Source: Ostrea edulis (Eukaryota). From it: a stretch of DNA of 64,000 bases. Within the stretch, counting starts at the first letter, position 1. Every line of letters begins with the position of its first letter. Below, in pieces: positions 1-64,000 of the stretch. The stretch is taken from the NCBI RefSeq assembly GCF_947568905.1, contig NC_079167.1:11036001-11100000 (forward strand), given 5' to 3'. The translations under genes were made by a program, and so were the position numbers. The notes below the pieces were generated by a model, which did no database searches, was not told where the DNA came from, and worked only from the letters and a program-made list of their open reading frames with translations.

Positions 1-283
1 GTTATAACGATCTAGTTTGCAAAATACAACCTATCAATGGATCAAATGCTGTCTGACGTGTTTCACACCGATTGTTAGACCGTTCTTGGCACACTGATTT
101 TTACTAAGGGTAACTCCGTTTATCTGATCAGGATATAGGGCTCACGGCGGGTGTAACCGGTCGACGGGGGGTGCTTGCTCCTTCTGGGCATCTTATCCCA
201 CCTCTGGTGTGTTCAGGGGTCCGTGTTTGCCCAACTTTTTTTTTTTGTGGGATTGATCACTGTTCGTAATTTTCACCTTTCAC
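1..283 (+). mobile_element. 3' end of a Penelope-like retroelement (RT C-terminus + 3' UTR), cut by the window edge
   Basis: High similarity to the reverse complement of 26728-27049. Encodes (R)YNDLVC..MLSDVFHTDC* and ends gatcactgttcgtaattttcacctttca. Family assignment is from recalled RT thumb motifs. Confidence 0.55.
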
Positions 284-449
284 ATGGCGACCGCCAGTTA
301 TTCACCTTCCCTTTCTTTCCAAAATGAAAGGTGCGTAACTCCCGTAACCAATTAGTAATATAGATATTATACATTTAAGAGCATTATCGTTTGTTGATCG
401 TGTTGTTACTTTACAAAGTTATATGAATCCGTTCATGATATCAAATGTC

Positions 450-1340
450 GCAGTATTTCCTAACTATCTGATTACATATAGATATTTCTAACTATCTGAT
501 TATGTCACAGTATTCCCTAACTATCTGACTATGTACCGGTATTCCCTAACTATCTGATTATGTCCCGGTATTTCTAACTATCTGATTATGTCACAGTATT
601 TCCTAACTATCTGACTATGTACCGGTATTCCCTAACTATATGATTATGTATCGGTATTTCCTAACTATCTGATTATGTATAAGTATTTCCTAACTATCTG
701 TGTCCCGGTATTTCTTAACTATCTGATTATATATCGGTATTTCCTAACTATCTGACTATGTATCGGTATTCCCTAACTATCTAATTATATATCGGTATTT
801 CCTAACTATCTGATTATGTATCGGTATTTCCTAACTAACTGATTATGTCTCGATATTTCCTAACTATCTGATTATGTATCTGTATTTTCTAACTATCTGA
901 TTATGTATCGGTATTTCCTAACTATCTGATTATGTATCGGTATTTCCTAACTATCTGATTATATATCGGTATTCCCTAACTATCTGATTATGTATCGGTA
1001 TTCCCTAACTATCTGATTATATATCGGTATTTCCTAACTATCTGATTATATATCGGTATTTCCTAACTATCTGATTATGTATCGGTATTTCCTAACTATC
1101 TGATTATATATCGGTATTTCCTAACTATCTAATTATATATCGGTATTTCCTAACTATTTGATTATGTATCGGTATTTTCTAACTATCTGATTATATATCT
1201 GTATTTCCTAACTATCTGACTATGTATCGGTATTTCCTAACTATCTGAATATATATCGGTATTCTCTAACTATCTGATTATGTATCGGTATTTCCTAACT
1301 ATCTGACTATGTCACAGTATTTTCTGTCTGATTGTGTCCC
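450..1340. repeat. 29-bp minisatellite, about 30 copies (atcggtatttcctaactatctgattatgt)
   Basis: Period of 29 read directly (e.g. 901 and 930). Confidence 0.95.
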
Positions 1341-1490
1341 GGTATCTTTTAGATATATAGATAATTAAGAAACGGGAACAAACCATTACACCGTGTAATG
1401 TAAATATGTCATGTTGAAGTTGTGGCTTCGAGCTCCATTCACGACAGACTTGCATCATATAAAAATATAGCGACTATTCCTTCCCTAGAA

Positions 1491-1748
1491 TCTCGTGGGA
1501 ATCCAGGTTAGAATGGGTCCTCAATAGTCAGTACCCCTTGCTTGTCGTAGAAGGCGACTTAATGGGGCGTCCTTTCGGATGAGGCCCCGTGTCACAGCAG
1601 GTGTGGCATGATAAAGATCCCTCCCTGCTCAAAGGCCATAAGCGCCGAGCATAGGCCTAAATTTTGCAGCCCTTCACCGGCAGTGGTGACGTCTCCATAT
1701 GAGTGAAATATTCTCGAGAGGGACATTAAACAATATTCAATCAATCAA
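1491..1748 (+). mobile_element. SINE (family A, no tRNA head) with (CAAT)n tail and 13-bp TSD, inserted in an older SINE
   Basis: TSD tccttccctagaa at 1478-1490 and 1749-1761. Core gtgtcacagcaggtgtggcatgataaagatccctccctgctc is shared with copies at 30223, 40345 and 54957. Confidence 0.85.
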
Positions 1749-2022
1749 TCCTTCCCTAGAAGCGCATAGAGCTAGATTAGGTCCTGTGTCACTGTAAGCG
1801 TTGGACACGATAAAGAACCGTCACTGCTAAGTGACCAAGAGCGCCTAACATACATTGTGTCATGGTGGGGCACTGTTTCCTTTGATTTTAGCCATACTTC
1901 AACTCAAACTAATGTAGGTTAAACATTGTGGCACTTGATCTACAGAGCTAGTAAAATATCAATATTAGTGAGAGATTTTCGGAGGTAAAACACCAAAGAA
2001 ACAAATAGTAAGTAATAGTTAC

Positions 2023-3430
2023 ATGATTTACGACTTAATTAGTAAAATCTGGGAAGAAGAAGATGTACCACAGGAATGGAAAGAAGGATACCTAGTAAAA
2101 CTACCAAAGAATGGTGATCTCAGCATTTGTGATAACTACAGGGGAATAATGCTTCTGTCAGTACCGGGAAAGGTGTTATTTAGAATCATGTTGGAAAGAA
2201 TGAAGAAAGCTGTTGACCAAATACTGCGAGACAACCAGGCAGGATTCCGTCAAAATAGATCGTGTGCGGATCAAATAGCCACACTGCGTATAATTATCGA
2301 GCAATCACTTGAATTTAACTCGGCATTATATATAGTGTTTGTAGACTTCCAGAAAGTCTTCGACAGCCTTGATAGAAATGTACTTTGGAAACTCATGAGA
2401 CACTATGGAATACCTGAAAAGTTCATCACCATCATCAAGAACACATATACAGGTATGAAGAGCAGAATATACATGAAGGTCAGCTCACAGACCCCTTTGA
2501 CATCACGACAGGGGTACGTCAGGGATGCTTGCTGTCACCTTTCCTGTTCCTCCTAGCGGTAGACTGGATAATGAGACAAACTACTAACAACAAAAGAAAT
2601 GGCATTCAGTGGACACTAATGTCACAACTTGACGACTTAGACTTTGCTGATGACATTGCCCTTCTGTCTCATAACCACCAACAGATGGAAGACAAACTAT
2701 CCCGGTTAGAAGAACGAGCAGCTGAGACTGGCCTTATCATCAGTACAAGAAAGATCAAAGTACCCAAGGCAAATACAAACAGCCAGGCCAGTCTCAAAGT
2801 AAAATCAACTCCTCTGGAAGAAGTCGACTCCTTCACATATCTTGGCAGTATCATATACGGCCAGGGAGGCTCTGAACAAGACATCAAAAGCCGACTAGGA
2901 AAAGCAAGAACAGCCTCCAGAATGATGATAACTATCTGGAGAGCAGGCAATATTACTTTGAACACCAAAATCAGGTTATTCAACTCCAATGTCAAGACGA
3001 TCCTATTGTACGGCTGCGAGGCTTGGAAAACCACCAAACACCTCATTAACAAGCTACAAGTCTTTATCAACAAATGCCTTAGACAAATACTGAAGATTAG
3101 ATGGCCTGAAAAGATAACCAAGTGGATGTATGGGAGAAGACCAAACAGCAGCCCATAGAGTCGGAGCTTAAAAAACGGAAATGGAGCTGGATAGGCCACA
3201 CTTTACGAAAGCCAGCTAACTCTATCACCAGACAAGCGTTACAGTGGAACCCTCAGGGAAAAAGGAAAGTAGGAAGGCCAAGAAACACCTGAAGACGAAA
3301 TGTCCATGCAGAAATGGAGTCTGAGGGATATAAGTGGAAAGACCTGGCCAGACTGGCACAAAACAGAACCAGATGGAGGAGTGTTGTTGGTGGCCTATGT
3401 ACCATACCGGTACCACAGGCATAAGTAAGT
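2023..3430 (+). mobile_element. 5'-truncated, frameshifted RTE-clade LINE (reverse transcriptase + C-terminus)
   Basis: ORFs 2023-2556 and 2529-3158: NYRGIMLLS, QAGFRQNRSC, FVDFQKVFDS, LDFADDIALLS, FTYLGS. Continues [21 protein letters not shown]. Short taagtaagt tail. Possible TSD gttacatgatt (2018) / gttatatgatt (3429). Confidence 0.92.
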
Positions 3431-3744
3431 TATATGATTATACAAAATGTCGTTGAGTTATTGCACACGAGGAGGCGGAGCCTCCCGAGTGTGCAATGAG
3501 GAAACGATATTTTGTAATATGAGCTGTCAATCATGTAACTAATTTATCCCATGACATTGTCTATGACCCCTTCTCATAGTTAGAATTGGGGGGGGGGGGG
3601 GGGGGTCCACTAATAAAAAGATTCAATTTGCAACACGTGATTTTTTCAACGTTTTGGAAATTGGGATTTTATTTTATTTTTTTAATATATTCATTTATTT
3701 ATTTGTCTCGTGAAAGAATGTACATTGGAAAAAAATTATGTAAG

Positions 3745-3745
<1 letters not shown>

Positions 3746-3803
<58 letters not shown>
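3746..3803. repeat. (TC)n(TG)n microsatellite
   Basis: Read directly. Confidence 0.95.
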
Positions 3804-3807
<4 letters not shown>

Positions 3808-5609
3808 TATAGCTTCATAAATTCCTTTCCATATAAATCGATGCAATAAAAAGTTCAATAATTCAAATGTTCTCACAGCAATATGTTGCCCAGTCCTTTT
3901 TTGTTTGATGTTGGACTGCTCAGTCAACATCGAGTGAACTTTTGAAATATGTCGTCACACCTCATTTGCGGCAATACCAATATGCGGACCCCTTTAGAGA
4001 GTATTGTAAATGTCAACATCCGTCTCAAACAAGATGGTTCGCGGAATACAGCGATTGCGAAATTGAACAATGAATTCTCTCTGAATGTAAAATGCATATA
4101 TAACATCAGCTACCGTTTTATTATTTGATATGCTTCCGTATACGGCGCCGACCTCCGCCACACCTGTGTGGTATGTGGACGCTGGGGATCTGGCGCCCGG
4201 AGACACGTTCAGTTGGAACAATGTTAGCATTGTCACTACGGAGACCAGGAGCCATTCCATCTGAGCCAGCTTGGACCAAAGTAATTAACTGTATACAATC
4301 CCCAAGTAGTTAGTTATATACAGATCAGGCGGGTAGAATCAGGGTAATGGGGCATACTATCCGCCCTTTTTTTTGGACAACGTTCATATTCCGTTATATT
4401 TACATGTAATTATTTCATACGCAAAGTTAGATATATTGGGCGACTGTCCCCTTTTTTCTGTGGTAGTATTGAATGGCAAGAATGTAAGTTTCAAGTGGTG
4501 CAGTTAACCCATGTAGCGTAACACCCCACCCCCCTCTCACACACACATTTACGATTAGGATTTTGAATTTTGGGCAGACATACTTTGGGTGTCCTTTTTT
4601 CGGTAATTGTAAAGTCCAAGAGTGTGTTGAATCATCCCTACACGAAACAGTTTCACAGACGTGAATTGGAGAAAAATGATATCCTTTGGATTGGTTTGAA
4701 ATACACTATTGTACCAATGTCTACATAGGTAGTAAAGGATCCCTTCTGGATCATTACCATCCCATGGATTTATACTCCCAGCGTGTGATCAATGACGTCA
4801 CACAGTTTCCATTCCAGCAGCTGCCTAGAGTTTGAGGCTAACTATGAGATCGTACATGTATGATAATTCAAGCGTAATTAAAATAAAAATCATTCATGAA
4901 AATAATACTACAAATGATGATGTTGTTGTCAGATTAGTCTCCATCACAGCCGTAATGTGTGTCATTTTCGGAGAGACATGGGAATTGCCGGTATCTTTTT
5001 ACATTTCTCTCATAACGGGGGGCGTGCGCCATCTGGTGAAATAATGCCCTTTTACGATGCAACGACAACTCATTTGCTGATCTGGTAGGGGGTTATGGGG
5101 ATTGCAACCGCATTTGGTTGAACATAGTGAATTTGGAGCCTTCACTTCCCCCTTTTTGGATGGAAAAGGTATAAACTTGGATCGAAAGTTTTACAGTCTG
5201 CTTTTCTTTTCATTTTCTCGTTGAACATTGAAGAAGAATCAAGCCCTAGAAGGAATATTTAAGTAAAATTCATTAGAGTTTTACGACCCCAAGTTGCTGG
5301 ACGTTTCTCGGAATTTGACGAACGATCTACATATGTGAGAAAGGGCAGTGAGAATCGTTATTGAGAAAGTGATTACACGTCGTCGAAAGATAAAGAACTT
5401 TGCACACATTCCGACATGTACAATGAGAGTTACCGATGTGACATCAGTAGGGTAAAAGATGCGTTGACCAAAGAATGCAGTTACAGTTTGTAACATCAAG
5501 AAAACAAAACAACAAGAAACTCGTACAAATTTAAGATTAGCTATATAGTTAGACTTGTTAATTTCGTTAATTGAGCCGTAAATAAATACAATAATGTAGA
5601 GGCAAACAG

Positions 5610-6900
5610 ATGAAGTTGAGGAGGGATAACACTATTAACATCAGCATTATCAAGAGAATAGCAAAGGAAGTTGACAACATCTTCAGAGAAGAACAAGTTG
5701 GATTCAGAGCAGGTAGAAGTATCACTGAACAAATATTCGTACTACGTAACATAGTAGAGCAGTAAATCTTTGCTTCGTAGATTTCGTAGAAAAGCGTTCG
5801 GCAGTGTACTCAACGAAACTAGTACGAATCGTAAAAGCAGTGTACCATGAAAGTGAGTGCCGTCCAAATCGGAAGTGGACTTACATGGTTCCAGGTGAAA
5901 TCGGGATTGAAACAAGGATGTAACATGTCGGGATTCCTCTTTCTCATCATCGTAGACTGGATAAACACACAACATCAGATGGAAGTGTACAAGCAAATTA
6001 GAAGACCTTGGCTTTGCAGATGACATAGCATTCTTATCTAACACCAAAACAACAGATACAAAGTAACTGGAGTAAGGTGGACAAAGTCAACAAAGCAGCA
6101 AGAAGCACTGGCCTAAGAATTAACAACAACAAAACACAAGTCATGCGAATTAACCAAGCGTCGACTGACTCCATGATAACAGACGTTGAAGAGGTAGACA
6201 GTTTTGTCTACCTAGAAGCAACAATCTGTAAAAGTGGAGGTGCTGAAGAAGACATGAAAAGGAGAATAGGACTGGTGAAGATAGCATTCAACAAACTAAG
6301 GAAGACATGGAAAGGTGAATAGGACTGGTGAAGATAGCATTCAACAAACGAAGGAAGACATGGAAAGGAGAATAGGACTGGTGAAGGTAACATTCAACAA
6401 ACTAAGGAAGATATGGAAGGTCATTTTGGAAGAAATTTTAAATATTAAAATCTTTAGGTCCAACCGTCCAAAGTAATATCAGTCCTCTTATAAAGATCAG
6501 AAACATGGAAAGTCACGAACAGAGATGAGAAAAGACTTGATGTATTCCTCCACACATGTTAAAGAAGTTTTAAGGTCTTTTGGCCAAACAAGATAAGCAA
6601 CATCAATTTGCAAGAAAGAGCTGGAATTAAGGAAATCAGCACTCTAGTTTGATAGAAAATGTGAATTTGGATTGGCCATGTTCTGCGGGAGACAACAAAC
6701 ATAACAACAAAATACCTTAACATAGACTTCGGAGGGAAAGAGGGGAAGGCCGCAAGAAAGGTGGAGAAGGACTGTTGAAAGAGAGAGTACAAATTGGGCT
6801 CGTTAGTTGGAACGAAACTGCGAGAGCAGCCAAGAGAGAAGCTATTGGAGGATGCATGTTTGAGGCCCTATTCTCTAGGAGGAGAGAAGAAATTAAGCCA
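5610..6900 (+). mobile_element. Degenerate RTE-clade LINE RT fragment with an internal 53-bp triplication
   Basis: Broken frames read EEQVGFRAGRSITEQIFVLRNIVEQ, KQGCNMSGFLFLIIVDWI, GFADDIAFLS, FVYLEATI, WIGHVLR. Three 53-bp units at about 6252-6420. Confidence 0.85.
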
Positions 6901-8052
6901 AACAGATGAAGTATCCATTATTTCACAGAGAATTATAAATAATTATGCAAAGAGCACCTTTTAACAATCGGAATTGTAGAAAGCTGACGTTAAAGAAGAT
7001 CTTTGGAAAGTCGAGACCATTTCTCGAAAAACTAGAGGAATAGGAAGAAACAAAGGCCATTTCATAAAATGGCTTCAATACTGAAAGAAATGTAACTTTT
7101 ATGATACAGCTTCTTTCATATCTGATGTGCAAATAGAATGGTGAACTACCCTGGAAAAGATAAATTCAAGATACTATTTTCCTGAAAAAGCGACCGTAGT
7201 TATGATGGATGGTAGATGACTTTTTATAAAGATTTCTATTGTTATACATTATACATGTAGCCTAGGATACAAGACTTGGGATGGCTATTTGACCCAAAGT
7301 GCATTAATTCAACAAGGATGGTGAAAAATACACTATTCTATTAATCTTTGTTTCTATCAATCCTTGAGTTTGAACAAAATAGTACGTTCAAGCAATGGTA
7401 CATGTATTACAGGACGATCATCCATAGCAACTATTTTACTCAAAACTCATCTGGTATTTTATTTTCTGTATGATTCTTTTAGAATTGCAGTAAACATCTT
7501 GTCAGACCTGATAACTCATTATTTTTAAAATTTTCAGATTCCACACCATTTTTCATCAATTTAGACTTTTCCATTTATCAACCAGCTGTGGGCTATAGCC
7601 TTATGAAGATTTCCGTGCAAGACAATGATTACTATGACAACCATCTAGATACACTTTCTGTTACCATGGCAACCTCTGCTACTCTAGTCTATGATTCTGC
7701 TTCACGTAAATATATGAATTTAGAAGACAGAAACCAATGATAGAATACATTCATATTAAGTTTATATTGCTCATCGTTTCGCATGTGTTTAAATGTTTGT
7801 AGGCGTGGTTAGCGTGAAATCGAGGCTAAGCTCTTCTCAAACGGCATTGTTTACAGTTTCTGATATATGTGGGAACAGCGAGTCAGCAACTTTAACCGTC
7901 ACATCTTCAAACCAGGTGTGAAAGAATTACTGCAAGATATAGCACAGAAATGTCAATATGTATCCAAAACTTCTCACATCTCATCGCAATCTCTTTTCTT
8001 CAAGTTGTTGTTGTTGAACACGTGGCTTAGTAAAAGGTTTATGATCATATTG

Positions 8053-8087
<35 letters not shown>

Positions 8088-9432
8088 CTTAACAGACTCC
8101 CACCTTTACTAGTTTACCAACATTTCTTGAAATCAGTGAGGGAACTTCATACATTGCAGATCATCTACTTCATAGCATAATTGTAACTGACCCTGGATCA
8201 TATGATTCAGTCACGTGCGAAACCAACGTTACAAAACCAGGACCAATAGAGGTCAATAATGAAACCACACATGTATTTGAAACAAGACTGAAAGATGGTA
8301 GTATACTGACTCCACAGCTTAAGTAACTAAGACTTAAGCAATTTTGTTAATAAGCGATTTATAATGAAGGCGATTTATAATGAAGGCAATTGTTTTATAT
8401 GTTGTAGTGCTATGGATGTGCACCATGGGAATTGTATTGGTTTTTGATATACCACTTTGACAGACAATTTCAAAGTTTTCCATACAGTTTGTTTGCATTA
8501 TATATGGAATTAACAGAGTCATGTGCCCATTTTGTAGTAATGCAGAATGTTATTTCGCATGTACAAGGGCAAAATTACAAATAAAATTGTGATATTTGAG
8601 CACTTTGGGGAGAAAAATCAAAATCTTTTATATACAAGCACTCTTTTCATTAATGAATCACGTACCATCTGCATGATTTTTGCGTGGCCGACTATTTATT
8701 AGTTTTCTTATAGCAGCTCAAACTTCGTCTGAAAAGGTCAATCCGCTTGTATATCTTTTTGAGTTTCACTTAACTGAGGTAATTTTCTTTCTAGATTATG
8801 GGATTTACCTCGTTAATAGCAGCGCTTTGGTATACACCTCCAACACCAGGAAGTATGACGTCACAGTACACTGCACATACGGATATACCGTGATAGAGAG
8901 CGTGTTTACTTTGTACATCAGACGGAATAATCCTCCTAACTTTACAAATCTTCCAAGTAAGCCAAAAACCTGAATTAATAATATGGAAAAATTTATGATT
9001 TTTCTTAAAAATCTGAAAACATGTAGACACTGTTTTCGCTTTTTTTGCAGGCAACATCAGCCTTGATGTCACTGCGCATGTGTCTGGTTCTCATATCTTT
9101 ACGGCTTCAGCCGTGGATACCGACACTTCTTCGTTGACTTGTAGCATTTCGTGTGACGGTTCCTGTCCCTTCCGGATAAATGGGAATACAATGTAGTAAG
9201 TTAAAGTTTAATACATGAAGAATCAGAATATCAGTTTTTGAATCACATTTCCAACAATAATTTTGCGTTTGCAATTTTAGATGGAAAGGTGAAAACAACG
9301 TCTTCTTTGTCATCTATTTCGCCCCAGACTGGCGGGTACACTATCCAAATATACGTATCAGATGGAAGAACGAATGTTGGTCCCAGAACACTAAGTGTCG
9401 GACTTTTCAGTGAGTAGTGCATAACCACCACC

Positions 9433-11574
9433 AACAAGCATTGTGAGAGTATTGCATGGCAATACATAGTCCCCTACCGGTCGCAAAAATTACTGGACCG
9501 CAACAATATTCTAAGTTCGTTATGTAGGTTATGGTAAAGAACAAATTGGGGAACCAGGATAGAAATCGTTGGAAATCAATTACTATTCAGGTACAAAGAC
9601 TAGACCATGAAAAAAGACAAATTTATAATTAGGTTTAGGTCTTTAACCAAGTCAATGAATTGTGAAATGTAGGTGATCATGAATAATTTAGCTACATTGT
9701 TGTATTACTATTCCAGGAGTTTTAATGAGTTTAGTACTCTTATCTACATAAATAAGAACTTTAAGCTCAGGTGTGGATGTGACTCTACTAGTTTTTATCA
9801 ACTTTGTAGAAGCAAACTGAAAATGTACCAATTATCAAGCACAACCAACCAAAAAAAAAAAAAAAAAATGTCCGAAAAACTGATAATTCACACTATTCCA
9901 AGGGCGAAAATCGCAGCGAAAAATCACAAAATTCAAACTTGATCTGTAACTTGTTATGGCAAAGCAATGAATCAAATATCAATTCTAAAGGACATAACGT
10001 AGGACCGAGACGAAATTATGGCAAAGCAATGCACAAAATATCAAATGACTATCAGTAAGCAAAAAAAAAAAAAAAAAAAAAAAAAGAAGTGCGGAAAACT
10101 GATAATTCATGTTATTTTTCGAAGTCCAAGGGCTATACTTTAGTGTAAAATCAACCAATCAAAACCAAATTCAAACTTGATCTGTAACTTGTTATGGCAA
10201 AGAAATGTACGAAATATTAAATGAGTCTCTGCAAAAATAGAGAAAAAAAAAGTGGAAAACTGATCATTCATGCGATTTTTCTAAGTCCGAGGGCCATAAC
10301 TTAATGAAAAATCAACGGACCAAAACCAAATTCAAACTTGATCTGTATCTTGTTATGGCAAAGCATATGGAGTGCCAAATTAACATAAACTCAGATAATT
10401 GAAGATATCTTCAATTATTTGAAGATTTCATCAATTCATTTGATACGCGCAACAATTTAATTAAAGATCTCCCCAAATAATTAATGATATATTCAATTCT
10501 GAATTATTACGCGCATTAATTAAATTGATGATAACATTGATTCTTCAGCTGAATTGATGCGCGCTTTAATCGAATTAATGATCTCTTCAAATGAATTAAT
10601 GATTTCAACAATTAAATTGATGTGCGATACAAAGCAACAATTGATGTAATGCGTACATTCAGTCAATTGATGAAAGCAATAATTGAATTGATGCGCGCAT
10701 TAATTCATTTGACGAGAGCAATAATTGATTTAATGCGTGCATGAATTCAATTATTGCTCTCTTCAATCGAATTAATATTTCTAATTCATTTGAAGAGAGC
10801 AATGATTCGTTTAAAGAGAGCAACTATATAATTAAAAGATATCATCAATTCAATTTATCCACAATTGAATTAATTATCTCTTTAATTGAATTGTTGCTCT
10901 ATATAAAAGAATTGATGTGCGCATTAATTCTTTATACAAAAGCATTGTAAATAATTAAAGATATCTTCAATTGAATTAAAGAGATCATGAAATTATTCAT
11001 ACCGAGCTCTAAATTAATCATTGCGAGCAATATTTTCTACGAAATTGATGCTCTCATCAATTGAATTGAAGAGAGCAATAATTGAATTAATGCGCGCATT
11101 AAATCAATTATTGATCTTATTAATTCAATTGAAGCACACATTAATTCATTTGATGAGAGCAATAATTAATTTAAAGCGCGCATTAATTCAATTAAAGGGA
11201 GCAATAATTGAATTGATGATATCTTCAAATAATGAAAGATATCTTCAATTATTTGAGTTTATGTTAATTTGACACTCCATAAAAGCAATGTACCAAATAG
11301 CAAATGAATATTTGCAAGGACATCAAAACAGAAGTCGGAAACCTGACAATTCATGCTATTTTTCTAAATCCAAGGGCCATAAATTAGTGAAAAATTAATG
11401 GAACAAAACCAAATTCGAACTTGATCTGTAACTTGTTATGGCGAAACAATGTACTAAATATGAAATAAATATCTACAAGAACAGAGAAAAAAGTGGGGAA
11501 AACTGATTTGCAGGACTGACGGACGGAGCACAAACCTAAAGTCCTCTTCGACTTCGTCGGTAGGGAACTAATAA
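9433..11574 (+). mobile_element. Helentron-associated non-autonomous element (HINE-like) with internal satellite-like repeats, interrupted by a MITE
   Basis: 5' aacaag.. with subterminal agtcccctaccgg (9468-9480) complementary to cggtagggaact near 11558-11569. 3' hairpin and gacggacgga microsatellite. Repeated aaaccaaattcaaacttgatctgtaacttgttatggc units. Confidence 0.7.
10366..11281. mobile_element. IS3EU-like non-autonomous DNA transposon (TATGG...CCATA termini, 6-bp TSD)
   Basis: TIR tatggagtgccaaattaacataaactc / gagtttatgttaatttgacactccata. TSD aaagca at 10360-10365 and 11282-11287. Interior is made of 21-bp repeats in both orientations. Confidence 0.75.
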
Positions 11575-14119
11575 CGTTTTATATCAAACTGTTATATTTA
11601 AACTGTGACATGAACTTTTTGGGAAATCAATTCTTTTATCAGACTTCAACAATCAACCAGCGTTTGTCAATTTGCCTACGTCCTCGGTATTTGCTCTGAA
11701 TGAGAATATCGGAACAAACCAGTGTATTTTCACGATCCAGTGGTACGATCCAGATCCCACGGACGCCGTCACCTTAACTGTTTCCTTCACACCGACTTCT
11801 GACTCCGTCTCTGTTGATGCATCATGTAAGTTGTGGGAAATTCTTCAAAATACATTTATGCACATTCCACTATATAAAAAAATCATGTAAATCAAATGAG
11901 GAAATTATGATAATGTATTTCCTGTTTAAGCTGGAGAAATTAGAACAACCAATAAAAAAGTTAAATACGAGAGCATGAGCAATCGTTTGACCAATTTAAC
12001 CTGCTCTGTGTCAGACGGAAAGACTGTGACGTCATCAATCATTGCAATACTTTTCACCAACATCAATGAAGCGCCAGCGTTTTATAAGGCTGTGTACAAC
12101 ATATCACGTGATGAAGGTTCGGTAGGTAGCAATTTTTTTTTATGAAAAAGGGCAGTTACAAGACAGAAACAATAAATTGGTAATTCAATAAATAAAGTAT
12201 GTAATTGCTTCTAATACCGTACAGTTTTAGGTTTTCATCTACATATAGATTGTTCATTCAGGCGTATATTTTATGTAACGGTTATGATTGTAGTATGGAG
12301 CAACATTCCCCTCCCCATCGTTTTCCGTCAGTGATCCAGACGAAAACGACGTTCATACATATGGAATGGAATGCGGCTCTTTCAGCAAGTACTTCGGTAT
12401 GAATGCCAGCACAGGGGAGGTCACTCTTGCTGCTACTTATCACGTGGACAGCGAGAGACCATCAACTCTCATATGTACCGCAGTAGTCTGGGATGCTGGG
12501 GGGCTTATCTGCCAACGCTAGCTTGATTATGTATTGACAGATATTAATAACCACTCGCCTAAATTTCCTCAAGAAAGATATACCTTTGCGGTGTCAGCGG
12601 AAACTCCTGTCGGTGCAAGCGTGGGGAATTTGTCGGTATCGGACAATGACGTAAATGTTTACAGTAGTTTCAATCTTACTCTGACTAATCAAGATGTGGA
12701 CTACTTTGCAATCAGTGACAATGGAAGTTTGTACGTCAACAGAAATCTGACTGATATCGGATACCAAAATGTGTAGTTTTATTGCAAAAGCGGTAGACTT
12801 CGCAGGAAACACAGGGACGGCGATCGTTACAGTATTATTTTATGATGTGAGATGTTTGCATTTTTCCTTTCTTTAAAGATCAAGATGCTCGTATGAAATG
12901 AAATGGTGTTGTAAAGAATATAATGATATCAAATATGTTTCACTTGTGTTATGATAATTTTCAGACCACATCTATCAGCTCAACCACCAGTACAACGGAA
13001 CAACTGTGGGGTTTTACCGACAGTATTGGCAATGTCCTGTGGGTAGTCGGGATGGGTACTCTATCCTTACTGTTCAGTATCGGCTGTGTTGCTTTTTTTT
13101 TTTTTTTTTTTTTTCTTTTTTTTTTTTTTTACAAAAAGTTTAAAGCCCCAGTAATCAGGTATGGACAGTATCAATAATAGCTTTTAAGACTATAAAACAC
13201 CGAGAATAATAGAATGATCTATTTCTGAGACTGAATAGCTATTTTCAGATCTATACGCAGAATTAATCAACATCCGAAACTAGCACCAAGGAAGAAAATA
13301 GCCTCGAAGGTTTCTTTCCGAGCTCGGTCACCTGATAATATGTCGGTAAATACTGATCCAGGATCAAATACAGAAATGGTTCGAACCGTGGATCAATATC
13401 TGCTGGAAGGAGAGATTTCAGTTCATAATCACGTGATGAGTGCAAAGGAAAGGACACAAAGGAAAAGGCGCTGACAAAATAAAGCTTTAGTGCAATTTCA
13501 TGTGAATAGTGAAGTGGACTCCATCATTTCTAACGAACCAGAAACAAATACAGAAAAAGTGAACATGTTGAGGAAGATTGGTAGTCATACCAGCTGGATC
13601 TTCATGCAAATTATTTGTAGGTAAAGAAAGACAAATGCTTCATTAAAATATAATGTAAGGGTATATTGTATGATATAAATCTAAAAAGAGGAAAACTTTG
13701 TAAAATGCCATACCTTCTTGCTTTCTCTAAATCTACCGGGTATGTCGTAGCCGCTGTCTGGGATTAGAAACACCACAGCAATGAATTCACACTCACATTG
13801 GGACTTTCAAATTTAATCATATAAATACATATAGATTTTCCAAAAAGAATTTTGCAATTGCTCTGTATCTGATTACATTGATAAATTACGTTATATATAC
13901 AATCAATATAACAATCGATGATGTATTGTTTGTTTCGAAATTGGATCTTCAGAATGACCATAATGCAAAACACGCTGTGGAAGATTGGTAGTCCGTGATT
14001 TAGAGAGTTTGGGCATTCATTATCTTTTTTTCAAAGGAAATAAAAAATCCCGTTGTTCAATACTTATTTGATAGGAAAACGGAGAGTGTGTTAACCAACG
14101 AGGTGTTTTTCACAGCCAC

Positions 14120-14205
14120 ATAGCCCACTTGGTGGAGTACCTGATTAGAGATTCAGAAGGCATGGGTTGGAATCCCTGTTTGTTCCACTATATTTCATCC
14201 CTGTT
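14120..14205 (+). mobile_element. Short degenerate tRNA-derived SINE
   Basis: A-box-like tagcccacttggtggag and B-box-like gggttggaatccc. No intact cloverleaf or acceptor stem. Confidence 0.5.
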
Positions 14206-15099
14206 TTTTTTTTTTGTTGTTTTTTGTTTTTTTGTTTTTTTACAAAAGTAAATAAATATCTCATTTACATTAAGTTTTCAAAAATGATGGCGTAATGGAA
14301 TGTAAAAATAAAAATAAAAAAAATACACAAACATGATAACGACGAATGCAGTTTATTATATGGCTAATATTCTTTCAGAAATGATATTTTTCTAAATCCT
14401 TAAAACTTTTAGCATGCAATATCTATTCCATTACTGATAGCCAACTTTCATGAAATAACCTTCCGAGTAGGCCTATCAAGTTAAACGTTATTGCCCGCTT
14501 AATTCATATAAACAAAGATGGCGAACCAGTTATCGTTTGGTAAGCCCTGGTAGCCGGTTTCGATATTTTGTCTACTATTATCAATTAATTCTTATAGTAT
14601 TTTGACCTACAATTATAGTTAAGGACCAGCAAAAATCATTATTCACAATTTGAAACTTTCACATGCATTGATCGATGCAATACCGTTGAAAAGGTGCGTT
14701 ACTGTAATATTGCAGGCATTCATATAAGTGCCAATAGTTTCAGTTTCTAACTTAACGAGAAAATGAATAAATTGCGAACATGAAACAACTGAAATATAGA
14801 TTAGTTCACAAGCACGCAATTTCAAACCCAACTCGGCCAATATTCACCAAGTTCAATAACCCTGTATTTTTTATATAATAGCATGTAACAGAAAACAATG
14901 AATGATATATATATCTAGAGAAATCGATGGGATTAATGTAAATCTTTCCTAAAGTTCACACCATATTGCTGTCCCTAAAGACTTTGTCGCGACCTTTGCC
15001 TGAAAAAAAGGGAAAATGTAAAATTAAAATACCGGTAAGGAATAAATAGGTAATAATCTATTTCACCTACATTTTCGGTGCTGTTATTCTAAAGATATG

Positions 15100-18000
15100 T
15101 TAGTTTATAAGGTCGTTACTTTTGGCTTTCTTGGGTTTCTTCTCTTGTTTTGGATCGTCGGGTGGCGGTGCTACGGGATCGGACGACGGAGGTGAGGAGG
15201 AGACGTTAATCAGCCCGCTGCTTCCTCCTGGAATGCTCGACGCACTGCATGATAGGTATACACATTCAAAAATTGAATTACACTCGATGTATCGCACAAA
15301 ATATCCATTACCAGGATCAAAGAACAACACATCAAATCAAATAAAAGCACATTGTTATAAAATAAAAGCAGTTGCTGACCGAAATTAAATGTACCTGCTA
15401 GTGAACGCTTTTACAGCAACATAACTTCCAGTTGCTAATAATGCTATTCCCCCCATTCCAACAGCAGTCATCCATAGCGTGTTCTTGGCGTCATTTCCGA
15501 AACTCCCCGGGGTTTCAGTCGTTGTCACAGCAACAGTGGTTGTTGTCTGTCAAATGAAAAAGTTGAAAAATACTGCTATTTTTAAACATCCAAGAATATG
15601 AAGTCCAAACTAGAAATATTTATCTTACCGGTTCAAACAAAATCACAATGTTGGCCGTTGACTCTAGTGGAGGCGACCCCAGATCTCTGGCTTTTAGCTG
15701 GAACTCGAGATAAGATCCGAAAAAATACAGGCTCAAATTCTGTGCCACGGCGAATTCTTTAGTAACGTTATCATACGAGAAATAATTTTGTCCAGATGAA
15801 TCTGTAGGCTGGTTTTCGAACCAAACACGTCCTATTGAATTGTGTGGGGCAGTTAAATCTGCATCAGTTAGCGTAATTAATCCAACCACTGTACCAAGGC
15901 TTACACCGGGCGATAAGGAATACGTGTAATATTTCTGATCAAATCGAGGCGCATTATCATTGACGTCATAAATGATGATGTACAAGTCTGCTGTGTCGGT
16001 AAGATATCCTTTATCGTATACCGTAACGTTGCACGATACCATTCTTGGAGCTCCAGTATCAACATCTACCACACGTCCAAACGAAATGGATCCGCTTGTA
16101 TGATCGAAGCTGAAGTAGCTAGTGTTTGCTCCACAGTCCAGCGTGAAGAAGTGACTATCGGTGGCGTCCACATCTGTAAAGACGTATGCTGGCGGATATG
16201 GCGACAATTGTGTACCTGCCTATAAAAATGGATGTGAAACATTTTACTTTTAAAAGTTTAGATCAGCATAGGGGATAGAATGAAACAAGACATAGTAAGC
16301 AAAGTGAAAGAAGACTGTAACTACTATATAGGATAAAGCAAAACAAGACTGCTACACATCATAGTGGGTGAAATGAAAGAAGACTGTGAGTAAAGTGAAA
16401 CAAAACTCTGCAACGTTTTCTGTTTGCTTTGGTCTCGATTTTGAATTTCTTAGAGGATTATGTGATTATTAGTTATTTTCACCTTTTTCATCATAGTGGG
16501 TTATGTGAAAAAAGATTCTGTAAATCATAGTTGGTAAAATGATAAGACTATGCTGTGCTGAGGTCAAACGATACAGATTTGTTATAAACGTAATTTGTTA
16601 TATCGTAATATGTTTAAAACTACAAGGAAAATTACTTCGCTGTAAGCACGGATTCATTTTAAGCATGTTCGCCGAAACCCTGTTTTATTGTAACCTATCA
16701 CAAGGGTCATAGTGGGTAAAGAAAATAAAACTGACTTACTATAGTGGGTAAAGTGAGACAAAACTCAGCAACTTACCTTAGTGCTTAAAGTGAAACAAGA
16801 CTCATCAACTGATCATAGCGGGTAAAGTGAAACAAGACATAGTGGGTAAAGTGAAACAAGACAGTGGATAAAGTGAAACAAGGCATAGTGGGTAAAGTGA
16901 AACAAGACATAGTGGGTAAAGTGAAACAAGACTCATCAACTGATCATAGCGGGTAAAGTGAAACAAAACATAGTGGGTAAAGTGAAACAAGACATAGTGG
17001 GTAAAGTGAAACAAGACATAGTGGATATAGTGAAGCAAGACATAGTGGGTAAAGTGAAACAAGACATAGTGGGTAATGTAAAACAAGACATAGTGAATAA
17101 AGTGAAACAAGACATAGTGGGTAAAGTGAAATAAGACATAGTGGGTAAAGTGAAAGAAGACATAGTGGGTAAAGTGAAATAAGACATAGTGGATATAGTG
17201 AAACAAGACATAGTGGGTAAAGTGAAAGAAGACGTAGTGGCTGAAGTGAAACAAGACTGTAACTCACTGCTCCTTCGTTAGCAGTGACAGTGTACACAAT
17301 TGTCTGGAAGGTTGGAGCCTCGTTGATGTCTCTGATGTGAATTCGAAATCCATTGCTAACTGTTGAGGTACCATCACTTACTACAACTGTTATATAGTAA
17401 TTTGTTCTTGGCAAGGTTTCATAGTCTATTTGGGTATTGCTTGTGTATACATCCGCTGTAAACAATGTTTTTGGCATTAATCTGACAGAATTCACAATAT
17501 TCCCTATTTCAGATAAAGGTTGTTTTCAGACAGACATAAATTACTTACTGTTGTCCTTGATGGTAAAGTAAGTCCAGTCTCCATTAGTTATTGTGAAAGT
17601 CGGTGTCAGCGTGTCTACATCAAGGTCATAAAAGGTCACAGTAAACAGATACTGGTTAGGGGGTATGTTTTCGTTGATGACGATGTTATTAACTGTGGGA
17701 AGGCTGATGAAAGATGGGCTATACCGGTAACCTGTATATAACGGAACAAATTAAAACATGTGGTTTTACAATACAAATATGATCATTACACAATTCAAAT
17801 CAAGGGCCTCAGAGTCGACATGTCCACGATTTCCAACGAGGGAGGGTATATACAGCACAATTTTATGAGCTTTAATTTTCTTTATCTTTAAGGTATGGTA
17901 AAACAAAAGTGTTATGCTTAACTAGATATCTGTGGAATTTCAAGATCATAAACTAGGAACACGACACATCGGCTTGAGGAATTTACCCACAAAAGCTTCA

Positions 18001-21000
18001 AAAGTTGTGTGAACATCAAGTTAAAGATCAAAGGTCACTAACCATAGTACCCACACATCACGCATTGGTATATGTCAAATATCAAAAGTCTACCACAAAA
18101 GACAGTAACAGTCCGGACTCAACTATTTGCAGCAGGTATCGATACAAATTATTCTCTTGAAGTCTTCAAATATTTTGATTGCCTCTTCCTTCGTCTTGTT
18201 TACATGAAGTATTCCCGCAAAAATGTACCACGTGAGAATATAATGATGTTAACTCGTTCGTTGTTTATTTATTTAAACAAAGCAAATATAGAATTCATTT
18301 ACTCATTTCAGATATATTTTTCTAGGAAGTCCCGTAGTGACCTTGACCTTTGACCCCAAAATCAATAATGTTATTCTTCTCTTGATAACAAAGCTACATA
18401 TGAAGTATCAAATCAATCGAACAAAAAAATGTGGCCTGTACATAGAGTGTCTCCAAACTCAATTTAACACACACACACACATGGTCCCGTTAGTACATGT
18501 ACATGTATATCCCTTCTAACAATGGATTGCGAGGGGATAATAACTTACCGGTAAGGTGAACCGGTATATATCTAGTTTTCGATTTCGTCTGACCGTCTGT
18601 TACGGAGAAGCCCACGTTAAAACCACCCTTCCACCATCCTGCCATGCTTTGGTTGTACTCTACCAATCCCGCTTTCAACGTGAAAAATAACGAAATAAAG
18701 CAGATCCTGTCTAATATCATGAGATTCAAGGTCCTCATCAAATAACAAAATGTTTCCTTAAATCTTTAACAAATCAAAATCTCGGTTGAATATTAACAGC
18801 TTTATTCAGTCCAAACTTACTCGTGTCATCTAGCATCCAAAGTGGACATGAATAAGGCCCACAGTATTCAAAGGCGTATGTGAATTGTGAGTTATCTGGA
18901 TCTGTGGTAGCTAGAGTTATGAAGTCAGTCATGTTGGGTCTGGAACTGGCACTGTAGGAATAACCGGTGGCTGTGTAAAAAAAGATAATGCACTATGAAC
19001 TATAATGATTTAAAAGAATTCAAAGTGGAATCATGATGAATATTGTGATAGTACTTGCACATACATGGTTGTATTTTTACCGTTAGAAATATGCCATTTT
19101 TCAAGGTATGAGCAAGAAGACAAGTCACAACTTACTGTTGGTATTGTATAACAGAATCTATCACTTACCTGGAATGTTGCTTAAGAAGGGTCGAACGTTG
19201 CGCTGCAGGAACAATTTGAAATATCCAAAAACAGGACTATTTTTTCCATCATTGCAGGAAAGTTTTATTGTGTATTTCTTTGTGGTGTCATAACTAAAAC
19301 CGGGGTTGTCGTTTAAAACCAAATTGTAACCTGTAACATATGACATGATGAACACCATTTCTCCATCATTATTTGATATACGATACTGTATGGTTCTAAA
19401 TTGCACTTACTCATCGAGGAAGCACCGTTGAGAACAAAATTGGACGTTGCAGACGATGGATCGACTGATTCAATTGCACAGGTCACTGTGTTATCCGTGT
19501 CGTCTTCCACGGTCAGCACGTGGAGGGTTATGCTGGTTTGCTGGTTCTCCGACAACGTCATAACCGCGGGTAGTGACGTTATTCGTGGAGGCTGAATTGC
19601 ACATATAATAATTTTAGAATCTACCACGGTTATTACGAGGATCAAAGAAATGCTGCAGTCATTATTCTGCGATATACCATCATACGTTATAACTGATTAT
19701 GAGAAAATTGATAATCATCTCGCTTGCACTTCGTATTTTGCTAATTAAAGTTGATGGCTGATAATACAATTTCAGAATCATAAAAATCAATCAATATATG
19801 TTGTAAAACAAATTCATAAATGACTGAGGAACATTTGTCATTCAGTATAATTATCCAATCGTCTGCATTCCGAGAGAGATACGTGCAAACATGGCGATAC
19901 ACAAACAAGTTTTTCTTGAACTGTGTATTCAAAGCAATTGATTTAATCCATTAACATCAAACTAAATATTTGAAATACTTTTAAATTACTTGAAATAAAA
20001 TAGATTTAGAATACCCCTACCATCTCACCTTTTTCGTCAGCAAAAATCAATGTAGGCCATTTAGGAAACTGCCATGACGTCACAGTGACCTAATTCGTAG
20101 CTATATAGGAAAGTGATTGACTGTTTATTTCTGAGTCAACGTAGAATAGAAATAAAGTTCTTGTTTTCATGTGTGTTGCAGGGTAACCTCCTTGGTCTCG
20201 AAATATTGTTTGAAATATAAGAGCCTCGGCTTTTATATTTCAAAACACATTTCCTCGACCTCGGAGGTAATCCTGCAACATACATGAAAACGCGATCTTT
20301 ATTTCTTAATTATACACGAGTAACCTTTCTCAAGGGAAATTATGGATGATACGGGATATATTTCTCATCCCCCTACTTACAGTATTGGAAGCTGTTACGG
20401 ACAACGAGCCGCCGGATATGGTGGTATTAAGACAAGTCTTCCTGGCAGTAAACGTCATTACGTATGTCTGCCCAGTGACGAGTGTTGCACTAGTACTCAC
20501 ACTGCCTGTGTTTGCAATAAAAGTAGTTATGGCTGTACGCATGCAGAGTGAGAAAAAACAAATTTGATATCAAATAGAATTTTTCTGATGTTCTAAATTC
20601 ACCTGTGTCGGAATTCCAAGTGAATTTTCCACTTGGATCACTCATGGACTTGGTTAGCATATCCTGCGAACGTTGTCCAATCACAAAATTGTACACTGGT
20701 GTTCCGGACGGAGCGCTGTCATAGAGATGTATTGTCCTGCCTGAGTTTACAAACCACAACTCGCTCGTATCTGAAAATATGAATCCAAAAGGAGTTTGGA
20801 AGTTTCGTACATGCAGCTACGTCAATAAAAAGTTCTTCTTAAACAGTAGCTGCAGATATGTAGCTTAAACAGTAGCTGCAGGTATGTAGCTCTCTGGAAA
20901 AATATTGGGACAGATCAGAGAGGTACAGATCCACCCATTATAAGTATTCTTACATCGCCAAAAAATTGCATTAAAGCCCCATGCGACCCGAGAATTCACA

Positions 21001-24000
21001 GCTTTAAATGACTTCGTTTGTAGCCACTTATTTTTATTATTCTTTGAATATATAGCTTTCACAACAATCATAAGAATTGTTAACAATATAATGAAATATT
21101 TAAATCATTACACTTTATCCAGGGCAAATATGCCGGTAAACCGAAAGTTAAGAATTTTATGATTATTTTCTTCTTCTAATTCCTAACACTGAATGAATAA
21201 AGATCATTCTTGCAGAATGAATTGAACAGAAGATTTGTGAAGGGTGTGGTTTCGTGGTGAAGAAAGCTTCCTTTAACTCTGTATAAACTTTAGAGCAGCC
21301 ACTTTCACATTAAAATCAGATAAAAAATTAACATTAAAATCAGATCATAGTAGTATTCGCCCTATGCATGCACCAAAATAACGGGATTCCAGAATCCTTT
21401 GTGTAAAATAATCACGTACCATTTTCCAGATTGAGTTTAATGGCGAACTGAGCGTTGATGGTTGTGGAGGAAGACACACTTTTTGTGGTGCCGACTGTGG
21501 TAACTCCCCAGGAGAAGCGCTTCTGGTTGTTACTTCCGCTGGACGACGTGTACGGTATTATTTCCTGTCCAGGACTGTACCTATCCGGATTAGAAATTTA
21601 ACAAGTTAAATGAAGATTATTTATTTCTCTAGAATTGGAGTACTTTAATGATTTGTCTAACCATATTGTTGAAGAAGGAAAGATATTACCATCCCACTTT
21701 GTCTCCATCGTTTACCGTAATTCGTTCATTATCTGGGACTGTGTACTTCACAATTCTGTTAGTGTTGGAAGCTAAAAGCGATAGACAAAGTGTAAAGGAT
21801 TTGCGATGAGGCAATTTAACAAAACGCTTTAACGATTATGTAAGAGTGACGTACAATGTACGTATAAGTAGTTGTAGCCAACCAGTTTGTAGGATGAGGA
21901 TCCGGAGACGGGACGCCAAATCTGTAGGTAAATAGAGCCAGACCTTTTGGGATAGAAAGTCCAAGACTCAATGCTCCCACAACACGATATGGTGGACAAA
22001 GTGTCCTCAAGGATGTACGTTACGCCTGAGTGAACAAAGGTTTTTGAAATATTTCAGAATGATTAAATGGGCGGTTTAGATAATTCACAGATACCTTATA
22101 ATTTTCTTTTGAAAATAAAACCATTCAGCAAAACATAATCAAAGTTGTTTATACCTGTATTGCTATTGAGAGATGAAGTTTTTGATACATCACCGCCTCT
22201 TTCAAAGCCACCACCGGTATCGCAATCTGCAACGAAAACGTCATACAATATGTGTAGAGAATATCACATGATGAAATTCAAGGAGTATTCCATCTGTCAT
22301 ATACGTATTCTCCCTTTCATGTTAATACGATTTTTTAATAGAAGAATGATTTGTCATTTATTATCGAACTTTCAGCAAAAGAAGAATAATCCATCAAATT
22401 GTAATTAAAGATTTACCAATATCTGCGTAGTTTTTATTCTTAGTATTTCAAATTATAGTTAAAATTTATTTTGACAGTTTTGTACTCTTCTGAAGTTTCT
22501 GCATTGAAATGTTAATGTTAATTCTTGGCCTTTTCCTGGAGCATTTCGGTGAAGGGTCCTCACGATCAGCTGAATTTTAATAATAATTTCAGATGCTAAC
22601 ATTGCCATGGTGTGTATATTCGGATAAGAATTTACAATGATGTCCTCCTGTCCTCCGTAAGGACACAAATAAATCTAAGAAGAATTATTTTAGCACACTA
22701 AAACTGATGTCTTCCCTTCCATTTTCCATAGTTTACGTAAAAGGTCAAGGTAAATGGTCATCAAAAATGTTACGCGACACACTATCTTATCAGGGTATAC
22801 CAACATACCAAATATCAAAGGCCTATGTCAAGACAAAAAATTATGGTTCGAACAAAAAAACCCAACCCAAATTCTTTTTATCATTTGACCTTTACATAAA
22901 AGCTTAAGGTCAAAGGTCATAAAAATGAAACACGACACAGTTATATAATGGTATACCAACATACCAAATATCAAAGGTCTATGTCAAAAGAGAAAAAAGT
23001 TATGGCTCGGACAAACTTTGTAAGAGAAGAGGAATTCACATTAAAACATGTCCCCCTTCCAAGGGGGAGGGGAGACATAAAAACATCAACACGCGTCATA
23101 GGGTCGGGGGGGGGGGAGGGGGGGGGGGAGGTGTTGGTCCTGAGTCACCTGAAAATGCAATATAGAAAAAGAACCCCAAAACACAAATTAACACAAAATT
23201 TCCAGAGATTTGGTAATCACAGTCGAAAATTGTTCTAGATTTGAATGGTGAAAATAATGTTTGATGCCTCATAAAATGAGAGTACCAATTCAATTCAATT
23301 CTTTATTGTCCTTGAGTAATACAACTCATCGGAATACATCTAGAACATGTACATGTATACACACAATATATCTAATTTTATAAGGTAACAACAGGTGAGT
23401 GGACAGTAGAAGATAGGAGAAGAAATACCAAACTCCCGGATGCGTAACTCGGACGCAGTTTACCCCAAGATTGATCAGAGGTATAAATGTCTAGATGTTG
23501 CGTGATTGGCTAATATCAAGAGTGAAATTATTTGGAATTAAAAGAAATATTATAGAAGTTTAAATTAATTGTCGGGATGAAAAATTATCGCATAAAATCG
23601 AGAAATGACTGAGGAAATTACCATGGTAGGGTTGTGTTTGAAATAAAAGGTGTAATTCATTGCAGACCGTTATGTGTTGTAAAAAAAAAAGTACTAATAT
23701 GACCTATAAAAGCAACGGTGCCCTATATAATTTTTAAAATCTTTTTTTTAAATTAGGACTTGAAATGAACTTTCAAATGCTGGGGTTCTTTGTCTAAAAT
23801 TGATATAGTTAATTAGTGAGGGGGCAAAAGGTTAGTATTAAGGTATATGGGAAAAGAATTGGTACTCTCTTTCCTTTAGTGTTAATAAGAGCATGAAGAG
23901 AATAAACAGATAGCGCATTCAACATATATTAAGAGTCTGAATCTTCCCAATCACCATGAATCTGGAAATATAATACTCAGAGTATGAAGTGAATAAAAAA

Positions 24001-24845
24001 TAAACATGCCATTGATTAGGAACCGTCCAGTTTGAAAATACCACGCCACAGAAAATATATTAATGAACAATTTGAATAATTTTCCTTGGCAGTAATAGTG
24101 TAAACTGTACTTACACCAAGGACATGGGACCTTGGATTGGACGAATGCTGACAGAGTAACCGCTAACTGCGAGTATTCGGTTTGTAGGTAGTGGGAGGAA
24201 TCCTGGGCAATATCTATTAACATGGGAACATCCAAGTTGTTTCCGATTCCGACGGAGATGATGACGATTCCGGCAGCTTTGGCGAGATCAGCCTCACTTC
24301 GCTCGTTGTCATTGGAAACGCCATCTGTTAGCACCACCATAATGTTTGTGGCAGATGCACGGTCACCTGAAATTCAAGTATTAGTACAAGAGGTCAACAG
24401 GTAATTAATTGTTGTCCTATTTCTTAATTTGGGCATGTATTAATTTATAATTATTAATTATAATGTATTAACACTTTCAATTCAATACGAATTCTGAGTG
24501 ATACATTTCAAACGACCCATTGAGAAAAAATACCCTTGCTCGAAACAAACATATTCTGTCGGGTGAATTCCATGGCACTTCCAATTTTTGTCCCTCCGCT
24601 ATTATAATTAATATTCATGATGGCAGTTTGCATGCCAGTGACCGAAGTGTATGCATTGAGATGAAATATAGTTCTTTGTGACGACTGGAAACACATCACC
24701 CCGACCCGGACGTTGCCAGAATTAATGTCCAGCAGAGCTACCGTGTCCCTCAGCGCCTCCAGGGTCAGCTGGAAGTTGGGGGCTCCTACCGAACCCGACT
24801 CGTCTGTGACAAATATGATGTCGGACTGGGACGGGCCGCATCCTC
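15100..24845 (-). CDS. Multi-exon gene for a VWA + uncharacterised beta-rich module + 6 cadherin-like repeats + single TM protein (non-classical cadherin); 5' exon not found
   Basis: 17 GT-AG exons chain in frame with no stop: 24845-24534, 24366-24115, 22226-22155, 22025-21855, 21771-21690, 21580-21420, 20770-20603, 20505-20381, 19591-19411, 19330-19169, 18970-18821, 18671-18549, 17731-17549, 17455-17268, 16219-15629, 15546-15395, 15244-15100 (3218 nt, about 1072 aa). Cadherin motifs: IDYET, DINEAPTF, DVNDNAPRF, LTDAD, ARDLG. TM: TLWMTAVGMGGIALLATGSYVAV. Tail ends SNDLIN*. Confidence 0.9.
16268..17257. repeat. 24-bp intronic minisatellite (catagtgggtaaagtgaaacaaga), degenerate towards lower coordinates
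   Basis: Regular copies at 16800-17257. Source of the spurious FHFTHYVL / CFTLPTMS ORFs. Confidence 0.92.
17930..18545 (+). mobile_element. HINE-like fragments (ggtcaaaggtca / gaccttgacctttgacc motifs, CA microsatellite, 3' hairpin)
   Basis: Motifs shared with 22700-23090. 3' end tatatcccttct..gcgaggggataataa. Confidence 0.45.
19987..20310 (+). mobile_element. Interspersed repeat with a 129-nt palindrome (possible non-autonomous Crypton-type element)
   Basis: Inverted arms gttttcatgtgtgttgcagggtaacctcc / ggaggtaatcctgcaacatacatgaaaac (20163-20291). A reverse-orientation relative lies at 49925-50236. Confidence 0.6.
22700..23090 (+). mobile_element. HINE-like element fragment
   Basis: Two similar units (gggtataccaacataccaaatatcaaagg) and terminal hairpin catgtcccccttccaagggggaggggagacataaaaa. 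Confidence 0.55.
24115..24845 (-). CDS. von Willebrand factor A domain (two exons) of the cadherin-like gene
   Basis: Translation SDIIFVTDESGSVG...VRVGVMCF...GGTKIGSAM...IMVVLTDGVSND...IISVGIG. MIDAS residues DxSxS (DESGS), T (GGT) and D (LTDG) are all present. Confidence 0.92.
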
Positions 24846-25585
24846 CTGTAATAAATTAAGAATTTTAGACATAGAAGCATAAATTCTACACCGGACTCAT
24901 ATGTCACGCATACTTATAATTAGTCTTTGTTGCCGTCAAATTTTGATCCATGCATGGGGTTTCGGCCGAGAGTGAGTTGTTTATTGTGACAAAGCCTAAG
25001 CCCATCATGAAACGAGTCTTCCATTTCAAAGTCATATCCGAAAGACCCACGACTTTCACTTTTAATGCCGGGCACTTGGCGAAGAAACAGTGAGGAAGCG
25101 AGTGCGCTAACCATTACATGCTACCGGGGCGGGTGTAATTTGACAAATAATTATTAAGAAAATTCTAATTTTATATATGATACAGAACAATATTGCTGTA
25201 GCAAAAATGAAAACAGAAAATTTAATTCTATTATAAAGTCATCCCAAGACGAAATTATGTGGCGTAACTTATCGTTAACATAATTTATACAATATGAAAA
25301 AGTTTGATAGTCAAAGTGAAATAAGTTTTATTTTGTAAAAAAGAAATTGATAGCAACATATTTTGAAAAATTCAATTTCACTTGCAAACGCAAATAGATT
25401 GGTTCATTGCCTTTATCTACATTTTTTGTATCGTATAACTTCACTTTACGCCAAGTCGCGCCTTATAACGTCCTGGGATTGACAGAACAATACGTTTAGC
25501 TTCTGTGCTTCCATTTTGTTGTTACTGCTCTATGTAATATGAAATTCAAATTTTGATCATCATTGTTCATCAAATTGAATAATAA

Positions 25586-25713
25586 NNNNNNNNNNNNNNN
25601 NNNNNNNNNNNNNNNNNNNNNNNNNNNNNNNNNNNNNNNNNNNNNNNNNNNNNNNNNNNNNNNNNNNNNNNNNNNNNNNNNNNNNNNNNNNNNNNNNNNN
25701 NNNNNNNNNNNNN
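25586..25713. other. Assembly gap (128 N)
   Basis: Run of N. Confidence 1.
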
Positions 25714-26150
25714 GGCATCTTATCCGCTCTGTTCTCTATCACACATATAAAAATACGTGTATTTTTATATGTGTGATAGAGAACAGAGCGGATAAGATGC
25801 CCCTGTGGTCGAGGCCTGTGCTGGTGGACTGTTAGTTCCCGAGGGTCTCTACAGCCCAGTAGCTAAGTACTTCGTTACTAGCTTGAAAATACGGATGTAT
25901 ATTTAATTGCTGTGATAAAATTTAGAAATTCATTTCAAAATTAAGGATTATCTCTCTCTTGCATAGCTCTATCCTTGGACGAATTTAGCTCCAGTTTTTG
26001 GCACTCTAGTTTTCCTTTTAGCTCTCAAAAGTTTATTGTTATTTCGAACTTTCAAAATTTCGGCTTGAGCATCACTGAAGAGATTATTTGTCGAAATGCG
26101 TATCTGGTGCATCAAAATTGGTACCGTATAAGTTTTACATGTATGTTATA
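25714..26150 (+). mobile_element. Penelope-like element terminal repeat region with a palindromic start
   Basis: Contains a minimal hammerhead fold at 26069-26110. Such folds are an established feature of Penelope terminal repeats. Begins with an 88-nt palindrome. Confidence 0.6.
26069..26110 (+). ncRNA. Type I minimal hammerhead ribozyme
   Basis: Stem I gcatca/tggtgc; core CTGAAGA (26075-26081); stem II gat-tattt-gtc; GAAA (26093-26096); stem III A-tg-cg-ta-T; predicted cleavage triplet AUC ending at 26104. Confidence 0.7.
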
Positions 26151-26727
26151 TTTAGTAAATTGGCATAGTTAAAGCTCTAATATGTCTTACAGCGTGACCG
26201 TGTTTGAGGGCGAATCAGTATTTATATACATAACTGGATAAAAATAATCCCAAGTTATCCGGACGTGTACGGACAGCTGGCAGTAAAGAAATAAGATCTC
26301 ATTTTTTAGTTTTATTGGGATATGACATGAAGGTGATCACGTGATCAAATCCTATGACGCCCGAAGGCGAAGAATTAACACTCAAAAAAGATAATTTATT
26401 TCTTATATTCAAATTTCTATTTTGATTTGTGTTCTTAGCGAGCTTCCATACTTAAGTAGCAGATGACCGAAATAACGATCGGACAACACATTATATAGTT
26501 ATTTAGATTTTTATCGAATTAATGATTAAGAACAATATCTAAGAGAATATAAGATATAGATATTTCATTTAGAAGATTAAACAAGACGAAACGTGTGTAA
26601 AATAAAGGTAATTTAAAGCGCAGTCAACTGAATTGAAGACAAGAAGAGCGGAGTAAACTACATCCGTGATGTAATTTGGTCTCGATCAGTGATGGAGAAA
26701 CAGTGGCATTGACCTACTTGAAGTTAA

Positions 26728-27049
26728 AGGGTGAAGATAACGAACAGTGATCAATCTCATAACTCCTATAAGCAATACAAAATAGATGGTTGGGCAAACA
26801 CGGACCCCTGGACACACCAGAGGTGGGATCAGGTGCCTAAGAGAAGTAAGCATCCCCTGTCGATCGGTCACACCCGCCGTGAGCCCTATATCCTGATCAG
26901 GTAAACGGAGTTATCCGTAGTCAAAATCAGTGTGCCAAGAACGGTCTAGCAATCGGTATGAAACACCTCAGACAGCATTTGGCCCAATGATAGGTTGTAT
27001 TGACGAACTAGATCGTTATAACGACCATAGAATTTGTGAAATGCGGATC
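26728..27049 (-). mobile_element. 5'-truncated Penelope-like retroelement 3' end
   Basis: Minus strand reads AFHKFYGRYNDLVRQYNLSLGQMLSEVFHTDC* followed by the same UTR as 1-283. Possible TSD aagttaa at 26721-26727 and 27050-27056. A 30-nt tail-only copy is at about 53255-53282. Confidence 0.6.
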
Positions 27050-27199
27050 AAGTTAACGTTAAGCTCTTGGTCAGGTTCTTGCAAGTTTGGAAGGAAATAA
27101 CGGCATGTTCATCGTAAGGACCCGTGGTTGTAGCCATGTAGGATAGATTTAAACTAAGGTGCAGGTAGGTTGCTTTTTTTTTTTACCTCAAGGGTGTGT

Positions 27200-27340
27200 A
27201 AGAGAAAATGAATATGAACTGACAGATAGATTTTGTTCACTTGCTGAGAGATTTCTGTTGTAGGATTTTACTGAAGACTCGCACCGGTGCCTTGACATGG
27301 ACATAATTTTTCGAGCCTCAAAACCAGCTTTTCTCATGCC
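27200..27340 (-). mobile_element. Relic of a Crypton-type tyrosine recombinase C-terminus
   Basis: Minus strand reads MRKAGFEARKIMSMSRHRCESSVKSYNRNLS, resembling the AG.EAR.IM..SGH..ESS..SY box of Crypton/DUF3504 recombinases, with the catalytic-position His and Tyr present. Upstream frame is broken. Confidence 0.55.
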
Positions 27341-27518
27341 GAGTCATGGAAACAACAGGTTATCATTATCATACAGTCCTATAGATCTATCTCTGCCTCT
27401 TTTCTTCGTTTCCAGTATCAAATCGTATGAATTCTTCATGTTGCAAAAATTGCAGTTTTAGGCTTCTGTTTCTGTTGTATTAATTGATGAACTTCTTGTC
27501 TGTTTCCTGTTTAATCTT

Positions 27519-28050
27519 TAATTATTTGAAGATAACATTCATTCATTTCATTCGCGCAACAATTCGATCAAAGATCTCTTCAAATAATTAGGTCTAATGA
27601 TATCTTCAATTCTGAATTATTGCGCGCATTAATTGAATTGATGATAGCATTAATTATTCTGCTGAATTGATGATTGCTGTAATTGTTGCTCTTTTCAAAT
27701 GAATTGATGGTATCAACAATGATGGGAACAAAAATTTAATTCATGCTCACATCAAATGAATTATTGCTCTCAACAATTCAATTGATGCGCGCATCAAATA
27801 TCTAATTAATTGATGCGCGCTTTAAATCAATTATTGCTCTTATCAATTGAATTAATGCGCGCATTAATTGAATTGATGAGAGCAATAATTGAATTGATGC
27901 GTGCATCAATTCAATTGATGAAAGCAATCATTGATTTGAAGCGAGTATCAATTCAATTATTGTGTACAATAATTAAATTGATGATATCTTCAAATACTTT
28001 TAAAAAGATATCTTCAATTATTTGAGTTTCTGTTAATTTGGTGCTCCATA
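27519..28050. mobile_element. Second, left-truncated copy of the IS3EU-like MITE
   Basis: Right terminus gagtttctgttaatttggtgctccata and the same 21-bp internal repeats as 10366-11281. Confidence 0.75.
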
Positions 28051-29917
28051 CTTTTATTTTTTGGGAGCATATTTGAGAAATTCATATTTTACAACTAGTT
28101 TACTTTCATTTCTGTCGAAATTCCCAGCCGTTAAAATAGACGTACTATAGTCATCAAATAGTTATGTATTCATACGCATATTGTTTATAACTGCATGAGG
28201 AGATGTCTATCGTTACAATTTGTAAAGATATCAAAGGCACCCCCCCCCCCCCAAAAAAAAAACCCCATGAAATGATATACCAATCCTCTTCACAACGGAT
28301 AACACGCATCATTCAATATGCCGTTCTATCCAACATACCAGTGTGTGAATGGGGCTCCAAGTATATACACCATTTGATATACATGTACTTTCATAAATGA
28401 AACATATTTCTTAAAGTTTTACATTTGCAGTTGTAAACATTGCGCGTATGAATACCGATAAATATAGTGCGTCTTTATTAACGACTGGGGATTCTGGCAC
28501 ACGTGAATGTAAGAAATTAACTTCATTTCATATGAAACTAAAGCGCTTCATAAGAAATATGTCGGATTGTGTTTTCGATTCTTTTATTTTAAAAACACCA
28601 TACTTTGATGTCAAATTCATTTCGTATTACATGTATAAAAATCACAAGACTTTCACGTATATGTAAAGATTACCTCATTCATACGATTTGAAGATACTTC
28701 ATTCAATCATAAAGTTGCAGATATTTTGTCAGAAACATTGTCATAATATTTCAAACCTAATGCATTTCAGGCAGATCAATTAGTTGTGCTCTTAGTCATG
28801 CTTTACCAGACACTAAGTAAAGTTAGGCGTTTCTTATTCAGAAATCAGCAATCTACACTTCCCGCATCACCAAACCAATAGCCGAGTTCAAATTTCGTTG
28901 CAACTCGGCTAAAAAGTTTGAGTTTTTGCGGGCCTCGGAAAGGCTCCTTTGGTATGTACATGTATAACCCTTTAAAAGTCTAGATAACTCAATTGTGAAT
29001 ATGATAGGACAAGTTCACGATATTCAGAAAGTAATCAGTACATTTCATAAGACTCTCGAAAGTTTTGAATATACATGCAAATCTCGATATTTTACATTAT
29101 TATACATTACTTAATCCGTTTTAGTTTGTGAGCATCATTTCCATTTGCTGTACATTACCTTGTCCCAAATTAAAAAACTGAAATGTAACAACCATAAACA
29201 GAATCCAGTCCACCATCGTCATGTCACATCAAAATTATCCCCCCAAAAACACACCTCTCATTTCATTCTTCGTACTAGACAAACGAGAGTGATTAAAGAT
29301 CCGAAAAGATCAAATTCAATAATCGTGATTCGTTTGATTTCACTCCAAAAGGATTATAGACCAGTGCGACTTCTTTCTCATTGTTAACGACATTATTTCA
29401 ACTTTTATTGTTTTTTAAATTCTTTAAGTTATTCGCTAATCAGTCACAGACCATTAAACAATGCTTTTATCTGAAAGATAGTTCCAGCACTTTGTACCGG
29501 GATAGGAAAGTCCGTAAAGTAAAAGAAGTCGGCTTTGACTGCATTGTTCCTCTGTATTGGTAAAATATCAAACACTAACAAGTGCAAACTGTCACATTTG
29601 ATATCTGAATATCTATACAATCAGCGGCGCATTTAACAGATGTTGAATGGCTGTTATTACATTTCACTCTGTAAAAGTGATATTTTTGAAATTGCTAACA
29701 GTATACATTGCCTCCTGAACTGGTTTATGGACAGTAGAATACACGTACATTAAGGGGGCATTAGCTGTCAATTTGTCACCAAATATTGAATTCAATGAAA
29801 ATTGTTCTATATTATATATTTCAGTAATAACACCACCAGTATCTAATTATTTTTCAAACACAGGGAATCAGGAAAGTTTCCAGAAATTGGCGCCATATTT
29901 TAGATAGATCGAAAGAG

Positions 29918-30530
29918 TTTTGAGTTTATTGGTAGAGCGTAATTCGCTTCGTATCTGTGAGGTCGTGAGTTCGATCCCCGCTCGTGCCATGGAAGCCAAC
30001 ATCAAACCTACGACGTTAACAGAGGGAGTGATCGCTCTTTCGCCAAACGCTCGGCATTTAGAAGTGAGATTCACGGGTCTTTCTGATATAACCTTAAAAA
30101 CGGAGGTCTCGTGTCGCGACAGGCGTTGGCACGATGAAGAACTCTCGCTGCTACGGCCCTGAGCGATGAGGATAGGTCTAAATTTGTGCTACTTCACCTA
30201 CAGCTGGTGACGTTATGAGTGATTGATAGATTGATTTTATATTGTTTACCGAGAATATTTCACTCATATGGAGACATCACCATTGCCGTTGAAGGGCTGC
30301 AAAATTGAGGCCTATGCTCGGCGCTTACGGCCTTTAAGCAGGGAGGGGTCTTTATTGTGCCACACCTGCTGTGACACGGGGCCTCGGTTTTTACGGTCTC
30401 ATCCGAAGGACCGCCCCATTTAGTCGCCTCTTAAGACAATCAAGGAATACTGAGGAGCTATTCTAACCCGGATCCCCACGGAATCAATATGAGTGAAAAA
30501 TTCTCGACGGGACGTAAAACAATGAATCAG
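29918..30530 (+). mobile_element. tRNA-headed SINE (family B) split by an antisense family A SINE
   Basis: A box tggtagagcg and B box gttcgatccc. Body to about 30222; 3' end resumes at 30488 (tatgagtgaaaaattctcgacgggacgtaaaac). Confidence 0.75.
30223..30487 (-). mobile_element. Family A SINE nested in the family B SINE
   Basis: Reverse complement of the 1491-1748 element, flanked by tatgagtga at 30214-30222 and 30488-30496. Confidence 0.8.
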
Positions 30531-30729
30531 TAGAACCTTTTTTTTGTTTGTTAATTTTTTATGCCTTTATCCGTGTTTATCATGAATTTTATTTTGGTAT
30601 TATACCTGAAATCATAACTACCGTGTAACACAGAAACTTCAGTAATGCTACTCCGTCTCAGTACTAAAATGTTCTTTGTTTTCCTGGTCGGATGTTCATA
30701 AATACCAGTGGACTGCCTGTCGGTGACAT

Positions 30730-31177
30730 GTCGCTAAACCTGTTAGATGATGTTGTACGAATCATCTGGTACCTGAACCTGTTAGATCATGTACGAATCA
30801 TCTGGTACCTGAACCTGTTAGATCATGTACGAATCATCTGGTACCTGAACCTGTTAGATCATGTACGAATCATCTGGTACCTGAACCTGTTAGATCATGT
30901 ACGAATCTTCTGGTACCTGAACCTGTCAGATCATGTTGTACGAATCACCTGGTACCTGAACCTGTCAGATCATGTACGAATCACCTGGTACCTGAACCTG
31001 TCAGATCATGTACGAATCACCTGGTACCTGAACCTGTTAGATCATGTACGAATCATCTGGTACCTGAACCTGTCAGATCATGTTGTATGAATCATTTGGT
31101 ACCTGAACCTGTTAGATCATGTACGAATCTTCTGGTACCTGAACCTGTTAGATCATGTATGAATCATCTGGTACCTA
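30730..31177. repeat. 36-bp minisatellite (tggtacctgaacctgttagatcatgtacgaatcatc), about 12 copies, some 39-bp variants
   Basis: Read directly; produces the IIWYLNLLDHVR ORF. Confidence 0.95.
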
Positions 31178-31975
31178 GTTATGTTTGTCCTGTAACATGT
31201 ACAATACATTACTGAAGGACTCAACATAATACGTGTCCAAACGTGTTCAAACAAAATCATCGGGAACCATGTATTGATGTAAAGCACGAAATTTTGAATG
31301 GCGTCAGTGAGAAATGTCTAAAACTTTAAAGAAGGGGGAAATGGGGTAATAATAATTTAAATGAAATAGAATAAACAAACACAAAAAATTAAAAAAGCCA
31401 AGAAATAATGTTCAATTTCCTTCTCTAAGTGCAATATCACAAGAATAATGTTTTGATCAGTTTTAAGGTATTTGAGATTTTAAGTCTATCGGGTATTTAG
31501 TGCGTTCATTAAAACGGCAGCTTTTGTCATCAGTTGATATCGATGCTGCTGAGGAAAAATAAGTCGTGTAACGTCTACAAGAAGAACATTATTAAAATAT
31601 GAGGAAGTAAGTAGCGTATAATTGATGACAGGTCCGAAATCTTCCATACTAGTCTGAATTTCGCTGCTGTCATACGCGAGAAACGACTCCGTGACCTGGA
31701 CCGGTAAATGTCCTAGTAAAAATCAACAAGTGAAATCGAGAGAACGATGAAGTATATCTTTGTTATTTTAAGAATTTGGCATGCAAGTAGTTAAAACATT
31801 AATCTATGCAAGGAAAACGACAAATTACGCATAGTTTACCTAGTTTAAGATTTTTTAGGCATTTGAAGCGAGTGGTTAGTTTCTTATCTGTGTCAGAGTT
31901 AGACCCCTTTCTATATTTATGGTATCACGGAGTTCGGGCCCGAAACGGGCTTAGCCCCTGTGTGATAATCACTGT

Positions 31976-32283
31976 GGGGTCGTGAGTTCAAGCCCCGCTC
32001 ATGCCAAGGCCGTGTCAAACCGAAGACGTGAACAAGGGTAATGATTGCTCCTTCTCCAAACGCTCGGCATTTAGAAGTGAGAATCACGAGTCTATAGGAT
32101 ATTACCTTAATACGGAGGTCCAGTGTCACAGCAGGCGTTGGCACGTTAAAGAACCCTCCCTGCTACGGCTTTATGCGCTTAATCATAGGTCGTGGTACTT
32201 CCCCTACAGCTGGTGACGTCTCAATATGAGGGGAATATTCTGGACAGGACGTAAAACAAACAAACAACTAACCAACCAACCTT
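31976..32283 (+). mobile_element. Family B SINE, partial head, (CAAA/CAAC)n tail
   Basis: Colinear with 29918-30530; B box gttcaagccc. Confidence 0.75.
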
Positions 32284-32743
32284 CACTACGGACTTAGCCG
32301 CGTGACAGGGATCATTTTGATTGATAATATTCTGGTCTTTCCTCACGTATAAACTTTTTAATGCTTGTATTCCTGTCATGGTCATACGGATGGTAAATGG
32401 ATCACCAACATACATGAGCTATCAATGTCGAAGCTTTTTAACTGACTATCACATATATCAACGACAAAGATAAATAAGACACATAGCATGCATGTACACA
32501 TATACGCAGACATATTACATATTAACAAAAGTTTAAAACAAATATTTCATGCAAGAATATACAGATACGAAGGCATACTATTTAGAGGAAGAAATAAAAC
32601 ACTACAAGCAAGAGTGGGTGTACTTAAAAAGCAGCAGTAAAATTCAAACTCGCAATTTTGTTGTTAAGTAGTAATAAGAATTTAATGAATATAATTTAAA
32701 TATGATTAAATTCAATAATAGTAGTAAATCAATATAAACATTT

Positions 32744-33704
32744 ACAAGAGGCCCAGGGGCCTTATAGGTCACCTGAGTATCATGTAACAACCTTCCAATG
32801 TTTGAATTAGGTTTGTGTTTAGATATAAGAATTTTACTTTTGGATGGAAGAAACATTGAATAGCTATGTGGTCATGAAGTACATGTGTCATTTTTATGTT
32901 CAATCAATAATCCTTTTTAAAAAACCTAGGTCTGAGACATCATAAAGAAAAGGGTTATTTACTCCTTAGATAAAACCAATATAAGAAGATTTTCAAAGAA
33001 TTTCTACATTTCCACTATATGACCAATAGAGCCCCACCCTAACACAAGAACCCCTGCCCCAGGGGCCATGAATTTCACAATTTTGGTAGAGGGCTCAACG
33101 CTCATTATAATTATGTCCACAGTTTGGCTTCTTGATGTCCAGGAGTAAAGAAGAAGATTTTTTAAAATTACACTCATTTTGATAGTTTTTGCCCCATCCC
33201 TCAGGCCCCAGAGGGGCAGGGACCACGAATTTCACAATTTTTGTTCCCCTCCACCCACAGATGCTATATGCCAAAATTGGTTGAAATTTGTTCAGGGGTT
33301 TCAGAGAAGAAGCTGAAAATGTTCAAATGTTAACGCACGACGAACGACGACGGACAAAAACAGAAGATTTTCAAAGAAATATTGCATTTTCACTATATAA
33401 TCAATCAGCCCCGCCTTTGCACCAGAACCCCTGACCCAGGGGCCATAAATTTCAGTTTTGAAAGAAGCATCCTTGATCATCATTATCATACTATAAGTTT
33501 GTCTACTTAATACCCAACAGCAGAGGAGAAGATTTTCAAAGAAATAAAATGCATTTTCACTATACGATCAATAGGTCCCCACCCTAATACCAGAACCCCT
33601 GACCCAGGGGCCATGAATTTCACAATTTTGAAAGAGGCATCCTTGCTCATCATAACCATGCTATTGGTTTGTCTACTTAATACCCAAGGACAGAGAAGAT
33701 TTTC

Positions 33705-33738
<34 letters not shown>

Positions 33739-34451
33739 GAGCCCCACCCTAGCACCAGAACCCCTGATCCAGGGGCCATGAATTTCACAATTTTTAAAGA
33801 GGCATCCTTGCTCATCATTACCATGCTATTAGTTTGTCTACTTAATACCCAGAGACAGAGAAGAAGATTTTCAAAGAATTTCTACATTTTCACTATATGA
33901 CCAATAGAGCCCCACCCTAACAAACCAGAACCCCTGATCCAGGGGCCATGAATTTCACAATTTTTAAAGAGGCATCCTTGCTCATCATTACCATGCTATT
34001 AGTTTGTCTACTTAATACCCAGAGACAGAGAAGAAGATTTTCAAAGAATTTCTACATTTTCACTATATGACCAATAGAGCCCCACCCTAACACAAGAACC
34101 CCTGCCCCAGGGGCCATGAATTTCACAATTTTGGTAGAGGGCTCAACGCTCATTATAATTATGTCCACAGTTTGGCTTCTTGATGTACAGGAGTAAAGAA
34201 GAAGATTTTTTAAAATTACACTCATTTTGATGGTTTTTGCCCCATCCCTCAGGCCCCAGAGGGGCAGGGACCACGAATTTCACAATTTTTGTTCCCCTCC
34301 ACCCACAGATGCTATATGCCAAAATTGGTTGAAATTGGTTCAGAGGTTTCAGAGAAGAAGCTGAAAATGTTCAAATGTTAACGCACGACGAACGACGACG
34401 GACAAAAACAGATAGCAATAGGTCACCTGAATGATTCAGGTGACCTAAAAA
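32744..34451 (+). mobile_element. HINE element carrying Cg170-like ~165-bp satellite monomers
   Basis: 5' acaagaggccc...aggtcacctgag; 3' palindrome aggtcacctgaatgattcaggtgacct followed by aaaaa; monomers aagattttcaaagaa..cactatatgac..gaacccctg..catgaatttcacaatttt. Confidence 0.85.
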
Positions 34452-34733
34452 TTCACTCTGCAGGCAGAATTCACCAAGAATATAAATTAAAAACAAGAAA
34501 GATTGACTAAGCATGCAAAAACAGCTGCATAGATAAAAAGAGCGGAGGCAACATATAAAGTTACGTACACTGGACCTATTAAGGTCTGCATGATTTACAA
34601 GTACATGTGGGACCAGACCAGGTGGCAATTCAAGGTGGTAAGGTTCCTAGTTTTAATTTAGTGAACTGGAAAGCCTTGGTATATTTTGCTATTAGATCAC
34701 GTACACAACTTCCTATAATTGTAACAAATCCCA

Positions 34734-35553
34734 GTCCACCCTGAAGTCTTGTATCTGTCCTTTGAACAGTCCCATACTATTACAATAGTGAGTCCACCCT
34801 GAAGTCTTTTATCTGTCCTTTGAACAGTCCCATACTATTACAATAGTGAGTCCACCCTGAAGTCTTTTATCTGTCCTTTGAACAGTCCCATACTATTACA
34901 ATAGTGAGTCCACCCTGAAGTCTTGTATCTGTCCTTTGAACAGTCCCATACTATTACAATAGTGAGTCCACCCTGAAGTCTTGTATCTGTCCTTTGAACA
35001 GTCCCATACTATTACAATAGTGAGTCCACCCTGAAGTCTTGTATCTGTCCTTTGAACAGTCCCATACTATTACAATAGTGAGTCCACCCTGAAGTCTTGT
35101 ATCTGTCCTTTGAACAGTCCCATACTATTACAATAGTGAGTCCACCCTGAAGTCTTTTATCTGTCCTTTGAACAGTCCCATACTATTACAATAGTGAGTC
35201 CACCCTGAAGTCTTGTATCTGTCCTTTGAACAGTCCCATACTATTACAATAGTGAGTCCACCCTGAAGTCTTTTATCTGTCTTTTGAACAGTCCCATACT
35301 ATTACAATAATGAGTCCACCCTGAAGTCTTTTATCTGTCTTTTGAACAGTCCCATACTATTACAATAGTGAGTCCACCCTGAAGTCTTTTATCTGTCCTT
35401 TGAACAGTCCCATACTATTACAATAGTGAGTCCACCCTGAAGTCTTTTATCTGTCCTTTGAACAGTCCCATACTATTACAATAGTGAGTCCACCCTGAAG
35501 TCTTTTATCTGTGCTTTGAACAGTCCCATACTATTACAATAGTAAGTCCACCC
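34734..35553. repeat. 58-bp minisatellite, about 14 near-identical copies
   Basis: Unit gagtccaccctgaagtctt(g/t)tatctgtcctttgaacagtcccatactattacaatagt; period 58 (34734, 34792). Confidence 0.97.
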
Positions 35554-37244
35554 GGCGTTTGCCACAAAAGTTCCATTCTGCCGGTAAACAGATCCACTCC
35601 AAGAAAGTGAATGCCCAGAATTGTACGAAAACTGAAAGGATACCACAATTCCGCAAATTAAAATCTGATCCTGTCGGAATTCAAGTCAGTAATGACACAT
35701 ATTGTGATGTTAGTTGGGAAACTGTACTATCGACACACATGAAATATATACATGGTTTTACATTTTAGTAATCACTCTACGAATATGCTAAAGATCAAGC
35801 TGTTAAAATTATTCCCGGAAATCGTATTAGCTCTGTACGCTCGAATTTGTACTGTTATTCAACCTCATGATTTTGTGCTTTCGTTTTTCTTTGAAAGACT
35901 GTCACTCAAGTAAGAAGTATGTAACTGTTAGTATATGTATATTGTACTTTCAATGACATATATTTTCGGATTGAATATTATTTGTCTTGCATGTCAACCA
36001 GTTTGTTTGTATTTCGAATTTCCTCAATTTTTCAATAATATATACATTGAATCTCTCTCACAAAAGTATAATCCCTTATTAAAGTTGTCATTATGATAAA
36101 AACTTACTATATCGTATGATAGAAAAAAAACTCTTTATATAGAATTTTTTGTACCTTATAAATTTCCTGCGCCTAGGGCATGAGAGACGTGGCAGTACGT
36201 TTTCATTTATAAATAGATCAATTTCATTCAGGGAATATCAAGGCATGTTATCTGTTTGCTTGAAACATTTGGTTTTGTGTGTCTCTTGTGCTCATTGTAA
36301 ATGATTAATATATGCACTAAAATCTCGATTGACCATAGCCGACTTTGTTTTAAGGTAATATGAATTGGCACTGTTCAAAATGAATTCATTATAAAAACAT
36401 CAAGTATTCAAGAAATTGTTATGGTGCATTTTCTTACATGAAGCTATCATTGTTACTAAAGTACAGATTCATCAACAGCTTCTCTGTTTCTTCTGTTTGA
36501 GTTCCTCTTTTCCTGCTAATGCTTGTAGTAAATTATACTGTTGATATATGATTAGCGCATTGAAATTAGATAACGCGTCACTAATCAATGAGCTTGACAG
36601 CGAAGCATTTAGTTTGCCACAAGATGTTATGTTGAATCTATGGTCTAAACCAGTGGTGGATCCAGGATTTTATGAAAGGGAAGTCTATGGTGTCTGAAAG
36701 GAGAAGGAACACTTAGTATAGCGCTTTGGCCTAGTAAAATCAAGGAAAATAAAGAAGACGTTAACATAATTTTACCTATCGAAATTATCTTCTCTTAAAA
36801 CATAAATACGAAATGGCCTGACCCTTAGTGTACCTTCTCCTTTCTTGACAAGCAGGCAAATAAAAAGGAGAAATTAATGGATTACGCCTTGGAATTAAGA
36901 GACTGGGGTCTGGGAGCCAAAGAATTTCACATCTGTTGTGTACTGATGATTTTACTGATAAATACTAAGTGCACCATTGTATTTGGGAACATAAACAAGA
37001 GGGCTGTTCACTGGAACATCTTTTAGTGAGGGCCTACTAGTAGTACATTTTCATTACTGGTAATTTACATTTGGTGTATAAGGATATGTGTTGTTTCACC
37101 TTTGCAATTGACAAAACGCGGATTTCCAATCAGAGAGTACTATGTACAGTGTAATAGGATAATATATGCTGTACCTTATTGCTCAGTAAAATATTCTGCA
37201 TGTCAGACTGAACGCTCCTTATTTATTATTGCAGGTAGACCAAT

Positions 37245-40200
37245 ATGCAGTGGAATTCTAATACAACTTTAAGGAGTCACAAAATAAGAATGGGTGGCAT
37301 GCAACGAAAGCAGATAGTGGCTTATTGTGCTCTCACGGCTGGCTTTGGTCTGTTGAGTAATGCGTACAATTTCTATTATGTGAAAGTCTTCCTGAACTTT
37401 TACCACATACAGGAATCATGGTTCCAATTCTCACAGGTTCTGTTTTTAGTATGGAATGCTATTAATGATCCTTTGTTTGCTTACTGTGCTGACAACAAAA
37501 ACTTCAAACTTCTTAAAACTCGCCGCAGCATGATTCTGTACTCGGCTCCATTTTTCTCTCTGTCCTTTTTGATACCATGGTTTCAGTGGAGTACTCATCC
37601 AGTTATTGTAGGTCTTCACTTAGTCATTGCCCTGTGTTTATGGGACACGCTCTTTACATTTATTGGTTTGGCAGCATGTTGTCTTTTCACTGAAATCTCT
37701 CAAGATATTGACACGAGAATTACCTTGACCCGAGCTTCACAATTAGCCTCACTGTTCAGCTCGTGTAGCATAATGGTATTGGAACATGCTTCTCATGGTC
37801 TGCAAGATTTCAGGGCATTCCAAGTAACTACTATATTTATAGCAATATTCAGCTGGTATCTGATGTATTACTGTGGGAAACACTGCCATACACAGTATGA
37901 CCTTAATCAGATGGAAGACGGAAACAAGTCTGCTGATGAAGTTTGTCATCAGAAAACTGGACAAGAGTCATACTGGCAACAGACATGGCAGATAGTCAGG
38001 GACATCAACTTCATTTCCTTTGTGATCACCAACTTTTTTCAGGAATTTCACCGAACCTTTCTGTTCAACTTTCTGGCCATTATTTGTGATCAACTGATTT
38101 CTTCGGATGAAATCAGTCAGAGTGCTCGAAGTACTTTCTATGGTAGCATTCCATTTGCTTCAAAGGTAAGAATGAAATTAGAAACTTTTTATGGTATGCA
38201 GTGTTCTGTTTTCTGTAAAGGTAAGAATAAAATAAAATAAAAACTTGTTACGATATATGAAGTGTTCCATTTGTTTCAGTTCCATTTGTTTCAGTTCCAT
38301 GTGTTTCAGTTCCATTTGTTTCAGTTCCATGTGTTTCAGTTCCATTTGTTTCAGTTCCATGTGTTTCAGTTCCATGTGTTTCAAAGGCAAAAATACAATA
38401 AAATAAGAAACGTTGAAAGATAACGTTCCATTTGCTTTAAACCGCAGCGGTGGTCTAGAGGAAGAGCGTTCGCCCCGCATGCAGAAGGTCGGGGTTCGAA
38501 TCCCAACCGTGACAGACCAAAGTCGTTAAAACAGTTAGTGACAGTTCCATCGCCAAACACTCGGCATCAGGTGTGAATGCCACGGGTCCTCGGGAATGAC
38601 CTTAAAAACGGATGTCCTGTGTCACAATAGGTATGACACGCCAAAGAACCCTCACTGCTCAATGGCCGTAAGCGCCGAGCATAGGCCTAGATTTAAAGCC
38701 CTTCATCGGTATTGGTGACGTCTCCATATGAGTGAGAAATTCTCGAATTCTAAAGGGAAAGACAACCGTAACCACATTGTTGCTTTTAAGAATGCAGTAT
38801 TACTTATTGATATCGTAAATAACAGTCTTTAACAACAAACCCCCTGTTTAACCATTAAATCAATATTAATCCATGATAGATTTTAAATTACCTGTCGCTA
38901 AAAGAGCGGCCATTGAAGTTTAATTTATGACGTCACGCCGTCGGTTCATCAGCAGCACTGTAAACATGACAAGTCACGAACAGTTAAGTTTGGAATCGTA
39001 CAGATTTGAGCCCGTTCTTTCGCAAGAAGAAATTGAGAAAAGAAGACGCTCAGTCATGTCGCAGACTAGGCAGACGACACACGTTTCTTCATACGAATGT
39101 CTCGAACCTCAACTTGTCATTACGCAAATGATGGATCCACAGTTTACATAGTCTTTTCTTTTTAGATGACTTGGTTGGGTCAGGAATTTCGGAAGAAACC
39201 CCAACCTTTTTTCACATCTCCCTTTCGCATTAGTACAATTAACAGCTTGTCAAGGAGGCATCAACCTATTTCGTAAAATCTACCACATGCACATATTTGA
39301 TGATCTTAGAATCTCATCAAAACCGGAACAGACGGTGTGACGTCAAAATTATTTATTTTTGTGCTCTTGAATACAAAAGAGTTCCACATCATGACAGCTT
39401 CTATAGATGGCGGGAATTTCAATTTTTAACGTTTTCAAATTAGTACTGAAGCTTATCTAAGCTGTATATCAACAGAATAGTATGACAAATTTTTATCATA
39501 TATATGTAGTTATCATATCATTTATCATGTAAACTTTTTTTGGACTGTTTTACCCTTTAAGCAAGATACAATCAATCAATCAATCAATCAATCAAAGATA
39601 AGAATAAGATGAAATCAAATGAAGAAATATATATAATGTTTTGAATACTTCCCTGTAACATTAAAAACTATTAAGATTTTTTCTCTCTCTCGTTTTTTTT
39701 CTCTATTTGTGCAAATCATTCTTTTTAGATGACTCACTACCTTTCCACCTCTAAATTTAATTTTCAAATAATCACGTGTGAAGCAATAAAAATATAGATT
39801 ATGTGTTTCTTTCCTTGCAACAGAACTGTAATTTTTTGAAATAAATGGTTTATATTCGTGTTTAAATGTAAGACAATATTTTGAAGAAATATACACAGTT
39901 TTCGCTTTCAGGTGCTAATGTTAAATTCAGATCCAGCTGTGATAAATCAAATTTTTCCGTCTTAAAATTTTGGGTTAGAGATGGCGACATAGAATTTGTC
40001 TAAACATTGAAACGTCATTGTGATCATCATGTAATATTTTACAAGTTATAATTTAGAATGTCATACGTGTATATTTATATGTACTAGCCATGGGGACAAT
40101 GACAGGCTAAATTCTCTACGACAGCAGATAACTCTCATCAGTTTCGCTGTAATAAATAGTTACTTTGAGGAAAACAATGATTAAAACGGATCTAATGCTA

Positions 40201-43200
40201 CCATAGATATTAAAGAGGTTTCACTGAATGAATTGACAACCAGTATTAAACACCCAATTGAAATATGCGGTCGGTGATTTCACATAGAATGCATCTTTCT
40301 GTACTTTCTGTAGCTTTTGCAAGGGATTATGTTTAGATGATTTATTGGTTGATTGAATATTGTTTAACGTCCCTCTCAAGAAAATATTTCACATGGAGAC
40401 GTCACCACTGCCGGTGAAGGGCTGCAAAATTTAGGCCGATGCTCGGCGCTTATGGCTATTAAGCAGGGAGGGATCTTTATCGTGCCACACCTGCTGTGAC
40501 ATGGGACCTCGGTTTTTTCTGTCTCATCCGAAGGACCGCCACATTTAGTCGCCTCTTACGACAAGCAAGGGGGGTACTACTGAGGACCTATTCTAACCCG
40601 GATCTCCACGGGATATGCTTAGAATCGCAACTACTACCAGTGAAATGTGTTAAAAATACCATTTCCCGTATAAAAATTATTTATCCAATTATGTTTAGAT
40701 GAATAATTTTTATACGGGAAAGAGTATTTTTAAGACATTTCACAGGTAGTGGTTGCGAAAACACATAGGAAACATTCCAAATATTGCATACACTAAAAGT
40801 ACTTCCTGTTTACAGTTGTATATAAAAATCGCCTACATATATATTTTAGACGAGGAATGGGACGGGATTCTCTTATTAGAATTATTTATTTTTAGAACCT
40901 CTGTATCATCACACAAGTTTGTATTTGCAGATTCTTGTGATATCAATAGCACCTGTGTTATGGCATTTCTCTTACAAGACGGTCATTCGAGCCAACTTTA
41001 TTTGGAAGATCTTAGGCGGTCTTGTGATGTACTACGTCATAGGAAACGGTCATCCCTGGATTCTGATAGGCTTCATCTTGCTGGATGAGTAAGTGTTATC
41101 GATGTTTGCATAAATAACTTAGTATTATTTAGAAGGCTGTTTTGTCTATCAAATTTGACCAAAAAAATATGCCACAGAAATTGGGACGATAAAGGTGAAA
41201 TGTGACAGAAATGTACATGTAACTTACAAATCACATTCTATTTAGCAACACATAATGTCAACGAAGTAATTTGCATTTTACAAACTATTTCATAAAGGCA
41301 TAAGAATTTTATTTGATTAAATACGGTATTTTAGTTCACCTGAACTGAAAGTTCATGTGAGCTTTTCTGATCACCTCTGATGTCCGTCAGTCCGTCTGTC
41401 TGTAGATTTTTCACATTTTCATTTTCTTCTCCATAATCACTTTGCTTTCAAGTTTGTTCATTTCAGGATCCATATGCCCTTGCAATTACCATGCCCCGAT
41501 TTTGGTGCAAAAATTATTTGATATTTAATTGATAATATGATAGTACATATATAATCGATGTAAAACATAGCAACAACCCTAAATTTAAAAAAAAACAACT
41601 GACGCAATGATGTATTTGAGACATCTAAACTTTTCATTTTCAAAACAAGGCAGTGCCCTGTTTATGATTTTTTTTGGGGTTATGGATACAGGTATTGCCC
41701 TGAAATGTAATCACTACCTTCCTCTCAGAAAAATTTATTCAGTTTGCATTTCAACTTAATTGGTGCACTGTGACCTACTTTAGGGGTAAAATGAGTCAAA
41801 TATTTTCCCGGACTTTTTCTCATCATGGATACAAATATTGCACTGGAATTTTGTCTTTATGATTTACCGTATGCGGTACTCTTGTTTTTCTTTTTTTATA
41901 AGCACACCTTGTTCATTACATTCTACCACTCAACTCAAAGGGGACAAGAGTTTTAGTTCTCGAAGCAGTTCCTCATAGTTTTTGGTTTGTAATAACATTT
42001 GAAGGCTATGTCTGACCTCTTTGAGTTGTTAATAATGACAGAAGTAAAACGTAGACCCTCATTTTTAGCTCAACTGAGCTAAAAGCTCGAGTGGGTTTTT
42101 CTTATCACATTTTGTCTGTCGTCCATCCCTCTGTGTCTAAACTTTTCACATTTTCATCAATTTTTGCATGAATCATCCTTATTTGAAGGGGATTCAAGTG
42201 CTCCAAAATGAAAGGTCCTACCCCCTTCAAAGGGGAGATAATAAAAATAGGGTGGGGTCATTTAACAAGAGGCCCACGGGCCTTATCGGTCACCTGAGTA
42301 CTAGTTAAAAGTATCATTAGTCCCAGGGGCAAAAAATCTAGAAAAAAAATTCCTGTTCTAAATATCTAAGCTAAATTCTAATATTCAGCAACAGTATAAA
42401 ACAAGATGTGTTCTTAAAACTTCAGTGCTTTCAAAAACTGATGAAAATATAATATATGTATTATTAGTAAACGATATCACCAATTTGGACTCACCCTAAT
42501 AAAGTCAAAACGCTGGGGTTGCGAAATTCACCATTTTTTGGTACATCCTTTTCTGCTTTTCCTAAATATGCATACTGTATCAGTGAACTTAAAGAAGTCC
42601 TTCAAATGAGGAAGACAATAATCACTATAATATTTTTGGCTCCACTCTGAAACCAAACCCTTACCCCCTTGGATCATGAAATTTACAATTTTGGTAAATG
42701 ACTACATACTCCTTCTAAATATCCATTTAGTTTCAATTTAGTATCAATGATATTAAAACAGATATCATTTACATGTTTTGCACATATACACTATTTATAC
42801 CAAGTTTGGCCCCGCCCTGGATTCAGAACCTCTACCCCGGGGATTATGAAGTTTACAATTTTGGTAGAGGCCTTCCTGCTCTATATCACTATGCATTTAG
42901 TTTTTCTTAAAGATATGCAGTTGTAGAGAAAAGTTTCAAAAACTGGCCGATTTTTGGCAGTTTTTGCCCTGCCCCTAAGGCCCCAGTGGTGCAGGAGTCC
43001 TGGAATTTACAATTTATGTCCTCCTTGTCCCAAAGATGCTTCATACCAAATTTGAAAGGAATTTGAAAGTTGTTATCAAGAAGTTAAAATTATTAGTTCT
43101 ATTTTTCACACATTTGATAACTGACCATTTTAGCCCCACCCTGATACCAAAACCCGTACCCCCGGGACCATCAAATTTATAATTTTGTTAAAGGACTACC

Positions 43201-45522
43201 CGTTCTTTCTAAATATCTATTTAGTTTCAATTTAGTACCAATAGCACTAAAGATGTTATTTTAAGTGTTTTACGTATAAACACTACATGTATATACCAAG
43301 TTTGGCCCCACCCTGGGGTGAAAACTTTTACTCCGGGGATCATGATTTACAATTTTGGTAGAGGCCATCCTGTTCTACATCAAATTGCATTTAGCTTTTC
43401 TTACACATGTGTGGTTCTAGAAAAGAAGATTTTTGAAAATTGGTTAATTTGGGATAGTTTTTGCCCCGACCCTAAGACCCCAGGGGTGCAGGAATCCTGA
43501 AAATTACAATTTATGTCCCCCTTATTCCAAAGATAAGTTCCATACCATTTGAAAAGAGTTGGAATGGTAGTTATCAAGCAGAAGTTTAAAATGTTCAATT
43601 GTTAACGGACGATGACAGACACATACCAATGCTAAAAATCCTTTCAAGAACCACAATAGGAGAACAAATAAAAGTTTTATATAGGGATACAAAGGAAGTT
43701 AATTTAAACAAAGTCCTTTCAAGATTAGCAGAGCCACACTAAATCCTATCCAAGTGTAAATGTTCCCAAGTTGTGAGGATTCAAGTTTTTTTTTATGCCA
43801 GCGCAATTGTAGTTGGGGGCATATTGTTTTGTCCTAGTCTGTCTGAAACTTCGTTCTTGCTCATATCTTTTGAATGGTAATCACATTCCTTTTGACAAGA
43901 ACTTTTCTTTGGTGCCAAAGTTCTAAACCCTTGACCTTGGAGTTTGATCTATTTTATAAAACAAAAATTTAACCTATTCAATATCTCATGAACTATATAA
44001 GGTAGGGTTATAGATTCCCTACAGTAAGGCCTTACATTTTATACATGATCTTTGACTTTGTGATCTTGAAGTTTGACCCATATTTCAAAACTTTCATCTT
44101 ACTCATAATTTTTGAAATGTTAGTGATAGAGCACTTAAATGTCATGAATGCATTCCTTGTGGCAAAACCTTTTATCGTATTAAAGTTCTAAGTCCATGAC
44201 CTTGATGTTGACGTTTTTATAAGAAAGTGTAACATATATATATAAAGTTCTCATCTTGTGACCTTCACCATGGGTTTTACTTACTTATAAGAAAACTTAA
44301 CATTTTAGATATCTCTTGAACTTCAGGAAGGGCTTTCATATTTTGTATATGGATTCTTTATGGCAAGACCTTTCATGAGGTACCATAATTGTTTGATCTT
44401 GTGACCTTGGAGTTTCATCAAATTAAAAAAAAAACCACCCTGACCTATTCAATGTCTCCTGAACTATTTCATGTAGATCTTTCATATTTTGTGTATAGTT
44501 TCTTATGGCAATCCCTTTCATTTTATACGATGATCTTTGACTTTGTGACCTTGGGAGTTCGACCTAATTTTAAGAAAACGTAACCTAGGCAATATCTCCT
44601 GAACTATTTTAGGTAGGGTTTTAATTTTATTTTTGATATAGATTCTTAATGACAATATCTTGTGATAACCATGGTGTTTGACCTGGTGACCTTGGAGTTT
44701 AACCTACTTTTATTTTTTCTACCTACATTGTATATAGATTTCTTATGGCAAGACTTTTTATTTTATACCATGATTAATTACTTAGACCTTCACCAGAGCA
44801 GCAAGGTCATGTTAGTGATATGGGTGTTGAGGCATCCACACGATGTCTGAATTCATGTTCAGTTATGTCATGTCCCTTTGAGGCTAGGTTGGGGCACACA
44901 ATATGGGGTCAACAATTTTAATGGGATAAAAAAATCTTTAAAAATCACAACAGCTGGACAACGAGAGATCGAGGATGGCTCGGGTGAGCGATATAACTTA
45001 CGGGCCTCTTGTTTAAAACACCGGGTTCATTATAATTGTTATTAATGAACAGCGAAGACTCTTTAACATCGAGTAGTACCTGGATTATTGTTCCCAACTG
45101 TTACATGGCACCAGATCTACATACCATAAGTCATATAACCAGTGCCTTCACATAAACTACAGAATCAGTGATTTTACATCATACCATATAATTTAGAGCC
45201 ATCACATATTTCATAAACCACAAGATCGGGGATTCACGTAATGGCATATAATCGGCGACATTATATTCGACATCAACCACGTAATTAGTGATATATGTTA
45301 CGAAAACCACATAATTGATGATATCATAAATTATATTACACAACATCCTAACTAACATGAGTGTAAGGTCAAGGTCGTTAATGAAGGCATGCTTTCTCTT
45401 TCAGATGTTTTGCTAACGGTACATTTTCATTGTTTAACCTTCCCTTATCGGACATTGCTGATATCAACATGCAAAAGTACAAGAGAAAGTAAGCTCGCAG
45501 ACCTGTTGTTTCATGTTTATAG

Positions 45523-45568
<46 letters not shown>

Positions 45569-45754
45569 GTGTTACGGGCGTTTACTCACAAATCATCAAT
45601 CTTGGAGTTACAAAAGAGCCCAAAGTTGATGGGTTTCGTTTCTCTGTAAAATCAATGCAACACCAGTGAGCGATTTGGTCAAAGGGCTTTTTTGTGGTAT
45701 TGCAATCTTATGTATAAACTTGCTACAAGCTTTTTAAAAAATGATGAAAATGAA

Positions 45755-45805
<51 letters not shown>

Positions 45806-46226
45806 GAACTGTTATTCAATTTCATCAAAGTAAATTTCTCTCTTCTCTTATATTTTCAAAATAAAGAATACATGTATATTCACAGATCATGACAATGACA
45901 GTATTTGCCTTTGTTGCAGACATCCGATATCCTCAATGGTGTTTGGAACTAATGCTTTATTTGTGAAGCCTGCCATTTCCCTGTCTCCCATGCTAGCAGT
46001 GGCCGTTCTAAACAGATATGGATACAGCCAAATTAAAAAATCTACAGGAAGCACAACAAGCTTGACAGAAAACCCTCTGTCTCCCACACAACTAGAAGAT
46101 CTGAAAGGGGTCATGTTCTCTTTGGTGTGCTGGTACCCTATCGTACTTGGAACTATTCAGTTGATAAGCTGGTCATTTTACAGAATTGATAATAAGATAG
46201 AGAAGAACATTGAGGTAAAGACATAA
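37245..46226 (+). CDS. MFSD13A: MFS-type transporter, TMEM180/MFSD13A-like, 4 coding exons, 489 aa
   Basis: Exons 37245-38165 (AAG|gtaaga), 40931-41088, 45405-45488 and 45920-46226 join in frame (1470 nt). Motifs FLVWNAINDPLFAY, LFNLPLSDIAD and HPISSMVFGTNALFVKPAISLSP fit the TMEM180 family. A splice acceptor at 37233-37234 implies an upstream UTR exon. Confidence 0.85.
38262..38383. repeat. 15-bp tandem repeat (gttccat(t/g)tgtttca), 8 copies
   Basis: Read directly; source of the KHMEL/KQMEL ORF. Confidence 0.95.
38443..38747 (+). mobile_element. tRNA-headed SINE whose tail is displaced to 39561-39594
   Basis: A box ggtggtctagagg and B box gggttcgaatccc; shared SINE core; (caat)n tail lies after the intervening element. 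Confidence 0.8.
38754..39556. mobile_element. Kolobok-like non-autonomous DNA transposon
   Basis: Termini ctaa|agggaaagac and gttttaccct|ttaa form an imperfect TIR with a TTAA-like TSD. Its removal reunites the SINE body and tail. Confidence 0.5.
40345..40612 (-). mobile_element. Family A SINE
   Basis: Reverse complement of 1491-1748. Confidence 0.85.
42060..45013. mobile_element. Cluster of nested HINE-like elements with satellite monomers in MFSD13A intron 2
   Basis: Outer minus-strand element (ttttagctcaactgagc.. to gggcctcttgttt); inner plus-strand Cg170-type element 42264-43635; gaccttg-rich repeats at 43790-44800. A further HINE end fragment is at 41330-41520. Confidence 0.65.
45525..45562. 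repeat. (CT)n microsatellite
   Basis: Read directly. Confidence 0.95.
45757..45802. repeat. (AT)n microsatellite
   Basis: Read directly. Confidence 0.95.
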
Positions 46227-47454
46227 ATCTTAGCACAGTGTAAAAAGCTTCGAACATGAAGCTACCGGTTAGTGTCACTGTTTACTAATACTAATGAAGG
46301 GATGTAAAAGTATTCCTTTGTAATACATATCTATCCATTTGCAACCTTTTCATCACTAAACTATTTTGACTCTAGTCTATCAAGTTTTTCAAAGCTTTGT
46401 TGATATCAGCACAAAGTGTTTAACTGGGATCTCGAGGTGTATCATCTTCCAAAATCAAGTGTTTCTGATCCGCTCCACATGTTTATGTGGAGCGGAGCGG
46501 ATCAGAAACCCTTGACTTGGAAAGATGGAGTTGTATAGTAAAACATATTATTGCCGTGTAAATAGTCATACAGGAAAACAACAAACCAGAGCTTTGAAAT
46601 GGTGAATAGATGAAAATGCACATTATGTAGATATAGAACAATTTGTACGGTTTTAAGGTAGTAGAATACATATTTATGAAAAGAAGTAATGGTTGCTGTC
46701 CTTTACTTGACCACACGAACAGAGAGGAGATTATATTATATAGATATATCTATTATATTTTTTTTCGTTGTTATGAATTCAGTGATGCCTTAATTTGGTA
46801 TGAATAATATCAAGACTACGTTTTCCAAATGTATATACAAAAAAAAAAAAAAAAAAGAAGAAATAAAGTGTGCTGAGGAGATTTTTTTTCTCTCTCTAGC
46901 CGACCAAACCTACTAAGTGAGGACGTCCTCACAATGTGTAGAAGTGAATACACACATATATTATTCTAAAGGCAAAAAAGTACAATGTTAGGTATAGCTA
47001 TAGGGATACTTAGTTTATCTAAAACTCTCTTTCGAATTATGAAAAAAGAAAGGTTTTTAGAGAGAATATTAGTTAGGATATGTCCGCACACCACTCGTCC
47101 TCACTAAGCTAATATTTTGTATCTACATCTTTCACATGCTGCAGGTCACATTTATGAGGACGTAATTGTGAGGACATTATTTTTGTCCACATAGTGCAAT
47201 TCTGTCCTCACAACTTCTGTCCATTGGTTGAAATTTGTCCTCACTTTACACATTTTACTGCCTCCTCTCTCTATTAACAAAAGGGTCCCCCTGTCACCAA
47301 ATCTATTTGAGGTTAATTATACATTCATCCGAGAAAACATCCATTTGATAAATTACTTCAAAATCCTGATTATAATCTTCATCAAATATTCATTAATGTT
47401 TTGAATCAACAATTTATTATATTATATTTATTATATAATTGTTACTTATCTTAT

Positions 47455-48265
47455 TATAAGCCTGCAAACGAAGTTGTGGGGGTATTCTGGAATGACCTTG
47501 TCCGTCTGCAGATATCATTTGTCTAGAGGATACCTTTAACACCAATGAACAGATTTCATCAAAACTTTATATATATCTTATATGTTGTGCACCTGCTATT
47601 TTGATTGAGATATTTTGATATTCAAGGAAGTTGTGGATATTTTTTTCCATTTTGAGGGAGTGTTGTCAGTTTCCAGAGTATATTTTAAAAACCATTGAAC
47701 ATGGAATCAGGTTGTCCGTCCGTCCGTCTGTAGACGTAATGGTTTCCGGGCTCTAAAGCGTTATCCTTTCCACCTACAGTCACCATATCATACGTATGGA
47801 CTACCCATGGGACGAAGATGTTCCCTATCGATTTTGAGGTCAAAAGGCCAAGCGCACTGGACATCGAAGTAGCAATATGGTTTCCGGGCTCTAAAGTGTT
47901 ATCCTTTCACCTACAGTCGCCATATCATATATATGGCGAAGATGTTCCCTATCGATTTTGAGGTCAAAATGTCAAGCGCTCTAGTCATCGATGTAGCAAT
48001 ATGGTTTCTGGGCTCTAAAGCGTTACCTTCCACCTACAGTCTTCATATCATACATATGGACTACCGATGGGACGAAGATGTTCCCTATCAACTTTGGGGT
48101 CAAAAGGTCAAGCGCACTCCTAGAGAAGAGACTACCCAAGGTTTTGTCATGCCCTTTCTTTTCTACACTCGGGAAAGAGGTAATTTATACCTATTAACAT
48201 CACCCTTTTGGAGATTGGGGTAAGCGAGGGTATTCTTAGTGAGCATTACTCACAGTACCTCTTGT
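47455..48265 (-). mobile_element. HINE-like element(s) with three ~120-140-bp internal repeats
   Basis: gtccgtccgtc microsatellite; repeated atggtttccgggctctaaag..gaagatgttccctatcgattttgaggtcaaaa; end cacagtacctcttgtt. Confidence 0.65.
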
Positions 48266-49924
48266 TTTTATTGAGATTCATTAATATGCAAGGAAATTAT
48301 GGATATTTTCATTTTACGGGTGTTTTTTCAACATCATTGACTTAGTCATTCTCTTTTACATTTGTAATGATCTGTTCTTTCACAGAGACTACTGCATTAG
48401 TTTAGGAGAGGGTATAATGGAATCATCAGTCCATTGTTTGTCTGCCCATCTGTCTGTGGATGATTTTGTTAATAAAAGATGTGTCGTTTTCTGGCTCATG
48501 TACGCTGAATAGTAGTTATCCATGTAATATCATTCAGAAATTATATCAAGTATATCTTCAATATTCAATAATCTACTGCTGAATATATAGTTTTGCATTT
48601 ACATTAATTGTTCTCAAGAATCTTCATGTCAAAAGGATGTATTTATTCTTCAATGAGCACAAATTCACTATTTCTCACCATCCAATATGTCCTGCAGGGG
48701 TATTAGTCCCGCTAGGACAGTTCTAGTTATAAATGTAACTTATTACTGAATTTGAACAACGTGTGTTTACATGAACATGTTTCGATACTATATAGTATAT
48801 TAAGTTGTAAGATCTTGTATCCAAGCCATTTGGATTATATACATAATGTACAATGGAATATGTTCATCTGAACCATTCAATACATATATAATCACAAGAA
48901 ACATTACACGTAGGCTTACGACACAGAGACAAAAATAAATGTTAGCTGTATACTAGTATCAGGATTTCATAGCATTTCTCATTTATGTAAGTATCGTATC
49001 AAATGCAACACTTCCAACCTTAAAAATTTACTGGTAAGCAAGTGCCTGACAAGTTAAATTCATACAGTAAACTTGATCTTTTTTTGCAAATGAAAACATT
49101 GTTAGAAACTGAGATATTCAGAAGTTTGAAACTGCCAATATTCTAGAATGAGATTCGTAAGTTAGAAAATATCTGGTCGTAATTTAGAAATTGAATGTGA
49201 ACGTTACAATGTACAACATGAATAAACAGATATGATTGTATAAGTATTGTGGAACAAAAATATGTCAGGAATAGAAATAAAATATATTTTGTATCTCTTT
49301 GTCAATTACATGTATCATATAATCTTGTTAAATACACAAACGTTCATATTATAAATTTTATATGGCCGTCATAACATAGACGGATCATATTATGGTACAG
49401 TATGGGGTAGTGTGTTTGTCGGTCTGTATGTCCATCTGTAAGCATCTTGTGCGTCAATTGAAAACTACTAATAAGACTAGGATCATCAAACGTGGTACAC
49501 ATGTCCACAAGGATTAGAATATTCGTCATATTTTCATAGCAGTATAATACAAAATGAAGATCACGAACAGCCTATAAAACGATCAAAGGTCGTTTATTTT
49601 ACTAAGTTCTAAAATTAGCAAGAAAAAAACAACTAGCGAAAACGAGCTCGAAAACTACACATGACGGATGTAACCTAACGAGGGTTTATCGATATGGTTC
49701 TGTCTTAATTGGCAAGCTGAAATTTCTTGTCGTACCGGCGACGTTTGTTCCATTTCAATTTTTTTTCTTAAGACGGCATTCTTATCATGAAGCTTCGAAA
49801 CCAACTGTCAAGCGAACTTGTTAATCAGATTATATTTAACAAAAGCAAATAAATTACTGTCTTGATTGCAATCGTTGCACAGTGCTTATTTTCTTGAATT
49901 CAACTCAATAGATGCATTGATTAT

Positions 49925-50236
49925 TAAGAAATAAAGTCCATGTTGTCTTGGAGGTTGCAGGATAACCCCCGAAGCCGAGAAATGTCTTGGAAAATAAAAG
50001 CCGAGGCGTCGGCTGAAGCTTTTATATTACAAACTATTGGAGTCCGAGGTGGTTATCCTGCATCGTCTACGGAAACAAGAACTTTATTTCTGTTCTACTC
50101 GTTTATACAACTACGAATTAGGTCACCGTGACGTCATAGCAGTTTCCGAAACGGACTAGGCCTACTTGTGTTTTGCTGACGAAAAAGGTGAGATGGTAGG
50201 GTATACTAGATCTATTTTGAAAAATATTTCAAGTAT
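49925..50236 (-). mobile_element. Second copy of the palindrome-bearing repeat
   Basis: ctacgaattaggtcaccgtgacgtcatagcagtttcc..ctgacgaaaaaggtgagatggtaggg is the reverse complement of about 20010-20100. Confidence 0.7.
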
Positions 50237-50996
50237 TTAGTTTGATGTGAAGAGATTATACATATGAACTGCTTTGAATACAAAGTCCAAGAAAATTACA
50301 AAACCGTGGAAGAATTTAACTTCTCTGTGTAACGCCATCTTTGTGTACATGTTAATCGACCTCGGAATGCAGACGATTGATTTATATTCTTCAGTCATTT
50401 TGCAACATATAATGATTATTTTTTTATGATTATAGAATTGAATGATCAATTATCGACTTTATTGTTGTGTTAACAAACCAGGAAGTGCAAACGAGATGTG
50501 CAGCGTTCTTCTCCCAATCAGTTATTACGTATGAAAGTATATCGCAGAATAATGGCCACGACATTAATCTAATCTCTGTAATAACCGTGATACGAGAGGA
50601 ATTGTATATCGTGTGTTGTACTCTGTAAATGGTAAATTCATAAAAACATACATGTATTAATAAAAATAAAAGGAGGCCATATTGTTTGTTTCTAGTATAA
50701 CATTCTAGAAATATAATCGCTCTCGCTGGGTCATAATTGCCTTCAGTACAGGTTATGAAGAGTTGTCGTTCTTGCTCATACGAGATCGTCCCATCCGTAG
50801 GAGCTTCAAAAACATATAAAAGTTGATTTTCATTTGTCAAAATTCAATTAATTTTTTTTTCAAACATTAAACATAAATTGTCTTAGAAAACTTAGAAAGG
50901 TTTGCATATACAGTGTACACCAAATTTGTAAATAAAAAAAAATCGACATAATGCGTATTAATAAGTGAATGTTTTAATAGAATATTTCGTGATTTA

Positions 50997-52660
50997 TTTT
51001 AGCTCACCTGAGCTGAGAGTTCAAGTGAGCTTTTTTGATTACCTTTTGTATGTCGTCCGTCCGTCTGTTTGTCTGTAAACTTTTTACAACTGAACCAATT
51101 TCAATCAAACTTAGCACAAATCATCCTTGGGCTAAAGAGATTCGCACCTGAGATTTAGTGAATGTCATTTTTTTTGAAAGTGTATTTTTGATTTTAACAT
51201 TGAAGGAAAATTAGGAAATTAAAAAGAAAAACTGGGGTAGCAACGCTTGTTATTGAGCTACAGTGTTCTAAACATGGCCTTTTTGCACTTAAAATGTATT
51301 CAGTTAAACTTGATTTGTCTGTTTGTGTCAAAACAACATAAGCAACACAAATCAATCATTACATAAAATAGATATATAATCATGTCTTTAAAAAAAAGTT
51401 CAATACTGCTAATAGATAATGACCTTTTTGCACTTGATATACAAAAAAATTCATGATATCAAATTTGAGAGTTTTAAAGGACATATTACCAGTAATATCA
51501 ATTTCTAAAATTCCACATGATTTTCAAGGTCTTGTATTAAAATGAAATTTTAAAACGTGGGAGTTAGAGACAAAATTTATAAATCATTGGCATTAACTTT
51601 ATTTTTATACAAAATTTCGAGTAAATTGATTTAAACTTTTTAAAGAATCGGTGCTTTGTTTGGAAAAATATATCAATCAAATTAATGAATTGCAACATTT
51701 GAACTAGTTCCAAGTCTCAACTATATGTACTTGTATCATAAATTGTAAAACTGAAATACACGTATAGGAGTATACAAATAGATATATTGGATGAAACAGA
51801 AACTGTGATATCACACAGATTTATAATTTTTGATTAATCAATCCTCCCGCCACAAAATATAGACCCTGCCAAACCCTTTTAAATTTGAATTGACGCAATT
51901 TTTTCAGCTGGATAGGATTCAGTAATAGATGTGTAATATGTTTGCACCAATGGGATCAATATTGAACCAGTAAATACTTCGTTGTAGCATCCTGCGCAGT
52001 TGTGTTGGAAAACTCAGGAGTTAACTTCTTTAAGGGGTTAAGTTTGTTTAGACTTAAAAGGGGAGATAACAAAGATGAGACAAACATTGGATGGGATCAT
52101 TTAAAAATCTTTTAAAGAACTATTGGGCCCGAAAATTTGAAATTTACATGAAAACTTCCCGACATGGTGTAGGTTCAAGTTTGTTCAAATCAGGCCCCCT
52201 CCCCCGGCATAAGATGGGGGCTCCAATAGGATATCAAAATTTTACATGCCGATATACTGGAAAAATCTTAATAACCACTGGACTAGAAAGCTTCTTGACA
52301 TACAGTATATTCAAGATTGTTGAAATTATGGACTCCGGGGGTAGGATGGGGCCACAATAGGGGATCAAAGTTTTACATGCCGAGATATATGGGGAAATCT
52401 TATAGAATCTTCTTTTCAAAAACAATAGGAACAAATTAATCATGCTAATATGCAAGCATTCCTAGGTAGTGCAAATTCAAGTTTATTCAAGGGATCAAAG
52501 TTTTACATAGGAATTTACACAGAAATATCTTTTAAAAATTTCATCTCAACAGAAGCAGGTCCATCATTAGCTATAGTGGTATGCAAGTATCTTCATGTAG
52601 TTTAAATTGAAGTTTGTTCCATTCAGGGGCCCTGGGGATAAGGTGGGTCCGTAATAGGGG
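50997..52660 (-). mobile_element. HINE-like element, apparently interrupted by an AT-rich insertion at about 51146-52020
   Basis: ttttagctcacctgagctgagagttcaagtgagc terminal hairpin; gtccgtc microsatellite; satellite-like gggatcaaagttttacat repeats. Confidence 0.55.
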
Positions 52661-53929
52661 ATCAAACTTAAGTTTTACGGGGGGAAGATACATAAAATGA
52701 ATTTTGCAGGGTCACACTAAATAATATCCAAATACAAATGATCCCAAATTGTGTGGATTCAACTATAGTCGGAGGCAAATTGTTTTGTTTTGTCTATTTG
52801 TCCGAAGCTTTAACCTTGACCTTAACTTTTGAATGGTGAGTGGCATGACTCTCATAATTTATATGCACATTGCCTTTTCTTTATTGCCAAGAATTTTAAC
52901 CTTATGACCTTGACCTACTTTAAAGAAAACATAACCTATTGAATATCTCTTAAACTATTTAAGGTAGGTCTTTCATAATTTGGATATAGATTCCTTGTAG
53001 TAAAGTCTTACACTTAATGATGTTACAGATGTCCATGGTTTTGTAGGGGGAGTCAATTTAGTCATAGGTATGTACATGTACAGCATGAATTAAAATCAAA
53101 TTTGCATATATACTTGCACTTTAATTAAGGGAAACCAAAATCAAATGAATACCACTTAAACCCGCTAGTTTGCATGCATAGTATCCGAATGATTAGCTTA
53201 TAAATACATGTATATATTTTCATTAATTGCATGCACTATATGTATATTGATCACTGTTCGTTATCTTCACCTTTCATTGACAAGAATCTCCCATTTTTAA
53301 CTATCTATACCTACAGTAAATGCTATGTATATGTATACATTTTGTGAGATTTCCAGAAAAAGTAACAAAGAATAACTTGTTTTGACGTACATGCATGTTA
53401 GTCTTCAACGATCGGTACATTATAATTGATGATTATGAAGACTTACTTTTTCAAAACAGAGAATTATTAAGTTATACAAGAAACTAAGATGCTTATAATA
53501 CCATTGCATGGTGCTCTATATACATATATTCATAATTTACTTTTCTAACAAGAGGCTCGTCGGTTGCATTGCTGATCCACTTAACATGGGTTTATCATTA
53601 ATTTGCGTTAAACTCCTTCAGACACTATTTGAACAAAACCTTTGAACTTATATTGTTCGTTCTAGATATTGCTATGCTATGTTCTAGATATTGATATGCT
53701 ATTGATCGATATCACTATTTTGCAGGTGGTGCATTGCAAACAAGATTAAAGAAGGGGTTAAATGTCGTTGGAGTAGACGAGAGAAACGATATGGTCAGAT
53801 CCTGCAAGAGACTCCTGTATTAATTTAATTAAAATCTTAATTTCTCGATTAACAGAAATGTTTGAAATCTATATTAACCTTTTTTGGTTTTCTTTTTCAT
53901 GAGCCTTCTAATCGGTGTTAAATAGTAAA

Positions 53930-54840
53930 CTAAACTGACTGCATTGGCTCTAGATAGAATATCATGCAATATTTGAATTGACATAGAAAGACATTCAGTG
54001 CCTGCATTGACTCGTGCAAGAGGTCGTCTCATGTCTGCATTGACCTGACATATACATGTAAGGTCATTCGATCCCTGCATAGGCTGTACAAATGCTTGTA
54101 TTGACTCTGAAAAAGGTCATCTACTACCTACATTGTCCATACATATAAGCTCATTCAGGGCATGCAATGGCTTTAATAGGTAATTGCATATGACTCTTGA
54201 GAGAATCGTCTCATGTCTGCATCACTCTACATATATCGGGATCAGGCAGTGTCGTCACCGGCTATTAAAAGAGTGTTTTGTTGCATACATTGGCTCTTGG
54301 AAAAAGTGGTCCAATGCCTGTATTGGCCTTGGGGGAGAAGTACAATACTTGTATTGGCCGTTGAGATTCATTCAATGTCTGTATTGGCCCCAGAAAGAGT
54401 CGACCAATGCCTGCATTGGCTCTTAAAAGAGTGATACAATGCCTGCATTGGCTCTTAAAGTCACCCAATGCCTGCATCGGCTCTTGACAGAGTCGTCCAA
54501 TGCCTGCATTGGCTCTTGAGGGAGTGGTCAAATGCCTGTATTGGCTCGTGTGAGAGTGGTCCAATGCGTGCATTGGCTTTTGAAAGAGTTTTCATACGTG
54601 CCTGCATTTACTCATGAAGAGTATTTCGTTGCCTGCATCCCAAGAGAGTAGTTCAATGCCAACATTGACCCTGGAAAGGTAGGATAAATGCCTGCATTTG
54701 CCGTTGAGTGGTCCAATACCTGCATTAACCATCGAGAGTCGCCCAATACCTGTAATGGCTTTTGAGAGAGTTGTACAATGCTAGAGTCACACAGTGCTGG
54801 TATTTGCTTTACGGATAGTGTGAAATTCCTGCATTGACTT
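53930..54840. repeat. Degenerate ~31-bp minisatellite (ccaatgcctgcattggctcttgagagagtgg-like)
   Basis: aatgcctg(c/t)attggc recurs about every 31 nt between 54311 and 54790. Confidence 0.8.
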
Positions 54841-54956
54841 TGAAATGAAAACATTCTCCTCCATTGTGATTCTTGTGACTTCGACATTAGAGTTTGAACT
54901 ACTTTGAAGAAAACATAACCTGTTAAATATTTATCTCTTGGTTGCTTAAGGAAGGG

Positions 54957-55263
54957 TTATTTTTTTAACGTCCCGCTCGAGAATTTCTCACTGATATGAA
55001 GACGTCAGGGCTGCAAAATGTAGGCCTATGCTCGACGCTTACGGCCTTTGACTGCAGGGAGCGATCTTTATCGTGCCACACCTGCTGTGACTCGGGGCCT
55101 CGGTTGGTTGGTTGTCTTATGTCCCACTCGAGAATTTTTCACTCACATGAAGATGTCGGAGGCTTCGGTTTTTGCGGTCTCGTCCCAAGGACCGCCCCAT
55201 TTAGTCGCCTCGTACGACAAGCAAGGGTATTAGGGACTTATTCTAACCCGGATCCCCACGGGC
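54957..55263 (-). mobile_element. Family A SINE with an internal second SINE tail fragment (55103-55157)
   Basis: Reverse complement of the family A body; extra ttggttggttgtc..ctcgagaatttttcactc insert. Confidence 0.75.
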
Positions 55264-55619
55264 CTATAAGGTAGGGCTTTCATATTTTGTACATACAAAA
55301 TGTACATTCTTTATGGCAAGGCCTTGTGATACCATGGTGTTTGATCTTGTGAAATTGACCTTGGAGTTTGACATACTTTTAAAAATCGTGATCTGTTCAA
55401 TATCTCCTGAACTATTTAAGGTAGAGCTTTCATATTTTGTATATATATTTCTCATGGCAAGACTTTTCATTTTATACCATGATATATGACATTGTGGCCA
55501 TGAACTTCTCCAGAACAGCAAGTTGAAGAAATTCCTGTTACTGATTAAGATTCGGATGATTCGGACTTTGAGGAATCCCTTTGCGGTGTTTTCCAATATT
55601 ATCATAATAACTATTTTTA

Positions 55620-55925
55620 TTTTATAAAACTTCATTTATGAGATATAAAGTTTATGAGATAATTTATAAAACATATAAGATAGTTTATATGTTTTATAAT
55701 CTTATAAAAATAAATTTATGAGATATCTTCTATTTTCATAAGGTATCTCATAAACTTCATAAGATATCTTGTTTAATATTCAGATATCTTGCATGTATAT
55801 AGTTTATAAGATGTCTTATATATTTTATGAGATATCTTAAACAATTTACTAGATATCTTTTCAAAATTTGAAGATATCTCATAAATCGTATAAGATATTT
55901 CTATAGAGAAATAAATATAGATATG
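55620..55925. repeat. AT-rich low-complexity region with direct and inverted tttatgagatat / ataagatatct motifs
   Basis: Read directly. Confidence 0.6.
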
Positions 55926-56960
55926 GCGTGTCATAGAAGAGGAAATAAGGCTGACTACCCGATTGGAACATGGTGGAGGAGGAGGAGATGATAGAGGCGG
56001 GCATGACCTAGAACGAACTCTGTTGGGTTACTGAATACTGGAGGGCTGGAGGGAATTTTGTTGGTGCGCCTTATGTCTCGTGATGTGGGATGAGGGGGAG
56101 GGGGGGGGGGGGTAAGTAGCTAAATACATATATTATCATATAACTCTTATCTTTGAAATTTTAGGGGGTGAGGGATACGCCCCATTTCCCTGAATCCACC
56201 AGTGTGACAGTTATTGGTCATGCCTTTTTATGACATACAATACAAATGAAAAGTTATACAATAGAAATGAAAAATTATACAATGCAAATAAAATTTATAC
56301 AATACCAATTAAAGGAAAAGTTTTATATAAAACAAATTGTGACAAAGATCAAATATTGCAACGTTTGAAATGCTATGTTTCATGTCATGTAGTGCAATAT
56401 GGGTATTTTAATGATTTTGTGATAAGATATTCCTAATTAATTTATTATTTCGAATCAATGATTTAAAAACGCATTTTTTAATCAGAAATTAATCAATTTG
56501 TAGTCGTAATCGATTGTGTTGTAAATGCAAATTTTAAAAATGAAGTACAGTGTTATGCTCTTCAGGAAAATATACTTTTAATTATTGTGAAGTTTCACAT
56601 TAAATTTTACCATAATCATGCATATGGTACTATAAATAACACATTTTGCAAGTTATAAAAAGAGGTTCATTAATTATTCAGCATTATATGTGGCTATAAA
56701 AAAAATGGGGAGATAGGGTCTTCTTAGCAAAGCTGGAACTACACTTAGCTGTACATGTTATGTGGGAATGCTTTCAGATTACTCAGTGATATGCAATAAA
56801 CCACTGTAATGTAGTTCAAATGATTTATATTGTTGTTTGGCATGTATTTTCTTGAATATATTTAGCACCCATTGTTAATGCATGGTTCCATCATCCATTT
56901 AAACATAAATCAAAACGTGAATATCAGCAATATTTGACTATTCCTTTTAGATTTTATTAT

Positions 56961-57300
56961 CTAGCCGAGTAGCTAAGTAGGTTAGTGTGTCGATTGCTGA
57001 AATGTAGATCAAGGGTTCGAAAAAGAGAAGAAAAAAAGGTGTGTCGATATCGAAGGCTCGAAAAAGAGGGGGAAAAAAAGGTGTCGATTGCTGAAATGTA
57101 GATCGAGGGCTCGAAAAAGAGAGAAAAAAAGGTGTGAGAAAAAGGTGTGTCGATTGTTGAAATGTAAATCGAGGGTTCAAAAAAGAGAAGGAAAAAAAAG
57201 GTGTGCCGATTGCTGAAATCTAGATCGAGGGTTCGAGTCCAGCAGAGGTTTAAATTGTTTTCGGATGACTTTCTACTAAAACTGCATTTTTGACTGGTAG
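56961..57300 (+). mobile_element. tRNA-derived SINE with a tandemly amplified anticodon/T-arm segment
   Basis: A-box-like tagctaagtagg; five gtgtcgattgctgaaatgtagatcgagggttcg-type units separated by purine tracts; final B box ggttcgagtcc. Confidence 0.6.
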
Positions 57301-57559
57301 TTTTTTAAAGTTTTTATTTCATAACATTGTTTTACACATTCTCCACTTTTCATCCATATCAAATTTCTCTGGTGTAGTATTCATCCTTAAAAACAAAGTT
57401 ATGTTTTTAAGGAGTTTTTATTCATATTCCATTCGTTGTGAGCCTTCCTTGAGAATACAGGAGCCATGGGTTGTGCAGTCTTAATTCCCGTGGATGAAGG
57501 CATACATAGTCTTGTATTTTGAAAATCATGTAATCCCTCAAAGAACTAGGAATGATAAT

Positions 57560-58040
57560 AATAATATCCTTTATTTATACAGGATTGCACAATTAGTTAT
57601 ATAAACTAGTTTACATTGTGGTCCTGTCTATAACATATATACAACTGTACATATCGAGAACATATATCACAAAGCATGGAAAGATCACAATTTATATACA
57701 AACAGATAAGAACTAAATGAAAAGAAACAATAAACATATGAGTATCATTGAGGATCAAAATAATGTTTAGATAGGCTGATTTAAAAAATGTGGTAGTTGT
57801 GCATTTTCTTATAAAATCTGGTAATGAGTTCCATAAAATTGCTGCTGAAATGATAAAAGATCTTCTAAAATATTCTGTTTTGGCTCTTGTAACGTAAATA
57901 AAATTAGTAGAGCTCTGTCTTGTATTTCTTGTGTTTACCTCATTCACAAATCTAAAAATATGCAAATACTCTGGATTCATATTCTGTAAAACTTTAAACA
58001 TAAGAATAATTTTTCGATAAATAAGATGATATTATTGTTT
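57560..58040 (-). mobile_element. 3' fragment of a CR1/L2-group LINE with (ATT)n tail
   Basis: ORF 57606-58001: RNTRQ..KTEYFRRSFIISAAILWNSLPDFIR..FFKS, a typical post-RT C-terminus; ends aataaaggatattattattatc. Confidence 0.75.
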
Positions 58041-58949
58041 AGCCGCCTACCTTCTGGTAAATTTTCACAAAGTTATAAGTTTTAAATAACCAATTTTTAT
58101 GTCATTATAGTTATTTATATGAATTTTCATAAAAGTTAATTTATTTGACAAAACAAAGAGAGATAACTCTATAATTTGGAATAAAACCATGTATTTCACT
58201 ATAGAAATCAATGGAAAATGAGAAATATTTTCAAACATCCCCCGCCCCCTGAGAAACACCTTTTATATGTATTATAGATTGTGTCATTTAGTAAATTAAT
58301 ACCAAAACTTTTGGTGTTTCAAAGGGGAGGGGGTATGTTTACAGACCAAAACATGGTGAAAATTTTCACTCTTTGATCAACTGCGAATGAGGTTAAAGTA
58401 ATGAAGATTGACCATTTTTACTCAATAATATAAAGTAAATTGACTAAATGGTTATCTATTTATGATAATAAGCATTTTAAAATATGCATGTGTATGACGT
58501 GTTGTTTTTTTTTTTTTTAAAAATCTGGTTTCAAGGAACACATTTTTGTACCCCTAACCAAAAGGAGTTGAAATTAAGAGCAATTAATTAACACTAGTAC
58601 TAAGGTTAATAACCAATTACTGATGCATTCTACTTTGCATTTTAAAAAAAATCTCGTTAGCAAATTTGCAAAGCGTTTTTAGATATACGAGTTGAAAATG
58701 TAGGCGGGAATCCAGAGTTAATGTGCATAGTTCTTTATTCCCTTGATGTTTAGATCCTCTAACTTACATGTTTCAGATCACGAAAACGTGGTATAGTCAG
58801 ACCACCGTTTGATTGGTTGTGACGGGATACTAGTACAGTTGCTTAATAACAACCACAAGCCTATGCCACCTATTAAATTATCAGGCTAAATATTATTTCA
58901 TCCTATAGATAAGACCAATGCACTTTATTCATTTTTGCCAATATTTCTA

Positions 58950-61295
58950 CCATGCACCAAGAACCTGATATACCACTACATGGTCCAGGACCTTCTATGT
59001 ATCATTCTCTTGATGATATCAGTATATCTGAACAAGAAGTACTTGATCAACTATTGGTATTGAATATTAACAAACCTCCGAGTCCTAATGGTTTACCACC
59101 TAGAATCCTAAAAAATATAGCCTCATCAATTTACAAGCCTCTTACAAAATTATTCAATCTATCATTATCCCTGGGTAAACTTCCAAGATTATGGAAGATA
59201 GCTCAAATTACACCAATTTACAAAAATAAAGGTAGTGCACAAGATGTAAACAACTATAGGCCAATATCAGTCACATCAGCTCTTTGTAAAATATTGGAAA
59301 AATCATTTTTAAGCATCTTTACAACTACGTCTTAGACAACAACATTATCTACAAATATCAGTCTGGATTCCAACCTGGGGACTCAACCACAAACCAACTT
59401 GTTGAAATATATAACTCAATTATTTCAAGTCTCGACAAAAGTAACGATGTAAGGTTTATTTTCTGTGATATATCTAAAGCCTTCGACAGAGTCTGGCACA
59501 AAAGTATTCTATTTAAATTAAAACTCTACGGTATATCTGAACAAACTATTAAATGGGTTGATAACTATCTAACTCATAGATCTCAAAAAGTTGTCGTAGA
59601 TGGATTTACTTCTTCTAGAACTACAAATTCTGGAGTTCCTCAAGGGTCTGTTTTAGGACCATTTTTGTTTTTGTTATATATAAATGGCATATCTGATGAT
59701 CTGTCAAATTACTTTTTGCGGATGATACTTCTTTGTATGTTATTGTTGATGATGACATAATAACAACAGCTAATTCACTAACAAATGATCTTGAGAAAAT
59801 AAAGCAATGGTCTATAAAATGGGCTGTGGATTTTAATCCAAAAAAAACCCAAAAAACAACAACAACAATCAGTCTAGATATCACAAGAAAACATATCTCA
59901 CATCCTAAAGTAAAATTTGGTTACAATGGTCCGGAAATTATGAACACAGAAAATCATACTCATTTAGGATTAAAATTTCAATCTGATGGCACTTGGAGAT
60001 CACACATATTAGATATTCATGAAAAGGCATCTAATAGACTAAACATCTTACGTATGCTGAAATATACTTTAAATAGGCAATCTTTGATAAAAAAAAAATT
60101 AATTTTCTTTTATTCGCCCTGTTATGAATTTGGTAATTTAGTTTAGGATAATTGTACAGAAAGAGAATACAATTTACTAGAGAATGTTCGGGTTTCTGCA
60201 GCAAGAATAATCACTGGAATGAGAGTAAATTCTTCCAGGTCAGCACTATATGATGAATTGGGCTGGGATAGCTTATCAACCAGAAAAAAAGTTCATAAAC
60301 TTATTTTATTTTACAAAATAGTATATGGAATTGCTCCTCACTATCTTCAATAACTTTTGATGCCTTTCATTCCTCCACAAAATTTATATCAATTGAGAAA
60401 CTATGATAATCTTAAATTTATTCTTCCTCAAGTTAGGACCTCATCATATATGAATAGCTTTGTACCTTCAACAATTAAACTATGGAATGACCTACCTGCC
60501 CATATTAGAAACCTTCCTACACTAACATCATTTAAAACTGCTATAAAAAAATATGTACTACACTAAACCAAATAAACTGTTTAATCATGGTAAACGCAAT
60601 GCAAACATCTGGCATTGCCAATTGAGAAATAATGCTAGTAATCTAAATTTTGACTTGCATAGTCAATTTCTACGAGATGTTGCTACTTGTGTGGTCATCC
60701 TGCTGAAAATGCTTATCATTTTTTCTTTGAATGTGTTCAGTACTCAGTACAAAGAATTGCTCTTTTAGAGTCAATAAATGCAATGCAACTACAGGTTCCC
60801 ATATCATTAAAGTTATTGCTGAGTGGTGATGAGATTATTGGGTTCAAAGATATCATAAAGATTTTTAAATATATTATAGAAAGCAAAAGATTTTAAAAAT
60901 ACATTTAATACATGTGTGTTTGTTATGTATGTCTATTCTTATCATGTTGAGTCGGTACTCTCAATCTTTCTTTTTTTTTTCTCTCCTGTTGTACTTATTC
61001 GTTTTTTCTTTCATTATTTTTATTTGATTTCATTTTTTCTCTTTTGTATGTCATTTAGATCCCATTAATCATCCCACATTTCTATTTTGTTAGCCTATTA
61101 TTCATATAAAGAAATCATAATACTTATATAATCATTATATTTGGAATGATTTATTATCCTTTTACTTCATATCTATATTGTAATTTCTTGTGTGTATAAT
61201 TATGTCGACTTTACCTCGTACCTTAAAGGAGGTTTATATAGGCATTGCCTGCTGCCTAAACCTTATTATGTTATTCATAATAAAATACTGTTTAA
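58950..61295 (+). mobile_element. 5'-truncated, frameshifted CR1-clade LINE (RT + 3' UTR)
   Basis: NYRPISVTS, QSGFQPGDSTTNQL, FCDISKAFDRVWH, GVPQGSVLGPFLFLLYIN, FADDT, FNPKKT, HLGL, FVPSTIKLWNDLP, CGHPAENAYHFFFEC. Several stops and frameshifts. 3' end gcattgcctgctgcctaaacc..aataaaatactgtttaaa. Confidence 0.92.
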
Positions 61296-61389
61296 ATAAT
61301 ACAGTTGCTCAGCTGTACTTGCATCTTTCTAGAGATTCCCTGAATCTCTGGTTCGATCCTCGGTATTGTCAGTTATATTTTTCTTTTCA

Positions 61390-61796
61390 CAGCGGCGGAG
61401 GCAGACCCCCACCCCCCTAAAAATTTCAAATTTAAAGTAAATCATTGTCTCTTGTTTAGAAAAATGTAAACGATAAAAAAAACAACCCAATAATTTCTTT
61501 CACTCTCGGTGAAATAATGACAAAATCTTTTGGTTTATTGAATTACTTTTATTTGGGAGAACTTACATTTTTTCCAAAAGCTCTTAAATTTTGCATCATT
61601 TTATTAATTTGACCCTATTAAAAATGACAGAAAATAATAAAAATGACTACATAGGAGACATATTTCAAGCCCTATAAAATCTGTAAAATCCAGGAGCTTC
61701 GCCCCCGGGGGGAGGGGAGAGGGAGGCTCAAGGCGGCCCCCAGATCCCCTGCCTCATAAAGCTGCTCCCTAACCGCAATCCCTGAATCCGCCCCTG
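61390..61796. mobile_element. MITE with cag(c/g)ggcgga...tccgcccctg termini
   Basis: Imperfect inverted termini cagcggcgga / tccgcccctg; superfamily not determined. Confidence 0.45.
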
Positions 61797-63479
61797 AGAT
61801 GGGTTTCTGGGGGTTCGACCCCCCCCCCTTTCGTCAGAAAATTTTACTAAAAAGTTTAAATTAACACATTTTGAGGATGGACCCCCCCCCCTTCTTTTTT
61901 TTTTTGAAAACCTAAATTAATGGTAGACCCCTTCCCCCCACCCTTTAAAAATTTCGAGATCAGTATCATAACGAAATTTGCAATGTATAAAACAGATGAT
62001 AGAATTCTGAAAGAGGGGAGAAGAGTAATGAATGGAGTAATGAATTGGCAAAATAATGTGGGACAAAAGCAATAGTAAGATGCAGAACAAAAATGTCTGA
62101 ACTTTTCACCGTGAGGTGAGGTGACAGGGAGATTATTAGTATGTGTGTTTATAGCTTGTTTACAAGATCATGAGGGTGAAATCGATTTTGGTCAGAGGAA
62201 ACGTGTAACCAATCGGAGTGTAAGAAATCAGTCACCAGAGGTCAAGCATTTGTATATATTATTTACAAGAAAAATGAAATTAAAAATTATGCAAAACCTT
62301 ACAAGTGAAGTTGATTATGCAACGCTAAATTATAGATTTTTCAAGGAAATAATTGTGTTGGCTTTGAGTTTGAATTAAAAGCCAATATCAATATTACAGA
62401 TTATTAAGATATAACAAATATGGTAAGGAATTTTGGAGGATGTACGGGGGTATAAATGCGAGGAACAAAGACAGAGTTCTTCAGTAGCTGAACAGAACTT
62501 TGTCTTTGGGCTTTCATTTATACAGGTAAGATATTGAGTATACTTGCGCATTTCTGAAATAACTTTTCAATTTTTCAGATGGCTTCGTTAATTTTTGTAT
62601 ATGAACTTTTATATTAATGTTTGTAATAATTATTGTATATTGTATAATATGAATTATAATCAATAATTCTAATGATGAAATGTTTCTTTAATAAAAAAAA
62701 GAGTAGCTGAACAGAACTTTGTCTTTGGGCTTTCATTTATACAGGTTGAACGAGATAGAGCTACTCCGTTCGGCCTGTGAACACACAAAGATCCCTGGTA
62801 CCTAATAAATATTTGCATATCACGCTTTGCGCCATAGTTGACTTCAAAATACTTCTTCCCCAAAACTTGTATATGAGCTATTACGAAGTTCGAGTCAGTT
62901 ATGGGGCGAAATAGGATATGATATCAGCCCGTTTTCACGTTTCGTAATGTCGTGATATATCCCTGAATTTGAGACAAATGAAAATGCTTGTAAACATGGG
63001 TAGAGTCTCATGTTATTTTCGAGTCCGGAACTCATTTTTAGGTGGATGTACAAACCATGCCGATTCAATTACCAGACAAATGTAATTAAATAATCTTTAT
63101 TTAAAGTCGGACATGGTAAAACAAAAAAACAAAAAAAAAAACAAAAAAAAACAAACAAACAAACCCCCCCCCCCCAAAAAAAACACCCCACCAATACATA
63201 CAACATTAGCTCTAACTTACCGACTCCTGGATATTATGATAATAATATAATAATAACAAAACATTGATATATCACTGTTATAAGACAAGTATAACGTATA
63301 TATATTGCAGACAAACCACATACGGTACATGTGCGGCCTACATGCAAACAGATACATGGGGCCTATAGAATAGAATATGATTTATTTCCAAATTAGGGCC
63401 CTCTCGGGCATACAGCATACATGATTGTTAACATTTCAATGTGCAATGACGATAAAAAGAAAAACAAAACAAGAGTAAA

Positions 63480-64000
63480 ATATGCACTATTAGTATGAGC
63501 AATGTTCATACATGAGACGTTTGAACATGATAATACTTATTTGCATTATATGTAAGTACCACCGTGTATCCTAATGCAAAACAGTCAGAAATACACATAG
63601 GGAAAAAAAATATATATATATATAGATGTCTATACATACACATGTACATAACAACTCTACATGTAATAATAGTAAAGGTAGTAAAGTACATATGATTAAC
63701 TCCACTGTAATGCAAAAGATACCACGGGACGGTGCATTGGTACTAGATCAACATGTCATGTTTATAATGAGTGCATATGTGCAATATGGTTTCATATGAT
63801 TCACACATAATATACAGTAATACTAGTAGTATGAGCTTAGACAATGTACATAACACGAGACATTACTTGATGTAATATATGTAAGTACCACCGTGTATCC
63901 TAATGCAAAACAGTCAGAAATGCACACAGGAAGAAAATAATAACAATATATGCAATGACACATAATAATAGTAATAGGCACGTAGTACAAGTACATATGA
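63480..64000. repeat. Degenerate ~330-bp tandem repeat running off the window
   Basis: tatatgtaagtaccaccgtgtatcctaatgcaaaacagtcagaaat at about 63549 and 63877. Confidence 0.7.

What the first reader, a model, noticed from the sequence alone, without database searches (positions are those of the whole stretch)
15100..24845. Intact cell-surface protein with an unusual VWA + unknown module + cadherin architecture
Seen: 17 exons splice into an uninterrupted ~1070-aa reading: MIDAS-intact VWA, a ~130-aa non-cadherin module, six cadherin-like repeats, Thr stalk, one TM and a ~54-aa Ser/Pro/Lys tail with no catenin-binding motif I can recognise. The three distal repeats lack canonical Ca2+ motifs, while the three proximal ones keep DYE/DxNE/DxND. 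Known: MIDAS VWA domains bind ligands metal-dependently (integrin I domains), and classical cadherins and protocadherins do not start with VWA. Inference: the cadherin repeats act as a stalk presenting a VWA/lectin-like ligand-binding head, possibly a lineage-expanded mollusc adhesion or recognition receptor family.
Basis: partly seen in the sequence, partly recalled or inferred. Interest (0 to 1): 0.72.

Follow-up and report, generated by a model that had tools for sequence, protein, structure and literature searches.

The report
Oyster cadherin with VWA head
This is a real, intact and conserved oyster gene for a surface protein that puts a metal-dependent binding domain and an unnamed domain on top of six cadherin repeats, a domain order not described in bilaterian animals, and nobody has studied what it does.

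Summary
On the minus strand, 17 GT-AG exons give an open 1069-aa reading. Sixteen exons lie in 15100-24845. A signal-peptide exon lies outside the range, at 29159-29222, and is inferred from orthologues.

The order is signal peptide, VWA with an intact MIDAS site, a 143-aa module with no Pfam or PDB match, six cadherin repeats, Thr stalk, weakly hydrophobic TM and a 47-aa tail. Repeats R4-R6 are clear and keep Ca2+ motifs. R1-R3 are degenerate but score above all 500 shuffles.

RNA-like contigs confirm several splice junctions, but none shown bridges exon 3 to exon 4 (VWA to module). Two other species carry the same exons in the same order in compact 5-6 kb loci. One is 77% identical, with dN/dS about 0.06. 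So this is one conserved gene.

The module is not DUF4082. It also caps a 3565-aa cadherin of the clam Solemya velum, which matches the oyster protein best at both ends and shows no VWA. The oyster gene therefore looks like a short member of a module-capped cadherin subfamily that gained a VWA. Hedgling is the known VWA-cadherin precedent, but there is no Hh domain here.

Function is inferred only: metal-dependent ligand binding on a cadherin stalk. No family expansion was seen. Earlier scan notes cover this window only.

The parts
29159..29222 (-). Exon 1: start codon and signal peptide (21 aa plus 1 base, phase 1 donor AAG|GTAATG). Inferred.
   Evidence: Best phase-1 ATG and hydrophobic exon candidate. 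Same size, phase, donor and upstream context as the orthologue's exon 1, L001 1903-1963. The orthologue's signal-peptide exon is itself conserved in a third species, L010 499-561. An RNA-like contig extends 73 nt beyond exon 2 but not into 24848-25400. Not directly checked with reads.
24115..24845 (-). Exons 2 (24845-24534) and 3 (24366-24115): VWA domain with intact MIDAS, residues about 22-205, bounded by phase-1 introns.
   Evidence: Pfam PF00092 at E 6e-22 and 2e-10. The exon 2/3 junction is seen in a spliced RNA-like contig, X2 record 13. Nearest solved sequences are collagen VI alpha-3, mussel PTMP1, MIC2 and the integrin alpha-2 I domain.
21420..22025 (-). Exons 4 (22025-21855), 5 (21771-21690) and 6 (21580-21420): unnamed 143-aa module, residues 206-348, bounded by phase-1 introns.
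   Evidence: The exon 4/5/6 junctions are in RNA-like contigs X1 record 4 and X2 record 9. No Pfam hit exon by exon and none for the contiguous Solemya homologue. No PDB sequence hit. Homologous to residues 39-178 of Solemya velum KAL5014827.1, E 1.7e-18, with the same three-exon split. 80% identical in the orthologue, dN/dS 0.047.
20381..20770 (-). Exons 7 (20770-20603) and 8 (20505-20381): degenerate cadherin-like repeat R1, residues 349-445.
   Evidence: Local cadherin profile 14.8 bits against a shuffle maximum of 7.2. Both exons are seen in RNA-like contigs.
19169..19591 (-). Exons 9 (19591-19411) and 10 (19330-19169): degenerate cadherin-like repeat R2, residues 446-560.
   Evidence: Local cadherin profile 11.6 bits against a shuffle maximum of 7.4. 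Exon 9 is in RNA-like contig X1 record 1. Similar to repeats of the Solemya cadherin.
18549..18970 (-). Exons 11 (18970-18821) and 12 (18671-18549): degenerate cadherin-like repeat R3, residues 561-651. This is the most conserved part.
   Evidence: Local cadherin profile 10.2 bits against a shuffle maximum of 6.7. 89% identical in the orthologue, dN 0.053.
17268..17731 (-). Exons 13 (17731-17549) and 14 (17455-17268): cadherin repeat R4 with DxD, DYE and DINEAP motifs, residues 652-774.
   Evidence: Local cadherin profile 27.9 bits. Junctions fixed by comparison with the orthologue.
15629..16219 (-). Exon 15: cadherin repeats R5 and R6, residues 775-971, with DVNDNAP and DAD motifs.
   Evidence: Pfam Cadherin 25.2 bits, below the 28.8 cut-off. 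phmmer gives CELSR1 at 1e-30 and protocadherins, and 6734 cadherin hits in the representative library.
15395..15546 (-). Exon 16: Thr-rich stalk and probable Gly-rich transmembrane segment, residues 972-1022.
   Evidence: Hydropathy 1.51 at residues 998-1016. Aligns with the TM region of the Solemya cadherin.
15100..15244 (-). Exon 17: 47-aa Ser/Pro/Lys cytoplasmic tail with a conserved KKPKKAKS motif, and the stop codon.
   Evidence: No Pfam hit. 51% identical in the orthologue with KKPKKAKS kept.

Best explanation
A single, intact, expressed gene of the flat oyster encodes a 1069-aa type-I membrane protein of the cadherin superfamily. The organism name comes from earlier scan notes and was not checked here. 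From the outside in, the protein has a collagen-VI/matrilin-type VWA domain with a complete MIDAS metal site, a 143-aa probably beta-rich module with no named family, three degenerate cadherin repeats without Ca2+-binding linkers, three canonical repeats with them, a Thr stalk, a TM segment and a short basic tail. SHOWN: the reading frame, the domains, several splice junctions, conservation of the whole exon chain in two other species, and strong purifying selection on every part. Also shown is homology of the module, of R1-R3 and of the membrane-proximal end to a giant module-capped cadherin of the clam Solemya, which shows no VWA. INFERRED: the gene is a shortened member of a bivalve module-capped cadherin subfamily that acquired a VWA cassette by insertion of phase-1 exons. 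Also inferred is how it works: as a heterophilic receptor or anchor. The distal VWA, perhaps with the module, would bind an extracellular ligand through its MIDAS metal, as collagen VI, PTMP1 and integrin I domains do. The cadherin repeats would act as a spacer, stiffened by Ca2+ only near the membrane. The short tail would carry no catenin signalling.
For: Gene model: 17 GT-AG exons, open 1069-aa frame.

Splicing: spliced RNA-like contigs cover exons 2/3, 4/5/6 and parts of 7-10 at similar low depth.

Orthologues: L001+L002 have the same 17 exons. Of the 16 lengths measured, 13 are the same and three differ by 3-6 nt. Introns are 74-401 nt, including only 401 nt between the VWA and the module. 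The protein is 1063 aa and 71-89% identical across the extracellular domains, 76% over the stalk and TM, and 51% in the tail. L010 is colinear from signal peptide to TM in a third species. dN 0.14 with saturated dS gives omega about 0.06 overall, and 0.025-0.16 in each region except the signal peptide (0.50) and R4 and R5, where dS was too saturated to compute a ratio.

Domains: VWA by Pfam, MIDAS residues present and conserved, nearest solved VWAs are ligand-binding ECM or adhesion domains. Cadherin repeats.

Solemya relative: the module matches Solemya KAL5014827.1 residues 39-178 at E 1.7e-18. R1-R3 hit only that protein among the 150 giant cadherins (E 1e-55). Its membrane-proximal end is the best single-stretch match to R4-TM, 83 bits against 60 or less for the others. 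No VWA was found in the 7.8 kb between the upstream gene and the Solemya gene.

Exon phases: the VWA and the module are each bounded by phase-1 introns.
Against: No contig shown bridges exon 3 to exon 4 or exon 1 to exon 2, so the link from VWA to the rest rests on phase, colinearity and conservation, not on a transcript. Exon 1 in this window is inferred. The runs are only guessed to be RNA, and they come from an organism coded differently from the window's, with 1-3% differences. The TM segment is below the classical 1.6 hydropathy threshold. No ligand, tissue or phenotype is known. The module's fold is unknown: the AlphaFold model of the Solemya homologue reached only pLDDT 51. Absence of a VWA in Solemya rests on one incomplete gene model that lacks a signal peptide.
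Confidence: 0.6

Rival explanations
1. It works as a cadherin in the usual sense. The module-capped distal repeats would mediate homophilic or cadherin-to-cadherin binding, as the tips of giant cadherins such as CDH23/PCDH15 or Fat/Dachsous do. The VWA would be an accessory, for example for cis-clustering or matrix tethering.
For: The module plus R1-R3 is the part shared with the Solemya giant cadherin, which shows no VWA. R3 and the module are the most constrained parts.
Against: The distal repeats lack Ca2+ linkers, and no known adhesive-tip motif was seen. The VWA keeps a perfect MIDAS under omega 0.07, which argues for its own ligand. Nothing was tested experimentally.
Confidence: 0.22
2. 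The VWA exons and the module-cadherin exons are two transcription units, or mainly give a VWA-less isoform from a promoter in the 2.1-kb intron 3. The fusion would then be a reading artefact.
For: No RNA contig shown crosses exon 3/4. The Solemya relative begins, as annotated, just before the module and without a VWA.
Against: Exon 3 ends and exon 4 begins in phase 1, with no stop codon and no ATG or signal peptide of its own for the module. In two other species the same intron is short (401 nt in L001) and the exons are colinear. VWA, module and repeat contigs have similar depth in the same run.
Confidence: 0.07
3. It is a bilaterian descendant of hedgling that lost the Hh domain and most repeats.
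For: Hedgling is the one described family with a VWA in front of cadherin repeats (PMC4054682).
Against: The signal peptide splices directly onto the VWA in the two other species and, as inferred, in O. edulis. No Hh-like reading frame was found in 12 kb upstream. A module sits between the VWA and the repeats. The nearest cadherin relative shows no VWA. Hedgling is reported to be absent from bilaterians. Hedgling sequences could not be fetched for a VWA tree.
Confidence: 0.04

Closest known systems
Hedgling (choanoflagellates, sponges, cnidarians)
   Same: A transmembrane cadherin-superfamily protein with a VWA domain N-terminal to the cadherin repeats (PMC4054682).
   Different: Hedgling is defined by an N-terminal Hh domain directly beside the VWA. 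It is very large, with many repeats and often EGF, TNFR or furin domains. Here there is no Hh domain, an extra unnamed module follows the VWA, and there are only six repeats. Hedgling is reported only outside Bilateria.
Solemya velum KAL5014827.1 (hypothetical protein, 3565-aa cadherin)
   Same: It has the same unnamed module at the N-terminus with the same three-exon split, followed by R1-R3-like degenerate repeats. Its membrane-proximal repeats and TM are the best match to R4-TM.
   Different: It is about 3.3 times longer, with some 30 repeats. No VWA was found upstream. It has a different 130-aa cytoplasmic tail. Its gene model lacks a signal peptide.
Collagen VI / matrilin-type VWA domains, mussel PTMP1, integrin alpha I domains
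   Same: VWA fold with a DxSxS...T...D MIDAS site. These are the nearest solved sequences. They are the model for metal-dependent ligand binding.
   Different: Those proteins are secreted matrix proteins or integrin inserts. None sits on a cadherin stalk.
CELSR/Flamingo, Fat and protocadherin EC repeats
   Same: R4-R6 match their repeats and keep the Ca2+ linker motifs.
   Different: No 7TM, EGF or LamG domains. Each repeat is split between two exons, not one large ectodomain exon. There are no conserved cytoplasmic motifs.

Membership tests
Cadherin superfamily | Two or more consecutive extracellular cadherin repeats | tested here: met
   phmmer gives 6734 cadherin hits and CELSR1 at 1e-30. 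The local profile finds six periodic repeats in both species. Pfam Cadherin on exon 15 alone scores 25.2 bits, just under the 28.8 cut-off.
Cadherin superfamily | Ca2+-binding linker motifs (DxD, DRE/DYE, DxNDNxP) | tested here: met
   Present in R4-R6 (DLDVD 686, DYE 722, DINEAP 754, DVDAT 790, DVNDNAP 859, DAD 893) and conserved in the orthologue. Absent from R1-R3.
Classical cadherins | Cytoplasmic catenin-binding domain | tested here: not met
   The tail is 47 aa with no Pfam family and no hit among 150 cadherins.
Clustered and non-clustered protocadherins | Six or seven repeats encoded in one large exon, with protocadherin cytoplasmic motifs | tested here: not met
   R1-R4 are each split between two exons and only R5 and R6 share one exon (exon 15), so the six repeats span nine exons. 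The tail is unrelated.
Hedgling | N-terminal Hh (hedge) domain immediately adjacent to the VWA | tested here: not met
   The signal-peptide exon splices straight onto the VWA in the two other species, and as inferred in O. edulis. No candidate reading frame upstream.
Hedgling | VWA followed by multiple cadherin repeats and a TM | tested here: met
   but with an extra module in between.
VWA domain with functional MIDAS | DxSxS, T and D metal-coordinating residues | tested here: met
   DESGS 36-40, T107 in GGTKIG, D140 in TDG, all conserved. Metal binding itself cannot be tested here.
DUF4082 (companion note's suggestion for the module) | Match to the Pfam model | tested here: not met
   No Pfam family at E up to 0.1 for the exons or up to 10 for the contiguous Solemya homologue.

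The most novel reading that the evidence does not exclude
The 143-aa module is a new extracellular domain family that caps a lophotrochozoan, or wider marine invertebrate, cadherin subfamily. Oysters would then have built a VWA-on-cadherin receptor independently of hedgling. Its head (VWA plus module) would bind a matrix or foreign ligand through the MIDAS metal. This would be a second, convergent invention of the VWA-cadherin design, and the first in Bilateria.
Probability: 0.35. Interest if true: 0.6.

Novelty: new variant of a known kind. Interest (0 to 1): 0.45.

Why it matters
Cadherin classification in bilaterians has no class with an N-terminal VWA. The only described one, hedgling, is used as a marker of pre-bilaterian adhesion machinery. 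A conserved, constrained oyster gene with VWA, a new module and six repeats shows that this design can arise again by exon shuffling. It also gives a small, tractable protein for asking what a MIDAS head does on a cadherin stalk. The unnamed module, shared with a giant clam cadherin and seen in an unidentified marine eukaryote, is a candidate new domain family at the tip where cadherins usually recognise partners. The value is moderate. There is no function, tissue or ligand yet, and lineage-specific domain shuffling of extracellular modules is common in molluscs.

Tried and rejected
1. Representative-library search with exon 15. It was swamped by giant multi-repeat cadherins and no orthologue could be retrieved. 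It did later supply the Solemya relative, through a local search of the 150 fetched proteins.

2. Word searches. These were exon-sized queries, so only proteins of 0.55-1.75 times the query length were seen. Only close oyster-type genomic reading frames came back, and none for module exon 4. This says nothing about full-length or distant kin.

3. The spliced 1069-aa protein and the spliced module have no reference, so they were not handed to Pfam, AlphaFold, the protein searches or the contig look-up.

5. AlphaFold on the contiguous Solemya module with a shallow fragment alignment gave pLDDT 51 and pTM 0.37, mostly strands. The wide PDB fold search gave nothing above Z 3.8, so no fold is claimed. 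Further fragment alignments were misaligned by MAFFT and dropped. The second fold job was not used.

6. The metagenome scan with the module motif found one locus only.

7. No Hh-like exon in the 12 kb upstream.

8. The GPCR neighbour of the orthologue is not in this window.

9. Literature searches for a described VWA-cadherin protein in molluscs found only proteins carrying one domain or the other.

10. The N run at 25586-25713 lies in intron 1 and was left as it is.
Full report
WHAT IS THERE

The window is AT-rich eukaryotic DNA with one N run at 25586-25713. Earlier notes of this scan name the genome as the flat oyster. I did not test that. On the minus strand between 24855 and 15100 there is a chain of stop-free stretches. 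A search for GT/AG sites that keep the frame joins them into an open reading.

Exon 2 begins at 24845 behind a good acceptor, in phase 1 and without an ATG, so a 5' exon must exist. The best candidate is 29222-29159. It reads MTMVDWILFMVVTFQFFNLGQ plus one base, with donor AAG|GTAATG. It has the same length class, phase, donor and upstream context as exon 1 of the orthologue. An RNA-like contig also runs 73 nt past exon 2 without landing anywhere in 24848-25400.

Comparison with the orthologue corrected two junctions: the exon 13 acceptor to 17731 and the exon 14 acceptor to 17455. The final model has 17 GT-AG exons and 1069 aa.

TRANSCRIPT EVIDENCE

Public runs X1 and X2 are labelled as a guess at RNA and belong to a differently coded organism. 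Their contigs differ from the window by 1-3% and skip the predicted introns:
- 24743-24532 joined to 24364-24156 (exons 2/3).
- 21771-21687 joined to 21577-21420 (exons 5/6).
- Pieces that end exactly at exon borders: 21855, 20511-20381, 19591-19409 and 20734-20602.

The small offsets are letters shared by both sides of a joint. Runs X3 and X6 cover introns as well and are DNA. No contig listed crosses exon 3/4 or exon 1/2, so the link from the VWA to the rest is not shown by RNA.

CONSERVATION

A word search with exon 15 found genomic reading frames 76-96% identical. One of them lies on a 7.4-kb Logan contig, L001, which carries VWA reading frames upstream on the same strand.

tblastn of the model shows every part in order in L001. 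I built its exon chain and took the 3' end from L002 of the same species. The result has the same 17 exons. Thirteen of the 16 exon lengths measured are the same and three differ by 3-6 nt. Introns are 74-401 nt and one is a GC-AG intron. The protein is 1063 aa.

Identity by part:
- VWA 76%.
- Module 80%.
- R1-R6 71-89%.
- Stalk and TM 76%.
- Tail 51%.
- Signal peptide 24%.

dN is 0.14 against a saturated dS, so omega is about 0.06 overall. By region it is 0.025-0.16, except for the signal peptide (0.50) and for R4 and R5, where dS was too saturated to compute a ratio. L003 is the same species as L001 at 99%.

A third species, L010, is colinear from signal peptide to TM within 5.6 kb. In L001 the intron between the VWA and the module is only 401 nt, and a divergently oriented GPCR gene lies 790 nt upstream of exon 1. 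This makes a two-gene reading unlikely.

DOMAINS

VWA. Pfam PF00092 hits exons 2 and 3. The MIDAS residues DESGS, T107 and D140 are present and conserved. The nearest solved sequences are collagen VI alpha-3, mussel proximal thread matrix protein 1, MIC2 and the integrin alpha-2 I domain.

Cadherin repeats. Exon 15 matches thousands of cadherins, with CELSR1 and protocadherins on top in the PDB. Pfam Cadherin is just under its cut-off on that exon alone. The other repeats are split by introns and cannot be handed to Pfam whole. I therefore built a repeat profile from 4484 repeats of the 150 fetched cadherins and ran it on the spliced proteins locally.

It finds six periodic repeats in both species, strong for R4-R6. 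Taken alone, R1-R3 score 10-15 bits, above all 500 shuffles. The module scores nothing. Ca2+ motifs are confined to R4-R6.

Stalk, TM and tail. The TM is Gly-rich, with hydropathy 1.51 in O. edulis and 1.35 in the orthologue, below the classical threshold. It is placed and aligned like the TM of the Solemya relative. The tail has no family.

THE MODULE

Exon by exon it has no Pfam family, no PDB sequence match and no word match. A local phmmer of the spliced module against the proteins already fetched gave one clear hit: residues 39-178 of P0140, E 1.7e-18. P0140 is NCBI KAL5014827.1, a hypothetical 3565-aa cadherin of the protobranch clam Solemya velum.

That protein is the only one of the 150 that matches R1-R3 (E 1e-55, colinear at 227-474). 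Its last repeats plus TM are the best single match to R4-TM, 83 bits against 60 or less for the rest. In its locus the module is split into three exons at the same places.

No VWA is detectable in the 7.8 kb between the upstream gene and the Solemya gene's first annotated exon. That gene model lacks a signal peptide, so its start is unsure.

The contiguous Solemya module has no Pfam family even at E 10, so DUF4082 is not supported. It also has no PDB sequence match. A marine metagenome contig, L009, carries two module-like exons in an unidentified eukaryote.

AlphaFold on the Solemya module was of low confidence: pLDDT 51, mostly strands. The fold search gave nothing above Z 3.8. The fold is open.

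COMPARISON WITH WHAT IS KNOWN

[quoted passage not shown] It is reported from choanoflagellates, sponges and cnidarians only (PMC4054682; bioRxiv 10.1101/2019.12.17.880039). So a VWA ahead of cadherin repeats is not without precedent.

This gene fails hedgling's defining feature. The signal peptide joins the VWA directly and nothing Hh-like lies upstream. Its nearest cadherin relative shows no VWA.

The VWA and the module are each bounded by phase-1 introns, the usual signature of shuffled extracellular modules. I therefore read the gene as a short member of a module-capped bivalve cadherin subfamily that gained a VWA, convergent with hedgling. This is inference.

The papers held that mention both domains in molluscs or corals describe separate proteins.

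FUNCTION

Nothing here tests function. The intact and constrained MIDAS, together with its nearest relatives, favours metal-dependent binding of an extracellular ligand at the tip. The repeats would act as a spacer, rigid near the membrane and flexible distally. A cadherin-style tip interaction through the module and R1-R3 is the main rival.

LIMITS

- The spliced protein could not be passed to the family, search or fold tools because it has no reference.
- The word searches see only proteins of similar length.
- The spread of the family beyond oysters, and any expansion, therefore remain untested.
- The only extra copy seen is a decayed one next door.

Noticed in passing
window 8731-13093, + strand: A tail-to-tail paralogue fragment covering R2 (second half), R3, R4, R5, R6 and the TM, 26-41% identical. 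It has an in-frame stop in the exon-15 equivalent (near 12500-12560) and stops in the read-through between the R4 exons. No VWA or module was found. Retrotransposon reading frames lie just upstream at 2023-3158. It looks like a pseudogene, in agreement with note s1-271651.
   Followed up: partly
window 16814-17257: A 24-nt tandem repeat (18 copies in two blocks, about 90% matches) fills most of intron 14. It creates long false reading frames on the minus strand that run on from exon 14.
   Followed up: yes
window 19600-20400, 20800-21000, 22600-24000, 25000-25200: Intron stretches with contig depth hundreds to thousands of times that of the exons in the DNA runs. These are high-copy repeats, and they account for the much longer introns in this species than in the orthologue.
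   Followed up: no
L001 5049 (donor of exon 9): The orthologue uses a GC-AG intron where O. edulis has GT-AG at the same position.
   Followed up: partly
window 29407-29458 and L001 1688-1737: A 52-nt stretch 75% identical between the two species, about 185 nt upstream of the start codon in both (blastn E 0.006). It may be a promoter or 5'UTR element, or chance.
   Followed up: no
L001 332-1114 and L003 374-1156, minus strand: A rhodopsin-type 7TM receptor gene lies head to head with the orthologue, 790 nt from its exon 1. It is not present in this window.
   Followed up: partly
L008 10001-10111 (Solemya velum KAL5014827.1): The annotated first exon of the giant clam cadherin has no signal peptide, so that public gene model is probably incomplete at its 5' end.
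   Followed up: no
L009 166-306 and 716-799: A marine metagenome contig from an unidentified intron-bearing eukaryote carries two exons with the module's motifs (GCCGxIxxW, LQVWR, GDxVGW). The module is therefore not confined to the bivalves seen here.
   Followed up: partly
window 37245-38240 and 45936-46226, + strand: Long exons of an unrelated multi-pass membrane protein gene. Tandem arrays also lie at 30737-31176 (36 nt), 33362-34140 (170 nt) and 34733-35553 (58 nt), between it and the cadherin gene.
   Followed up: no
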